A DNA stretch of 64,000 bases. Origin: Pocillopora damicornis. Lineage: Eukaryota. Positions within the stretch are counted from its first letter, which is position 1. Every line of letters starts with the position of its first letter. Positions 1 through 64,000 of the stretch are shown piece by piece. The notes under the pieces are model-generated. The model did not search any database. It was not told the DNA's origin and saw only the letters and a program-made list of their open reading frames with translations. The DNA lies in the NCBI RefSeq assembly GCF_003704095.1, contig NW_020844270.1:682001-746000 (forward strand), written 5' to 3'. The translations under genes were made by a program, and so were the position numbers.

Positions 1-146
1 AAAAACTACCGTTTTTGACAGTTAACAGCTATCAACGAGCGCTTTTCATTCAACTAATTTATTCTTGTTTTCTCGTCACCATACTCCCACCAATAGCGTA
101 GCTTCACTTTCTGCATATAAGCCCACACACAACCCACAATTCCTCC

Positions 147-301
147 AATCGTTCTGACGAAGGGCTAACGCTCAAAAAGTCTGCTTTTTTACTGTTTACT
201 ATGGCAAATTTACGTTTTCAACTCAGTTGTTAACACTAAATTACCTGCTATACTCCCACCGACGCAGCGCCACAGTTTCTTCAGAAACTTACCCCCTTTA
301 T
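147..301 (+). mobile_element. Short hammerhead-bearing interspersed element (Penelope-type/retrozyme-like family A), degenerate ribozyme core
   Basis: Reads CTGACGAAGGGCTAACGCTCAAAAAGTC...AACTCAGTTGTTAACACTAAATTACCTGCTATACTCCCACCGACGCAGC...GAAACTTACCCCCTTTA. Alignable by eye to copies at 14178-14335, 21540-21836, 30985-31122 and 39765-39920. The GAAAC core is mutated to AAAAA in this copy. Confidence 0.75.
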
Positions 302-2842
302 AAATTTTAGGGTGTTTGACAGCTGACGGTTCAAATCCAATTAAGATGGTCTTTTAGTGCTCATTTAAATCGCCACTTTAAAAGATCCATAAAATAGCCA
401 TCCTAAAAGATTCTTAAAATCGCGCCTCTGCATCGCCTCTCGATTGGCCGCTTAATTTGTTGTCAAAGTTCCTTCGGATCAATACCTAAACTGTTCATTA
501 GACTTTCATTAAAACTGCTTACTTAAAAGTTCCTTAAAATTGTCTTTACAAAGCAACGTTGGAAAAGAAGGTCTTGTACTTATAGGTACACACAAAATGT
601 ATTGGTTAATGAGTCACACAAAATGACTTAGAACACCTGAGTCATTAGGGGTGGTTTTCAACAGCTTCAATCAGTAAAAAACGTATCAAATCTATTGGAT
701 GACTGCAAGTAGGGTGTTTTACTCTGCTTCAAGCTGTTTGCATACTGTCGAGATAAATAATTTTCAGTCATTTCATAGACCTTCAAAGTAAATGGCCATA
801 TTTATTAGAAGTTACTTCTGATTGGCCAGTCTTGTGCTCTAACAGAGCCCAGATTTGCGATAGGCTACATGATAAAGAGAAGCACTGAAACAACATAAAA
901 ATCGACTTAACTGTTGAACTGAAATTCAATTTAGGTGAGAAAATGTTATTGATATTTAAAAAATGTTCGGTGTGTATTTTCAGAAATAATCTGTAACAAT
1001 GTCTGACTTAATCTACGATTGGTCAATTTGAGATTAACAGGTGTAACAAGAATGAGCTAAGTTGCTACCCATAATAATTTTTCTCCCAGGTATCATAAGT
1101 AACATATATGATCTTCTAACTGTTCTCTCGTCTCCAAACAACAGTCACTGAAATTGGAATTCGAAGTGCATCAGAAGAACTATCTAATAATTATTTCCTA
1201 GAAGGAATAATTTTATATTTTTATATCTACTTATATTTTTCATTATCAGCAAATTTCTGTAGTTGTCCGAGCTGTTTTTTTTTGCAACGGTTTCCTTTTT
1301 ATAATACTTATATACTTGCGTTATTTTTTCTTAAATGGTATACAGGATATTAGTGCGCACAATTCGTATTCCTACTAGTCGCTCTCATAATATTTAGGAA
1401 TCTTTTTTGAGAATTAAAACGAGGTCTCCACTTTGAATTTGGTCTTATTGAGATATCTTTGATGAAGTGGTTTTTACAACACGCTATCTCATAATTGTCT
1501 CTTTGAGAAAGCATCCTTTGACTCCAAAACCTACTTCATTATGAAGTTCATTTCTGGCAAATGAAACTCCTGTGCTAGTTATACAAATTAATCAATCAGC
1601 CTCCTCTGGAATAGCAAATGTGTCAAATGTGTATCTTCTGTTTAAATCATGACTAATGATTGACGTTGGTGGTAGTCCTGACTATTTTCAAATTTTTGAA
1701 ACAGAGATACTAAATAAGCCCAGGATAAAATTGAAATCAAGCAGTGCTTTTTTGTTGCACGCCGGGTGGTTTATGCCCGGGTTATAATTAGAGCTTACAA
1801 GCCAAGGTAATCTTCCACTTACTTTGTCTTCATTGACAGAATTGAATTGAAAAAATGAAGTTGCTTATTATTAACCATATCTTTCTCAATCGCCTTTTAA
1901 ATAACATTAATTTAAGGATCGTCAACTTTGTTCGAAATTGCCCAAAGCTAAACTGAAAACTGTCTTGTATCAATTTTTACTTTAAGAATTTCGCACAGTT
2001 AAAGACTGAAAGAGACAATGAACATATAGAGAAAGGAAAACGAAGAAGCACACGTATTAATAACATCGATCGAAAGTTGAGTTTTCGTCCATAAAAAACT
2101 CAAAGTTTTTGGAGTTAAGTTGAGTTGAGTTGAATCTAGAGAAATTAAATTGAAGTCAATGGAGTTATGCTGATAACTCATCAGTGTCTTCATTTGATCC
2201 TTCTTATTTTTATTATTTATGTTTTCTTTCAGTTTCCATTGTCCTTTAGAAAACCTCAAAATGTAAATGATATCTTCCTGGGAATTTAACACAAACGCGT
2301 GTGCTAGAACATTCTCCCTGATTTGCATAACTTTGAAGTCAATACGTTATTAGCAATATTCAGCGGGTATGCGCGAACTCCTTGTGCCAGCTGATAACAA
2401 CATACACGACCGACAATACCTTGAAATAAAAACTCCTTAAGGAATAATTTGAAGGTGTCGTAATGACCAAGAGAGGGATCATTATTGGTTGAAACGAGGT
2501 CTCAGCATCTGAGGTGCAAGGCAATAACACTATGGAAGAAAATTAGTCACCTGCTTCACCTGTCACAGTGATCACTCAAAATGATGACAGCATGCGAAAC
2601 ATTTAATGGGTTTCCTCGATCTGCGTCGCCAAAAATTTCGTTCAAAATACGTATTCTGAGATAATTGTAAGTAAAGGCCCAATATTTGATACTTTATATC
2701 GTTTAAATTCAATAGTATGATATTTTTGACGGTCATAAGAAGCAATACAAGGAGTTGTATCGCTCATGTGTAAACGAAACACATATTTCAACAGATTTGT
2801 GGAAGACTTCATCTAAAGGCAATAAGGGTACAAACGTTGATC

Positions 2843-4483
2843 ATGTTGAAGAAAACAGAAGTAGGAAAAGCAACTCGAAGGAAATACCCAAAGGTAGAGG
2901 AGAAGAAAAGGAAGAGCGCTGACAGCAGAAACAAGACAAGATTTAGCAGGACAAAAGCAGCGACAAACGAAGGGAATACATTCAGATACGAGGCAGAAAT
3001 TCAAGAAAACACAGCGATTGAAAGAAATGCCTCAGAAATTTGCAGTTACCCCGAAGAAAAGCATGTTAATGAAATGCAAAGTGAAGGAGAGCTAAAAGTT
3101 GCGAGATGCGACTTTCGAAAGCTAAGAAGTTTTGACAAGGAAAGCATTGATGACTCTCTCAGCATGATATCTTTAAATTCTCGACCAACGTCAGCCGTTA
3201 CTGATTTTGCAGAGGAAGTGAAACTTGAAAGTGATGAAGAATTTTCAAGTTTGGAGAAATTAAACGAAAACGATCAATTTCTGATGCGGAAGATTTCAAA
3301 TGAGAGCAATTCGAGTGATTTGGAAATTTCAGTTGACAAAGGGTCGCCAAGGATACAAGGCATTGAAAATCGAGAAGAAAGTGATTTGGTTGACGAGGAA
3401 ACGGAGAAAGACAATTCCAGGAACACAATTGCTATTCTTCCCTTAGAAGAAGTAGAGATAATAGAAGAGAAAGAAAATAAAAAAGCCAATGTTAAATCTG
3501 CATGGGAATTGAATGAAAAATTCCTTTTAACAGCAGACTTTCCAGCCAGAATTTGGGAAGAGAAGATTAATGGAAAAGCAATGAATGCAAGAAGGAAGTC
3601 ATCTGAACTATTTAATGCAAGTTTTCCTCCATTATCTTCAGTCTCTGAATTACGAAGAGGCTCATATCCTATTTCACCTATGATGTCCTCAGGTTCACCA
3701 CGTGAGCTTCCATTACTATCGGGAAGACAATGCAAAGTTAAACTTCCCACGCATTTCCCAGGGGTGCCCTCCCCTGAAGTCGAAGGTGATTCCGAGATCA
3801 AGTCTTCGGATGATGAGTTGTTAAATGCTTTACTCCTGGAGAAAGGACAAAAGGCAAGGGGAAATAATGCAAAATTACACAAAAAACGAATTGATGTTCC
3901 CGGAAAACAGGGAAATAATTTGACAATTTCCTCCACTAGGTCATCTCCCATTCTAAGTAGATCGCACTCACCAGTGGCATCTACAGAAACTCTTGCAATG
4001 AATGTTGCATCTACTGAATACCTCGCTACCCGAGTTGTCACCCAACTAGACTGTGCTTTACAAGAGACTGTCAACGTCAGCAAAAACAGATCAACGATTC
4101 GCGCAGGTTGTGTGACGCCAAATTTGATGCCCCAAAGGTACAGCTCTCTTTCATTTCGTCCAACCACGAGCAACTATTTCAGGGGAACAAGCAATTCACT
4201 TACGCTACCCACAGTTCAAGACAAATGCAGCAAAAGTTTACCAAATTTGACGGATAATAAAACTAAAAGAATGTTTGTGACATTCGACAAAGATCTTCCT
4301 CGCGCAAAAGTAGTCGACTTGGAGGGAAAAAGTGACGTCTCACAGAAATGTCGTCTAATTAACCGCAGATTATCCAGCGAAGACGCATTAGTAAGGGCCA
4401 TGCTCGACAAAAAAATTCAAAAGAAGACAATGGTAAGAAAGTGGGTTGTTTCATCTTCGCAAAGTACATTAACTGCAGAGTAA
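2843..4483 (+). CDS. Uncharacterised ~546-aa Ser/Glu/Lys-rich, probably disordered protein; single coding exon
   Basis: 1.64 kb open frame in AT-rich DNA, first ATG at 2843. A likely 5'UTR intron lies upstream (donor GTAAGT ~2667, acceptor TTTCAACAG ~2793). Several RRxS motifs (RRKSS, RRGSY, RRLSS). No recognisable domain. Confidence 0.75.
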   Translation: MLKKTEVGKATRRKYPKVEEKKRKSADSRNKTRFSRTKAATNEGNTFRYEAEIQENTAIERNASEICSYPEEKHVNEMQSEGELKVARCDFRKLRSFDKESIDDSLSMISLNSRPTSAVTDFAEEVKLESDEEFSSLEKLNENDQFLMRKISNESNSSDLEISVDKGSPRIQGIENREESDLVDEETEKDNSRNTIAILPLEEVEIIEEKENKKANVKSAWELNEKFLLTADFPARIWEEKINGKAMNARRKSSELFNASFPPLSSVSELRRGSYPISPMMSSGSPRELPLLSGRQCKVKLPTHFPGVPSPEVEGDSEIKSSDDELLNALLLEKGQKARGNNAKLHKKRIDVPGKQGNNLTISSTRSSPILSRSHSPVASTETLAMNVASTEYLATRVVTQLDCALQETVNVSKNRSTIRAGCVTPNLMPQRYSSLSFRPTTSNYFRGTSNSLTLPTVQDKCSKSLPNLTDNKTKRMFVTFDKDLPRAKVVDLEGKSDVSQKCRLINRRLSSEDALVRAMLDKKIQKKTMVRKWVVSSSQSTLTAE

Positions 4484-4749
4484 GCTCAGACATCAATTAC
4501 CTAGAGAGCGGAGTTTGCTCAAGTCACTACGGAAAAGAAATTGTTGATTGAACGCTAGTCAAATAATAGTTCAATCTTTTACATGCATGGGCTAACTTTA
4601 CCGAGCTACACACGGCTAAATGTGTCGGTCAGAAAAAAAAGAGGAATTAAAAAATTCTTTACAACCGGCTAGTACATTTTTTTTGTGTGCGGAAATACTT
4701 TTCAGAAAATCGTCTTAAATACTTCTCTTGAAAGAAGACTGAGGAAATT

Positions 4750-5015
4750 AGGGACCCGTCATTATTCATCGGGGGGAGTGGAGAGAAATTGGAGGATTTA
4801 ATAAATTTTTTGGGGGGGAGGGAAGCACATGGCTATTGGGGGGAATTGAGGGGGGATCAGTCACTAACAGAGTATGAGTGGGGGAAACAAAAGAACATTG
4901 AATGCCAATGAGGGGAGAATAAGAATTCTTGACTGCCTCAGGGGGGGTTTAGGGGGGTTTATTTTGACACAACCAGAACCCGCCCTTCCCCTCCCCCCAT
5001 CACCCCCGTGATAAA
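4750..5015. repeat. G-rich MITE-like interspersed repeat, copy 1
   Basis: Shares GTCA(T/C)TATTCATC, GGAGGAT, GGGGGATCAGT, GAGTAT and CCCC..G(T/C)GATAAA blocks in the same order with 6293-6620. Confidence 0.55.
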
Positions 5016-5619
5016 AAAAAAAAAAAAAAAGAAAAAATTAGTGCCTCAGGCAGGAAAAACGCCTCTTCAGGTGGTAAGATCTTGGTTTTGAAAGGGATTG
5101 CTTTCCTTTGCGTCGAGGAGAACATATAACTCGATATTCTCGGCTGATAGAAATTACATAGAATCAAGGTGGAATTATATCGTTAGCTCCCTTTTTTATT
5201 CAGTTTGCTTTTTGTTTAGCCCCTATAAGGAATATTTTGTTCCAACCAGCGAGTTAAAACGTATCTTGAATTCATATCATAGCTTAACAACAAAGTGACA
5301 ACTTGTACACTCTGGTAGCTCGATTTGGTACTTTTTGAAGTTTATTGCTCAGCTGGTAAGACGACCATCCCAAGCAAGCCTCCGTAATTGAAGTGTCGTG
5401 CTCATGTATGTGGGCCTTTTATGCGAGTTTTTCCTCAATGTAAAGCCTAAGATATCTACTTAGGTTTCTTTGGTTTATTTCTACGCCGAATTGTTAGGTA
5501 TTCCTCCAGCAGTTTCATGTAAAAAAGCACTGATTGCCGCACTTTCACCACACGTTGGAGATACTTCTGTAACCTTGCACTTCCATTTTTAATCAAAAGA
5601 GCAAGTCCTTTAGTTCATC

Positions 5620-5790
5620 TTGAAATGTCCACTGTTTTACACTCAAAGAGACCCTAATTGTACAATTGGTCATGCAATGTAAAGTATCCATAGTTTTACC
5701 CTCAAAGAAAACCTGACCTTACAGATGGCCCCGCATATTGAAATAGTTGTATTCAGAGAGACAGCCTAACTGTACAACTAGTGACGCACT
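5620..5790. repeat. Degenerate ~58-bp tandem repeat (about 3 units)
   Basis: Recurring GTTTTAC(A/C)CTCAAAGA and CCTAA(T/C)TGTACAA blocks. Confidence 0.45.
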
Positions 5791-6292
5791 CTTTGGTCGC
5801 ATACATGTGTTCAGGTACTCAATCTTAACTAAAGGTAAAATCTTAAATCTAAGGTAGGGCCAAGACACTATTTATATTTTCTTGGGTAGGGTCATAAAGC
5901 TATCTTAGAGTTTTTATGTACAGGCACAATCCTATATTGTAGAAGAATAAACTGAAAACTTCGTTTGGGATGCAAACGTTTGTTTGATAATAAAAGAACT
6001 ACAATTAGCAGCAAGAAAGACTACATATAATTTATATGGCGTCTAAAACTAAAAACATTAAAATTTCTATAAAGAGATTTAGCTCAAAGATAGAGTAAAA
6101 TATTGTTGAGAAGTATTCTCCTGGGTCTTCTGACTTTCCCTTCTTGGCGTTAAAAAGCCTCTGATTTGTAAAGTTCGCGTGAATTCAAACTATTTTTTAT
6201 ACAACTAATTGCGCAATGATTAATCGGTGGATACAACTGATGAAAATTTGACGCCTTTTACGTTATTCTAAAATGATCAAAAGTAATCTAAT

Positions 6293-6620
6293 AAAGGCCA
6301 GTCACTATTCATCACCTCGGAAGAAGGGGGTCAGGGGGTCGGGGGGTCTTGGGGCTGGGGGCTGGGGGCCGGGGATCGGGGGGATCGGGGGATCGGAGGA
6401 TCTGGAGAATTACATGCTTTTAAGGGAGAACGGTGGGGGGATCAGTGGTCTTTAACTGAGTATTAAGGGGGATTATAGGATATTGAGTGTTTCTTTTATA
6501 ATTTAAACTATGTTACAATTACCTGCATAGAGTTTCAACATTAACGATTGCACGTAACCCACCGTTGTGTGTAAATCAATGTTATTGTCACTGAACACCC
6601 TGCCCCCGGCGATAAATTTT
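6293..6620. repeat. G-rich MITE-like interspersed repeat, copy 2 (with GGGGG(A/T)C micro-repeats)
   Basis: Homologous by eye to 4750-5015; explains the spurious Gly-rich ORF 6273-6455. Confidence 0.55.
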
Positions 6621-6691
6621 TTTTCTAAAAAAGGTTAAGAAATAGTAGACAGGGACCTCTGAAGTTGCGCAAGTATCAATCTTATTCAGCT

Positions 6692-9600
6692 TCATCCACC
6701 ATCTTGATGCTGTTGCCTGCCCGAAGCTGTCAAAATAATCATTTCCAGCTTCCTCTGCTCCTTGGTCTTCTTCGGCTTCTTCCTTTGGTTTTTTCTCCTT
6801 TGTTCCAGCTTCTTCTGCTCCTTCTTCCTCTCTATCTCTTCCTCTATGCGTCTTTGTTTTAAAATTTCCGCCAGTTCAGCCTAAAAAAGTACCAAGATGC
6901 AGTTAGCTTAACAGGAGTTTTTTTATATTCTCCTTCCATTTGCATCTAATCAAATCCCCCTTCCACTGCCGCATAGGGCTGGAATATAGTTTAATGCCCC
7001 GTTCACGCCACAGCTTAAACATGTTATAGGGCTATTTTTTTAAATTTTGTTATCCTCATAGAAGCTGCTTCAACCAATGTTTTTCGACTCCAAATTTAGC
7101 ATGTTAAAAATACAAGGTAGAGAGTGATTACTTGAATCTTATGGAAAAGTTCTCTGTGTATGATGTATGGAGTTCTCTGTGTATGATTTTCTTTCAGAAA
7201 AACTCGAATAACCTAAACATTTTTGCCTGGTGTGGATGGGATATAAGCCATTTCAAAATTTTCGTTGTTAATTTGTCGACATTGTTGAGTGTGTTATAAC
7301 TTGCGGAAAAAGTCCCGTGTTATCTCAGTTGCCCCTGAGTTTGTCATCTTGAGCAATCAAAGTGAACTTACAGTTGCCAAATTAGACTGCTTTGCAATTA
7401 AACGTCTTTAAACCGAGGCCAAAGTAATCACAACGACCAATCAGATCGAAGCGTACTGTAATACCATAATCGAAAATGGGTCTTTTAAACTAAACTGAAC
7501 TTCAGGCGTTACCTTGTATTTCGTCCTCCACAATGTTTCCACTATGTCCAAGAGAAATTGTTCATCCGGTAGTGTCAGGCTAAAGCTTATTGTCAATCCT
7601 TGTACCATGTTATCGTGACCAAAGAAGCCAAATTCTCCCCCTTCCCTATAGCAAGCGTAAGTGCCTCTTGTGGGGCACCTCCGATTTCCGCCATAGAATT
7701 GCATAACCTTTAGTGAAAGAGAACGGCTCTCATCTTCCTTAATAAGTCTGGTCACTTGCACTCGCGCGGTCACGTACGGGTTGTCAGGGCGACCGGTTTC
7801 ATTTATGGAAATAACTTTGCCTGTGAAAGCTGAAATGAAACATGTTAAAGAGGAGTATAGTCAGCTGCATTCATTTAGGTTTCATAGCACGAAAGAACCA
7901 AGAATAACACCACAAACATCTCAGCCCGTTACCGTTACAGAGTTACCAGACCCGCCCCACTCCCTATACAACGTTAAACCAGGGTGTCCCCTAGGATAAA
8001 TTATAGGGATGTTGTCTTGATTAGCTCATAGAATGATCTTTATCATTAGATTTTGGTAACGCCAATAATAATAATTCAGTGTCTGGCAGTCTATGAGAAT
8101 ATTGGAATTTGCGACAACTGGGTTTAACTGCAATGTCCAAGTGGACCGACGCCTCTTCTTTCAGCCGCAAAAATCTCTCGCTCAAACTTCAACAAAAAGG
8201 TCACTCATGAAACTTAACCGATTTACTTGAAAGATCCCCACCACCCGAATCTCTAACATTGTTATAAATCAGCTTATGTTTTTAACAAAGAATATCTGAA
8301 TATCGCAATTCAGTTATACTTCGTAGTGAATAACGTAAACTGGATACCGTAGATTCCGGTGTTAGTACTTACACATGTGCATATGTGCTCATGGTGACAC
8401 AATGATAGTCGACCATAACAATGGCATTAAAAACGAAGGCACTGAATCTTTCTATTAAGTAAACACTCTTGGGTCTGGTTTTCATGGTATGAAAAATAAT
8501 TATTTGGTTTTATCGCGTTGGTCAGTGGTATACATTCTCATTTGTTCCGTTTCCAGAGTTGACAATTTTTCACTGACACTGAGGTGAATAATTGTCTCAG
8601 TATATAACATACACAAACCCAAAAAGTAGTTTATTTCTTTCAATATTCCAAAAATGGTCGGAAATTAAATTTTTGACATGCGATTTTGTCTCTGGCTGCC
8701 TGGAGGTGAAAGATACTAGCTAATAACTTCCGAGCCAACCGATTAGTGCGTGAGGAAAGTACTATTCACCTGTGAAGTATATGTTAATGCTAACTATTGT
8801 TTTTGAAATATGTATATCAAGGATTACTCACCAAAAGTATATTGGCTTCTAAAGAAGGCTTCATAAAAATCTTTCGTAAAATTACGTATTACTGAAAATT
8901 AAGAAAATTTAAAACAATTAGTATAAATGACAACCAAACTTCATTGTATAAAACTGGACATGCAGAAATTTTTTCGCTTCTGAGGGAATGTTTGTTACAA
9001 TATTGAAATGAGGGTTTAGGCAGAGATCTTCCTTTCCCATTTTACACGTTTTTTATTCCTCTACTTTATCACCAGTTCACCATTGCATTTCAAGATTGTC
9101 AAAATTCAAAATGATTGGTAATCCTCTCTATCTGTAATTTTGTAAAAAATTATTTTGAGTCTTTTTCTTTTTAGTTTACCTTTTTAGGTTCGATAACTTC
9201 AAACTTTTAAAAAATATAATTATGCTCGCAGGAATACAGTTTTTTCTGTCGTGTCTGTCGATCAGTCAGGACAGACTCAAGTACGGTGAAAACTCACATT
9301 TCGCGAGAGAACTCCATAATGAGCATATTTCGCGCCAAAATATATCGTTTATAGATGTCTGACCGCTAAAATTGTTTCAACGAACTTTCACTGAGCTTGT
9401 ATCAAAGGAACTGGTCAGAAAATTCAACTACGCGGAAAAATGTGATCCTATTAAACGGAAAGATAGAACGGTAGTGGAATGGTGGGATGGCGGAATACCC
9501 TACGACGCGGAATGCCTTGTTGTGTGAAACAAAAGTCTCTCAAAAATGGAATTGCAATGGAATGCGGTAGGTTTTCTGTTTTGCATGTGAGAAAAGTTTT

Positions 9601-10383
9601 CTGTAACGCTCCTTGTAGCGTCATCATACATCATTTATTTCTTTTCAATGCTATAAAAACTGTGTTATATCAGTAGCCATATCCAGTCTTAAACTGCCTA
9701 ATTTTTTTTGGAAGAGCAAACAAAAATCTTCAAAAATCTAGTCTACGGTCCGGGGAAAACAAACAAAAAAATTGTTCCCAAGGTTTACACTGACAAGTGT
9801 AGAGAAAGGCGGAAATTTAGCACAAAGTAAGACATATTCAATACTTACTGTACCAATCCCATGATTGATCATAGGTCCATCCTGTACGCATGTCAGGTTG
9901 CATGCAAAGTTTATCGTCATAGAACGGAAGATATCTGCAGTTATGTCTCAGAAATCCAACGGTCATATGGAGTGAAGGAGATACGTACTTATCCTTGCAC
10001 GCGGTTGCGAAATTCATACATGTCTCACGGCAGGGCCTCAGTGGCATACCAATATGAAACGTATGAGTACAAGTGGCGATGTTCAGCGAACAGGTGTAGG
10101 CAAATATATCGGGTGGGCAAATTCTCTGGTCGACCTTATAGAACATGTCGTGCAGGTCTGGAAACTTAGGATTGAAACGGTACCTTCTCAGAAAACTTCG
10201 CCAGCTTATTCGAACCATTATCCTTACAAATTTACGTGGACCTCCATACCCCTTAACCAATATGTGCCTTCTGCACCTAACGATCTTCCGACTCCAGTCC
10301 TTACAATGGTCGATTTTTTTTCTCATGTCATCGCTAGAAACCGTCGCGGGAAGAAGCAACATGAATATCACAAGGAAATTCAT
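6692..10383 (-). CDS. Divergent secreted frizzled-related protein-like gene (signal peptide + Frizzled CRD + NTR/TIMP-like OB domain + basic coiled tail), ~366 aa
   Basis: Exons 10383-9849, 8891-8832, 7829-7513, 6880-6692; all GT-AG, phases 1,1,0, frame open throughout. Signal peptide MNFLVIFMLLLPATVSS. 10 Cys in CRD order, including PLRPCRETC and C..LP.....LC. NTR-like YTFAFTGKVISI...TARVQVTRLIK. Tail ERKKEQKKLEQRRKNQRKKPKK. Confidence 0.75.
8570..8790. repeat. Degenerate MITE-like repeat (GAGGTGAATAATTGT family) in intron
   Basis: CACTGAGGTGAATAATTGT and TATTCACC motifs; a related ACAATTATTCACC fragment lies near 43210. Confidence 0.4.
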
Positions 10384-13300
10384 TGTGAACAGTGTTGATT
10401 CTAATGTTTACTGGATGTGGCGCCTTTTATGGAGGACGAGGTGACCTTGGAGGGAAGGTCAAACTACTGAAAAGATTAAATAAATCTTAAAAATAGAATT
10501 GGTCTCGTATTAACATAATCTGCTTTTTGTAAGTAAGTTTTTTTGTAAGTCAATTTTCTGAATTCCTACGAATAGATAGACACATAATACCTTCATTAAT
10601 ATATTTGTCAACGGGCATTAGACACTTCCCTTTCGCTTTTCCTGAATTTTGAAGAATTCTTTTCATGTTATTGCCCATTTATAATCTCTTATCTTCTGTC
10701 ATCTTTGGCGTATTCCGAATATTTTGGAAAGTTTCTTTCGAGCATAGTCTCTATCCTAAACTTTACAATGCATGATTTCCACCGTATTTTGGGCTGTGAA
10801 CAACATATCACTCTTTTCAATTGCAATTTTCATAATCAAGGTGTCTAAGACAACTTGCCCTGTTTCACAGTTCATGGAATCTTTATTTGATTGTTTTGGA
10901 CTCGCAACTCGTTGTGGAGCAAAATCGCATTCATTAAGTAGGTCCTCTGCAGAAGCGGAGAGGACTCTATATTACACGACAAGAGCGTTCTTTATACTGT
11001 GTAAAAAAGAAAAAGAAACTGTACCGTTTGATCAAATAACCAGATAGTTTTCGTTTTAAGTTTTACAGCAATTGTCACTGTGTTTTATCTTAACTTTTAC
11101 AAAAGTTTTGTACCGCGCGAGTGATAGATGTTCTTCATGTACGTGTAAGTACATGCTCATCATGCGATGACTGTCGAGCCCCCAGGTCACGCCCTTGCAG
11201 CGTGGTCCAGTACTTTTTTGGTGTCTTTTACTCAAAGCAGGTGCGGCAAGATAAAGGAGAAGGAGATATTTGATGACAGGAAGGTGTTGGTTCTCAGGAG
11301 GACAGTGGTCGTTCGCCAACTATGTCGTCAATTGTGTTGTAGCGTGATTTGAAACGAAAGTAAGGAGGAACTGTTTATGCTCATTACACGACGCAATGGT
11401 ATGAAAATAACACGAAAAAAGCGTTTGGAAATTGTTTCCATGTAATGACTCTCTGAGGCTTCTTCATTTTAATAAAATAGAACATTGCAAACAAATCTTT
11501 CTAAATTGAATGACTTTAGGGTCTGAGTCGGCATTGAAAGAAGGGCCACTCGTGTTTTCGTCAAAACATTCCTTGGTTTAATTGAAGTCAATACGCCAAG
11601 TTGTGGGTGGTTAATACGGTATTTCAGAGTAAAATTAACAAATTGGCTTTATGGAATACAGGTAGTGATTATCCTGATAGAGGAAAAATATATGAATTAG
11701 TCATTGTAATTCAAAAGTCAATAATCATATAAAGATTTCAAAGCGTCGATTATGTGATGCTTCACCTTTCTCTCCAGCTCAACCCCGTTATATAACAAGA
11801 TGGGTGCATAAACGACGCCACCGGGTGAAATTCTTGTTAGTGGTAATAATCAAAAAGATAATTAAAGATCTAAGAGATGGAAGCCAAATACTCGTCAAAT
11901 TATTTTAGGTTGACCCTAATCGGAAACAAACACAAACACAAATCATGATTTGTGCCTGGCACAAATCATAATTTCTGACTTTTGTTATTCATAATCATGT
12001 CTAGAAGTCATTCCAGTGATCCGTAAGAGAGCAGAATATGATTAGATTAATCCCACAAATTCTAACAAGAAAAGTATCCACGCTAATGATATTACGAAAG
12101 AATCTAGTCCTGTATGAGTTTACAAGTTTTGGCACTAAACAAGAGTAAGCGGGATGTACAACCCAAGAGAGCACTAAACATCTGTTTATTTTGGCGACAA
12201 AGGGCTTACGGCGAAAGCGACATGTCTGATTTTTGCCCCGAGCCGATTACCGAAAACTCCTTTATTAATCTATCTGGTAACGTTCAATAACGTATTGAGC
12301 AGTATCAAATATGGAATCAAACTTCACCAGGATTTTTCTGGAGAAACCGCTAATCATTCAGAAGCACTGCGATTTAATAAAACGAAACAGGATTTGCAGT
12401 TCGAGGTTCTTGCATACATGAATGACTATGTACTCGTTTAAAAAGTGAAAAAGACTGCAGTGACCCTTGGCGTGATATTGCTATCGTAAGATTTTGGGTT
12501 TGTTTACGTCCGCACTATAAGTTTGTTTTTGCAATGTGCTAAGCTTTTTATTTTTACTTGATCCAGTTATGGTACTCAGCTCGATTTGCGTCATATTATC
12601 GCCCGTTTCTTCTAGTTGGCAGTCAATGAATGAGATTAAAACGAAGTTTCTTAGTGATAACACACTAAATGTTCATGTAATGACCCCAAACTAACATTAT
12701 TTCAGCATTGTCACGTGAAGTTTGTTACTTAGAAAAATTGTTATATTCTTGTTGTTGCGGTCGCTTGGCAAGTACTTCCGTTCAAGAATTCGCATCGTTC
12801 GAACTGTGCGAAATTTCGTGCTGTCTCATATGATGAATGTAATCATAATCGATAAGAACATGTAATTTAAAATTCGTTTAACCATTTTCCGGCGGGCCAC
12901 TTGCCAAAAGCAAAGTGGCCATATCTGACGTATTAAGCTTTCCAACACTATTTCGGTCCTTGAGGACGAGAGCTAAACATGCAAATTAATTTCCTTTTAG
13001 AAGACCAAAAATAACTCTAAGTCATGAAATCGTCTTGGAAGAGAGTTTTATTTAGAGAAATATTGGTAAGAAGCAAACAATGAGCTGGGCTTTTTTGGAG
13101 TTTGTATTTGATCAATGCTATTATAATGCAAACATTTGAGCCAGTTTCCCGCTAGTTGAGTTTGCATGTCCACTGAGTAAATTGAATCCTGACAGAATAT
13201 CTTTCGATGTCGATCAGCAAATTAGCTCAATATCTAGCATTACCTACTCCACTTGAACGAAAGTATCGAACCTTGCGCCTCTCACTTGAGCGACAGATGT

Positions 13301-14177
13301 AAGTCGTGATATATCAAGTGAGTCATGAGAAAAACACTCCAAGAAAAAGGTTGCCAGAGAGTAACCATAAGAAAACAACAAAGACTGATATTGCGTCGTT
13401 TAAAAGGCGGAAGTTACATTTACATCCTTAATTTATGTACTTGTCTACAAGCATATCCCCAAAAGAGTTGAAGCAGAAATGCACACCATAACACAGGAAC
13501 CGCCAAACCCCCTGTCACTACCCAATCAGGCTAAAAGCAAGCAACAGAGTTAATTATTTCCGTTTCCGGTCGCGTGAACGTGTTCCAAAAAGTTCCTCTA
13601 TCATTTGCCAATAGAGTGCAATTGAAATTTTGCCATTTGCAAACAGACAAGTTAAAGAACCATGGGATGAGATATAGTTCTCTACATGCTGGCAGATGTT
13701 CAGCGCCCTCGATGCTTATACGTACTTTGATGGTGTCCTTTCTATGGGACAGATCTGATGACTGACGATAATCTTGATGATTGAAAACAGGAATTTAAGA
13801 TAAAAAACGCACCAGCTCCCTGTAGGAGAGTCCAATCAGGTTGCCAGTGAACGTGACCAATTCCCATGCAAATAATGTTTTTATTGTATTTGACCATTGC
13901 CGCCTTTGTAATACTGTTACAGATATGGGTATTGAGGATACTTCAGTAATTACGAAGGATTTGAGGGTTATTTTGTCCGCAATTACCGACGGTGGCGGCA
14001 ACGAGATGTTTTTTACTTAAAAGGTCATCCCTAGAGATAATGTAGATATCTATTTCCATTTCCTGAATTCTGCAGGGAGACAGTCATGTTTCAGTCGATC
14101 ATTATGGGTGGTCTTTCTTGAGAAATTTTTTGTAAAAGCATCAAAACCTTAACCTAAGCCAATGTATATTATCATTA

Positions 14178-14335
14178 AAGAGGGGAAGGTTTCTAAAGAA
14201 AATGTGGAGCTGCGCCGGTGGGAGAGTATAACTGGGTAATTTGCTATTATCAACTGAGTCGATAACGTAAATTGGCCACCGTACAGAGTTACAAAGCTGA
14301 CGTTTCGAGCGTTAGCCCCTCGTCAGAGTGAATCT
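14178..14335 (-). mobile_element. ~158-bp hammerhead-bearing element (family A) with target-site duplication
   Basis: Flanked by TATATTATCATTA (14165-14177) and TATACTATCATTA (14336-14348); body matches 147-301 in reverse. Confidence 0.8.
14296..14329 (-). ncRNA. Minimal type I hammerhead ribozyme motif
   Basis: Minus strand: ACU-CUGACGA-G-GGGC-UAAC-GCUC-GAAA-C-GUC-AGC. Intact core, 4-bp stem II, palindromic ACGU stem III, GUC cleavage triplet; stem I only 2 bp in this copy. Confidence 0.7.
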
Positions 14336-17300
14336 TATACTATCATTAGTAAGAGACCTATTTAGACGCAGCTTATCAAGTGCACTGCCTTAAATGTTTT
14401 ACAAAATGGACACCGAATTTTCGTTGAAGTGGTCCATTGTTTCAGCCTGCCTCAGTACTTGTGCTTGAAGCCTTGGGCTTTAAGGCAAAGGAGCCACGAC
14501 ATGCCAGTGACAACACGTATCTAGTGTATTTTCTTTCGTGAAATCCATCTTTCCGGATCCGAAGAGACACTTGCAATCTTTAAAAGCCGCCGACGACGAA
14601 ATTAGACCCCGAGGGCTAATAATTTGTATGAAATGCTCCAGATGCATCGTTTTTTTAGGAGCTTATTTGGTTACTAATTCCCTGGTTCTTTGATTTGATC
14701 ATGGACTGTGAAAATTGCAGTCTCGGGTATGAGTCACATAAAATGCCAAGCAACAAGATTGGTCTGTCTAACGATAGCAGGTGCTTATAATAACTAATTT
14801 CCTGTTTTCAACGATCATTTTTATCGTCACTCATTACACGAGCTCTACAGAAAGGACACCAACAAAGCCCGAATAAGATACAAAGCTTTGACTAGAATTT
14901 CTGCTCTTTTTTAATATCTTCTCATAGAATGTACTTGAGACATTTCTTTATCTTCTTTGTTTACGAATGAAAAAACCTCGAACACAGTCTTTCGACAAAC
15001 GATAGGGGAACTTAGAGACGTGTTCAAGCGAACGGAAACGGAAAGAATTTTACTTTCCTGCTCACTGTTAGCCTCCTTGAGTAGCGACTAGCGGTTTTTT
15101 TGTGGTTTCAGTGTCATGGTATACATCTCTGCTTTCAAATGTCCGTTACCATAGTGATATGCACGTACAAACTTTAACTGTAACCAACACTTCCGTCTTT
15201 TAAGGGGAAATATCAGTCCTTGTTGTTTTCACGATGGTTACCTCGCGGCAATCTTTTTCTTTAGACTATTTCTGATAAATTGTATGATGTATCGTGACCT
15301 ACATCTGTTTTTCTGTTCTTATGAGAGGCGCATAGTTCAATACTTATCGTTGAAGTGGAGAAGGTAACACAGGATATTGGGCTAATTTTAGACTAGCTAA
15401 GATGAGAACTGACAACAGATTACTTCCAATTCAATCAACGGAGCATTCCAACTCTTCTAGCAGGAAACTCCCGCGGATCTTCTCAATGTAAGATTATTGA
15501 TCAAAATAATCTCGCAAAGTATGCACAGCTCTCTGTTTACTCTTATCACTCGTACTCAGAGTAAAACTCCCTTCCTGCGCAATTTTGTGACTTGCATTAA
15601 TTTTAGTCAACAAAGCGAGAGATTCTTTGGTTTGTTTAGATCTCACCTTAAAGTACGGGACTGGTGTCTAAAAGCTCCATGCTAGATGTGCTTCCTTAAT
15701 CCTGGCAATTAGCCCACCGGAAAAAACTTTTCTGAAAAATTGCGATTTATTCTTTAAGTTTTTACCGCCAATTATCAAATAGCCTCTGAAGGAATGTTTT
15801 ACACTTATCACGTAAATCAGTAAATCGCTGCTGATAAGACTGAAATGGATTATTAAGGAAGTATGTTTGTACGCGATTAAGATCACAAGGGGTGTATAAG
15901 ACGATGTCGCCAAATTTTGTTGAGGTTTGAACGATGCGAATTCTATTAACAAATATTCATGCCGGGCAACTGCGATAGCATCAAAAGTGAAGCTTTCAAG
16001 GTAAGACTATCAGATTACAGAAAGAACCTTTAAGGTGAAGCCTCATCAATTTTGCCATGCGACCAGCGAAGTCATTAGTAAAGTCTAACATTGCGTCATC
16101 CTAGTTCACTGATTTTTAACCGAGAATTGCGCAATGGTAAACAAACGAAACCATCGTCAAATCCATTAGTATCTGTAAGATCAGCCATGCACTTATCCTT
16201 TCCCTGAAGTAAACTGATTAGAAGTCCAAGTAAAATCGTAGTTAAAAGCTGATTTTCGTGACGCAACGATGGGAAAGGCATGTGATATTGCACAAAATCA
16301 ACCACAAAAGTAGTCTGTATCAAAACCTGATCTTGTAGACGTAATAAGCCTAACAAATTCATAACTATCCTGTTAAAGCAGTGCTGTAACCAGACCAAAA
16401 TTTTTACTGAGTCAGTATCAGAGGTACCACTTTTTTCCACTTCGTGGATGCACGGCCTGTGATACCTACACGAACCTTCAACGGTGCACGTTGTTTAATG
16501 CTCATACGAAATACAACAACAGGACCAAATTTTATAATAAAATGATAGCGAGATTCCCAAGCAAATACTTCTGTTTGATATCATATTTGATGTTGCGTAA
16601 TATGGTATTACATGTTACTAGCGAGGATAAGAATGACGTTTATGATAAACGATGAAAGTTCAAGAATCAAATTTGTTACTGTCATCTCTAAGTAGTTTTT
16701 TCATCAAACGTAAATATTTGCATAAAGTGTGAACACGGGAATGATTTGATTTTATAATAGAGGATATATCTAAGGGTTACTGGAGAGGCAGAGTTCACCT
16801 TTAATTCCCGTTTGGCGTTGCCCGTGACTGAAATTCATGCTCTAGTTAGCTCTCTACTAACTCGTACAGCGTTCATCGTGTTAGGAAGCTCAAATGAATT
16901 TAAGTTGTATAGTGTCGTATCAAGTCCAAAGGTAAATTTTTTCATATTTCTGTTTTTCATCCGTTATTATCATTTTTTTCACCTTTTTTTCAGTGTACAC
17001 TGTTCGCCAACTCGTAGAAGATGTCAGCGGAGTAAGTTCAGGTCCCTGACCCTATGTAACCCAGTGAAATAGTTTACACTGCTGAAAAACTGCGTCTAGT
17101 TAATGCTATGGTGGCTAAAGTGAAAAAATGTTCCCGAGGTCTTGGCTAAGCAGCAATTTATTCACCACAGCTTTGTGAATTCGTTCATCAGGAACTCAAA
17201 TCAAGGGCGATACGATTGTGGGAAATGGATGCCATCTTAGAATAAGAGGCATTGAGCGAATTTTTTCAATGTCAAGACTTTCTGGATCTAATCGGGGATG

Positions 17301-18711
17301 ACTAAAAGTGAAGGAAGTAAGAAACTACGATTACCCAGGAACGAGAGGGTGTGAGGAGACAATCACGAGTATGTCAGCGGGTTGAAGTAAGCATTCTTTA
17401 ATTCATTTCTTGTGGAAGCAATGAGGAACAACTTGATCACTTCAAAAATGCGCTTTGGGAAAATAAGATTAGAAAGCTTTTCGTTTTTCGAATTGAGACC
17501 TTGGTCATAAATTCAAATATTCCTCATTCAAAAATTTGGGTAAATTATGATATCCTTGAAACTTTGGTCACAATGCCAAACAGAGACAAAGTCTAAGCTT
17601 TATCCTCGCAAACACTTTAAGGACTGATTTCTATTATCCTTTCAATCTGGAGACATTTTGTATGTACGAGGTTAACAATCTTGTAATATTTCAGCCAGAA
17701 AACTCTAAAGAAAAGTTAAATAAAAATATGCGTGCAAAGTACGCTTAGAACATGCAAAACAACAAGAGTGAAATAGCCTTTGATACACTAAGCCAAACAT
17801 CCCACGTCTAAGTTTTTCTAAGTAAAAGAGCTTTGTCCGTGTTTTGTGCATCTAAGAAATGTTGTAGATCGATCCAAATTATTAAAGATCGATCATTTTA
17901 ATCATATCGTAGAGTCGTAATTTAGTATAAGTCTTATGATAGGGTTTAATTAAAATCGGAAGAATCTTAGGAAAGGGAAACTTTTTTCAGATTGAATTTT
18001 TGGCAAACTCTTTTTATCACAGGCTACAAACGCAGACGAAGGAATAACAGAATCGCAAAAACCATTCACACCCCACGACTTTCTGTTTATATAACTAAAT
18101 CGAGGAACACCATAGAACTTCGATCGTGAAGTCAGACAGGGAGGCTGATGCTTTTGCCTAATTAAACACTTTCCAAGCGATGTATCTATCTGTATTTATA
18201 GATAATCTCGAGCTAAAGAAGCAACGATGATTCTCCTCATCAAAAAGTCGAGTTTTGTTCTTTTAAACATGATTCGCGCGTTTGTTCCGCAGAAGTATCA
18301 AAGGGGTGGCAAGCCTGAGAGAAAACAATCATGTCCAATTATTTTCTCTTGAGGCTGGTTATTTACCTGAAGTTTAACTTATGGCATGGTTCTAAACAAT
18401 AAAAAGATTGAGATATCTTTTTTTCAGGTTTTTTTTACACAACTCTAAGACTCCGCGATAAGCGACGACGAAAATGAAAGAAAATTTACAGTAATCTTGG
18501 TAGCCTTAACAGAAAACTGTTTACAGGGAAAGAGAAAAATTATAATAGATTATAAATTAAATGCTTATACCTTGTTTTAGCAGATGATGTGTATTCGCTT
18601 GTTTCTCAAGAGCCGCCAGTTGGGGGAAAAGGAAACAGTGATTTCGTGGCTCATTTGAAATAGGATTTTTTTGAGGTAGTAGGTCCATTTGGGTAGTGCA
18701 TGGATTTGAAG

Positions 18712-18873
18712 CATTAGAATATTAACGGTATTCTCGTGCCAGGGGTTAGTGTTTTGTCTATCACCCTCTTCACAGGGTGGGTTTTCATTTTTTTTTCTAC
18801 ACGACTCTAAGACATTAGAATAACAACTGTATTCTCTTGCCAGGGGTTAGTGTTTTGTTTATCACCCTCTTCA
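18712..18873. repeat. Local direct duplication of 61 bp
   Basis: 18712-18772 and 18813-18873: CATTAGAATA...GTATTCTC(G/T)TGCCAGGGGTTAGTGTTTTGT(C/T)TATCACCCTCTTCA. Confidence 0.85.
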
Positions 18874-21539
18874 AGTCGTTCAAAAAATAAATGCATGACG
18901 TACAATGAAAAATTTTGGCCACATTTGGATCAATTTAGAACGCGGTTTTACCAAAGTCTGAATTGATTTCTTGAAATGAGGACACACTGTTTCAACTGTA
19001 ACCTCAGCTATTTGTCGTTGCTGAGTTTTGTTCGTTGTCTAGCTCAAGGTAAGGTCAACAGTTTCGTTCTATACTGTAGATCTGTTGTTCATATCGCACA
19101 GTGCGAAGGAGAATAATTTTGAATTCTCTGTTTTATGCGGAATTCTTTATTTATTATGACTAAAATGCGAAGCAAAAGTCTTGGCAGGCTCTAATACTTT
19201 TAAAATTTTTTTTAGAACTTTCATTCATATCCTCCTCTCCCTCACTTCGATGTTGCTAGCATGGTGTTATTTATTAAAAAACAATGGTCATTTATTTTTT
19301 TTTTAACATTGTTTGAGGGAAAGCGGGAACTTTCAAGTAACTTATTAAAGATGAATCACAACATTTCTGTTTAATTTGTTGCGAGAAGGTTGTAGACCAC
19401 CCACAAAAATAATGGACCTTATTCGCCCGTGAGACCCATTAGTAAGGGGAGGTTACTAATTATACTTTAGCTACTCATTGTGGATCTTACTTGAATGTAG
19501 ACTTTGATTGATTTTGCTTGTGAATAGTGGGCGCTGAGTATCGCAGTTTTACTTGTTTGTTTTTGCCTTGAGTGTTTTTTTCTTCTTGTTTTTCTTTGAA
19601 TATGGTTGTGTTCTTTCAGGCCTGGGTTTTTAGTTTGGAAAAAAGCTCCAATGTTCCAATTCGCCTTACTGCAGATATGGGATGGGTAGAGGTAAAGAGT
19701 CCTCTGTGAGTCCTTCTTCGCGACCAAGGGTTAGCGTTAGGAGAGGCATCAAGGTCAGACTAAGGCGGCCATGAAAACTCAGCAAATTTTATATTCGATT
19801 GAGGTGACTGCATTTGTTTGCTGTGCTTGGGTCGAAGCCCTATATTTTGGAATCTCTCGAAGGAACGTATAGAACACGTGAAACGAATTCTTTTCATTAA
19901 GGTTTACTCTAAGGGAAATACATGCCATGTTTTGTGTGGAAAGGTTGTTAATAAACTTTCCGGGGCAAAAGGATGAAACGATTGTAAACCAAAATTTCTC
20001 TAAGACCCTGTGGTATTTCCTTTGCTGGACTATTATGTTAGGTATCGAAAAATAATGTATCAAAAATTAAAACAAGATACTGTATTAATTTAAAACATGA
20101 AGGTACTTATTGAACGGCACCAACACCGTTCAGCATGCATCGCGAAAATAGTCGGTGTGAACAGCGGACGCATTAAACAATATCAATGACGTGAACCTCA
20201 ATGATAACATGGATAAGTTTTTTATTACAGTGGTAATATCATAACTATGGAGAGCCTCACTGTCTCTGTTCCACTTATGACTCTCCAGTGACCTCAGACA
20301 AAATATATTTACAGTTTTATTATCTCGGAAATGCTTTAGGACCCATTACATGATATCTCTTGTAGAGCTGAGCCAAGATTATAAAATTGCCGTTCGCTTA
20401 ATATAATTGAATCATGAGAGAACTTTATGGGAAAGTGTCACGGTTGGGCGTGCGTGGATTTGCCCACCACTTCTGTGATTATTTTGAAACCGTCCACCGT
20501 CTTGAATATTTATAAAGTCTTCATGAAAAAAACAGATGAATGGATCTACCGTTACACTAATTATTTCCCTGGTTGTCTTCTTTTCAATTTAAACCTCAAA
20601 AGCCAGTTTTTACATGCTTAAAACTATTGACAGAAGTGAATACAAAAAAAAAATTGAGATACCGATCAAAGATTATATTTTTTTCCCAAAACACCGTTAA
20701 ATCTTTACAAGATTGTTAAGTAATTACACACAAGTCGCTCATATATTAAACACATGAAATCGTTCTAAGGAGAGGATATAACTAACCAGATTATCATCAT
20801 TTATGGCAGGGTCAGAGCTTAACATCCTTGTTTCTTATTAAAAACGTACAAAAAAAACAGGATTGAATATTTAAATCAACTACCTATCTGTGATCCTCTA
20901 AAAACAAGAAGATAATTTCGACTGGTGTTGTATTCCATACACGATTAGAAAATTAATCTGTGCTACGTATTATTCTAGAAGTTTCTTGTTGCTGATTGTG
21001 TTGATAAAATCATTTTCCTCTCTCAGTGCTGAATTTGTTTCGTTTTACAATGCTGTCGTCATCTCTTAGCACTGATTTTTCGTCCGTAGGACAAAAACTT
21101 CGCTAAGAACCGTTGCAACTTCTCGCTAGCAGTCTTCATACCCTGAGATTAATCTAGTGAGCTCGACATTATTCTATGGAAAAAGAAGGACTCATGTAAT
21201 CCTGTCTAATTCTACGAACTTCAAGATGTTTACTTTGTATCAAACTCATCTTCCATTAATGACCCTGATTTGGGGATGAAAATGCTGTTTGAAAAAAGAA
21301 TAAAAGAAATAAATAAAGTTAGTTTTCGACTTATAATGTCGAAAGTGGCATTGGCCACTTTTTCACTTATCAGAATTTTGAGAGTAAACATTGCCACCTT
21401 TTCACTATTGCCGTTTTTTTAAGGTTAGATTGGTAATTCGAGAAAATAGCAAAAGATCATCATAAACCTCCCCTCAACTGAAAGAAGTTTTGGGAAATTG
21501 CCTTCAAGAATTAGCAATGAAGCCATCAACCACTTTAAG

Positions 21540-21836
21540 AGGGTAATTTAGTATTAGCAACTCAGTTAATAACGTAAATTTGCCACCGTTAAGAGTTATA
21601 ATAGTAATAATAATTTATTTACTTATGTTGCGCGTGTTACATATGCAGATGCTCACAAAGTTTCAAAGCTGACGTTTTATGGCCCTTTTTCGGAGCGAAT
21701 GAAGAAGCGCTTGCTTTGAAACTCTTTCCTGTGGCCAATTTACGATATCAACTCAGCTGATAACACTAAATTACCCTGTTATACTTTTCCACCGACACTG
21801 CACCACATTTTCTTTAGAAACTTACCCCCTTTATTC
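21540..21836. mobile_element. Inverted (head-to-head) pair of family A element arms, ribozyme core eroded
   Basis: Left arm GGGTAATTTAGTATTAGCAACTCAGTTAATAACGTAAATTTGCCAC is the reverse complement of right arm GTGGCCAATTTACGATATCAACTCAGCTGATAACACTAAATTACCC. Confidence 0.7.
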
Positions 21837-21844
21837 ATTGGAAT

Positions 21845-24800
21845 TTACTCAAACTGCTTACCTTTTCTTTTCAACTTTTTATTTCTCCTGTTTTTTTTTC
21901 GTCCAGAACTTTTCACTGCTAGACGTCTTTCCCACTTTCTGAATTTTTCCACCCAGGCTCTCTCCCAAGGGACGATCAAACCCGTATCACGAAACAAGTA
22001 GAGTTTGTGCTGTTCAGCAACCACGTGACCGGCCACTAAGAAAGAGGCGTCTACCTTGGGAACCTGTGGACAGTTGCATGTGGTATTCCTGTGCAGGTAA
22101 ATAGAGTCTCCCTTCCTCAAGTGAATAGAGCTTTTTTGTAGGATCCTCTCAATTTTTGCCTCTATTACTCCGCCATTGTCCTTCTCTGTAGTTGAGGTGA
22201 TGAATACTTTTAGGACTGTGGACGGAATGCACATAAATTAAAGTAGCAGTTAGATGCTGTGTCGTAAATTTTTCATACTAAGAAACAAAAAAGACTTGTT
22301 ATTAAAACAAAAGGGGGTCTTAATGGGGTAATGGCCTTTACTGGTAAAGGTTAAACTTTTGGCCAATTTACGGCCAATAGTTTGTAGCATTACATCTTTG
22401 TCACCAGAAATTTTTTACGGTTATTTTTTTTTCTACGGCTAGCGGTTAAAATTTGTTAATTTGTTAATTGGGCCATTTTACGGCTAACGGTTAACCTCAT
22501 TAAATCGTTATTAAAAGGCTACACTGATGTAGATCCAAAGTTCTTGATGATTTCTTTATCGACTTATTACCCAAACAATTACCCACTCGTAGAACTCAGT
22601 GCAAGTAAACCGTTTGTTCTTACTGGCATTAACCCTTTAACATCTAAGAGTGACTATCATCTAGTTTTTCCCAACAATATCACCCCTGAATCACACATAA
22701 AGGTTACGACAATAAAAGACATGATCACCAACTAAAGATACTCTTGATTGTTGGACAAATTCTTCATGTCACTACCTTGAAAAATTTACCGAGAACAGTA
22801 TGGAGAATACGCATATTGATCTTAGGGCGTAAAGAGCTAATATGGTTTTCACATTTACTTTATATACCGGTAAACATTTTAAAGGACCTGTGTAAAGCAT
22901 TTAAAAAGCATGTAATATATGTGTTAACGCTTTCACACAGTTTCTTTACGTGCGTTTAAACTTGACCTTGCAACCTTTTTGTTAAAAAAAAAAAAATGCA
23001 TGCACATCGATGATCGTGAGGACGAATAAAGCCGGATTCTGAACCGAGGCCTCCAACGTAGCACTTTAGTAGAAATATCATGAAAAAGTGGGTCCGGTCT
23101 CATCTGTGTGATAACAAGTATCATTCTGTGCGTAAAACCCTGAATTGTTTTCGCTAGATACTTCAATGACTGTTTCAAAGACGTGTGCCGTACATGCGGG
23201 CCAAATAATTCAACAGCTTAGGAATGCAAACCAAAACAACTTACTGAAATGGTAAGAATTCCTTTTATACCGCTGGTAGTTTACACGAGGCTTGATGCAT
23301 CTGCAGGATGACACTGCAACACAAACGGTGAAGATAATCAAAAGATAAGTTTGTATTTAAGACAACAAGATTCAAAAGAAAAAAAATGCAATTGATACTA
23401 TTTCAAAAGATGTATGGCCCGCAGAGAAACAACGAAGCGTCATAGTTTACAGAGTTTTATTGCTGATCAAGTCATTTGAAATGTTTCGAGATTTTCTCAC
23501 TTTGTCAATTATTTAAAACATCGTTCTCCTAAGACTTTCGGGAGGTACTGCGGCCGTTGTCCATGTCGCGCCGTCGACCATTGACCATTACAGTCATAAA
23601 TCGGAGACGGTTTTTGAGAGATGTCAACTCAAAATTCATTCAAGTGAGAGAGAAGTTACCGAAACGAATGATTTCATGTTAAGTCTACTTCATGGTCTTT
23701 CTCTGGAAAGTCAGTTACGCAACCCTTTTCCCTTCGCGTCCACAATGGGACCTTAAATACGACAACGGCGAGTGTGTACGACAGCGATCGGGAACTGGGG
23801 TAATGGGGAGAGGAAACCGTCGTCAATGGCGAAAAATAGGATTTCAAGGCTGCAGAGGAAGCGAAGGGACGGGTGGGACGGGTTGATTTCATCTTCAATC
23901 TTTCGTTGAACGACGCAGCACGCAAGTTGTCATCTTGAACAGCATCTCATCGCTTACGTGCCTATTGGTTTGTTTTGCGTTGTTTGTTGTTGTTGTTGTT
24001 GTTGCAATTGTCTTTTTTCAAAATTAGATTCTGATAGTTTCATACCATATTAAGGTTTATGATGATATCAACACACTGATACAGTGTGCTGCAACTCATC
24101 TTTGATCTTTTCTTCAATTTCACAAATCAATTCAGGGTACTTAAGATGGCTACCCTTAGAAATCAGTTATTGGTCACTTTGGGTTAGCACAGCATTAACT
24201 TATCTCTTAATCAATACCTGAGAGCTAAGCTGATATATATATATATTCCTTATACGATATTTTGATTGGTCGAGAAAACCAAATACCACTTGAGTATTTC
24301 AACTTCAATTACAGCTCTAGCATTGATACCACTTACTTGAGGCATGCTATTATATTTTTTTTTGTAACTAATTCCGCAGCTACGTTTTAGCAACGAGGTG
24401 TCTCATCTAAATTTCAAACAGATCTATTTCGAAATACTCGATTTTGTTCAAGATCGTTCGCAGTAACCCCTAAAATATGACAATAATATTACTTAGGTAA
24501 TAATGCTCTTATAACATATGAATGAAATAATATTGTGGATCAGCCTCTGACTAATCTTTTACACGCAATCTGCGGTTGAGGTACTCTCCACTATACGGTT
24601 GACTTGGTGTATCTCAATACTTTCAGGCGAACCTTTCGCGTTTGCGTAAACTTCAAAGCTCCTATCAGCATAATCAACGTGTTTCTAGCCAAGTGGCTGT
24701 CGATATTTTACTTATTTTCTTAAGCAATAATCAACACCGCGTTTGCTGTCGAAATCGCGTGACGAAGTAAAAAAGAAATACGCATGAAGACCAATGCACT

Positions 24801-27453
24801 GCCTGTTGTTGTTTACTTTAACTATGTTGAGAATAAAGCAAGTTATCGAGGGCTTCTCACCAAAAATAAACTTCGGTTTTCTTTCATGTTCTGTGGCCGG
24901 CGTTTAAACAGTTTTCCTTTCAAAGGCATCCCAATAAGTGCAGTCTATTAAGCAAATTAAATTATCGCAAAAATTTTAGGAATGTTGTAGGCAAGTTTTA
25001 ATAACTATAATAATCGGTTTACGGCAATTTACTCTGAAAGGGGCTTCATTTTCTAGAGCCGAGGTAATATCTTTTCAATGTTACACCAAAGTAAAAGAAA
25101 AATTCTGGAGTGAGATTGATGGACGAAAAGAATTGGCGGCAAATCGAAAGAAAACGGCACTCATAACGAGGCTTTCTCTCTACAAGTAAAACTAAACAGT
25201 ACATAATCTCCTGAACGGAAAGAAGACAAAGAAAATACTTCAAAACAGACAGTAACATGATTTAGTTTTAAGTTGGTCTTGCCATAGAGGCAGGGTTCGA
25301 ATAAAATAAAACCCTACGGTATGGAATTCGCGCGCTGTGTCCGAAATAATCCTTCAGTATTCAGTAAATTAGTTTTGGACTGGACCTGCGGAAAGACTTG
25401 ATAGGCCTCTTGAATACCTCTCGCACCCGCAAAAAACTTGGAATATATTTAGGCTTAACTCTAATAAAAAACTAAACAAAGGAAAAAGTAGTTCTAAAAA
25501 TGTAGTACATGTTCATTTAGTACATTATGATTCCTTTGCAACTTCCTTCTTTGGTTCCGATTTCAATGCCAGTGTCTTAAGTTTTTAAAGGAATAGCAGA
25601 CTAAACTATTTGTCCGCATTGTACTCTTTACCAGATATTGGGATCGGCAAGCAAACTTTCACACGTTTCTTAACTTCGTGTTAGATTTTTTAAATGGATT
25701 TCAATCATTTCCTGTCTGCCCTATGAACTCTGGGAGAGAGAGCTTCTGAAGAGCTGCTGTGTCAAGGATATAATGAATATGATATGATTTAAAGGCATCA
25801 CGCAATTCCTGTGGGCTTTTGAAAAAGAAGTCATATGTGCGTTAACTCTGCTGGCTTAATAACTACATTGCTGAACCTAAATGCAGCAATCTAATATCAC
25901 TGCAAAAGTAAAAATTTATTAATAGAAACTGAAAATATTTTTAGAACTTTTTATGACACGGTTTTGGTATTCAAGAACACAACATAATTTTGACCTTTCC
26001 ATCGTTAGAGACAATTTTTTGGTTGTTATCGACGATGTTCACAAATGTTTACAATTCAAGTAGAAAGATAGAGAAATATTTCAACTACGAAAGCCATACG
26101 CGAGCTCGAGAGGCATAGTCAAATGATGCACTCCAAAACTTCGGAGAAAAATCAATGGACAGATATGAATGGTTGACAAGTCTTTACCTACAAATAAATC
26201 ACACTCGGATTAAGAGACTGCAAGCATTCTTTCGTATTCGTGAAGTTGGAGTCACAGCAAATTAAAGGAACGTGACCACAAATTTGTTTGGCAGTTTGAA
26301 TATTTATCACCAAGAAAAGTGTAATTTCCTGTGAATTAATAGGAAAGTCAGCTGTGTTGACATAGGATTCTATGCCTGTACGATTCCTAAATTTTATGAG
26401 TTTTTTAATTTGGCCATATTTTATTTGAATCGAATTTACAAATTAAAACCCGGTTATCTTAATTCATGGATAGAAGCAACTCACAGGCTGGATATTCAAA
26501 GAAACGGACGAATGATAATTGAAAGTTACAAGGCTTGGTTAATCTAGTTTAATTAAAGCTTTGAAAAATCCGCCAACCCAGTCAGAAACAACAAAAGTTG
26601 ACAGTCAATCAAATGTTTGAAATTTCATTTAACCAACCTCATATAGGGTCAGTTTACGTGGCGTAAAAGTAGCCTAAAGATCGGTTTCAGAGAAGCGCAT
26701 GAAAAAAAAGTAACCCATGACCTGTAGAGTGAGTCGCCGTTTATAAGAACATTTTTGAATAAAGCAACGCCATATTTCGTAACTTTGTACACTAGATAAA
26801 CATTTAAAGAATTTGAGACTCTTAACGTTAACTGCATGATCATTCCTTTCAAGCCCTTAAATCCGAAGGGCTGGCGACAAAGGAGTATATTTGTCGTTTT
26901 GCGAGATCAAACGCTTAGTGGACCTCTTAGTGCAAATGAACAGTGAATAATCCTGATGAATTTTTAAGACGAACGATTTAATTAAGAAGCAAATAATACA
27001 GCCTTGATTTTACTTACCAGATTTAACAAAGGACTCAGGCTTGATGCAAACGTCGCTTTCATAGGATGGCAGGTCCTTACAAACGACGTCGGGGGGCCAC
27101 TCCCGGTTGTATTTTCGGATGGTAGGCATACACTCTCTCATGACCTTTTTGCAAACTGATCTGCACGGACGAATTGGCCTGGATTTAAACTCTGGTGCAC
27201 AGATGGGTAGGTGATAGGCACAGAGGAAAAATCCTGCATCAGCCGAACAGTTGATAGCGACGATGTCACTGTATAGCTCAATCCTTTGCCTGCTGTATTG
27301 TTGCGTGAGATGTTCAAGCGCATTAGGAAACATTGTCATGTTGTACGGCAAGTGTTTCTGGCAAATTGGAATCTTGATGGGCTCACATGTTCGGCCTGCC
27401 AATGTGATCACAATATCAAGGCAAAACACGACAGTTCCCATCAAAAGATACAT
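21845..27453 (-). CDS. SFRP3/4: Secreted frizzled-related protein, sFRP3/4 (FRZB-like), ~291 aa
   Basis: Exons 27453-27018 (signal peptide + 10-Cys CRD CEPIKIPIC..YNMTMFPN..PCRSVC), 23313-23245 (SSCRCIKPRVNYQRYKRNSYHF), 22215-21845 (NTR domain, TTCNCP..FLVAG..W..KFRKW, basic tail). Phases 1,1. A possible extra last exon is 21284-21256, via the donor after 21862. Confidence 0.92.
22320..22503. mobile_element. MITE-like element with terminal inverted repeats
   Basis: TTAATGGGGT...ACCTCATTAA ends and internal ACGGCTA(A/G)CGGTTAA repeats; related fragments at 1-30 and 305-345. Confidence 0.5.
22629..22840. mobile_element. ~210-bp TTAA-flanked MITE (family B, piggyBac-like ends)
   Basis: TTAACCCTTTAA...TAAGAGTGAC...GAATCACACAT..AAGGT...GAGAACAGTATGGAGAAT...AAAGAGCTAA; copies at 40967-41355, 44322-44870 and 53798-54011. 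Confidence 0.8.
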
Positions 27454-30400
27454 CTTGTTGCTTGTACTTTCGTTGTGAAATTAAATTATCACGGCCAACG
27501 TGCTGTTTAAATAATGGACTTATATTGGCCCAGCGCACACTTGCCCCTTTATCAAGGAAATTGATTGTATCATTCACTATTATTAATACTTGCAAGAGGA
27601 CAGCACCGCCCAGTTGAGCAGGTCTCTCTAAAACGTCCTGAAGGACAAAGTATTAATTGAACCGGGCGATTTGGTAAGACCACGCACTTAATTGCCGACA
27701 GTTAACACGTTCCGCGGTGTTTATAAACAACGAGCTTGACCCGTCTCGTTTGAACAAACTGTGTTCCGTGATCTGCTAATGCATGTTGACGGCGTTAAGC
27801 TTTGATGTAACCTTGTAGGCTAGCGTCGCCAAAATTTTAGAGATATTAAAGGATAAGCTTGGTTGTTTTTATTATATTTGTCAATTCTTTGACCCCGAGT
27901 ATTCTTGAAAGTTATTTAGCGTTTTATATCGCATAAAACGCTTCTAAGTGTCATTGTTTTGACGAGAATCAGTCACTTCGACGGGCGGGACAAATATTCA
28001 GACAAAGTTATCCAGTTATGTTTGGAATAAATTTATTCTGTAAAACAGAGAATTTTTCTCTCTTCAACTTTCTTAGCTGTGTCATTATTCAGAAATGCTT
28101 ACACCATCCAGATATAGAGTAATTGAATGGTAAATATGGCGTCAAAATTTGGCGGGAAAATCACGGCATTCCCTGTTGCCGCGTCGTTTATTGCCAGATG
28201 GCGGGAAATAAGCGGACGTAGCTTACGTGTCTTCAAGTTCCCGGTTCCTGTATAATTCATTCATAGCATAGATAACTTCTTAATACTCTATCTTAGGCAA
28301 ACATTTGGGGTTTCCGGTCATGCCTAAGAACATGTAAAGCATTTCCAAGCGAATAATCGATATAAGCTTCCTTTTGGAAGACATTTCAATTCATGTCATG
28401 CATGATAAATCGCGTGTAAGGCTTTATGACGTCACCTAAAAATTAATCTCAATAAAGTTTTGCACGCTATTTTGACTGTACATTTATTCTCACCGCTAAT
28501 ATTTCTGAAAACACTACAAAGGAAACTGTTAGGGAACTGAGCACTCATATTTCATTTGATCAAAGCTAAGGGTTTTTAACAGAAAAACTTTGAGAGTATG
28601 ACCATAGATTAAAAAAACAGAGGAGAGAATCCGTTGTAAAAATCCAGAAAGTAATTGATACAGACAAAACGCTCTTATTTCAATTGCATTCCTGCATGCA
28701 ATCCTGCCTCGGAGTAAATTGTGATGATTCACGCTTTAAAATCCAGAAGTACCTAGCGAAACAACCATCCGTTTTTACATGCTTGGACTTAAAAGTGTTC
28801 CGTCGTAAGTTGCACTCAGTTGTCTACTACGATGGCAGTGATATAAATTCGTATTGCTTGAAATACGACCAATATAGACTAACAGTTTTGACAGCCTTTT
28901 TATTCTCCTAAACTTTGTCGGGGATTCTTAAAATAGATTTATTAGCGTGCGAACCTGTCCAGATCTATTTTGGAACTTGGTAAGAGATTTTCGTGCGTCA
29001 GTGCTGTTATTATGTCGAAATTGCCCCTAATGAAAATGAATTTTTGTTTATCTCTTCAAGTCACTTGATTAAAACTGACAGCGTCTATTGATAAGTTCAA
29101 CTTCGTGGTGCCGTCAGAGATGACTTCAATGATTAATCAAATGCCGAAATGTACTTCTGAAGTAGCAAATGAGGTTTGAATGGACCGATGGTAATAATAT
29201 GTATTATGTAATCTAAAACAGACGAGGGATAGTTTTCAGTCATGAGTCTCTCAGGATGATTAAATGATTTATTTCGCAGTTTGAATTTAATCTGTTAATT
29301 GTTTAGTGCTTTTCGTACCGAAGCAAATAAAGGGAAAGAGTTCGTCATAAACACAAGCCTATGAAAAAAAATATTTTCATGACGTTACAGTCATCATAGA
29401 AAGTCTTGTTGATACAAAAGCACAATTTTGAAGATGACAGCATGTAAAGAGCAGTTCCAATCGTTGTTTACATGGGAACAACATTTATTTTCCAGGATTT
29501 TGCAATTTTAGCAAAACGTAAGGTGTGCAGGCAATGGCCATTACTCTGTGGGCATAGATTTTTTGAGTGTTTATCTATACGTACATCTTCGTTTGTTATG
29601 AAAGGAGCAATCTCCTGATCAGTCTTCCTCGTGCACATATCTTAACCCTCTTGAAAATCTTTCTGCGTCAGGCTAAATTATCTTTTCACACATTCAAACA
29701 TTTTAGCTTTAGACTTTCTCGGGAAACTTGAAACAATACTGTTTATCCCGTTTAATAAACTATTGTAGGATTCAGGTAAGACAATTGTTTTTGTTATTCC
29801 GTATGGATTTCCATGCGTTAATCGTGTGAGGCGTTTATATCAAAAAATGTATTGACCTGACAGATATTAACCTTTCTCACACAATTTAACAGTTTTTTTT
29901 TCAGTTCTGCTAAATGGCGTAGATGATATTCGAAAATACTTACTTAAAATACTTGGAAAGTATCTGAGGTATTCAGTAAGTAGTCTAATATGACTTATGA
30001 ATACTAAGCATTTAAATATCGAGTAATTTTCGATGCAAATCGGCTTTAAACCATTGTAAGTTTGTTTTTCGCATTCGGGCCCCAAAAAAATTGTATTGAA
30101 TCGAAACACTTGACCGCAATAAAAAAAATTAACGAATTAAAGAACCAGGCCATAAATCTTCCATAATCAAATTAAAGATATGTGCAATAACTACTCTTAG
30201 TTAGTCATGCAAAAGATCAAGTTACTATCACGCACATGAATATTCGACTTATATGTACATCAATAATGGATACATGGCCGATTTGAGTCCAATTCGAATT
30301 TTTACTAACAACTGTTATGCCCAACTAGCTTTGATATCATTTGTCATTTACAATACTTAACAAAAAAATTAGCTTCGAAACTATGCAGTAAACAAATCTC

Positions 30401-30984
30401 AATTAATTGACCAAGTGGCCTGCTGATCACCCAGACGAAGTGATTTAGACTACGCGCTCGTCTGTTACTCCTGGGCTCACGGCATCGTAAATTTCAATCG
30501 AAAAGTCACGAGATTCGAAAATAAAAGGGATCAGGAAGTTTCATACCAGGTCAACTGCTTACTTTTGGCTACTGATCTTTAAAACTCTGTTGTCTAAATG
30601 TCCGAATCGTGAAAACCGTTAGAATCAAAGATAAAAAATATATCAGATTCTTTCCTCAATTATTCTCCCAATGATATTCAAGGTGCCCCGACAAACAATG
30701 CAGTACTGGATGCATGGACGTCTCTCCCATAGGAATGCAGAAAGACGAGAAATTTTTGGTTAAGCCATTTGTGTGTTTGTTTGATTAATCAGTATTGCCA
30801 AGAAGTATTTCTATCGATTAACGTTACATTTCGTAAGAAAAGACAAGCATAACCTTGACTTAAGTTGAAATAAAAAATTGTGGACTGTTTGTTATCTCAG
30901 CCTTGAGTCAATTACCTGCGCAAAATAAATACTCTGTATGTGGCAAAGAGAAAAAAATAACGTGATCAATCTTTATTTATGTAT

Positions 30985-31000
30985 TAAGGAGGTAAGTTTG

Positions 31001-31033
<33 letters not shown>

Positions 31034-31122
31034 TATAGCAGGTAATTTAGTGTCAACAACTGAGTTGAAAACGTAAATTAGTCAGCGTAAAAGGTAAAAA
31101 AGCTGACGCTTCGAGCGCCCTT
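30985..31122 (-). mobile_element. Family A element copy, ribozyme core deleted/degenerate
   Basis: AAGAAACTGTGGTGCTGCGTCGGTGGGAGAGTATAGCAGGTAATTTAGTGTCAACAACTGAGTTG, a reverse match to 147-301. Confidence 0.75.
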
Positions 31123-31444
31123 CGATTGTATTATTTCGTTTCTTTGAAGCTTCTTGTCGGTTTCTTTGTTGTATTTTTTTTTTCCTATTTGACTATTGTT
31201 TGCATTTTTTGTCGTTGTCCGTTTGTTTTTATCGTTGCTAGTTCTTTTATGTGACAACCTCTCCATGTGTCTGTCCTCCCCCGTCACTTTGCAGCTCCCT
31301 ACCCTACCCTGCTTGCGCGCCCAAATCTACAAAGCGTTCACTCCTGTTGCTTGAGAGCCTGGGTCGAGTTCTTGATTAGAAAGCAAGATGGCTGACAAGC
31401 TAGGCTAAAGGCGTCTGTTACCAGCAAGTTCAGGTGTAGACGAA

Positions 31445-32264
31445 ATGTACCCTCTCCTGGTTCAGAAACTTGGTTGTTCTTCTTTGAGAAGTTATTTAGT
31501 TTGTTTAACTCCAAGGAATTTCATCGCGTACAGGTATCAACCGCTGCAAAAGCTGAAAGAACACTTTTTTTGTATTCAAGGCTCAGTGTAGTTCTTGAAG
31601 CTTACCCATCGTTGTATTGGGCTAGCTGCGAACGATCCCTGCTTGCTTTCAGCTTTTGCGTTTGGTTTATCATTATAATCTAAAATGTGTACTTTTGTGT
31701 TGCATACAGCGATCATTTCATTTACATTTTGAGATAATAACTATGACACACCCCCTTAATATCCGTCTCATTTTTTAATTTTGTCTTAGGGGAGAGGGAT
31801 AGAAGATTCTCCCCGAACATTCACCCTTCCCCCCACTAAATAGCCCAGTCTTCAGAGTACAATAGAACTTAACAAGATCTTGAGTGAGTCATTTTTGTCT
31901 GTGTGCAAATGCAAGCAATTCATGGTTGCAGTATTGATTACCTTCTGCATGCAACAAACAATGCTCTAATTCTGGTGAGGCCATTAGGGAGGTTCTGAGT
32001 TTGCTGCATCCTTTTAATTTTTGTTCTAAATATCCCATATTCTGTTAATTCGTGTGTTTTGTAGGTCCAGTCCAATATCACTGAATCTCTATTTTAAATA
32101 TTCCCAATCCCGTTAATTTTTTCCATAAATATCTTGTATACCCAAGTATTATGTATCTGATAACCCCTAAGAGGGCCTTTCTCTCGGCACAATCAGCATT
32201 GAGAGAAAACATGTATACTTGACATACTGTAGTAAGAGTGCCTTCACTGGTGGTCTGAAATGGT

Positions 32265-32307
<43 letters not shown>

Positions 32308-35300
32308 GGTCATTTATAATACGCTAATTCCATAAAATGTTCAAATGCACATGACAAGATTAAAAAACAAAATGAAAAGGCTAAAAAGATAAAATTACAA
32401 TTAAGAGTAAACTTACAATAATTTAAAAAGCTAAGATTACAATTAAAAGTAAACTCACAATAATAAAAACAATTCCAGGGCTTGCCTTCAAATTTCACTC
32501 AAAATTTTATAAGTTCATCATTTTCCAGACCTTAGCTTTATTTGCACATACTTGTTGTTCAGTCATCTGGGAGGTTCTGGCTGGTTTAAATTTTTCCTTT
32601 CAAACTTCCCATACCATTGCGACAGTTTTTTCATTTTTTGAGCAATGTAATTCTCTTCTATTTATAGGAGTAACAGACTAACAGTTCTTAGGGAACATCA
32701 AATCTCAAAAATCATCACAAAAAGTGCTTCAAAATATACTGCAGAGGCATTCAGATGGAGAACTTTGCATGTCTGGAAATTATTAGAACAGAGATCAAAT
32801 TCTTATGCCCATCCCTGGTATCTTCTCAAGTATACTGGACTCTTAGCTGTTGGAACTTTAGTTGTCAGATCAAAGATTTCTAGTGCCTCCTGTGGGCCGA
32901 AGTTGAGTCATAAGTCATCATCACAGCTTTCGCAGGGCAAAGACAAAGATGGGAAGAGATCACAGCCAAAATTTGATTTCAGAGAATTCTGGAAATTCCT
33001 GTGGCCTGATATTTGGCTTTTACTATTAGCAAGCTTGAGTGCTTTTGCAGTTGCCATGGTGAACATTGAATTACCGATGTTGCTTGGGAACCTTGTAAAT
33101 GCTGTCTCTAGTTTAACAAGTTGCAATCTAAACACAGACATATTTCAAGTATTAAGAGAACCTGCAATGAAATTGATATCACTTTATGGGGCTCAGTCAG
33201 TCCTTACATTTGCTTATATCTCATTTCTTTCTTGTTTGGGTGAGAGACTTGCAGAGCGAATGCGCAATGCTTTATTTGCATCATTGATACGACAAGACAT
33301 TGCTTTCTTTGATGATCATAAAACAGGAGAGCTAGTCAACAGGTATGTTTCCTCTTCTAAGGGTTGCTTGGCCAAAACAGCTTTATTTCATTTTCATGGA
33401 ATATCATTAATTTATAGCACATACATAGGGTATATGGAAAAAAAAAATACAAGTATTATATTGTGAGATACTGTGTGCTGCAAGGTGATAAATAGACATA
33501 CAAACCATACCATGAACATAACATTCACTCTGAAAAACCAAGGACTCCCAGCTACCACTTTCCGTAATATCATTACAGTGGTCCAATCCTCTAACAGTAT
33601 GAATTAACTTTAGATAAGTTCATATATTATTTTTTGTTCACTGCAAAATTTAGGTTAAAGGATTGTTCAGGGTAAGCTGCATGACATGCATGCATTTTGA
33701 TTGATTCTTATAATCTGTAAGATGACAGATGCTTAGATGATGCCACCATTACCAACATTTTGCCTTTCTATGATACATAAAAGGATTCCATGCTGCTGTG
33801 AGTCTGTACAGTAATAGATCACAGCAGACATCAAGATGTCATCTGCTTTGTGCCTAAACATTTCTCTGCTCCCCCAAACTGAATGCTAATTATTTCTTGA
33901 ATTGAAAATGTAGGTGGCTCACTTAGAACCTTTTTTTTATCTTATATGGTGCAAAATTTTACTTGAAGGTTGACCAGTGACATTCAAGATTTCAAGAGTG
34001 CATTTAAGCAGATTATTTCCCAAGGTCTGCGCAGTACAACTCAGACTGTCGGCTGTGTGGTATCACTTTATATGATTTCACCCAAACTGACAGGTGTAAT
34101 GATGGTCATCTTACCAGTTGTCATTATTGGTGGTACTTTGTTTGGCTCCCTATTAAGGAGGCTCTCCAAGGCTGCTCAAGAACAGGCTGCTAAGGCAACT
34201 GCAGTTGCTGATGAGGCACTTGGAAATGTGCGAACTGTGAGGGCATTTGCTATGGAAGATAAAGAAACTAAGTAAGATCATAACAAAGTCACTGTTGCCC
34301 TCACAGAGATGTATTTTTTGAATACATTTTTTTTTTTAATGCATCTTTTCTAAATAGAATCATGCATCTTTGTCTATCAACTTTCTGACTTTCTTACTTT
34401 CTGGAAGGTTCAGCGTGAAATGATGAAGTATCTTATGGCAAATATATGAGTTGTAATACAATAATGAGATTATCTACGTTACTTTCAAGTGAATTAACCC
34501 TCCCAGAAGTGATTAACATGTAACGTCTCCCTAATATCCTTACAGTATCCAGTAAACAGGTGATGAGAATACTCAAACTTATCAGGTTGAAGTTGTTGTC
34601 TTGATCTAACACCAAATTCTCATAACTTATTAACAAGAAATTGTGTAGCAGCTAGAAGGGAGATTCAACAATCAGATCTTGGGATTTAAAGGGTTAAGAG
34701 GTTTTTGTTTTAATTTTGTTTTGTAAATTGAGTTTTATTCTTAAGTTTTTTTTTAATTTGACAGTGTTTGTAAAGAAAAATATAAAATGGGCAAAAAATT
34801 TGTCAAGGATGAAATATTAGAGTATACTAAGAAATATTGTAATTATTCCTATGGTAATGAATACAATAATTTCATTAGCATTGGCTGGATCATTTTACCT
34901 TACAACTGAAATTGACTTGCAGCTTGTATCAAGATGAAGTGTCTAAATCCAAGGCACTGAATGAGATGTTAGGTGTTGGAGTTGGGTTGTTCCAAGGTTT
35001 GTCAAATCTAGCCATTAACGGCTTGGCACTGGTAGTGTTGTATTATGGTGGATCACTTCTTGCTGCCAAAGAAATGGAACCTGGAGACTTGATGAGCTTC
35101 CTGGTGGCTACACAGACTATACAAAGGTACTTTATTGGACAGTATGGCTCACACACCTTTCTTCAGGTCCTAGCACTTTTTTTTATAGCTAAAAGAAACA
35201 GTTAATAAGTTTTAAATTTTCATTGTGTGGGAAATTTAATAAAATAATGAGAGATTTTGGCTGCAAAAGAGCAACAACTTTAAGATCAAGACAAAACCCA

Positions 35301-38300
35301 ATGAGCTTTTTTCAGAATTCAGACCCTCTTAAGTCTGATTTTTGGGCTGTATGCTCAGCTATTGTAACAGTTCCAACTTTTTCAGTTGTTGTAATTTTTT
35401 CAATGTAGATTCTAATTTCATAATGAATAAAAAGAAAGGAACATGAAAATTGAACTGGTCAGAAAAAATTTAGACCAGGATAAACCTTTGAATCACTGAC
35501 AACCTTCTGTGTTGTGGGTTTGTATAATTACCTAATTAGGTGTTAATTTTCTTCTTTTACAATGTCAGGTCTTTAGGTCACATATCTCTCCTGTTTGGCC
35601 AAATTGTGCGTGGCATGAGCTCAGGAGCAAGGGTGTTTGAGTACCTAGCAATCGAACCCACCATACCAGTTACAGGTGGTAAACAAGTCCCCCTGGAGAA
35701 CATATGTGGAGAAGTTAGCTTCAAGGATGTTACTTTTGTGTATCCTACACGACCCATGCAAACTGTTCTTAAAGACTTTTCCCTGTCAGTGCCAGCTGGT
35801 AAGATGGTTGCTTTGTGTGGAAGTAGTGGAGCTGGCAAGTCAACTGTAGCAGCCCTGTTGGAGCGTTTTTATGATCTGAAGAGTGGAAGCATTTTTCTTG
35901 ATGGTCATGACATAACTTCCTTGGATCCCACATGGCTGAGGGGACATGTGATTGGATTTATTCACCAGGTATTTAGACTGTGAATAAAAGCAGGTGCACT
36001 TTATTAAGAACCAAATTAACTTACAAACATATTTTGAATTAAACAAGGTTGCTGTTACCAGAGAGTAGACAGGTGTGAAACAGCATGAGCATAAGTTCTA
36101 GTTATTGTTAATACACAGTTGTAATCCAAATTCTGTTCACTCATATTGATTTATTTGGGCATAGCTTTAAATTAAGTACTGTTAAAGTCAGTCAGAACTC
36201 TCTCTTAAAATCATTCATGTAGGAATAAAAAATGTGACATTTCACCTCATGATAACAAATTAAGCATGAATAAAAATATTTAAGAAATAGCCTTTTGAAA
36301 ACATTAAAATGTTAAACATTTTTTCAAAATATCATTTCCAACCAGCCTTCTGCTATCATTTTTATGTGTTTTGTTCTTTACATCCAGGAGCCTGTGCTGT
36401 TTGCCACTTCAGTTTTAGAGAACATACGTTATGGCCGCCCAGAAGCAACAGATGATGAGGTATATATAACAGACAACATCTTGTGTCATGATCATTGTCT
36501 GATGAATTCATCAATTTTTTGTTACATTATTTCCTTTGATTTTTTCCCATAATATGAAGGTTTTAGCAGCAGCTCAGCAAGCAAATGCTGATGGCTTCAT
36601 TAGAGATTTTCCTGAGGTAACTGATTGCACTGTATACTTTTGATCCCAGTCATTCTTTGGAATGGCTCAACTTTTGTGGTTGTCATTGTTCAGCAGATTA
36701 ATTTAATTCTGCTGTTTCATGTCATGTGATGTAAAAAAAGTTTCTAGCTTGTGGAAGCAAAAAAGTTAGTAGCAACTAAAATTTGAATCTGGGTGATCTG
36801 ACTGATGCAGTTGGCATCAAAGGCTTAAGTTTATAACCTCAAAGTCAGTTTCTATCAAAAGCGGCACATATTTCTCTTCTTTTATCTCAGTGGTCAACAT
36901 TTACACTTTAAAAAAGTTAAACCCAACTTTTCTTCACAATGTTTCCACAGATGTCACATTGTAGTTGTCACAGGGTCAACTTTTCCTAAGTCTTGGCATT
37001 AATCTTTTGTATCCTGCCATCTGAGTATCCCTGCAAAATGAAATCAGTAGCCCATAAGGCAACATTTGAAATGATGTTAGGGATCAGGCTGGGGTTGTCC
37101 AAAGAGTGCTTAATGTTATTCACAGCATGAATCACTACACAGAGGATTGTGTAGCATGCTCAAGTAAAACTAGTGAGTAAGTTCTTTGGGTAGTTTTTAA
37201 CAGCATTATCTGTCGTTTTTAACAATTAAGCCTAGTTTTCATATTAAATAGATATAGTAAAAGGAGTTTTTTTATGATATTGTACTCAAGCTTCAAGGTT
37301 CTAGTGCTATGTGTCGCAACTTTGCACAAATCTCACTTTATTCCACAGGGATACCAAACTGTCCTTGGAGAGAGAGGTGTTACTGTGTCAGGAGGACAGA
37401 AACAAAGGTGTGTAGTATTTAAAACTTTGATGAATATAAAGCAGAAAGTATCAGTCAGCTTTTTGCGGTTTTTGAGAAGAAGCTGCCAAATGAGTGATAG
37501 TTGGGTAAAACTTTTTTTTTTAATTATTTTGTTTGTTTGTTTTTTGCTAGGATTGCAATTGCCAGGGCACTTCTAAAGAACCCAGCCATTCTCATCCTAG
37601 ATGAAGCAACAAGGTATTTTCAGTATGCCATATAGACTCATTTCTTTTGCTTTTTATTAATTCAAATCAAATAATGATGTTTATTATATTTACAAAAATT
37701 CATAAAACGACAGAGATTATCCATGTTGATGGTGTTCCCTAAAGGAGTTAGCATTCATGAAGTTAGGTGAAAGTTCCACTTTTTTGATATTGGGGAATCT
37801 GCATTATTGATTTATTCAATTAATCTGATTTTACAAATGTTTTGGGCCAAGAAGTGTGTTGAGTGTCATCTTTCATTTACATCCAGTGCCTTAGATGCAG
37901 AATCTGAACGTGTTGTACAAGAAGCTTTGGACAAAGTTACTAAAGGTTTTAAATTTACTTCAATTCATAGCTAAAGTATTAGTCAAATGAATATAACTGA
38001 TTATAAGGTTGACCTGTACAATAATGTACACATGATAGCCTCTTTATGAGTTGCATATTTCAAGGGTTAACACTTCAAGACACTCTTTATGTTTACTGCA
38101 TCCATTTGTCTCAGTGGGTGTGTATGGAAAAGGTATTTTATCCTGAGTGATTTTAAAGAGAAAGTTGAGAAAATTAATAGTACTTTTCTACCAGTTAAGG
38201 GTCATTCTCCATGATGAATAACTGTGACCATAGACTTGACATTTCTTGTAGCTTTGTCAAAGTTTTTCACAATAAGGACCTCCCAGCTTACTAATATTAT

Positions 38301-39543
38301 TTTGAGTTGCTGTAGAGCCTAAGAGAATTCTTCAAGTTGATTAATATGGAGGAGAAAAAAGCATTGTACTTTTAATGATACTTGTCCTTCAATTCCTGCA
38401 CTTAGGACGCACTGTGATAGTTATTGCTCATAGGCTCAGTACCATACAGAATGCTGGTAAGTTAATATGAAGTTGTCCTTTGAGCTTTGTTTTGTCATAT
38501 GATTCTCCTGAAATCATTGAGAGGGTTACACTACACGAAAATTGAAAAAGATTTGTTATCCTTATGACACAATTTTTGAAGGCCCTTCGGGCTGTCAAAT
38601 TAGTTCTTCTTTTATTTATTTATTTATTTTTATTTGTATTTTCAATTGGTGATGATCTCTGGTGTAGGGCTGATCTTGAATGGTGGGATCATAGCCAAAA
38701 TATTATCTGCAAGCACTAGCCTTTGCAAAGTTTAAGTTTAGTTTTCTGTCATTAGTATTTGATTGATATGAATGAACTAACTCTGGGTTAGTAGGATTAT
38801 TAACTAAAGATAGTTTCATTCATATAAGTAATTTATTGCTTACCCAACTCTGTTGCTGCAACTTCATTAACTTTTTTTTATAATTAAAACAGATATGATT
38901 GTGGTTCTTTCCCATGGTAACATTCGCGAGGTAAGTTATAATTGCAAACATATCAATGTCCTTAATTAATAATTGCAGCAGTTTGTGTCACTTTCTTGTA
39001 CTTCCCCCACATCAGGTGTTTCCCTCAGCTGGTTAAAGTTTTTTAAATCTGCTCATTTTCCCACATACATTTTGTAAAAAAATTTCCAAATAATTTAAAA
39101 GTGTGTTGTTATGGTTCTGATAAAGTTTGTTGTTGTAATTTGTAGCTGTTGCGGTAACAGTATGCTGTTGTTCTCATTGAAACTTAAATATTTCCTTGGA
39201 ACTAAGGATAACTTGGGTTTCAAAGAATACAATTAAGTGCTAACAGCTTACTTCAAATTCAAACTGTTCCAGTCAGTTGGAACATCTGTTTAAAAAAAAA
39301 AAGGAATATGCAAGAAACAGATAAGTTTTGGACCCTTTCAATTCTCTCAACTGTTACTATTTTTGGATGCACTAACAGGCATGAACTTTGTTATTTTGTG
39401 GCTTTGCTATTGTAGGAGGTTGAACGTCACTTCAAATCACTTTTAACTAACTTTTATAATAGGTGGGAACTCATCAAGAATTAATGGCCAGAGATGGACT
39501 TTATGCAGACCTTGTACGGCAGCAAATTCAAGAACAGGATTAA
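31445..39543 (+). CDS. ABCB8: Mitochondrial ABC half-transporter ABCB8, 13 exons, ~716 aa
   Basis: Exons 31445-31533, 32668-33342, 33969-34271, 34923-35126, 35569-35968, 36388-36459, 36560-36616, 37349-37407, 37551-37613, 37887-37945, 38406-38456, 38893-38930, 39463-39543; phases consistent. ABCB8-type [29 protein letters not shown]; Walker [10 protein letters not shown], signature [15 protein letters not shown], Walker [14 protein letters not shown]-loop IAHRLST. Exon 1 is the least certain. Confidence 0.93.
32268..32306. repeat. (AAT)13 microsatellite
   Basis: Perfect trinucleotide run in ABCB8 intron 1. Confidence 0.95.
34494..34697. mobile_element. TTAA-flanked MITE, divergent relative of family B
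   Basis: TTAACCCTC...GGGATTTAAAGGGTTAA termini, ~204 bp, in an ABCB8 intron. Confidence 0.6.
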
Positions 39544-39764
39544 CTTAGCATGTGCCCCAATAGATGTTGAAGTACAAGAGCAGAGACCATGAGATGTCAT
39601 CTATCTGAGCAGTGTTAATCACACTTCAGTGCCCTAAAAACCACATGTTAGATCCATTTGATAAATTCCTGTGTCACCTTAAGGATTAGCTTGAGTTAAC
39701 TTGTTTCACACCATCCAGTAGATTTCATTTGAAGACATCTTGTTTGTGACTTTTTACATTTCAT

Positions 39765-39920
39765 TAAGGGGCTGAGTTTCTAGAGAAACTGTGGTGCTGC
39801 ATCAGTGGGGGGTGTTACAAGATAATTTGGTGCTATCACTTGAGTTGATAATGTAAGTCAGCCACAGTAAAGAGGTTGTAACACTTGCAATCTGAGTGTT
39901 AGCCCTCTTTCAAAGAGAAT
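39765..39920 (-). mobile_element. Family A element copy, CpG-decayed
   Basis: AGAAACTGTGGTGCTGCATCAGTGGG...TGAGTTGATAATGTAA...TGAGTGTTAGCCCT; CpG positions of the other copies read TpG/CpA here. Confidence 0.7.
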
Positions 39921-40140
39921 ATCATAACTACTTGTAATCAAATGTACTGTGTGGTAGTTTAGCTTCTCAGATACATACGTGCAGAGTTAAAGCAACTGAT
40001 ATGACGTAGGATTCCACTCCATTTTGACTGGGTGAAGAAATCAATTCAACTCAAAATGAGCCTTTGGGAAGAGAGGGTGGACTCCACCCTAGATCAGCTA
40101 TGATGCTCTTTGTCCCAGAAAGTGGTATTGCCATCAATGT

Positions 40141-40435
40141 AGCCTACAGTGCAGGTGTCTCATTAGGGCAAGTTAATATTAAGAAGCTGGCAACCTTTTA
40201 CTCATGTTTGGTCTGAAGTTAGAGTCAACTGTGGGGAGAGGAGTGGGGAAGGGGAAAAAAATTCATTGCTCTAACCCCTCCCCTCTCTTTTTTGATCAAG
40301 GCAAACCCCCATTGGTACAGATTTCTTTCTCTCCCAACTCTTCCACTGCTGTAAAAATCATAGATGGCAGCTATAATTTTCCACTAAGATAATATTGAGC
40401 ACTCACCCACCAAAATTTTGCCTGCTCTGCAGGCT
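40141..40435. mobile_element. MITE with ~15-bp terminal inverted repeats
   Basis: Left end AGCCTACAGTGCAGG; right end CCTGCTCTGCAGGCT (reverse complement AGCCTGCAGAGCAGG). Confidence 0.65.
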
Positions 40436-40966
40436 GCTATCAAAGTTAAAGATCAAACTCTCCTGTAAGAGGGTTAAATAGATCTCAAAGGGTACTGTTG
40501 TAGTGTGAGTGGTTAGAAAGGAAATCATAGGGACAACAGTTAAAGCTGTGACATTTTTGGTGATCAATGGTGGTATTTGATTAGCCCCTGTGCTGCAATA
40601 GGATTTTGTAAAAATTTCACTGTCTTCCCTTTGATACTTTGGTCATATCTCTAATATCCTGACCAATTCATTGTTCCTCGTTACAATTAATTAAAGTACA
40701 ATAACTGTAGCAACCTTCTGGACATTGGATAATGATTTTATTTAAGTGAATAATGAAACTACAACGTGAAGTCTTCTATACAAATTGATTGAAGAGAAAC
40801 AAAAAAGTAATCTCATTAAACAAAAGTTTGGCACTTCTTACTCGTAATACATGACCCCAAGTTATGGTAGAAAATAACATGTAGACTTGACACTGGGAGC
40901 CAAGAAAAGAAATCAGTACTATCTCATGAACGCCTTGGATGTTTCCCATCTTCAAACAAAATTCTG

Positions 40967-41355
40967 TTTACCCTTTAACCTCCATGAGTGATCGGCATGT
41001 AATTTTGAACCATACATTAAATCAGGCCACCAGAATAAAGGATATGATCAACATCTAAAGAAGGTCTTGATTGAAACAATTCTCCCTAGGTAATGTAGAG
41101 AGAACAGTGTGGAGAATTTGCACACTGATTTTAGGGTGCAAAGGGTTAACGCTTTAACCCCTAAGAGTGACTCCACATCTAATTTCTCCTCACAGTGTCA
41201 CTCTTAGATCAAACATTAAGGTCATGACAATAAAGAAAATGTTCAATAACTAAAGAAGCTCTTGATTGTTAAACAAATTCTCCTGTCAGTTCCTTATGAA
41301 ATTATACAGAACAGTTTAGAGAATATGCATGCGGATTTTAAGTGTAAAGGGTCAA
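40967..41355. mobile_element. Two family B MITEs in direct tandem sharing one TTAA (41146-41149)
   Basis: Junction reads ...TTAGGGTGCAAAGGG TTAA CGCTTTAACCCCTAAGAGTGAC...; both units align to 22629-22840. Confidence 0.8.
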
Positions 41356-42498
41356 CATGGTTTACAAATATAAACCAGCTAATAAAACTAATGAGAGTTT
41401 ATGAGACAAGAAAAACATTTATGATGATGTTATACTGCAATTGAGATATTATTAAGTAAAATTTAATGTACTTGTTTTAGATGACACATTTTACTTCCCA
41501 TCCTTCTGCCTATGAATGAACTTATTCAATAAAACTGAACAATGTTCATAGACATGTACCATTATTGCATCATTTTGTGTAATAAATAGTCAGTAATAGT
41601 TTTATTTTTAAATTTCAGTGTATCAATGATATCAATTTCACTCCTGGTTTCATCCATCATAACTTATTATTTCCACTGAGGCATATCACTAAACCCAATT
41701 GAAATCTTTTTGTACATCTTTCCACCAACAGCATCATTCATTAGTCTCTTTTGTGCATATACAAAAGCCATGATGGAAACTCCTTTCCATGCTACCATAA
41801 CACAATTTATTTACAATAGAGACTTAACGCCCTGCTTTTTCACCACCTATGGAAACTCAAAGGCACAAAACTATCCATAAAAGTCAGAAATTAGATTTAA
41901 ATATACACTCACATAGTTTTAAATAGGAAAAATGTCCACACATAAGAGAGCTGGAAGTCATTTTTCCCATTTGGGCTGACCATAATGAGTCAATTTACTT
42001 CCCTCATTTTTAAACTCTTGCCTGGAATGAAATGTGTATTGATCACCATCATGATACTTTGCCACCTTAAGCTTTGGAAATTTTAGTCATGGACCCATAA
42101 GATTGTGTAGCATCTTATTTCACCTTCTAATACCATCACAGAAACAAATGTCATGGTCATTAAAATAATGGAAGTAACCACATCAAGTAACGAAGCTATT
42201 GACTGATAATCACACAAATTCTCATTTTCAGATTCAAGTGAAATTACAAAGATCAGTGTGAAAATTAAGTATGCATGTATTTAAAGGTATAGCGCATTAA
42301 ATTTGAATGATACTGCAACACAAGCTATGTTGGAACCAATCACACTCCATAATTATATATTACTAAACACATAATACAATTATCCTTCAGAAATTCCTTC
42401 AATTGTGGGAGACCCCTCCCTGGAGACAAAAATTCAAAACCTCTGTTCATCATTACATTCAGTTGTATTTTCAGTATTATCAAAATTTTACTTCATAT

Positions 42499-46578
<4,080 letters not shown>

Positions 46579-48021
46579 GTTTGACCCGAACTAACGCAAC
46601 CTTAAGGAAATTAGGGCTCACATCAGGCAGAAAACGAAATCTTCACTTTCATATCTATCTTATCATTTATCTGGTGTGAGAGTGTATCCGTGTAACAAGC
46701 AAATGAACGTAAATTTACGGTGATGACAAGTATAAAGGCGATGAAACACCTACGTCAATAGCTTCAGACCTAACCGATCGAACGCCAACGTCGATTAGAG
46801 ATATCCCGAGGGAATTTTTACCCAGTGGGATTGGGGCTAGTACTGAGTCTCTCAATGGCACGAGCTAAGCCCGGTCAGCCAAATGCCAAGTACCTTTTCT
46901 TCAAATCCTCGCTTGATTTTTCTTCTTTCTTTTTTTGGGGAAGAAAAGTTGTAAAACTCGCTGTCTGATAGAATAGGTAAAAAAAAAAAGAAAAAAATTA
47001 TAGCCAAAGAAATTATAACCGCAATTAAGGTTACCATAAGACTTGAACCGCAAGTCAGAATCCAGGCTTACGGAGCAACACAAGCTTTTTTTCTTGGAGC
47101 GGAAATGACATTTTCAAGGCCCTCTTAGCTGAGATGACTAGGTTCGCGCCCCGAAAAAATGGACACTGTCATTTTCTCGACGTAATTATTCAAATCTTGG
47201 TTGGGGATAATTTTTTTACATAGAAAAGGGCAGGCATGTAATTGCCCAGCTGGCAGCAAGTTTAATAAGATCTTCCTATATTTTTTTGTGGTAAAAAGTT
47301 CAGTTATCTCATTTGATTGTTAGAGAACATTGACAGGAAAGTTAAGCCTATTTAGACGAATAACGACCACTGTATGTGTATCGAGAAGCGGTCAGATCTC
47401 AGTAGCTTATGTTGCTGGTGACCGAGTAAACATATACTTTCCAGACTGAAGCCCTTCCTGAACGAGGTCTGATTTCGTATGTCACTCGTCAGTGAAGATG
47501 GTGATAATAGATTGCAATCGGTTCGCTCAATGCAACATCTTTCAACCTGTTGTCATGTGATACAACCTCTTTCTAGGAATCGACATGTTTCCGCCAAAGA
47601 CGATGTAAATGGGCGTGTGCTCAAACGAGGGTCGAAATCAACGCCCTTCTGGTGTTTCCAATGGTGCAAAAATAAAATAAGCTTGTGAGTGCAATTCACT
47701 CAAAACTGTGTGATCTCTTTTATTTTGGTGAACGATTTTTCTCTTAATAGGTGAACTGTTGCTCTCTGCTCGCAACAATAAAGAGATCAATAAGATCATC
47801 AATGGCGTCACTACTTTTAATAGAAAAGACCACGAACTCGCCTCAGGAAAGTGTCAATAGCGGATGAAATCATCTGCTAACTGAGACTCAGCGATTTTTC
47901 CTGCCAAGATTGGTCTTGATTACGCTTAAATTTGACGCGCAAAATTTGTCGAAAACTTCATTTGAGCAACCTCACTTGATTGCAAAATATACTGGAATAC
48001 AAGGGAATCAAGATAGCGCTC

Positions 48022-51000
48022 ATGCTGTCCGTGTGGTTGGTGGTGTTATCCACCCTCGTCGCCGCGAGTCTTGGAAGCATTGCTCCAGGGAAGCGATCTG
48101 ATTTTTCCATGTCTGACAACCAGTTTTGTAAGTGAGTTTCAGATTGCCATATCATATGGTTTTGTTGCGAATTAGAGTCCAAATTCAAGAATACAACCTC
48201 GTGAATCGTAAATGTTAAATCAGTTTAATGGATTCATAAGAATTTTGAATTATTTTGACAGTCTGAGGAAAATTCCGTGCGATAAAATTTCAACGATGAA
48301 TTCGATTTCGAAGAACTTACGATCAACACAGCATAACCTTTTGTACTACATCTAAAGCTAACTATTCCATGCGTAGGTTGAATCGATTTTGTGATGAGAA
48401 TAATTGATATCAGAGGTAGGTAAACAGTGAACGTGTTTGCAGATCGCGTCGGAGACACGAAACTGGATGATGAGGTCACAGACTGTGCTCTTGTAGAACA
48501 TCAGTTCAAGAAAGGATATATCCGATTGCGAGAGTATCTGGAACGGAGAAGGGGATGTGGAAGAAAAGGTAACTTACTAATAACTCTTCTCTGCGAGCTG
48601 AATATATCAAAACCATAATAAAGGATTATTTTGGTACCTGTAACAGGTGGATGGTTTTGACGAAAAGCTTGATATATAAGTGTGGACGAAGGCAAGACGG
48701 AAACTGGGTCCAGTGCACGAAATAGAGGCTGGCTAATAACTTTTTTTCCGCTCAATATTAATGTCGATCTGAAAGACAAACTCGGGCTTTTGAGTCGCTG
48801 TTCGTGTTCATGGCTAAACCCAAATAAATTTTGGCAGAGACAACCCAAAGAGAAGAAGGGCCAAACGGATAGAGTGAAACAATTCGTTTGCTTGTTTGTT
48901 ATAATTAATTTATTGAGCATTTTACCAGTTGGCCTCGAGGTGATGCACTTGACCCAGTTTCCCTGGATCACAGCTTTACCTGGCACAAAGGTTTATTAAA
49001 AAGAGTCTCCAATGTGAGAGAGATGAGTAAATTAAAGAGAAGCGTGTCGAGTCACTAACATGAAAACGCTAAAGTTTAGGTAGCGCAAAACTCTTAGAGC
49101 GTCAGTTTCTGCTTGTTTTCGGGTGGATTATCGTACCTCAAATCTTCCTCTGAAATTATGATCAGAATTCAGTGCGCAACTTTAAGTGTCAAAGTGTTTG
49201 ATACTCTTCTGCGTTTTAATCAATCGTGCCTTACTTGGTTTCTTCTCTTTCAAAAGACCGCTTAATTTTGTCACTATAATGACACCAGTTTGTTTGGATA
49301 AACACAGGGCCCCAAATGGATTTCTGTAAATACTACCAAATCTGCAATAAAAAGTACCATTTTCATCTGAATGCTTGCTTTGAAACTCAGGAGAGTTTTT
49401 AACAAATACAAAAATACTAAACGTTTGAACGTGTCCTTTAGTAGCATGTCGTAATGATGTGGGATATTGATCAAATGAAGCCTTTAAGTGCTACTGTGAT
49501 TCTTTCTTTATTCACTCCGAGCTTTCGCCGTTCTACGGCATCATCAGGGAGGACGATAAAATATTTGCGCTATGGTTTTAAACGTTGGAGGTGCCACTGT
49601 AAATTAGCATAGTGTAAAACTAGCCAGTAGGACGCATGAAAACTAATGGCGTGATAAAATGTTCTAAAATATGTGTTAAAAACAGTTAATTAAAATAGCT
49701 CATTAAAATAAATCATTAAAATAGAAGATCGTTAATGTATTGACTTTATAATCTCATGATCATGCAACGTTTTTATTGCAGGAAAACTTAAAAACATCGA
49801 AGGAATTGAAAAGTCAACAGAGGATGACATTAACAACGAAAACATCGCCGAGATCGCCAAATCGGCCACTGAAGACTTTCACTACTCTGTGCCGTCTCCA
49901 TTGCCCGTCGCCAAGAAGGTCCCTAAGCTCAAAACTATTCCTCAAGGTGAGAGTTTACCTTGTTATTTTATTTTGATGGAGCAAGTTTCAATTGAATGTT
50001 TAACATGTCAAAAGATATCCATTTTTGTTGGGTCGGAATTCCTTGACAGCGCTCTGTCATTGGCGATGAAATTTCACGCCAGCCTCTTGACCAATCAGAT
50101 GGCGCTCCTCACGTTTGAGGCGCTTTGCTGGTTTTTGATTTATGTGAGCTCCGATTGCTCCTTGGGAAAGTCTCCCTGACCCTGTTTGGGGTTATAAGTT
50201 TTAACGACATTAAATCAAAAAGTGTCTTGATTTGCGTCTCAATGATATGTTTCTTTCGCCATCAAACAACAGCCAACACATTCGGGTTTATCAAGACGAA
50301 TTCTTTAGGCACTTTCAGTTTTTGAATACAAGAGCTCGACGATTACAAATACAAATTTTGGCATTATCATACCGAAGGTTTATGATTTGAGACAAAACAA
50401 CTGCTCAATCAATACTTAGATTGAAACAGATCCTTGATCTCCTTCTTTTGCTTAGTGATCAACATTTATCAGCCTCATAAAATGGCTTATGTGCCCCGCA
50501 GGCAACCTGTGCCAGGTGGGTGTTAGAATAAGCTAACTAATAACTTGATTAATCAACAGTCATGCAGCTAGGGCGTACTCCTTCAGTGTTGAAAGCCTTA
50601 ATAGCACCCCCATTATCTATTTAAATATAGGTTTTTTAGCTTTAGTAAGTTTCACTGGCACTGTTTGGCCGAGAAAATGTTTCTGTTAATGCTTAGACGG
50701 AAGGTGACATTCACTCGTGTAATCCATGCACACCTCGCTCTATGCTTGGTTATAAGAATACATGCCACTAAAAGTTATCAATCAAATGCAAGTTAGTTCT
50801 TTAGGCACTCGAACGATAGATCTTTCCTCAAGCCCTGGGCGAGCAATGCGTGTTTTGGGACAGGACACTAATTTTCAATGTATCTCTTACCACCCAGAAG
50901 TCAAGTGAGTGCCGGTGAATATTCCTTAAATGTTGCAAATGTGGCACAGACGTAGGCGCAGTTTGGATAACCTATAGTTCTTAATACTTAACCAGCACTG

Positions 51001-52566
51001 AAAATGAGATGACTTTCTGGGACTAATTTAGACAGTAATGTGATGTAAGCAATGAAGTAATTCTAGCTATACTACCTTCAATAAATCTTGTTCTTGTCGC
51101 TAACAGTGGCGACAGCAACAGGAAAAACAGCGGTACAGCACACTCCCGCCCGCCCCGCTCTCCAAGCCACGGTACAAAGGAACAAGCCAGCAAGACCAAG
51201 CTTGAGCGACTATCAAAGCAAATCTCAGAATTTAGGACTTTCCTTTAAGAGCAACCCATCTGTCGCGGCTTTTCCAAGCTCTGTGGAGAATCAAAACACA
51301 CAGGCTCTATTCACTAACGCGCTCGGGGATCAATACACGCGTCTGGCTTCCAACTACGATCACCTCGATCAACCAAAACCCAACCACGACCTACTTCAAA
51401 CATTTTATCCAGGCACATTTCAAGAAGGCTCACACACTGGAGAAACTGTTGCTGTGGGTCAACCGCTGTTCGTTCAAAAAGCCCGCGTCCAAACCACCAC
51501 TAATCCTCAAAACAAAATGTCCAGCTTCCTAAAAAATGCAATAAATAACTTCAATAAGCCCTCATTAAGCACGCCTGCTAGTACCAGTACATATAAAGGA
51601 CCAAGTATTAACTCTCAACCACAGGTTTTGAATAAATCTACCACAAAAATTAATGCTCAAAGTAACCCGGACGAAAATATCGACGAAAATCTTGCAGCTA
51701 TGCGCGATCCCGAAAAAGACGACAGCAATGGTTCAATCGATGAAAAACCTACTCCGGAACCTGGAATTGACGATAAACCAGCTAACCAAGCCACCATCAT
51801 TCCTTCTAATGATCCCAGCTCATTGTCTTTGTCACAGAGACCTAGAGTACAATTAGAACCAATGAAACCTGTTTCAGACATGTCAAACGGGCTTGGAAAG
51901 CCGATTATGAAAGGAACCCCTACATCTGTAAACAAACCGCAGAATGCTGTAGCTCAACACAACACTGCTCCAGAAAAGCTTCAACAGCCTTCAGTCAACT
52001 TTGATGTCCTCAAAAACAAAATTATGCATACAACCAATGCAACTTTCCTACGGCGCATGCTCACGCTTATTCAAAAGATCACTCATCACAAAGACTTTTC
52101 GAAACTGCAAGCCCCTGCTCGGAGTCTGGTGACCCAGGCGAACACCGCTGTCCAGGCGCTCACTAATGCGTATAAAGAGAGAGTTTCGTCAACACCGCTG
52201 GCCGGTGGAAATGGTGATCAGCTATATCCCCTGAGTAAGAAGTCCGCTGTCCAGAGATTTAGTCAGGCGTACAACGGGAGAATTTCAGCTTCGCCGCTAA
52301 ATTTCGGAATTGTTAACCAGATTTATAGGAATGTCTATCCAGCGACCAAAAAGTCGACTCTCCCAGTGATGAATCAAGTGTATAACCCAAGGATTGCAGC
52401 CATAAGACCTGCTAACCAATTTTATGGCAACAACTATTCGGGGCTGACCAAGAAATTCCAAATAGCAAGGAATCCCTATTACCAGAACTATTACCAATAC
52501 AGACAACCGTATTACAGCAATTTGCAGAGTATGCAATACGGGTTATACAACGGCAATGAACCATGA
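48022..52566 (+). CDS. Uncharacterised secreted precursor A, 5 exons, ~638 aa (signal peptide, KR site, C-x23-C exon, long P/Q/N/S/T-rich region, Tyr-rich C-terminus)
   Basis: Exons 48022-48127, 48443-48568, 49782-49946, 50456-50515, 51107-52566; all introns GT-AG phase 1, frame open. N-terminus MLSVWLVVLSTLVAASLG-SIAPGKR. Confidence 0.8.
49515..49551 (-). ncRNA. Apparently intact minimal type I hammerhead ribozyme (Penelope-type) in intron 2 of precursor A, antisense
   Basis: Minus strand: CUCC-CUGAUGA-U-GCCG-UAGAA-CGGC-GAAA-G-CUC-GGAG followed by UGAAUAAA. Stem I CUCC/GGAG, stem II GCCG/CGGC, palindromic AGCU stem III, CUC cleavage triplet. Confidence 0.8.
50815..50930 (+). mobile_element. 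Degenerate tRNA-derived SINE remnant
   Basis: TCAAGCCCTGG...GTGTTTTGGGACAGGACACT...TCTCTTACCACCCAG...GAGTGCCGGTGAA resembles a widespread metazoan SINE body as I recall it; no intact tRNA cloverleaf. Confidence 0.4.
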
Positions 52567-53797
52567 GTTAAACTGTTTGAAATGACTCAGACTAAAAAAA
52601 CCAATGTCACCTGTTATAGGTTTTCGCAGCGTTAATAAGTGAACAGCGCATAATAAATGCATCCGAGTAGACAAGCCTTTGGACTAGACTATTCCTCTCC
52701 ATCATCTTCACCTACTACACTTTGTATGTGCATTGCTGATTACCACGCAACCTAGCAAGTTGGACAGGCTGTAATGAAGGGCGCTTACGATTATGACGAG
52801 CCAATTATGACTGGTTGTAAGCGCCCTGGGCAAATGCTCTTTCTCTGTACTTTTGCCTAATCGATGAGGCTACCTAGAGCCGGGTACTCTTTGATTGTTG
52901 GCAACATCTTCTCTTACCCCTACTGTAACTTTAGATAAAGTTCTCAACTTGTATGAGATTAATTTTTCTCTTTCTTCGTTCCTTGATTTTTTGATGCAAC
53001 ATTTTTGCAGCTTACGTTAAATCAATATTATGTAGTTTCGTGCCGTTTTGTGGTTTACAAAGTTTACTTGTCATGTGATATTAGGTCACATAAAAAGAAA
53101 AACCTATCACGGTACTGTTGAGAAATCATGTCGAGAAATCAAGATTAGCCTAATGTAGTCATTTTTTGTATACGCATACTTTAAAGATAAACTGATTTTA
53201 GATTTTAGACAGTCAGTTACCCCACAACCAAATATAGGAGAACCTTACTAACGACCACTGAATTAATGAAACACTATATATAATTGTAAAGGCTTTGTAG
53301 GAAAATAAAAATTTGATGTTAATATCGTCATCAGTTTCAGTATTATTTCGGTTCATCTTTCCTAAGCGACCAAGCGTGTGAGACTAAACCCCTACGTGTG
53401 CTACTCTAGCCTAGCTGGCCCTTGCTATTAGTTCTTCAATACAAGCTTAGCTTTTCTTCGCTGGAAAGAGGCCTATGAGCGGCGCTAATCGGTCTGCAAG
53501 AGGGTCCAGCAGTTAATAATGAGGACCCCTACACTATTAGTGCCAGACTCCCTGCAAACCTCTCCCCTAATCGTCTCACGCGGGCGTGAGCTTACTTCTT
53601 TCTTAATTTATTCAGTGTGTTCTCTCTGATTTAAACTTTTTCTTGTTTACGCTTTATCCAAGATGAGCGGATATGAACGCGTATTGAATTACAAAGAGTG
53701 TCCCTCGAATTTATCCCCTTTAATCCATTCCGAGTAAAGAGCATCCGATCCATCGGCTGGATAGGGCAGTGAACTTTTAAGTTAAAACAAGATTCCA

Positions 53798-54011
53798 TTA
53801 ACCCTCTGACCCCTAAGAGCGAATAGCATCTGATCCCTCCTTGCAATATCTCCCCGAATCACAGATTAAAGTCACGAGAATAAAGAAAATGATCACCAAC
53901 CAAAGAAGCCCTTGATTGTTAAACAAATAATTTCCTCGTTAACACCTCAGGATATTCACAGAGAACAGTATGGAGAATATGCATACTGATGTATGGCTGT
54001 GAGAAGCTCAA
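53798..54011. mobile_element. Family B TTAA MITE
   Basis: TTAACCCTCTGACCCCTAAGAGCG...AAAGAAAATGATCACCAAC...GAGAACAGTATGGAGAATATGCATACTGATG. Confidence 0.8.
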
Positions 54012-54575
54012 GGAGCAAGAAAACTATTCCCTAACGCCTGTTTTAATCGATAAACACGATACAAAGATTTTTACGGATAGCTATCTTTCTCAGATTTAGG
54101 AGAGGCTGAACAAGGAAAATTTCTGGAGGGGACTGAAATTTGTCAAGGAGGACTGTTAACGTTTTATAGATTTGACCCTACAAACTACCCATTTTTATTT
54201 CTTTCTTATGACCACAAGATCCCTTTTTTCGCGTTTGTAGAATTTTCTTTTTCTTGGTGATTTATAGTTTTCATCTCTTGGCACCTGCTTCAGTTAACAT
54301 AAACCAAATCATTTGTACCAATCAACACGAAGAGTACCTCCATAAACTGTGGACCTAGCAATAAAATAGAAGTCCCGCGCGCGGCTTTAATTGGTTATCG
54401 TTGGTCCCAAAATAACGTAATACCAAAACACTGGGTGAGATCTGACTTGAGCAACGCAACTGCCAAATTTGGTGTCTTAGCTGATGGTAGAAATCAAAAT
54501 TTTGCTGGTTTTGATTTAATTTGTTAAGTTTTAACTCGATCAAACCAAGCGGAACTGGACCGTGTGTTTGAAAGA

Positions 54576-56066
54576 ATGGAGCGCTTCACACTTGCTTGGG
54601 TTCTGTTTACGCTTTGTCTGTGTTCTGTGTTAGGAAGACCCGCAAAACAAAAGTCATCACTCTTAAAGACGATAGTCAAGAGATGGGACTTGATCGTCGA
54701 AAACGACCGTAAGTCAGTGAAGTGTTTAATTTTATGCCCGCTATGTTAAGATCATCAATTACCAACACAAACGCTCTAAGCGTGCCTAACGGGGCTCACA
54801 ATCCATCAGAAAAATTGACAAAGCACTTGAAAGAAAACCATGATCTCAAAACACAAATTGTATTTGAAATGTCAGAAAACACCTGCTGGTCTCGAGTCAT
54901 GGCGATGTAAAGATTGTCAATCATTACTATCACATTCTCCTAATCCTACCTATGTTTTGGTCAAAGTTGGTGGGAAAGGTTTGTTTTGGCGCAATAAGGC
55001 ATTTTAGGGTAAACTTGGGTTGAAGGAATTTTGTTTTCAACCTTGTGACATAGCCTACATGTGATTACCCCCCTCTCCCTCCCCCCCGCGTGATCCCTAA
55101 AGAGGAGGGGAGGGAGGAGAACTTCATCAAGTTCACTGCTGTCAACTGCTTCTTCCGCGCCGAAAAAGAGCCCTTGTTAGTCTGCCCCTTGCATAATAGG
55201 CTTCCCAAGAACTGAGGGCAGGAGGGACACCAACTCTTCAACATTTTTTGATTCATCTATCGGCCTATAAATTTATTCATTTATTAATTTTTTTTTTTGC
55301 TGTACAAATTAAATCATAATGGTTCGGGGTCTGAGAGAGCAGCATTCATTCGACATCACTGAAACGACAAGTTACCTGAAGTTGCTGATCGAGTACATGA
55401 TTAACCAGGTAGCTTCTTGTAAATAATTCGCAATTCTCCCTTAAAACAGTTGCACTATTCCCTGGGTTATCATGGGCTCTGAAATTTTCAAGCTGAGTCT
55501 TAATTACTGACATGAAAAGAAACTAGATGCTCACTCAAACTTACTATCGGAAGTGAGTCAGTTTTTGGCAGCAAAATATAGCAAAAGGTAAGGATGACAT
55601 CGTAGATTTCGCTTTGGCGGGTTATTACATGCTACATCATTTCCATTACAGATAGATTGGAAAAGCACAACAATTTCTTCGCAATAATGTGTATGTTCAA
55701 TTTTATTTACAAGTAACACATACTTAAATTTGTATGCGCCATTACCTGTTAGCCATATGTTGCGTCTATGTTGAGTCCATAGTTTGCATACAACTCTGTC
55801 AGGAAGTAATGGAATTTCAGCGTCTCCTTCATTCCTTACAAAGGCTAGAATTTCTTACCACCATCAGTAGTAGCAGCTATGAAGCAAAGGCTTCCAGATT
55901 TTTCATTACTGATTAGCTATGCCAAGCTTCAAGCCATTTGTCTCTGTGCATGGGATACTCTGGTTTAGCTGTTGCAAATCACGGTTTGAAATTATATCCA
56001 GACGGAAGACGAGACATCATGGACCGAACCACGCGCACTACTAGTGCGTCGAAATGTAAAAGTTAA
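54576..56066 (+). CDS. Candidate 78-aa prepropeptide (amidated peptide precursor B), 3 exons
   Basis: Exons 54576-54708 (donor GTAAGT), 55652-55690 (TTCCATTACAG / GTATGT), 56002-56066 (TATCCAG); phases 1,1. Product MERFTLAWVLFTLCLCSVLG-RPAKQKSSLLKTIV-KR-WDLIVENDHRLEKHNNFFAIMY-G-RR-DIMDRTTRTTSASKCKS. Exon 1 is well supported; exons 2-3 are predicted only. Confidence 0.55.
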
Positions 56067-56591
56067 AAAAGAAACAGAGCATTTCGGATCACCGGAAAAA
56101 ATACAAGTTTGCCAAGTAAATGAATTTTCCGCAACCTCTAAGAGCGTCAGATCTAAAGGTGAAAATCAACCGCAAAAGGTGTCTACGTACAACAATCCTT
56201 ATGGTAAAAATGGCACAAAACTTGCCAATAGATACACGTTTATTAAGTTTTGATTCTTCTGTTTAATTGCTATGTATACTTTAAACCCTCCACAAGCTTC
56301 GTTCGCAAGTGTTTGATACTTCATACCTCAGTGAACGACGAAAAACTCACCTGCTAGTTCTTAGGAGATCGTATCAGTTTTAGCAGGTATCTCTTTGTAG
56401 ATAGAAGATGAAAAAATTGACATGCTAAGGAAAACATGTTTAATTCATAAAGTTGTGACACTTCCTGTAATGTAGTGAAAGCAAAATCAGAGAGCACGCG
56501 CTCCCTTGGGTTCTCAACCGTGAACAAGAAATCCTTGGAATCCATTTCTCCGTAATTTCACCTCGGACCCTCGGGTTTCGAAGATTTCAAG

Positions 56592-59500
56592 ATGAGGAAA
56601 AGCGTTCTTTTGATCCTTCTTGTGTTGATCGCAATTTGTGCGGCTAAATCGTCCACGAACAAGAAACACAAGGATGAGAAAAGCAAAAAACTTAAAGTAA
56701 CCGACACTAAGAAACACAAGGACGAACCGAAAAAACACAAGACTAAGAACGAGCATAAAGACAGCAGCAAGAAACATCTTAAAGATGCCAAGAAAAAACA
56801 AGACTTGAAGAAAAAAGATGAAAAACCAAAGATTTCGGAAGATAAGGCCATCAATAAGACGGCAAATAACAAGACCGAAATTGTAGAAAAGAAAGAAAAC
56901 AGCACCAAAGGTAAATTGAAATTTTGAAAATCGAATTCCGAGTTACGGGGAAACGCCGGTTCAAGAGCAATGACTATTATGACGGGTACCGGTCAACTTT
57001 TCAAAATAAATTCAGTTCATGCCAGGTGCTTAGGCTGGGGAGTTCTGTACTATCCAGATGTTCTGAGAAAAATTGCAGCGAATTCGGATAGTATTTTATT
57101 ATATTACAATCGATATTACATTCAGTATCCGAACAAGTATCCTTCCTGGCAAGCGCGCAATTTCACTGTCATTGAGTTAACCCCGTGAAGTTAACCGGTG
57201 GAAATGATTGGTCAAAACAAAAGTACATCTTCTGACAGAAAACACTAACTTCCACTCGTGTGTTGATATTCCTGTTCTTATCTTTACCATAGCTTTAACA
57301 CATTTTTTTAAATAGCCTCAATCACTAAGGATATAGATTCACGTTAAAACAAAGCTGAAGTGGAAAAAGCTTTGAACCTCTTGATCCGTAACTGACGCGG
57401 TGAGGTGAAGATATAGATAACAGACTCGATTATTACTCAGTTTCATCCAAGTAATATCTAATCTAAGTCATTTAACGAAAAACAAGTTCTTTTTCTCTTC
57501 TTGACAGGCGGTTTATTGTTAAGCGCGTGAAAAGTGATGCAAAAGTAATCTAAGCGACATGAAACGTCGGCTATGTGTTATGACTGAATGGTGTGGCCAC
57601 AACTCATCAACACCTCCAGGTTATAACTCCACGGAGCCCTGTCACAGGGTTTGACTAAAAATTTCCGAGATCTTACCTTACCCTTCCCTCCCTTAAAAAA
57701 AATCTCATCATGATCCACGAGGAGATGGGCTGGCTCGGCTCAGTATAAACCTTGAAAGGTCAAAGGCCACGTTGTAAATGATTATCTCTATACAAGCTGT
57801 CATTTCGCGCCTGTGTGAACATTTAGTCGTGCAGAAATGTCAGCTGGGTAAGCGGGATAAAATTCCCTTAGATAATGGATTACTAGAAAGTCGCCCTTCA
57901 AATTGGACCCCTCCTCATTTCGGGCTCATTAAGAGGTCCTTAAAGGGCAAGGGTGTCTGCGAATCAGGTGGCCGAGTCAATGAACAATTCGGAAAGCTAT
58001 GTATAGTTTGCGATATAAGGTCAATTTTAAGGGTTAACTCTTGCAATGTACATTTTTTAACCTTCTCGCTTTTCTAAAGTGTTCTTTTGTCTTCATAACA
58101 GCAATCCTCTCACAAAACCCACCTGCCGATTGCCAGAATATCATAGACGATTATTCCAAAGGAAAATTGCTAATGTACGAGTACAAAATTCAGATCAACC
58201 GGTGCATGAATAAAGCTAAGAGTGATGCAGGTAAGTGGTTTGATTGACTGACAGTTGATTGACAGACAGATGATTGACAGTTTATTGATGGACAGGTATA
58301 CTTGCATCTGATGATACAACGGGTTTTCAAATTTGAGTTATACTCAGGTATAGGTAATTAGCATGTGGTTTTTAAATCTTGGCTGTTGGCAAAGAGGTTT
58401 GGTAGACCCGCGTGAAAAAAAAGTTAACAGGTAATGTACACTTATAATCTCCTCAGTCAACTGAATTTGTAGGATTGAAGTGGAGGGGAGAGCTTCAATA
58501 AGGCTATTTTTTTCATGCACAAACAGTTAGCGTTCGACACCAGCTGGATGAAAACCTCTCGTGTCAGAAAAGTGTGTCTGGGAGTTATTTCCTTTTAAAC
58601 CTTTGATCCCCAAACCGTTCACATTTGCGCTGGATCTACCTTGCATTCCTCATCAAGCTAACACAGAATGCGTTAAGCCTGTTTCTAACAAACCTTTCCA
58701 TAATCACTTAAGTCACGGTAACCCGCTAACAACTAACGCTCAAAACATTGTATAACGCATTAATCACAGACGGCACAGCTGATGCTGACGCAAAATCAGC
58801 ACTGTTGCGTCCGGACAGTGAACCGACAGAAGACACTGACACGGATCAAGCTGTCAATGTGAGACCTTACAGCACCGAAGAACAAAAAGAGGACTTTGAC
58901 GAAGACTCTGACACAGGTCATAGCGATTTTAGCGCGCATGATAACGATAACGACGATGATTACAATGATGATGATGATAAAAGTGACGATTACGACGAAC
59001 CGGAAGAAAACGCAGGTGAAAATCTGGTTAGAACAAGTTTCAGGAGCTTATAAAATATTTCCACTGTGTTGAAGCCACGCTCTTAATTAATGCCGAATAA
59101 TCTGTAACGGTGCTAAACCAGCTGTAACTGCATATTAACTTGTTCGATAAAATGATGGTAATTGTAGACAAGAGAGGAAAGGAATTTACAGTTGGGAAAA
59201 TTGCCATTTGGAACCGATTAACAAGTTTTAATTACACGCTATCTGTTGGTCATCACATGTAAGTTTGCAAGGAAATACAATATTTGCGTTGCTTCGACCA
59301 CCTACAGTTTCAAACAAAAAGAACCAAATAAACCCACAATTATGGCCTTAAATGTGACAGGTTACAAAGGAGCCGTTAATGTTATTTAATCTAAAAATCA
59401 GTTTTTCTACACCTCTGTGTGCCTAAATTTAGCTAAAAAGATGCAAGTCCCTGCAACTTCTGGTTACCAAGTTCCTGATATGACAGTCCAGAATTACAAC

Positions 59501-61309
59501 ATGCCAGCTCAACAGCCAGAAATGCCAGCGCAACAAGCCGCCTTTTACTACCCCAATACGGGTAAATTAGTTTTCTTGTTCAAGCTCCTATTTCAAAGGT
59601 TAAGTGAGAATTGGCTGACCTTGCGATAGAAGGAAATTAATTGATGACTTACAAAAATGGCCTATACTCAATCCAGAATACGCTTGGACATGGGCCAGGA
59701 AGACTGGGTCGAGTATATCGAGTCCAGGCTCAACGGTACACTCCCCGCGTAAAGTAACTAAAACTTCATGGAAGTTCTTGTTTGTTTAAATAGTTCTGCT
59801 TGGCTCTCGGCTTTTCTTTCAGTAAGCACTTATGGGAAAATGTTTAGATGTATAATGGAATTTCATAAAGATAGGACATAAAGGGAGGGAGCTGGTCATT
59901 TCACTACATTTCTCTGGGAAGTTTACCTGCAAGCCTCAACCTTGTGTACTCGACTCACGTTCCCTGCCACTGAAGTAACTGACAGAACTCGACGATTATT
60001 GACCGAGCGATTTTGAAACATATAGAACCAGTTCATACAGTGTATACATGACGATTACCTCAACTCAGAGCTCATCGCAATCATGAACTTTCAACCATTG
60101 ACATGGACAAACCTATGCAAAGATACTTAACTTCACGGTGCATCCATCTTACATCTCTCTCCCAAAGCGAAGAATAGAACGCATTTCCATTCCACCACAA
60201 AGGCGATAGTTCACTTATTGTCTTACAAACCGATCAAACCTGAGGAAACATAAGCGCAAATACTTTCATTTCATTTTGATAGGAGATTTCTTTAGTGTCT
60301 AAGCTTTGCAATAAACTTGAAATATCGAAGTATTCATCAAGTTTCCAAATATTTTTTAGCCCAGACTCCATATAACGGAGCACCAGTTCAGAATCCAGTT
60401 CCCGACCAGACTCAAGCAGCTTTCGCTCCAAATCCTACGAACCAGTACCCAGCCAATCCTGCTCCTTTCCATTCCGCAGATCCAAATATGGCCATGAATG
60501 CTATGGCCAAGAACACCATACCAGACGCTGAGACACAGGTTAGTTTAAAAAAGGAGAGAGAGAGAGAGAAAGAGTTCATGAGAATTAATGAAGGTAACGA
60601 ATGTCTTACGTTCCGGTCCAGCAATCTGATAAGGGCAAAATTTCCACCCCGCTCGCAAGGAACGACACTACCCCATGTGACTGCCTTTTACTCCGGCAAT
60701 TTGTCCAAGTTTCTCGAGATTGTTTGTAAGAAGTGCAACTACATCTTAAGTAAGTTTGAAAAGCTTAGTTTTGAAATTTTTTCTCTTAACTGAACAACAT
60801 ATTATACCACTGCTGATATGAAGTTCAATTACGGCTACCATGCTCTTATCAACTGAATTAAAACTGGTGTCGGGAGTGGGAAGCATGTAGTGTTCGAAAC
60901 AACCAAAAATACATTGTGTAATTGATACTTACTCTTGACCACAAAATTTCCTTAGATACAGCAGCCCCCAGCATCTCAAGCAAATGCAGTGTTCGATCAA
61001 TGGCGAGCCAGCAGTTTTGGTGCAGCAGCTGCTACCAAGAAGGACGAAACACCTAACGCTCCAGAAGCTCCCGGCAATGACCAATTCGCAGAGTTTATGA
61101 AGATGCAAGCTTCCACTGGTAACGTAGCGGAGGCATCACCTATAAGCCAGCAAGCAGCTATTCCAGCGGCCATGCAACAAAGAAGTGACGTTCCACAGCA
61201 GCCAAATGTGTTTCCCGCGCAGGTGCAGTTACCCAACACTGTCCCTGGCCCAAGCCAAGCCTTTTACATGCAACCTGAAGAGCATGGTGATTTCCCTGAA
61301 AACCCATGA
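56592..61309 (+). CDS. Uncharacterised secreted precursor C, 6 exons, ~451 aa (signal peptide, Lys/His-rich block, C-x23-C exon, Asp-rich block, P/Q/A/M-rich tail)
   Basis: Exons 56592-56910, 58102-58230, 58770-59015, 59433-59561, 60360-60538, 60956-61309; GT-AG, phases 1,1,1,1,0, frame open. Signal peptide MRKSVLLILLVLIAICAA. Confidence 0.82.
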
Positions 61310-61619
61310 GAGAAAAAGTACTCGGTTTTGATATGATCACTTTTGAGGGTAATAACGTAATAACCTCACTCACTATGTGGAGCTCTGAAGGGTGAAAAAC
61401 TTTTCTTATTTGGAGGGGAAACAGCACAATTTCCTAAAAAGGAGTTTCAGTAAGACGTGATTATTCTCATGCAGTGACCCACATGGAACCTTTCACCTCT
61501 TGCTCACGATATCAAGTAAATGTTGGTGGGCAGAATGGGGCAGATAACAACAACGAAATAAAAGTGTCCTCTTTCTAACACGGTTTTGTCTCGTCTAACT
61601 ATGATTAAAAATTTTTGAT

Positions 61620-61710
61620 TGTAGCGCAGCATGGTTGAGTGCATCACTCTCGCAATTTGGGTTTGAGTTCCGCCCTGGCCATCAGCTGACTTTGTGTCAT
61701 GGTAATCCCA
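61620..61710 (+). mobile_element. Degenerate tRNA-derived SINE head
   Basis: GCAGCATGGTTGAGTG...GGGTTTGAGTTCCGCCCTGGCCATCAGCTG, with A/B-box-like remnants. Confidence 0.35.
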
Positions 61711-61829
61711 ATCAAGTTTGGTTGATCTAAAGTATCTGTCGTGTTAATTAAGTGAAATGCACGTGAACCAGCTGGAGTAGTCCGAGTATACTTCCAGTTA
61801 AAACGCAGCGCGTACAACTACAATTTTCG

Positions 61830-64000
61830 ACAGTCATTCCTAAGGCGTGGCCTCAGTTTGAAACCTTCCATCAAATGTACACAGGGTGATTCTCCGGACA
61901 AGCTTTAGATATGACAGTAACGAGAGGTTTCGTTGCAATTTGTTTCTATCACCAACCCTTTAGGTCTTGGTAATCGTCCTTTCTCTTTGATAGAAAAAGG
62001 ACACGCTACACAGTACTAACTACTTAGCTTGGGTGTAGACTTAACTAAGTTTTTACCTTCTCGCAGTAATATGGAGTGAATCCCTGTTCAAATGAACCAC
62101 CTGACAGTAAAAAATGCGATAAAATCAAACCCTTACCTACCTCCCCCCCCCCCAAAAAAAAAATACAAACAAACAAAACAAAAATAAAAACAAACAAAAT
62201 ACGCAAGTAGTAGCCATTGAGGTTTCATCTCCTGACCGTCACTCTCACCGAATCTGATCCCCTGCTATCCAGATAAGACTAAAGGGGGAGGGGGGGAAGG
62301 GGGAGAGGAGAGAAATGGTGTTTTAACCCACGCATGCTGAAAAATCATACTCGGATTATTTCATATCCAACCTGGGATTTGCACCCAGACCACGACCGTG
62401 ACAAGTCACTACGCGTATATTGTTGGATCTCACTTTGAGGATGTTCCCAGCATACAGAGGTTGGCAGACAGACAGGTCCAAGATGTCAAGCCTCTCGGTG
62501 GTACATAATAACCATTCCCGTTCCTTCACTTATAGTTTTCCCATGGCTACGTAATCTGAAACCTAGAATAACAGACGTCTGGTCTAGTTTGAGTCCAACT
62601 TGTAGAGGGGGTCAGTTAGATCAAAGGACTGTAGCGGCGAGAACCCGAGTAGCAAATATTTACAGTTTCTCTTCATACTTTTATGCAATTTGGCTGCCTA
62701 TGATCCCAACGACAAATCAAGACGCTACGACTGCTTCTCTGAAACACGTTTAAGTAACGGGGTGTTGGGTAGAGTCGGAAATCGACTTTCAGTGGGCGAC
62801 TCCTCCTTAGTGGGACCTAGCCTCTGGAAATCTTGCATGGTTGAGTGATGGGCCTTTAAAGATAGTGTCAGTACGTCAACGGTCGAATGTGTTTGAAAAC
62901 CACCACTTTTACAAGAAACAGGTTATACAGTAACAATACTTTAATTGAAATGACTCGCTGTATGTTAATCAGGAAACCCTTCACTCTAAAAGAAAATTTC
63001 TATTAGCAACTGCACCACAGACAACGGGACTACTGCGATGCAAATTTATTAAATGTGGGGAAACAGCAACGATTCTCACTCCAAAAGGTCACGCACACAG
63101 TCCTACACTTCTTGACATACACAAAGGACAGTTGATTGTGGCTTTCATTCCTAGCACTACCGCACAATTACCAAACGTGCTTTGGAGGCTTTCCGGAAAG
63201 CTGCTGTATTTCCCCTCTTAAAGCTCAGCTTTGTGGACTACGTAACCGCGTCCGCTCTATTAAATTCAACTTTTGGTCCCGAAGACGTCTTCGTAGACCT
63301 AAAATGGTCAATGTGTGGGAGCTCTTAGCTCGACGAAATTTTAACCTCTTTCCAAATTCGGGAAAGCGATGCCTCATTTTTAAGAGGGACTACAAGCTGT
63401 TTAATAGAACTACTGTTTTCTAAGTCAATTTCGAGTCCCAGCGACATATTCACAACGTAATGCTAGACAAAAACCACAAAAAAGGAAGAGAAAGATATAA
63501 ATGACAAAAAAAAAAAAAAAAATAATATATATATATATATATAAATAAAACAAGAAACAATACTCCTATTCAAGTGGAGAGGATTACCCCTGGCACCCTA
63601 AAAAAATTAATTTCTTCTCTATATAAGTAGCAAAATAATAGTAGTGATTCCAAAACAAGAGTTGAAATGAAAGAAAATTCCTCGTAAAAATCCTTCAAGT
63701 TGTGACCTCGCCCTCGGACTAAACTGAGCTATATCAACGTTATCTCAAGTTTGTAAAATAATTAACCAGTTTGAGACATCCACTCAGTAGTTCACTACAT
63801 GACAGTCCAGAAATCAGAAAGAAAAAAAAACACCTAGGCACAATAACGAAACACATCAACTTACCATGGGCCATAAACATACCAGGCGTTTCCGGGAACG
63901 TGATTCTGCCTCCTGACAAAACCACCAATCCTCACCTGGAACCGCAGCACAAAAACTGTACCCTCCATCCAAAGCACTGGAGAATTGGTGCGATGGCAAT
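61830..64000 (-). pseudogene. Decayed multi-exon gene with SRCR-like and sushi/CCP-like remnants, truncated by window end
   Basis: Splice-bounded relics: 62562-62434 (FRLRSHGKTISEGTGMVIMYHREA*HLGPVC), ~62278-62200 (LIWIAGDQIR*..SGDETSMATTC), 62100-62057 (GSFEQGFTPYYCEK), ~61900-61845 (LSGESP/LCTFDGRFQTEATP*), ~62728-62680 (SSRSVLICRWDHRQPNCIK). In-frame stops and frameshifts present. Confidence 0.45.

Follow-up and report, generated by a model that had tools for sequence, protein, structure and literature searches.

The DNA analysed here (the window) is a stretch of 64,000 nucleotides from contig NW_020844270.1 of Pocillopora damicornis. The gene under study, referred to below as the P0005 gene after its product, lies on the minus strand and comprises four exons with GT–AG at every intron end; its 366-aa product is identical, letter for letter, to P0005 (XP_027037624/pdam_00004113, 'FZ domain-containing' at NCBI). 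Exon 1 (9849..10383, 535 nt, residues 1–178, with a phase-1 intron after it) encodes a likely signal peptide, a divergent Frizzled CRD and a Trp/Tyr-rich linker. It is followed by a 60-nt phase-1 micro-exon (8832..8891), which starts the NTR domain and has no CxC, by exon 3 (7513..7829, 317 nt, phase 0), which carries the NTR (netrin/OB-fold) domain, including a single Cys pair (250, 258), and by an added tail exon (6692..6880, 189 nt), rich in E, K, R and Q and predicted to be a single helix, which has a basic patch and ends in a conserved motif. The adjoining canonical sFRP3/4 gene (gene B), also on the minus strand, has a CRD exon (27018..27453, Pfam Fz 93 bits), a 69-nt micro-exon with CxC (23245..23313) and an NTR exon that includes a basic tail and the stop (21845..22215, Pfam NTR 44 bits). 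A convergent neighbour frame of unknown family (2774..4483, plus strand) served as a synteny marker. The same layout had originally been predicted for both sFRP genes, and this held for the strand, the phase-1 CRD exon, the 60- versus 69-nt phase-1 micro-exons and the NTR exon, but not for the tail, which is a fourth exon in the P0005 gene and sits inside the NTR exon of gene B (three coding exons).

All three splice joints of the P0005 gene, including that linking exon 1 to the exons downstream, were present in RNA contigs from four of four runs representing four studies, although for one of these runs the RNA status is the tool's guess; in run X4 the first joint carried a 2-base allele. Contig depth was about 80–3600 over exons and about 2–15 over introns. 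The P0005 gene is a real, spliced coral gene. Residues 1–17 (10333..10383, minus strand) were judged by eye to be a likely signal peptide, residues 3–14 being hydrophobic both in P0005 and in P0002, a sequence of the same rebuilt form from outside Pocillopora. The 366-aa model supported by RNA has a charged tail at its end and no hydrophobic span that could serve as a transmembrane part, and the product is probably secreted.

The Pfam Fz profile matched P0005 with E-values of 3e-6 to 1.3e-5 and 26.1 bits, below the cut-off of 32.1 bits, and the Pfam NTR profile did not match it. The best PDB sequence match was the mouse sFRP3 CRD 1ijx (E 6e-4), and hhalign against group b, the second sFRP3/4 gene of Acropora, Montipora, Oculina and Orbicella, gave 98.7 % over residues 78–301. 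By this homology, which is weak, P0005 has a Frizzled-type CRD. The mature part of exon 1 contains ten Cys (27, 37, 89, 98, 105, 118, 122, 129, 149 and 160), as expected if all CRD cysteines had been kept. The alignable part (residues 77–160; 9904..10155, minus strand) consists of a helix before C3 followed by C3–C10, which were invariant in 49 aligned CRD rows; the equation of C27 and C37 with C1 and C2 rests on count and spacing, as two alignments gave different registers and none for this region beat shuffles. C27 and C37 would be expected to form disulfides, with C105 and C98 respectively if the five canonical bonds have all been kept.

The spacing between C37 and C89 was 51 aa, as predicted, against 37 in gene B, and was the longest of 50 CRD rows (30–41 in 47 others). 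The predicted absence of a YNxTxxPN-type motif from the P0005 CRD was borne out too; the motif was found in 18 of 18 other sFRP3/4-clade CRDs, and the pattern was also failed by 10 of the 47 other coral CRDs as a whole. In its place the C2–C3 segment carries the Arg/aromatic stretch that had been described. Residues ~20–76 are no longer alignable to any CRD: when the canonical N-terminal half (C1, C2 and YNxTxxPN in register) was sought, the best register was equalled or beaten by 21–47 of 100 shuffles in four tests, and what is left of this half is two Cys at about the right spacing. The replaced stretch (residues 38–76; 10156..10272, minus strand) is basic, aromatic and, with a hydrophobic moment reaching 0.9, amphipathic; it is identical to P0002 at 31 of 39 positions and retains no detectable likeness to the canonical block from C2 to PN. 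The loop between C5 and C6, with His, Phe (at C5+4) and other hydrophobic residues, is identical to that of P0002 at 11 of 12 positions and wholly unlike the polar loop of group b.

Structure prediction gave a poor CRD (AF2 mean pLDDT 58, below 50 for most of residues 25–74 and 51–85 per block in residues 77–160), and the CRD was left unfolded in the full-length model. Foldseek with the weak CRD-only model placed Fz/sFRP3 CRDs at ranks 1–13, none of them reaching E 0.001, and a wide structure search with the same model gave Z about 5 for helical proteins of unrelated kinds and Z 4.1–4.2 for the CRDs of Fz2 and Fz4. The core helices of the CRD are predicted features. Several origins of the replaced stretch were considered and rejected. 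A displaced motif at residues 65–76, suggested by the MAFFT alignment, scored below shuffles. Descent from group-b or gene-B DNA, read after a compensated frameshift or on the opposite strand, was unsupported, as alternative frames and DNA alignments did no better than shuffles, and one of 72 frame comparisons reached 4/200 shuffles over 12 residues, which is the level of chance. Internal duplication yielded only weak self-matches, no repeat or element was found in exon 1, and a phage origin of the exon was without a tblastn match.

The C-terminal part of P0005 is predicted to have an NTR fold, as originally proposed. Its top four clusters in the ESM Atlas were all NTR (0.91–0.93), and the AF2 model, whose alignment included group-b NTRs, matched the PCOLCE1 NTR (Z 9.2, rmsd 4.3, 109 aligned; Foldseek E 6.8e-4) as well as agrin NtA, the meteorin NTR and TIMP3. 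The CxC with which the NTR would begin is indeed absent, but its loss is not special to P0005: it is also missing from group b, whose micro-exon counterpart is 51 nt long, and is present in gene B and the gene-B orthologue at locus L071. The loss is ancestral to group b. The tail exon is absent from both group b and gene B; its product is predicted to be helical (helix 289–337 in the AF2 model, pLDDT 89–95 at 311–330).

Synteny and phylogeny were used to place the gene. Eight loci were fetched, of which three reached a neighbour, L065 and L072 being one locus. Locus L071 contains a gene-B orthologue (72 % over 145 aa), group b and the convergent neighbour (52 %) in the order and on the strands seen in the window, and in L072 and its spliced form L065 group b adjoins the convergent neighbour; in L065, L071 and L072 the frame next to group b was 46–52 % identical to that of the window. 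The P0005 gene and group b were joined at 99/99 in the NTR tree and at 100/99 in the tree of CRD core plus NTR, and a clade of the P0005 gene with gene B was rejected (AU test, p-AU 0.0099). A group-b NTR profile scored the P0005 gene at 37–44 bits and all 14 remaining NTR rows of the genome at no more than 18, and an ordinary group-b copy was not found elsewhere in the Pocillopora genome. A quick tree of the CRD alone put P0005 in an sFRP3/4 clade of 22 rows (SH-aLRT 99), which has one long-branched non-sFRP row inside, but did not settle its place within that clade; the sFRP3/4 clade of the NTR tree was supported at 95/94. Both domains of P0005 group with sFRP3/4, away from the Frizzled receptors and from NTR proteins of other kinds, which agrees with the affinity originally predicted for the CRD; the trees were built without vertebrate sequences, and the name sFRP3/4 is taken from PDB matches and NCBI names.

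The P0005 gene is thus almost certainly the Pocillopora orthologue of group b, and a recent duplication of gene B is ruled out by synteny and the AU test. The old tandem duplication that had been proposed is supported, neither of the refuting conditions named for it having been borne out, and it is older than the split between Acropora/Montipora and Orbicella/Oculina. The remodelling came after the duplication and has so far been seen in Pocillopora and in one relative only, P0002 being the sole sequence outside Pocillopora with the rebuilt form. An ENA protein, P0034, has the residues directly preceding C3 in common with P0005, yet its first half is ordinary. The P0005 gene is one of four sFRP3/4-clade genes in the Pocillopora genome, which has at least 73 Fz matches. 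Its stem branch was 2.46 changes per site long, compared with 0.49 for the end branch of gene B and 0.07–0.54 for those of group b, a length that lowers the certainty of both rate and placement. Among 12 cluster members, 1 of 134 positions varied in the CRD and 19 of 232 elsewhere (p 0.0015); for the C2–C3 segment alone (0/51) the excess of constraint was not significant (p 0.09). Three RNA variants in codons 29–161 were all silent. The frame is intact in three named Pocillopora species and in P0002 (71 %), with all 12 mature Cys kept. These patterns show a burst of change after which the CRD was well conserved.

The changes affect both Wnt-contact sites of the Frizzled CRD. The cavity for the index finger is formed by Tyr48, Ile95, Leu97, Leu147 and Met149 (PMC4683279); it is hydrophobic at five of five positions in the group-b protein P0043 and at two of five in P0005, where Tyr48 cannot be placed and the other equivalents are Thr104, Thr106, Leu159 and Met161. 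The replaced part covers Ile46–Tyr48 of this cavity. The original prediction had assigned the C2–C3 segment to the groove that binds Wnt palmitoleate, an assignment for which there is mostly no support: of the channel residues of Fz8 (PMC6873803), four fall within the last ten residues before C3, in the part that still aligns, and the rest between C8 and C9. In the groove of P0005, Ile78 is replaced by Arg/Lys, Tyr125 by Pro/Arg and Trp129–Pro130 by Met-Thr, and five of nine positions are still hydrophobic in one alignment register, the register before C3 shifting by one residue between aligners. Group b, with one of nine positions identical to Fz8 and six hydrophobic, is itself already unlike Fz8, so that drift of the groove began earlier and is no proof of lost lipid binding. 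The replaced stretch falls mainly on the index-finger site, whereas the lipid groove changed separately and is partly hydrophobic still. Charge was reversed as well: the CRD has a net charge of +11 to +16 in three of three rebuilt rows, compared with −5 to 0 in every one of the 15 rows from group b. In P0005 the C2–C3 segment has a net charge of +11 and the mature protein one of +26, the NTR part (+3) being less basic than that of gene B (+12).

The reading that we favour, at close to an even chance, is that P0005 is a secreted protein that is tethered to polyanions and lacks the Frizzled type of two-site Wnt binding. As half of the CRD has been replaced by a conserved cationic stretch, the usual grip on Wnt is likely to be lost, and P0005 would probably no longer clasp lipidated Wnt at two sites. 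The rebuilt, strongly basic CRD and the tail would be likely to make it adhere to surfaces that are polyanionic, such as heparan-type glycans, matrix or membranes. The change of ligand, or the binding to glycosaminoglycans or membranes, that had been proposed is plausible in view of the reversed charge. Any leftover effect on Wnt would probably depend on the NTR domain or on glycans for which the two compete; an sFRP NTR domain alone can bind Wnt8 (PMC2542364).

P0005 might instead still be a Wnt-binding sFRP that has kept its lipid groove but now serves fewer or other Wnts, in which case its basic surfaces would do no more than help to retain it in the matrix. The invariant C3–C10, the predicted and alignable helix before C3, the groove positions that remain hydrophobic, the retained equivalents of Leu147 and Met149, the CRD being the most constrained part of the protein and the many Wnt genes of the genome (48 exon matches) all fit such a protein. 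The basic residue at the Ile78 position, the loss of Tyr125 and Trp129–Pro130, the three of five index-finger hydrophobics that are lost or unplaceable and the unalignable residues 20–76 do not, and we consider it possible but rather unlikely. Drift through relaxed selection on a redundant copy without a function of its own would account for the very long branch in a genome with three other sFRP3/4-clade genes and so many Fz matches; it is highly improbable given the intact frames, the kept Cys, a CRD that is the least variable part and the spliced RNA.

Two further proposals, both improbable in our judgement, start from the derived features themselves. As a Sizzled-like protein that inhibits or modulates a metalloprotease outside the cell, P0005 would act via its C5–C6 loop or its TIMP-like NTR fold. 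In Sizzled and Crescent, both of them sFRPs, a loop with Asp92 and Phe94 serves to inhibit BMP1/Tolloid (PMC9437010); Sizzled groups with sFRP1/2/5 (PMC9437010), whereas the P0005 gene groups with sFRP3/4. The loop of P0005 does offer its Phe, near-identical surroundings in P0002 and a departure from group b, and the NTR domains of TIMP and PCOLCE are among its top fold matches, although a common fold is no evidence of function. His occupies the position that we take, on the numbering of PMC9437010, to correspond to Asp92 (C5+2), and neither P0005 nor P0002 has an Asp or Glu in the loop. As a cationic defence protein of surface or mucus, P0005 would bind microbial membranes with its amphipathic Arg/aromatic stretch, a role suited to its charge, its hydrophobic moment and its spliced transcripts in coral RNA sets of four studies. 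However, the Arg-x-x-Arg sites that flank the stretch in Pocillopora are absent from P0002, which makes release of a peptide unlikely, and the stretch is invariant among the 12 cluster members; defence peptides are often not invariant.

Beyond the favoured polyanion-tethered protein lies a bolder and rather doubtful proposal: that the sFRP3/4 duplicate was rebuilt in the Pocillopora lineage into a new extracellular effector with a non-Wnt partner (glycan, membrane or protease), combining a cationic amphipathic CRD module, a His/hydrophobic C5–C6 loop and a helical tail exon. If true, a member of the sFRP3/4 branch would have left Wnt antagonism independently and in a Sizzled-like way, with the unaltered orthologue persisting in other corals. 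The first half of the Frizzled CRD is usually closely kept; one coral lineage exchanged it for another sequence, turned the charge of the domain around and has since kept the outcome under selection, and the ancestral form at the same locus in other corals offers a clean ancestor/derived pair for a Wnt-binding domain gaining a new job. Pocillopora is a much-studied reef-building genus, in which tissue on the skeleton side is enriched for Wnt genes and for an sFRP3 that may be either the P0005 gene or gene B (P. acuta g26050.t1, aboral; PMC13581030). Since its NTR escapes Pfam and its CRD scores below cut-off, the P0005 gene carries an 'uncharacterized' annotation and is probably missing from inventories of the coral Wnt pathway. 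A literature search, mostly outside subscription journals, found no paper on the P0005 gene or group b.

The closest known relatives are the group-b genes, named 'secreted frizzled-related protein 3-like' in Montipora (XP_068706361) and Acropora palmata and 'frizzled-4-like' in Orbicella faveolata, together with an Oculina patagonica protein. They share with the P0005 gene a location flanked by canonical sFRP3/4 on one side and the convergent neighbour on the other, the CRD plus NTR architecture, the phase-1 micro-exon without CxC, NTR motifs and a clade, but are only 19–29 % identical to P0005 and differ in a 37-aa C2–C3 segment with YNxTxxPN, a neutral-to-acidic CRD, intact index-finger hydrophobics, an extra 36-nt linker exon (L072) and the lack of a tail exon. 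The Wnt antagonists sFRP3/FRZB and sFRP4, and gene B, fall in a clade with P0005 for both domains; unlike them, P0005 has a replaced CRD N-terminal half and has lost Trp-Pro before C9 and the NTR CxC. Sizzled and Crescent (PMC9437010) are a precedent for an sFRP scaffold with a non-Wnt job, but they are sFRP1/2/5-like, their CRD is alignable, and the Asp essential to them is His in P0005.

Gene A, the minus-strand gene at window 6692–10383, comprises four exons (10383–9849, 8891–8832, 7829–7513 and 6880–6692) separated by GT–AG introns of phase 1, 1 and 0, and encodes a product of 366 aa. Its exact translation, P0005, is listed at NCBI as an uncharacterized or FZ-domain protein of P. damicornis, with near-identical entries under P. 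verrucosa and P. meandrina. The predicted joining of the exons to exon 1 was confirmed, as all three joints were present in contigs of four out of four runs from four studies (the RNA origin of one run being guessed); in two further runs the contigs stopped at 9849, where the loose letters were those of exon 2. Contig depth, which is unsuited to ranking genes and was used for the exon–intron contrast, was ~80–3600 over exons versus ~2–15 over introns. Seven copies of a G-rich repeat of ~17 nt lie 3′ of the stop codon (window 6327–6405); these are transcribed and differ in length between runs. The neighbouring gene B is an ordinary sFRP3/4 with three coding exons on the minus strand (27453–27018, 23313–23245 and 22215–21845) and Pfam scores of 93 bits (Fz) and 44 bits (NTR). 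The fourth exon of gene A, predicted by AF2 to form a long charged helix, has no counterpart in gene B, and the supposed identity of layout was therefore not upheld.

Pfam gave a weak Fz match for gene A (26 bits against a cut-off of 32) and no NTR match in the protein. The best four ESM Atlas clusters for residues 179–308 were all NTR, and the top structural match of the AF2 model, for which the input alignment contained NTRs of group b (the second coral sFRP3/4 gene, orthologous to gene A), was the PCOLCE1 NTR (Z 9.2, rmsd 4.3, 109 aligned), with the NTR domains of agrin, meteorin and TIMP3 as further best matches. These models indicate that the C-terminal domain is an NTR despite the absent Pfam match, as anticipated. 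In the CRD, C3–C10 were invariant in a 49-row alignment. Residues 20–76 were unalignable, C27 and C37 being put in different places by two alignments, so that only number and spacing speak for the claimed retention of all 10 CRD cysteines. A profile of the block from C2 to PN scored gene A no better than shuffles (41, 21, 47 and 23 of 100 were as good), and AF2 confidence was low for residues 20–76 (pLDDT <50) and moderate for residues 75–164.

In two word-based searches covering 5.8 billion proteins, nothing was found beyond Pocillopora-like sequences and a single relative at 71 % (P0002, a non-Pocillopora protein with the rebuilt CRD). Searching 1.84 billion representatives with a profile produced seven matches at E ≤0.001, of which four were gene A or its fragments and three belonged to group b, a coral sFRP3-like family whose named members come from Montipora, Acropora, Oculina and Orbicella. 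The 37-aa C2–C3 segment and canonical motif were found in 15 of 15 group-b CRDs tested. The micro-exon CxC said to be lost in gene A is indeed absent there, as it is from the full-length proteins among these group-b members. The group-b protein P0034, basal in the CRD tree, combines an ordinary first half in its exon 1 with the four residues that precede C3 in P0002, and is possibly an intermediate toward the rebuilt form. L065, 99–100 % identical to locus L072, lacks its three group-b introns, continues into the convergent gene and looks like a spliced transcript contig within a metagenome collection; it shows an additional linker exon of 36 nt, whose inclusion may be optional (P0023 versus P0036).

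At metagenome locus L071 the order was gene-B orthologue, group b and convergent neighbour, with strands as in the window, and group b likewise adjoined this neighbour in L072 and its spliced form L065 (of eight loci, five were too short to show the neighbour). The neighbour, a 569-codon open frame at window 2774–4483 (plus strand), matches no Pfam family and is 46–52 % conserved in other corals, where it adjoins group b. The NTR tree joined gene A and group b (99/99); the enclosing clade (95/94) also held gene B and two other sFRP-like genes from the P. damicornis genome. With CRD core and NTR combined, gene A again fell with group b (100/99) and a gene A and gene B clade was rejected (p-AU 0.0099), both under a tool warning that long branches meet. 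Gene A lay inside the sFRP3/4 clade in a quick CRD tree that did not settle its sister group. No ordinary group-b copy was found with two group-b queries in the P. damicornis assembly, which may be incomplete (best identities ~40 %; 43 and 51 candidates scored). Gene order and trees thus agree with the original prediction of an old sFRP3/4 duplicate with an sFRP-type CRD, and they place the duplication before the deep split between Acropora/Montipora and Orbicella/Oculina, the rebuilding being younger. Gene A is a member of the sFRP3/4 clade by descent and architecture, yet fails the canonical CRD first half.

The genome holds four sFRP3/4-clade genes: gene A, gene B and two sister CRD+NTR genes (G000:C1564:29.6–32.8 kb, L055; G000:C290:45.7–48.1 kb, L056), each of the latter with one Cys in its NTR exon. 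At least 73 Fz-domain matches were seen, many as tandem CRD-exon arrays (C2139, C2698, C2762, C3447 and C2558) that include Fz5/8-like and Fz1/2/7-like repeats separate from receptor genes. A divergent CRD exon behind a hydrophobic start (G000:C790:40.3–40.6 kb, L054) fell outside the clade, about equally similar to Fz10, sFRP3, Fz8 and Sizzled, and is perhaps the sFRP1/2/5 gene; sFRP1/2/5 and sFRP3/4 are described as separate old groups, both in cnidarians, in the excerpt of PMC3516229. Elsewhere in the window lie an ABC transporter gene with ABC_membrane and ABC_tran exons (32651–37576, plus), a LIX1-family gene (42499–46590, minus) and plus-strand low-complexity frames (51085–52566, 56556–56927 and 58730–61309; Pro/Gln/Ser-rich, Lys-rich with a hydrophobic start, and an acidic exon), which possibly encode secreted proteins; the three frames scanned against Pfam gave no match.

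The stem branch to gene A carried 2.46 changes per site (alignable columns), followed by 0.15–0.16 to each tip; end branches were 0.49 for gene B versus its L071 orthologue and 0.07–0.54 in group b. P0005 and P0002 were identical at 31/39 residues of the replaced stretch (residues 38–76, inside the C2–C3 segment), 59/74 of the CRD core, 75/106 of the NTR and 38/55 of the tail. In the 16-member gene A cluster, comparison of 12 near-full-length sequences showed 20 variable positions, one of 134 in the CRD and 19 of the other 232 (Fisher p 0.0015), with none of 51 in the C2–C3 segment alone (p 0.09). Among the RNA-contig variants listed (40 of 74), eight of 13 in exon 1 changed a residue, none of them inside codons 29–161, where all three variants were silent. 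These comparisons show the pattern of a burst of change and then purifying selection, not decay; that gene A is simply drifting would be very improbable. Tests for a frameshift, an internal duplication or a phage as the source of the replaced stretch gave no support.

Residues were numbered by gap-free alignment of the genome Fz5/8 to the Fz8 chain of 4F0A. The excerpt of PMC6873803 assigns Gln71, Phe72, Pro74, Ile78, Met122, Tyr125, Phe127 and Pro130 to the Fz8 lipid channel, with Trp129 adjoining, and that of PMC4683279 includes Ile46, Gly47, Tyr48, Ile95, Leu97, Leu147 and Met149 in the index-finger cavity. The C2–C3 segment had been proposed to contribute to the palmitoleate groove; its groove residues do lie within its last ten positions, still alignable in gene A, but the replaced part takes out index-finger residues, by the positions in the latter excerpt. 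The nine groove positions, for which the register before C3 may move by one, read D, M, Y, R, Y, P, L, M, T in gene A, D, L, Q, V, V, I, K, F, P in group-b P0043 and L, Y, D, I, I, Y, R, W, P in gene B, a groove changed in gene A and not plainly destroyed. Five hydrophobic index-finger residues are all kept by P0043 and two by gene A. Binding of Wnt with altered specificity would draw on the alignable groove and sit less well with the index-finger changes, and is a possible but doubtful reading.

The CRD carried a net charge of +11 to +16 in the gene A form (group b, −5 to 0), and among 50 rows the C2–C3 segment of gene A was the most basic. A cationic defence role might be read from this charge, with little likelihood; a Sizzled-like protease inhibitor is similarly improbable. 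The most economical reading, favoured at somewhat short of even confidence, is that the product would be secreted and retained on polyanions by its rebuilt CRD and tail, no longer clasping Wnt at both sites. No paper on gene A or group b was found in the literature searched, which lay largely outside subscription journals and did not extend to bioRxiv supplements. An aboral sFRP3 reported from P. acuta (PMC13581030) could be assigned to neither gene A nor gene B among the matches listed from that study and its nine supplements (the first two per term).

Gene A is a clean, testable example of a signalling domain rebuilt within one coral lineage. A polyanion-held product may still affect Wnt via its NTR, by analogy with Sfrp1, for which such an effect has been shown (excerpt of PMC2542364), and Sizzled and Crescent provide a precedent for sFRPs changing job (excerpt of PMC9437010).

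What the first reader, a model, noticed from the sequence alone, without database searches (positions are those of the whole stretch)
48022..61309. Tandem cluster of three secreted precursor genes resembling a regulated-secretion (granin-like plus peptide hormone) module
Seen: three same-strand genes within 13 kb, each beginning with a signal-peptide exon that ends in a phase-1 intron. Each has dibasic sites and no folded domain I can recognise. A and C are distant paralogues (shared C-x23-C exon); B lies between them and may encode an amidated peptide. Known: vertebrate chromogranins A/B are acidic, disordered, dibasic-site-rich proteins with one N-terminal disulfide loop implicated in granule sorting. 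Inference: this may be a co-regulated cassette of granule or matrix proteins plus a peptide cargo in a neurosecretory, gland or calcifying cell type. The granin comparison is an architectural analogy, not demonstrated homology.
Basis: partly seen in the sequence, partly recalled or inferred. Interest (0 to 1): 0.85.

Follow-up and report, generated by a model that had tools for sequence, protein, structure and literature searches.

The report
Two tandem coral secreted-protein genes
The supposed three-gene "hormone cassette" is two neighbouring, distantly related coral genes for secreted, mostly unstructured proteins of unknown function; the middle "peptide gene" is an alternative first exon of the second gene, and public annotation already models that gene so.

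Summary
Three signal-peptide exons ending in phase-1 introns exist at the stated places, but they belong to two genes. RNA contigs from four runs join the "gene B" signal exon (54576-54708) directly to the Cys-loop exon of "gene C" (58102). No contig joins it to the proposed amidated-peptide exon, and that exon is not conserved in Stylophora. "B" and the Lys-rich first exon of "C" are therefore alternative first exons, each with its own signal peptide. An Asp-rich exon is optionally skipped, giving isoforms with net charge from -34 to +7. RefSeq already annotates this as LOC113666031 isoforms X1/X3/X4. It is conserved in stony corals and sea anemones. Gene 2 was found only in stony corals. The order ABC transporter, LIX1, A, gene 2 is the same in Stylophora and Acropora, and A is followed by gene 2 in Orbicella too. 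A-C paralogy through the C-x23-C exon is supported (hhalign P 0.002; Cys-anchored permutation p 1e-4; same exon phases; both predicted helical hairpins). Neither gene matches Pfam, granins included, and gene A's product is basic (pI 9.8). Function and cell type are untested. The granin analogy stays architectural only.

The parts
48022..48127 (+). Gene A exon 1: signal peptide, then a Lys-Arg site and a short linker; ends in phase 1
   Evidence: matches the N-terminus of Stylophora XP_022799395
48443..48568 (+). Gene A exon 2: C-x23-C module (126 nt, phase 1-1), the most conserved exon
   Evidence: 83% identical to Nematostella; dN/dS 0.02 against Stylophora; predicted helix-turn-helix, pLDDT about 72
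49782..49946 (+). Gene A exon 3 (165 nt, phase 1-1)
50456..50515 (+).
   Evidence: AG/GT flanks and in-frame translation; the same 20 residues occur in the Stylophora, Oculina and Acropora orthologues
51107..52566 (+). Gene A last exon: 486 codons of low-complexity, basic sequence. It holds a conserved helical block, Lys-Lys-led repeats and an invariant Tyr-rich C-terminal tail.
54576..54708 (+).
   Evidence: joined to 58102 in 4 of 4 RNA runs; 92.6% nt identity without gaps to Stylophora; dN/dS 0.38; RefSeq isoform X3 holds its exact translation; also present in Acropora and Orbicella
56592..56910 (+). Gene 2, alternative first coding exon 2: a second signal peptide plus about 85 Lys-rich residues with three N-x-S/T sequons; phase 1
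   Evidence: joined to 58102 in 3 runs, loose ends in the fourth; RefSeq isoforms X1 and X4; conserved in Acropora, Montipora, Porites and Orbicella
58102..58230 (+). Gene 2 common exon: C-x23-C module (129 nt, phase 1-1), paralogous to gene A exon 2
   Evidence: pLDDT 81-86 helical hairpin; dN/dS 0.10
58770..59015 (+). Gene 2 cassette exon: Asp/Glu-rich (32 acidic of 81 residues, pI 4.05), optionally skipped
   Evidence: junctions 58230>58770 and 59015>59433, and the skipping junction 58230>59433 in run X11; isoforms without it are P0058/P0105 and P0113
59433..59561 (+). Gene 2 exon, Gln/Pro-rich, opens with an invariant Lys-Lys (phase 1-1)
60360..60538 (+). Gene 2 exon, Pro/Asn/Gln-rich (phase 1-0)
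   Evidence: junction 59561>60360 in 4 runs; loose ends at 60538 continue with the start of the last exon
60956..61309 (+). Gene 2 last coding exon with the stop codon
56002..56066 (+).
   Evidence: no junction from 54708 to it; acceptor and motif lost, with several indels, in Stylophora
59562..60962 (-). Antisense spliced transcript overlapping the 3' half of gene 2. Its minus-strand introns are 60240-60932 and 60528-60932; the outer ends of the transcript are not defined.

Best explanation
The stretch holds two tandem, same-strand paralogous genes. They encode secreted, largely disordered proteins built on one N-terminal module. That module is a signal-peptide exon ending in phase 1, followed by a 42-codon phase 1-1 exon encoding a two-cysteine (C-x23-C) helix-turn-helix hairpin. 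Gene A (5 exons, 638 codons) is a hexacorallian gene, found in stony corals and sea anemones. Its product is basic (about +31). Gene 2 was found only in stony corals. Two alternative first exons, presumably with two promoters, each supply a signal peptide: one short type resembling gene A's, one with a Lys-rich glycosylatable extension. An Asp-rich exon can be skipped. Because these introns are all phase 1, every combination stays in frame, and isoforms with net charge of about -34, -21, -6 and +7 result. The gene structure, the isoforms, the paralogy, the conservation and the lack of known domains are shown. The rest is inferred. The proteins enter the secretory pathway. The disulfide-stapled hairpin, the part under the strongest purifying selection, is probably the binding or sorting handle. 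The fast-evolving charged tails probably give matrix-like bulk properties, tuned by exon choice. I judge extracellular or granule-lumen matrix material more likely than a peptide hormone. Cell type and function remain untested.
For: RNA junctions 54708>58102 (4 runs), 56910>58102 (3 runs), 58230>58770, 58230>59433, 59015>59433 and 59561>60360. RefSeq P. damicornis LOC113666031 isoforms X1, X3 and X4 contain the window's exon translations exactly. The same two first exons, in the same order, occur in Stylophora, Acropora digitifera and Orbicella. Gene A homologues occur in Scleractinia, Nematostella, Actinia and Actinostola, with none outside Hexacorallia. Gene 2 homologues are scleractinian only. 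Paralogy: hhalign's single hit is the Cys-loop (P 0.0022); the Cys-anchored column permutation gives z 4.2, p 1.2e-4; only these two copies exist in the genome. Both hairpins are predicted helical and the rest has low pLDDT. dN/dS is 0.02-0.51 for all eight exons tested. No Pfam match.
Against: No signal-peptide predictor was available; secretion rests on hydrophobic N-termini and small residues at -1/-3. Gene A's junctions were not tested with reads in this genome; they rest on orthologous RefSeq models and on orthologue proteins called on short Logan contigs. The hhalign probability is only 13%. The function has no direct evidence: no cell-type, proteomic or localisation data could be reached. 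Contig depths cannot rank isoforms.
Confidence: 0.72

Rival explanations
1. One reading: three separate genes form a regulated-secretion cassette, with two granin-like proteins flanking a small precursor whose product is cut after Lys-Arg and amidated at Gly-Arg-Arg.
For: The open frame from 54576 through 54708 plus 56002 onward does read Lys-Arg, nine residues, then Gly-Arg-Arg. Colinear RNA contigs cover 55700-56900 at low depth.
Against: No contig joins 54708 to 56002, while all four runs join 54708 to 58102. The 56002 acceptor and the Gly-Arg-Arg motif are deleted or changed in Stylophora, and that stretch has background identity (about 79%) with frame-breaking indels. RefSeq and Logan proteins in five genera start with this exon and continue into the Cys-loop exon.
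Confidence: 0.03
2. Granin-like function without homology: both proteins are dense-core-granule matrix or sorting proteins of neurosecretory or gland cells. The N-terminal disulfide loop acts as the sorting signal, and conserved Lys-Lys/Lys-Arg sites are cut by prohormone convertases.
For: One N-terminal disulfide loop, long disordered tails and acidic gene 2 isoforms with pI 4.2-4.9. Conserved sites: Lys-Lys before gene A's C-terminal tail (10 of 10), Lys-Lys at gene 2 residue 171 (7 of 7), and Lys-Arg in all short-type first exons. The conserved ends with divergent middle resemble chromogranin A/B (my knowledge).
Against: No PF01271 match at E up to 1. The gene A product is basic, pI about 9.8. 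The loop spacing is 23, against 20 in chromogranins (my knowledge). The N-terminal Lys-Arg of gene A is replaced by Lys-Pro or Lys-Ser in Acropora and one unnamed homologue. High contig depth in bulk adult polyA RNA fits an abundant product better than a rare neuroendocrine one, but this is a weak argument.
Confidence: 0.12
3. Gene 2 is a stony-coral innovation for calcification. Its Asp-rich isoforms act in the calcifying medium or skeletal organic matrix, like coral acid-rich proteins.
For: Found only in Scleractinia. It has a signal peptide plus an Asp-rich exon, which is expanded in Acropora. The acidic exon is alternatively included.
Against: Neither Stylophora accession of gene 2, nor that of gene A, is in the table of skeletal proteins or the supplements of PMC7115838. 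RefSeq gives the Acropora orthologues no skeletal-matrix name. The paralogue A also occurs in non-calcifying anemones. Asp-rich proteins are hard to detect by tryptic mass spectrometry, so absence is weak evidence.
Confidence: 0.13
4. Signalling precursor. The strongly conserved pieces are released or presented as ligands, and the low-complexity parts are spacers. These pieces are the N-terminal hairpin, gene A's central helices, and the Lys-Lys-led repeats and Tyr-rich C-terminal tail of gene A.
For: Conservation is island-like: the hairpin is 83% identical between coral and anemone, and 43 invariant columns cluster in the central helix and the C-terminal tail. Lys-Lys-led repeat units number about 2 in Pocillopora and 4 in Acropora, plus the terminal unit. 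The Lys-Lys before the tail is invariant.
Against: There are no Gly-dibasic amidation sites. The basic residues after the second cysteine are not conserved. Lys-Lys is a weak convertase site (my knowledge). No receptor or peptide evidence exists.
Confidence: 0.12

Closest known systems
RefSeq gene models for the same loci: Pocillopora damicornis LOC113666031 (isoforms X1/X3/X4), Stylophora pistillata LOC111336759 and LOC111337373, Nematostella LOC5501941
   Same: Same genes. The exon translations of the window are contained exactly in the P. damicornis isoforms. The alternative first exons and the acidic-exon skipping are already modelled.
   Different: They are annotated only as uncharacterised, or with names that differ from species to species (PFC0760c-like, sec16-like, triadin-like, helicase SEN1-like, B-cell linker-like). 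I take these names for low-complexity matches. No paper in the searched library cites the accessions. The A-gene 2 paralogy and the shared Cys-loop module are not annotated.
Chromogranin A/B (granin family, Pfam PF01271)
   Same: Signal peptide, a single N-terminal disulfide loop, long disordered chain, some conserved dibasic sites, conserved termini. Gene 2's acidic isoforms have a granin-like pI.
   Different: No sequence match. The loop is C-x23-C, predicted as a helical hairpin. The gene A product is strongly basic. Few dibasic sites are conserved. Granule localisation is unknown.
Coral acid-rich skeletal proteins (CARP/SAARP type)
   Same: Secreted, with a long Asp-rich run, and restricted to stony corals (gene 2 only).
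   Different: Not in the Stylophora skeletal proteome list. The Asp-rich part is a skippable exon. The rest is Gln/Pro-rich, with a Cys-loop shared with an anemone-conserved paralogue.
Vertebrate secretory calcium-binding phosphoproteins and SIBLINGs (enamelin, MEPE)
   Same: Nearest named clusters by protein-language-model features for the Nematostella gene A protein. All are secreted, disordered and Gln/Pro-rich.
   Different: Scores of 0.75-0.77 lie in the range that shuffled proteins reach, so the likeness is compositional only. The introns here are phase 1, whereas SCPP genes use phase 0 (my knowledge).

Membership tests
Granin (chromogranin A/B, Pfam PF01271) | Sequence match to the family profile | tested here: not met
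   hmmscan at E up to 1 on all exons and on four full-length orthologues gave no Granin hit
Granin (chromogranin A/B, Pfam PF01271) | Single N-terminal disulfide loop (C-x20-C in CgA/CgB, from my knowledge) | tested here: inconclusive
   One N-terminal Cys pair is present in both genes, but with spacing 23 and a predicted helix-turn-helix. Disulfide formation was not shown.
Granin (chromogranin A/B, Pfam PF01271) | Acidic protein (pI about 4.5-5.5) | tested here: not met
   The mature gene A orthologue has pI 9.78 and net charge +31. Gene 2 isoforms range from pI 4.17 to 9.02.
Granin (chromogranin A/B, Pfam PF01271) | Many conserved dibasic processing sites | tested here: inconclusive
   Of 10 dibasic sites in the gene A reference, 2 are conserved in all 10 sequences, and a third in all 6 that align there. 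Gene 2 has 1 of 3 fully conserved and another in 6 of 7.
Granin (chromogranin A/B, Pfam PF01271) | Residence in dense-core secretory granules; Ca/pH-driven aggregation | not testable with these tools
   No localisation or biochemical data could be reached
   No 54708>56002 junction; 54708>58102 in 4 of 4 runs
   The acceptor and the His-Gly codons are deleted in Stylophora, and the stretch has background identity with indels
Coral skeletal organic matrix acid-rich proteins | Detected in the skeleton proteome | tested here: not met
   The Stylophora accessions of both genes are absent from the protein table and supplements of PMC7115838. Only one species was checked.
Coral skeletal organic matrix acid-rich proteins | Signal peptide plus long Asp-rich run | tested here: met
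   The exon at 58770-59015 has 32 acidic of 81 residues; the run is longer in Acropora
Coral skeletal organic matrix acid-rich proteins | Sequence homology to CARP/SAARP proteins | not tested
   No direct comparison was run. RefSeq naming gives no such relation.
Unnamed hexacorallian Cys-loop secreted-protein family (gene A plus gene 2) | Signal exon ending in phase 1, followed by a phase 1-1 exon of about 42 codons with C-x23-C | tested here: met
   Exons of 106/126 nt and 133/129 nt. The same holds in Stylophora, Acropora and Orbicella.
Unnamed hexacorallian Cys-loop secreted-protein family (gene A plus gene 2) | Residue pattern shared beyond the cysteines: Asp before the first Cys, aromatic at +7, Gly at +10, Glu-Tyr at +16/+17, Lys at +29 | tested here: met
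   hhalign P 0.0022; permutation z 4.2, p 1.2e-4

The most novel reading that the evidence does not exclude
An old hexacorallian secreted protein, with a disulfide-stapled helical hairpin and a basic, Tyr-rich disordered tail, was duplicated in tandem in the stony-coral stem. The copy evolved two signal-peptide first exons and a skippable Asp-rich exon. One locus now makes a polycation (gene A, +31) and a tunable set of polyanion-to-polycation partners (-34 to +7). These could condense together, coacervate-like, in secretory vesicles or in the extracellular or calcifying space, with the shared hairpin as the pairing handle.
Probability: 0.1. Interest if true: 0.65.

Novelty: new variant of a known kind. 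Interest (0 to 1): 0.33.

Why it matters
The result removes a false candidate neuropeptide gene. It also shows that public annotation already models the locus correctly, although under names that differ from species to species and look like low-complexity matches. What remains is an undescribed, lineage-restricted family with no Pfam model. One member is shared by corals and anemones, with a hairpin under very strong constraint. The other is a stony-coral-only paralogue whose promoter and exon choice changes the net charge of the secreted product. If expression mapped to calicoblasts, gland cells or neurosecretory cells, the locus would give a tractable handle on how corals build secreted matrices or granules. 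Until then it is an ordinary pair of orphan secreted-protein genes.

Tried and rejected
- Pfam on every exon and on full-length orthologues gave nothing above noise.
- A PDB sequence search with the Cys-loop profile gave only a low-complexity hit.
- A structure search with the gene 2 model gave a best Z of 4.1, generic helical hairpins.
- ESM Atlas gave compositional look-alikes below 0.85 for the whole protein and no usable hit for the N-terminal module.
- Complex prediction on the two hairpin regions returned no verdict (score 0.00). This is evidence neither for nor against binding.
- Anemone loci hold no gene-2-like exon within 10 kb downstream of gene A.
- The own genome holds no third Cys-loop exon.
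- Literature searches by accession, locus tag and RefSeq name found nothing.
- The held supplements of the Stylophora cell atlas contain no entry for these genes, and no supplement is held for the Pocillopora acuta spatial study.
- The look-up of encoding contigs found no record for the Oculina and A. muricata orthologues.
- Rfam found no family in 47000-64000, and none at E up to 1 in 49300-49900.
- I considered an amidation site after the second cysteine of gene A (Cys-Gly-Arg-Lys). I rejected it because the basic pair is not conserved (Arg-Gln, Thr-Ala and Arg-Glu in relatives).
- I considered tyrosine sulfation of the N-terminal Asp-Tyr motif. I rejected it as a conserved feature because the tyrosines are Phe/Ser in Pocillopora and Stylophora.
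Exons were searched one by one by reference, and the database isoforms returned by the tools served as full-length stand-ins.
Full report
**What is in the sequence.**
- On the plus strand there are clean GT-AG exon chains.
- Gene A has coding exons at 48022-48127, 48443-48568, 49782-49946 and 51107-52566.
The 20 residues it encodes are present in the Stylophora, Oculina and Acropora orthologues.
- With the microexon the coding length is 1917 nt (638 residues), the same length as Stylophora XP_022799395. All four introns are phase 1.
- All three first exons begin with a hydrophobic stretch of 15-19 residues followed by small residues, and all end in phase 1.
Exons were handled one by one by reference, and database isoforms returned by the tools stood in for full-length products.

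**Two genes, not three.**
- I laid RNA contigs from four runs of three studies on 54560-60559.
- Every run joins 54708 to 58102 with GT..AG ends. Three runs join 56910 to 58102, and the fourth shows it as loose ends.
- The other junctions are as modelled. Run X11 also skips the acidic exon (58230 to 59433).
- The locus is collinear with Stylophora. The exon at 54576-54708 is 92.6% identical without gaps, like the other coding exons (88.8-93.9%).
- The supposed later exons of B are at about 79-81% identity with frame-breaking indels, which is the intron background.
- The acceptor and the His-Gly codons of the proposed His-Gly-Arg-Arg motif are deleted in Stylophora.
- RefSeq already models the locus this way. 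P. damicornis LOC113666031 has isoform X1 (451 aa, Lys-rich first exon), X3 (389 aa, short first exon) and X4 (369 aa, Lys-rich first exon, no acidic exon).
- These isoforms contain the window's exon translations exactly. A fourth form, with the short first exon and no acidic exon, exists as a protein called on a Logan contig.
- Both first exons, in the same order, are present in Acropora digitifera and Orbicella and in the Acropora protein isoforms. The arrangement therefore predates the deepest split of stony corals.
- dN/dS against Stylophora is 0.38 and 0.27 for the two first exons, so both are under purifying selection.

**Distribution and linkage.**
- Gene A's last exon finds orthologues throughout Scleractinia, and weaker ones in Nematostella and Actinia.
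- A profile of ten family members adds Actinostola and finds nothing outside Hexacorallia.
- Gene 2's last exon, scored exhaustively against 1.84 billion representatives, finds five proteins, all resembling the stony-coral sequences. A full-length isoform finds only scleractinian proteins.
- In Stylophora and Acropora digitifera the order is ABC transporter, LIX1, gene A, gene 2. Orbicella also has A followed by gene 2.
- The window is collinear with the Stylophora LIX1 region upstream.
- In Nematostella and Actinia no gene-2-like exon lies within 10 kb downstream of A.

**Paralogy.**
- Single-sequence searches of the genome with either Cys-loop exon find only that exon itself. A joint profile finds both exons and no third copy.
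- Profile-profile comparison of the two family alignments gives one hit, exactly the Cys-loop (P 0.0022, probability 13%).
- With the sequences anchored on the cysteines, the positions invariant in one family coincide with those invariant in the other. These are Asp before the first Cys, an aromatic at +7, Gly at +10, Glu-Tyr at +16/+17 and Lys at +29.
- Permuting the columns gives z 4.2 and p 1.2e-4.
- Exon sizes (126 and 129 nt), phases and tandem position agree. The short first exon of gene 2 also carries a Lys-Arg followed by x-Asp-hydrophobic, as gene A's first exon does.
- AlphaFold2 predicts a helix-turn-helix for both modules (pLDDT about 72 and 81-86) and disorder nearly everywhere else (mean pLDDT 39 and 45).

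**What the proteins look like.**
- There is no Pfam family, granin and secretogranin models included. There are no useful PDB, fold or Atlas matches.
- Gene A is basic. The Stylophora orthologue has pI 9.78 and net charge +31.
- Its conserved islands are the hairpin, a helical block near residue 450-510, and an invariant Lys-Lys. That Lys-Lys is followed by a Tyr-rich tail of about 36 residues ending in Tyr-Asn-Gly-Asn-x-Pro.
- Corals carry 2-4 extra Lys-Lys-led repeat units before this tail.
- Gene 2 isoforms have net charges of -34, -21, -6 and +7. The Lys-rich first exon has three N-glycosylation sequons.
- Only a few dibasic sites are conserved.

**Function.**
- Nothing here shows the cell type. 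Accession searches found no paper, and the held supplements of the coral cell atlas have no entry for these genes.
- Neither gene is in the Stylophora skeletal proteome list.
- My best reading is that these are secreted, disordered matrix-type proteins. The hairpin would be the constrained binding or sorting handle, and the tails would give charge-dependent bulk behaviour tuned by promoter and exon choice.
- Granule-matrix, calcification and ligand-precursor readings each keep roughly 0.1-0.15.
- A complex prediction for the two hairpins gave no verdict and counts for nothing either way.

**Limits.**
- Only contigs, not raw reads, were available. Starts, strands and levels of the RNAs are therefore not shown, and isoform ratios between runs are only hints.
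- Gene A's junctions in this genome rest on orthologues.
- No signal-peptide predictor was available.

**Verdict.** The paralogy holds, but the three-gene cassette and the amidated peptide do not, and the granin comparison is architectural only. The locus is already annotated, though uncharacterised. Interest is modest.

Noticed in passing
window 59532-60962, minus strand: Spliced antisense RNA over the 3' half of gene 2. RNA contigs join 60239 to 60933 and 60527 to 60933. The skipped stretches start CT and end AC, which is a GTAAGT donor on the minus strand. The contig at 59532-60239, inside a gene 2 intron, is as deep as the exons. There is no minus-strand ORF of 90 aa or more, so it is probably non-coding. 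The donor GT and the 60239 acceptor are kept in Stylophora; the 60527 acceptor is not.
   Followed up: partly
window 55700-58129: Colinear, unspliced RNA contigs cover the intron between the two first exons and the next intron, at about 10-25% of exon depth in runs X1 and X3. Coverage of 54760-55560 is near zero. This could be retained intron, a far-upstream start of the second first exon, or another transcript; contigs cannot tell.
   Followed up: no
protein P0001 (window 51107-52650): An ENA-derived protein with 306 member sequences is the last exon of gene A read through its TGA stop as Trp and extended by 23 residues. This is a gene-caller or genetic-code artefact, not a real product.
   Followed up: partly
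L008:1048-5260 (Orbicella faveolata): A match to gene A's last exon (1048-2424) lies upstream of gene A's exons 1-2 (4708-5260). The annotated gene A product there is only 270 aa. This is either a misassembly or a partial duplication.
   Followed up: no
   Followed up: partly
RefSeq names of gene 2 orthologues: The same gene is named PFC0760c-like, COPII sec16-like, triadin-like, helicase SEN1-like, B-cell linker-like, INO80-like, glutamic acid-rich protein-like and acidic repeat-containing protein-like in different species and isoforms. The names probably come from low-complexity matches and should not be used for function.
   Followed up: yes
window 54708>58102 versus 56910>58102; 58230>59433: First-exon use seems to differ between samples. 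The short first exon dominates in runs X1 and X3, the Lys-rich one in X11 and X10. Acidic-exon skipping was seen only in X11. This hints at regulated, perhaps coupled, choices, but contig depth is a poor measure.
   Followed up: no

What the first reader, a model, noticed from the sequence alone, without database searches (positions are those of the whole stretch)
48443..58230. Shared exon-encoded C-x23-C mini-domain in two otherwise unalignable secreted proteins
Seen: exon 2 of A (48443-48568) encodes DCALVEHQFKKGYIRLREYLERRRGC and exon 2 of C (58102-58230) encodes DCQNIIDDYSKGKLLMYEYKIQINRC. Spacing is identical, consensus DC-x6-[FY]-x-KG-x-[IL]-x-[LM]-x-EY-x6-C. Both exons are phase 1-1 (126 and 129 nt), and these are the only cysteines in the mature proteins. 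Inference: a disulfide-closed helix-Gly-helix hairpin. The G-x-I-x3-EY pattern recalls SHOCT-type motifs, so it may be an oligomerisation or sorting module. In A it is followed by GRK, a possible Cys-amide end.
Basis: partly seen in the sequence, partly recalled or inferred. Interest (0 to 1): 0.75.

Follow-up and report, generated by a model that had tools for sequence, protein, structure and literature searches.

The report
Shared disulfide hairpin exon in coral genes
Two neighbouring stony-coral genes for long, floppy secreted proteins each begin with a small, strongly conserved two-cysteine helical hairpin encoded by its own exon, an unnamed module that is probably a binding or sorting handle.

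Summary
Window 48443-48568 and 58102-58230 are real phase 1-1 exons (126 and 129 nt). Each encodes D-C-x23-C, and these are the only cysteines outside the signal peptides.

All relatives examined keep the pair: 8 of 8 gene A relatives (corals and sea anemones) and 12 of 12 gene C relatives (corals only). In both families the loop is far more conserved than the rest of the protein.

Six positions are invariant across both families: D-1, C0, G10, E16, Y17 and C24. The K of 'KG' is not one of them.

Similarity between the two loops is weak but non-random:
- BLASTP E 0.002 and hhalign P 0.0016.
- Column permutation without the cysteines gives p 4e-5, or 0.003 for the inner loop alone.
- Neither loop retrieves the other in database searches.

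Separate AlphaFold2 runs give the same helix, 5-residue turn at the Gly, helix layout (pLDDT 71-80). The rest of both proteins is disordered.

The two genes are also adjacent in Acropora.

There is no Pfam match, so neither SHOCT nor Granin is supported. The proposed Cys-amide end is not conserved.

The closest analogue is the separately exon-encoded N-terminal disulfide loop shared by chromogranins A and B. Function is untested.

The parts
48022..48127 (+). Gene A exon 1: start codon, hydrophobic signal region, KR, ends in phase 1
   Evidence: Translation. GT donor. Matches residues 1-35 of the Stylophora orthologue P0002.
48443..48568 (+). Gene A exon 2: hairpin module, D-C-x23-C, 126 nt, phase 1-1
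   Evidence: 8 of 8 full-length relatives keep it. Predicted helix-turn-helix, pLDDT 71.
49782..49946 (+). Gene A exon 3 (165 nt, phase 1-1), acidic helix-prone stretch after the hairpin
   Evidence: AG/GT flanks. tblastn of P0002 residues 78-132.
50456..50515 (+). Gene A exon 4 (60 nt, phase 1-1)
51107..52566 (+). Gene A exon 5: long disordered region, conserved helix, KK-delimited units, conserved C-terminus, stop codon
   Evidence: 41 homologues found with this exon's open frame.
54576..54708 (+). Gene C alternative first exon 1a: signal region plus a short stretch ending ...VKRWDLIVEND, phase 1.
   Evidence: Loose ends before 58102 in 4 of 4 runs carry the last letters of this exon. Public records P0049, P0050, P0052 and P0056 carry this form.
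56592..56910 (+). Gene C alternative first exon 1b: signal region plus a lysine-rich stretch of about 90 aa, phase 1
   Evidence: Joint 56910|58102 in 3 of 4 runs. Sequence. Public records P0042, P0048, P0053, P0054 and P0064.
58102..58230 (+). Gene C exon 2: hairpin module, D-C-x23-C, 129 nt, phase 1-1
   Evidence: 12 of 12 relatives keep it. Predicted helix-turn-helix, pLDDT 77-80.
58770..59015 (+). Gene C exon 3: Asp-rich acidic cassette (246 nt, phase 1-1), alternatively skipped
   Evidence: Joints 58230|58770 (3 of 4 runs), 59015|59433 (4 of 4 runs) and the skipping joint 58230|59433 (2 of 4 runs). Public records exist with and without it.
59433..59561 (+). Gene C exon 4 (129 nt, phase 1-1)
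60360..60538 (+). Gene C exon 5 (179 nt; the following intron is phase 0)
   Evidence: Joint 59561|60360 in 3 of 4 runs. One contig spans exons 4-5-6 (table 8). Splice sites.
60956..61309 (+). Gene C exon 6 with conserved C-terminus and stop codon

Best explanation
The two exons encode copies of one small, undescribed protein module. It is an alpha-helical hairpin of about 30 residues: helix 1 from the Asp-Cys, a five-residue turn at an invariant Gly, then helix 2. The open end is probably stapled by a Cys0-Cys24 disulfide.

The module sits directly after the signal-peptide exon of two adjacent, same-strand genes of a stony coral (Pocillopora). It is the only confidently folded and by far the most conserved part of two otherwise disordered secreted proteins. 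Gene A is basic and also occurs in sea anemones. Gene C was found only in stony corals, and its net charge is switched by an alternative first exon and an acidic cassette exon.

The two copies most likely descend from one ancestral exon, either by tandem gene duplication or by duplication of a symmetric phase 1-1 exon into the neighbour. This happened before the deep split among stony corals.

Shown: the exons, their splicing (gene C), conservation of the Cys pair and of D, G and EY, and adjacency in other corals.

Predicted: the hairpin fold.

Inferred: the disulfide, and the role. I take the hairpin to be a specific self-association or partner-binding handle that anchors or sorts the long disordered tail in the secretory pathway. 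It would work like the N-terminal disulfide loop of chromogranins A and B without being a member of that family.
For: Conservation.
- 8 of 8 gene A relatives and 12 of 12 gene C relatives keep C-x23-C. No other Cys lies outside the signal region in the full-length records.
- Loop identity against the rest of the protein, gene A, Stylophora versus Nematostella: 81% against 28%. Gene C, Pocillopora versus Acropora: 81% against 49%.
- D-1, C0, G10, E16, Y17 and C24 are invariant in a 10-row alignment of both families. K at Cys2+5 is also invariant in both.

Similarity.
- BLASTP E 0.002 and shuffle 2/3000.
- hhalign of the family profiles gives P 0.0016, in register.
- In an unrestricted comparison of the full-length family profiles, the best local alignment is signal peptide plus loop, with the cysteines in register, E 0.01.
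- Column permutation with the Cys columns left out gives p 4e-5 for columns -9 to +29 and 0.003 for the inner loop. Register 0 scores +37.5, against -21.6 or lower for every shift from -6 to +6.
- The shared positions 0, 3, 7 and 14, 17, 21, 24 fall on one face of each predicted helix (for the columns; the faces are my inference).

Fold. Separate AlphaFold2 runs on family-specific alignments end helix 1 at Cys1+8 and start helix 2 at Cys1+14 in both proteins. pLDDT is 71-80 there and under 50 for most of the remainder.

Genomic context.
- Same strand, with the two loop exons about 9.7 kb apart.
- Both loop exons follow a signal-peptide exon and both are phase 1-1.
- Adjacency is kept in Acropora cervicornis (consecutive locus tags) and A. 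palmata (gene numbers two apart). In Stylophora both lie on a contig of the same length.
- A profile of both loops finds exactly these two places in the 234-Mb genome. The next hit has E 3.2.

Analogue. [quoted passage not shown]
Against: The sequence signal between the two families is weak.
- hhalign probability is only 16% for the loops and 4% for the full-length profiles.
- Only 3 inner-loop identities are family-wide.
- Neither exon peptide finds the other in the own genome.
- A phmmer search of 1.84 billion representatives with the C loop returned no gene A relative.
- A loop-restricted search with the A loop returned no gene C relative (that search depends on shared 5-residue words).

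Other weaknesses.
- The exon borders are offset: 13 against 9 codons before Cys1, and 3 against 8 after Cys2.
- Phase 1 is the phase of nearly all introns in both genes, so it discriminates little.
- The positions shared are those any stapled helical hairpin would need, so convergence is possible.
- The column range for the p 4e-5 test was chosen after I had seen the K at +5.
- The fold is a moderate-confidence prediction from shallow alignments of 8 and 10 rows.
- The disulfide and any binding or sorting role are untested.
- Gene A proteins are basic (pI 8.9-9.8), unlike granins.
- I have no cell-type expression data.
Confidence: 0.55

Rival explanations
1. Chance or convergence. The two loops are unrelated short helical hairpins that happen to share a 23-residue Cys spacing and a few fold-dictated residues. 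The genes are neighbours for unrelated reasons.
For: hhalign probabilities are low, 16% and 4%. No cross-retrieval occurs in any database search. With the Cys fixed, identities alone give p 0.05. The exon borders are offset by 4-5 codons. The rest of the proteins does not align; the second-best segment has E 0.19.
Against: The register-specific profile score is +37.5 against -21.6 or lower at all 12 shifts, with permutation p 4e-5 and 0.003. The predicted helix borders are identical. Both modules hold the same rank in the gene, lie on the same strand, and have been adjacent since before the Pocillopora-Acropora split. They are the only two such modules in the genome.
Confidence: 0.2
2. The loop is a released, disulfide-cyclised bioactive peptide (hormone or toxin-like). 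It would be cut out at flanking basic sites, in gene A with a C-terminal Cys-amide made from C-G-R-K.
For: A conserved KR lies after the signal region in gene A and in exon 1a of gene C. Basic residues follow Cys2: GRK/GRR in some A relatives and NKAK/KKAK in C. The extreme conservation of every loop residue within each family suits a ligand.
Against: The dibasic pair after C-G is missing in 4 of 8 gene A relatives (GRQ, GRQ, GRE, GTA). Gene C has no Gly after Cys2. The loop itself contains KK or RKR pairs that would be cut. In the exon 1b isoform there is no KR just before the loop.
Confidence: 0.12
3. The module is a diverged member of an already named domain, either SHOCT as the first reader suggested or the granin N-terminal loop.
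For: The general layout matches CgA/CgB: a separate exon, an N-terminal position, and sharing by two dissimilar secretory proteins (PMC2132667).
Against: No Pfam family matches at E<=10 for either exon peptide. At E<=1, six full-length relatives gave only four weak hits, all below Pfam's cut-offs and none covering the loop. A PDB sequence profile search gave only two weak, partial hits, the best at E 0.008 over 17 residues of a splicing factor. The ring is 25 residues from Cys to Cys, against 22 in CgB. The Ile of G-x-I is Leu or Ile in gene C, and the residue after G differs.
Confidence: 0.04

Closest known systems
N-terminal disulfide-bonded loop of chromogranin A and chromogranin B (granin family)
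   Same: A short loop closed by a single disulfide lies close behind the signal peptide and is encoded by its own exon. It is the best conserved part shared by two otherwise very different, largely disordered secretory proteins. In CgB it is required for sorting to secretory granules (PMC2132667; abstract and passages read). Gene C isoforms carrying the acidic cassette are acidic (pI 4.2-4.9).
   Different: There is no sequence or Pfam match. The ring is 25 residues (C-x23-C) against 22 (Cys16-Cys37). Gene A is basic (pI 8.9-9.8). Granule localisation is unknown. The taxon is cnidarian, whereas, by my recollection, granins are described from vertebrates.
Small disulfide ('CC') loops of peptide-hormone precursors that drive self-aggregation and granule sorting
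   Same: A single-disulfide loop near an end of a secretory precursor acts as an aggregation and sorting signal (PMC8807871; title, abstract and outline only).
   Different: Those loops are described as small. The present ring is 25 residues and is predicted to be a helical hairpin. No aggregation test has been done here.
SHOCT domain (Pfam PF09851; name and motif recalled, not from a call)
   Same: It is a short helical module with a Gly followed by a hydrophobic residue and an acidic-aromatic pair.
   Different: No Pfam hit at permissive thresholds. By my recollection SHOCT is bacterial, C-terminal and without a Cys pair.
Generic alpha-hairpins in solved structures
   Same: The confident part of the gene C model (residues about 49-91) superposes on helical hairpins of many unrelated proteins.
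   Different: The best Z is only 4.3, and 0 of 48161 chains reach Z>=5. That is below the level the tool itself calls meaningful for helical folds, so no specific structural relative was found.

Membership tests
Granin (chromogranin/secretogranin, Pfam PF01271) | Match to the family profile | tested here: not met
   0 Pfam families at E<=10 for both loop exons. No Granin hit at E<=1 in 6 full-length relatives.
Granin (chromogranin/secretogranin, Pfam PF01271) | N-terminal 22-residue loop closed by one disulfide (Cys16-Cys37 in human CgB), on a separate exon | tested here: inconclusive
   Met: separate exon, N-terminal position and a single Cys pair. Not met: the ring size is 25, not 22 (for CgB). 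The disulfide itself was not tested.
Granin (chromogranin/secretogranin, Pfam PF01271) | Acidic, disordered polypeptide with many dibasic sites | tested here: inconclusive
   Gene C with the acidic cassette: pI 4.2-5.6, 3-12 dibasic sites. Gene C without the cassette: pI 9.1. Gene A: pI 8.9-9.8, 10-15 dibasic sites. Both are mostly below pLDDT 50.
Granin (chromogranin/secretogranin, Pfam PF01271) | Storage in dense-core secretory granules and Ca2+/low-pH aggregation | not testable with these tools
   No localisation or biochemical data. Cell-atlas supplements are closed.
SHOCT (Pfam PF09851) | Match to the family profile | tested here: not met
   No hit at E<=10 for the exons or at E<=1 for full-length relatives.
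Amidated peptide precursor (X-Gly-dibasic processing site) | Conserved Gly followed by a dibasic pair directly after the last residue of the peptide | tested here: not met
   C-G is invariant in gene A, but the next two residues are RK, RR, RR, RR, RQ, RQ, RE and TA in 8 relatives, so 4 of 8 are not dibasic. Gene C has C-M or C-L.
The new hairpin module itself (working definition: D-C-x2-[VI]-x3-[FY]-x2-G-x-[IL]-x-[LM]-x-E-Y-x6-C) | Motif kept in orthologues of both genes | tested here: met
   20 of 20 relatives examined (8 of gene A, 12 of gene C) fit it. Column contents are listed and the sequences.

The most novel reading that the evidence does not exclude
Genes A and C are cnidarian counterparts of the chromogranin pair. 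The stapled hairpin would be a granule-sorting or assembly signal. The basic A protein and the acidic C protein, whose charge is tuned by promoter choice and by a cassette exon, would co-condense through like or paired hairpins to scaffold regulated secretory granules, or in corals a secreted matrix. That would place a granin-like loop-plus-disordered-tail cargo scaffold outside bilaterians, arisen either independently or from a very old common plan.
Probability: 0.12. Interest if true: 0.8.

Novelty: new variant of a known kind. Interest (0 to 1): 0.45.

Why it matters
If the reading is right, this is an unnamed, deeply conserved folded module. It has persisted since before the sea anemone-coral split in gene A and across the stony corals sampled in gene C.

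It would be the only structured handle on two abundant, otherwise disordered secreted proteins that public annotation now labels with misleading automatic names (triadin-like, SEN1-like, sec16-like, B-cell linker-like).

It gives a concrete, small construct of about 40 residues for testing how cnidarian secretory cells sort or assemble disordered cargo. It also offers a natural parallel to the chromogranin loop, whose mechanism is still debated.

For coral biology, gene C combines a coral-restricted distribution with an optional Asp-rich cassette. That makes it a candidate to check against skeletal-matrix and cell-atlas data.

Tried and rejected
Searches that led nowhere.
- Each exon peptide searched alone against the own genome finds only itself.
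- A profile of both loops finds only the two loops plus one hit at E 3.2 over 17 residues in a 25-aa open frame, which I take as noise.
- ESM Atlas searches on the loop regions of P0002 and P0049 gave no usable hit.
- A PDB sequence search gave two weak partial hits.
- A PDB fold search of the gene C model gave only generic helical hairpins, Z<=4.3.
- A metagenome scan with the two-family alignment gave 6 loci, all gene A-type at 85-88% identity. None bridges the families, and they were not used further.
- An Rfam scan of 46000-64000 gave 0 families.

Paper searches.
- Locus names and accessions of the relatives: 0 papers in each of three searches.
- Four conserved peptide motifs: 0 papers.
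- This covers main texts only.
- Granin together with cnidarian: none of the 15 listed papers contains both words.

Readings rejected.
- SHOCT kinship.
- The Cys-amide end.
- A beta-hairpin reading of the alternating LLMYEYKIQI stretch in gene C; AlphaFold2 gives helix.
- 'Gene B' as a separate gene using exon 54576-54708. That exon splices to the loop exon.

Joined models. Every window-derived query was a single exon. Full-length comparisons used public protein records returned by the tools.

Full report
WHAT IS THERE. The window is eukaryotic DNA of about 38% G+C with no N. It is contig C905:682001-746000 of a 234.35-Mb assembly in 4393 contigs. Public records identical or nearly identical to the proteins encoded here are labelled Pocillopora damicornis and P. 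verrucosa, so this is a stony coral.

The exons are 48443-48568 (126 nt) and 58102-58230 (129 nt). Both have AG/GT flanks and both are phase 1-1.

GENE MODELS. Window queries were single exons, and full-length work used public protein records returned by the tools.

Gene A has five exons: 48022-48127, 48443-48568, 49782-49946, 50456-50515 and 51107-52566. All its introns are phase 1. The model rests on colinear matches to the Stylophora orthologue P0002. It also rests on transcript-derived proteins of relatives that span all junctions, for example P0024, 713 aa on a 2811-base contig. I have no reads for gene A in this species.

For gene C I laid contigs of four polyA/oligo-dT RNA-seq runs from two studies on 56400-62300. 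The GT..AG joints are:
- 56910|58102 in 3 of 4 runs, with a matching loose end in the fourth
- 58230|58770 in 3 of 4 runs
- 59015|59433 in 4 of 4 runs
- 59561|60360 in 3 of 4 runs
- one contig running through exons 4-5-6

Two further features emerged. The acidic exon 58770-59015 is skipped in 2 of 4 runs (joint 58230|59433). In 4 of 4 runs, contigs entering the loop exon from the left carry letters that are the end of 54576-54708.

Gene C therefore has two alternative first exons, each with its own signal region. Exon 1a is 54576-54708. Exon 1b is 56592-56910 and adds a lysine-rich stretch of about 90 residues. Exon 1a is what a companion first-stage note took as exon 1 of a separate 'gene B'.

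Public isoform records show both first exons, and both cassette states, in Pocillopora, Stylophora, Orbicella, Porites and Acropora.

IS THE MOTIF CONSERVED? The open frame of gene A's large exon found 41 homologues. A loop-restricted search added Nematostella and Actinia. All 8 full-length gene A relatives keep D-C-x23-C and have no other Cys outside the signal region.

A phmmer search of 1.84 billion representatives with the gene C loop exon gave 6 hits at E<=0.001. Five are coral gene C relatives. The sixth (E 9.7e-4, a repetitive 689-aa protein matching 18 residues) I regard as spurious. A loop-restricted search gave 10 gene C relatives, all from stony corals where named. All 12 gene C relatives examined keep D-C-x23-C.

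In both families the loop is much better conserved than the rest:
- Gene A, Stylophora versus Nematostella: 81% against 28%
- Gene C, Pocillopora versus Acropora: 81% against 49%

The K of 'KG' is variable, while G is invariant. Invariant in all 10 rows of a two-family alignment are D-1, C0, G10, E16, Y17 and C24. K at Cys2+5 is also invariant in both families.

ARE THE TWO LOOPS RELATED? Evidence for:
- BLASTP E 0.002 for the single comparison.
- 2 of 3000 shuffles reach the observed score, and p 0.008 for the inner loop with the Cys fixed.
- hhalign of the family profiles gives P 0.0016 in the Cys-Cys register.
- With full-length family profiles and no restriction, the top local alignment is signal peptide plus loop in register, E 0.01.
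- Profile column permutation without the Cys columns gives p 4e-5 for columns -9 to +29 and 0.003 for the inner loop. Register 0 scores +37.5 and every one of 12 shifted registers scores -21.6 or lower.

Context adds to this. The genes lie on the same strand, with the loop exons about 9.7 kb apart. Each loop exon follows a signal-peptide exon. Adjacency is kept in Acropora cervicornis (consecutive locus tags) and A. palmata (gene numbers two apart). In Stylophora both genes lie on a contig of the same length. By my recollection Pocillopora and Acropora belong to the two deep stony-coral lineages, so the pair would predate their split. A two-family profile finds only these two places in the genome.

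Evidence against:
- hhalign probabilities are 16% and 4%.
- Neither loop retrieves the other in any database search.
- The exon borders are offset by 4-5 codons.
- Phase 1 is the rule throughout both genes.
- The shared residues are those a stapled hairpin needs.
- I chose the wider column range after seeing K+5.

I put common descent at about three in four. A whole-gene tandem duplication and a duplication of the symmetric exon into the neighbour would both fit. The only other aligned segment between the families is weak (E 0.19).

FOLD. Two separate AlphaFold2 runs were made on full-length public records with their own family alignments of 10 and 8 rows. Both are low in confidence overall (mean pLDDT 42 and 39). 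Both have their highest pLDDT at the loop.
- Gene C: H53-63, turn 64-68, H69-87, pLDDT 77-80.
- Gene A: H44-58, turn 59-63, H64-72, pLDDT 71. Gene A also has a second confident region, the helix around 451-513.

Relative to Cys1, helix 1 ends at +8 and helix 2 starts at +14 in both. The turn holds the invariant Gly at +10. With that geometry Cys1 faces position +22 to +24, so a staple to Cys2 at +24 is feasible. This is my inference, as the tool returns no coordinates.

The shared hydrophobic positions 3 and 7 on helix 1, and 14, 17 and 21 on helix 2, would form the interface. Family-specific invariance of the exposed positions suggests that each hairpin also contacts something specific. A fold search found only generic helical hairpins, best Z 4.3, with 0 of 48161 chains at Z>=5.

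WHAT IT IS NOT.
- No Pfam family matches either exon at E<=10.
- At E<=1, six full-length relatives gave only four weak hits, all below Pfam's cut-offs and none on the loop.
- SHOCT and Granin membership are therefore not supported.
- The proposed Cys-amide end fails. 4 of 8 gene A relatives lack a dibasic pair after C-G, and gene C has no Gly there.

WHAT IT MOST LIKELY DOES. Both proteins are secreted (hydrophobic N-termini; inference), hydrophilic (GRAVY -0.7 to -1.25) and predicted disordered. They are rich in Q, N, P, S and A, at 37-49%. Gene A relatives are basic, pI 8.9-9.8. Gene C ranges from pI 4.2 (exon 1a plus cassette) to 9.1 (exon 1b, no cassette).

The only structured, strongly constrained element is the hairpin at the mature N-terminus. 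The closest known arrangement is the chromogranin A/B loop. According to the passages I read in PMC2132667, that loop is a 22-residue stretch closed by Cys16-Cys37. It is highly conserved between two otherwise different granins, is encoded by a separate exon in both, and is essential for sorting CgB to secretory granules. A later paper (PMC8807871; title, abstract and outline seen) reports that small disulfide loops of peptide hormones promote self-aggregation and granule sorting.

I therefore commit to a self-association or partner-binding handle that sorts or anchors the disordered tail. For that functional step alone I give about 35-40%. A released cyclic peptide, or chance or convergent similarity, are the rivals. 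Nothing here tests function.

KNOWN OR NEW. I found no paper naming these genes or motifs in main texts. Supplements are closed. The public names are 'uncharacterized' or evident low-complexity artefacts. The module is unnamed and, as far as these searches reach, confined to hexacorals. Its kind, a single-disulfide N-terminal loop on a disordered secretory protein, is known from vertebrate granins. I class it as a new variant of a known kind, of moderate interest.

LIMITS.
- The single reads call went to gene C.
- The alignments are shallow.
- No signal-peptide predictor, multimer model or coordinates were available.
The scan has not, to my knowledge, found this module on other DNA.

Noticed in passing
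window 54576-54708 and 56592-56910: Gene C uses two alternative signal-peptide first exons, one short and one adding a Lys-rich stretch of about 90 aa. Both are conserved across coral genera.
   Followed up: partly
window 58770-59015: The Asp-rich cassette exon is alternatively skipped (2 of 4 RNA runs, and public isoforms). Together with the choice of first exon it moves the predicted pI of gene C products between 4.2 and 9.1.
   Followed up: partly
window 60237-62400: Contig joints with CT..AC ends (GT..AG on the minus strand) lie at 60237|60931, 60239|60353, 60527|60933 and 61294|62056. Loose ends at 61295 and 61298 continue at about 62353 and 62375. A spliced antisense transcript may overlap exons 5-6 of gene C; the contigs are unstranded.
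   Followed up: no
window 49490-49725: Another first-stage note reports a minimal hammerhead ribozyme here, in gene A intron 2. An Rfam gathering-threshold scan of 46000-64000 returned no family at all. I ran no permissive scan.
   Followed up: partly
window 51107-52566: The C-terminal third of gene A is built of roughly 30-residue units bounded by KK or RKK. There are more copies in Acropora. It ends in a nearly invariant KKF[QE]I[AE]R[NK]P ... YG[LI]YNGN tail. A second conserved helix (I-N-[FL]-[DE]-x-L-K ... K-I-T-H-H-K-D) has pLDDT 58-65. The layout resembles a prohormone but was not examined.
   Followed up: no
window 62130-62310: A low-complexity tract (poly-C/A run followed by a G/A-rich run) lies downstream of gene C. 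The reads tool skipped 62129-62201 as a repeat.
   Followed up: no
public records P0042, P0060, P0064, P0066, P0052: Automatic names given to gene C relatives (triadin-like, helicase SEN1-like, PFC0760c-like, sec16-like, B-cell linker-like) look like low-complexity artefacts. No Pfam domain supports any of them in the four gene C records scanned (P0049, P0064, P0054; names).
   Followed up: partly
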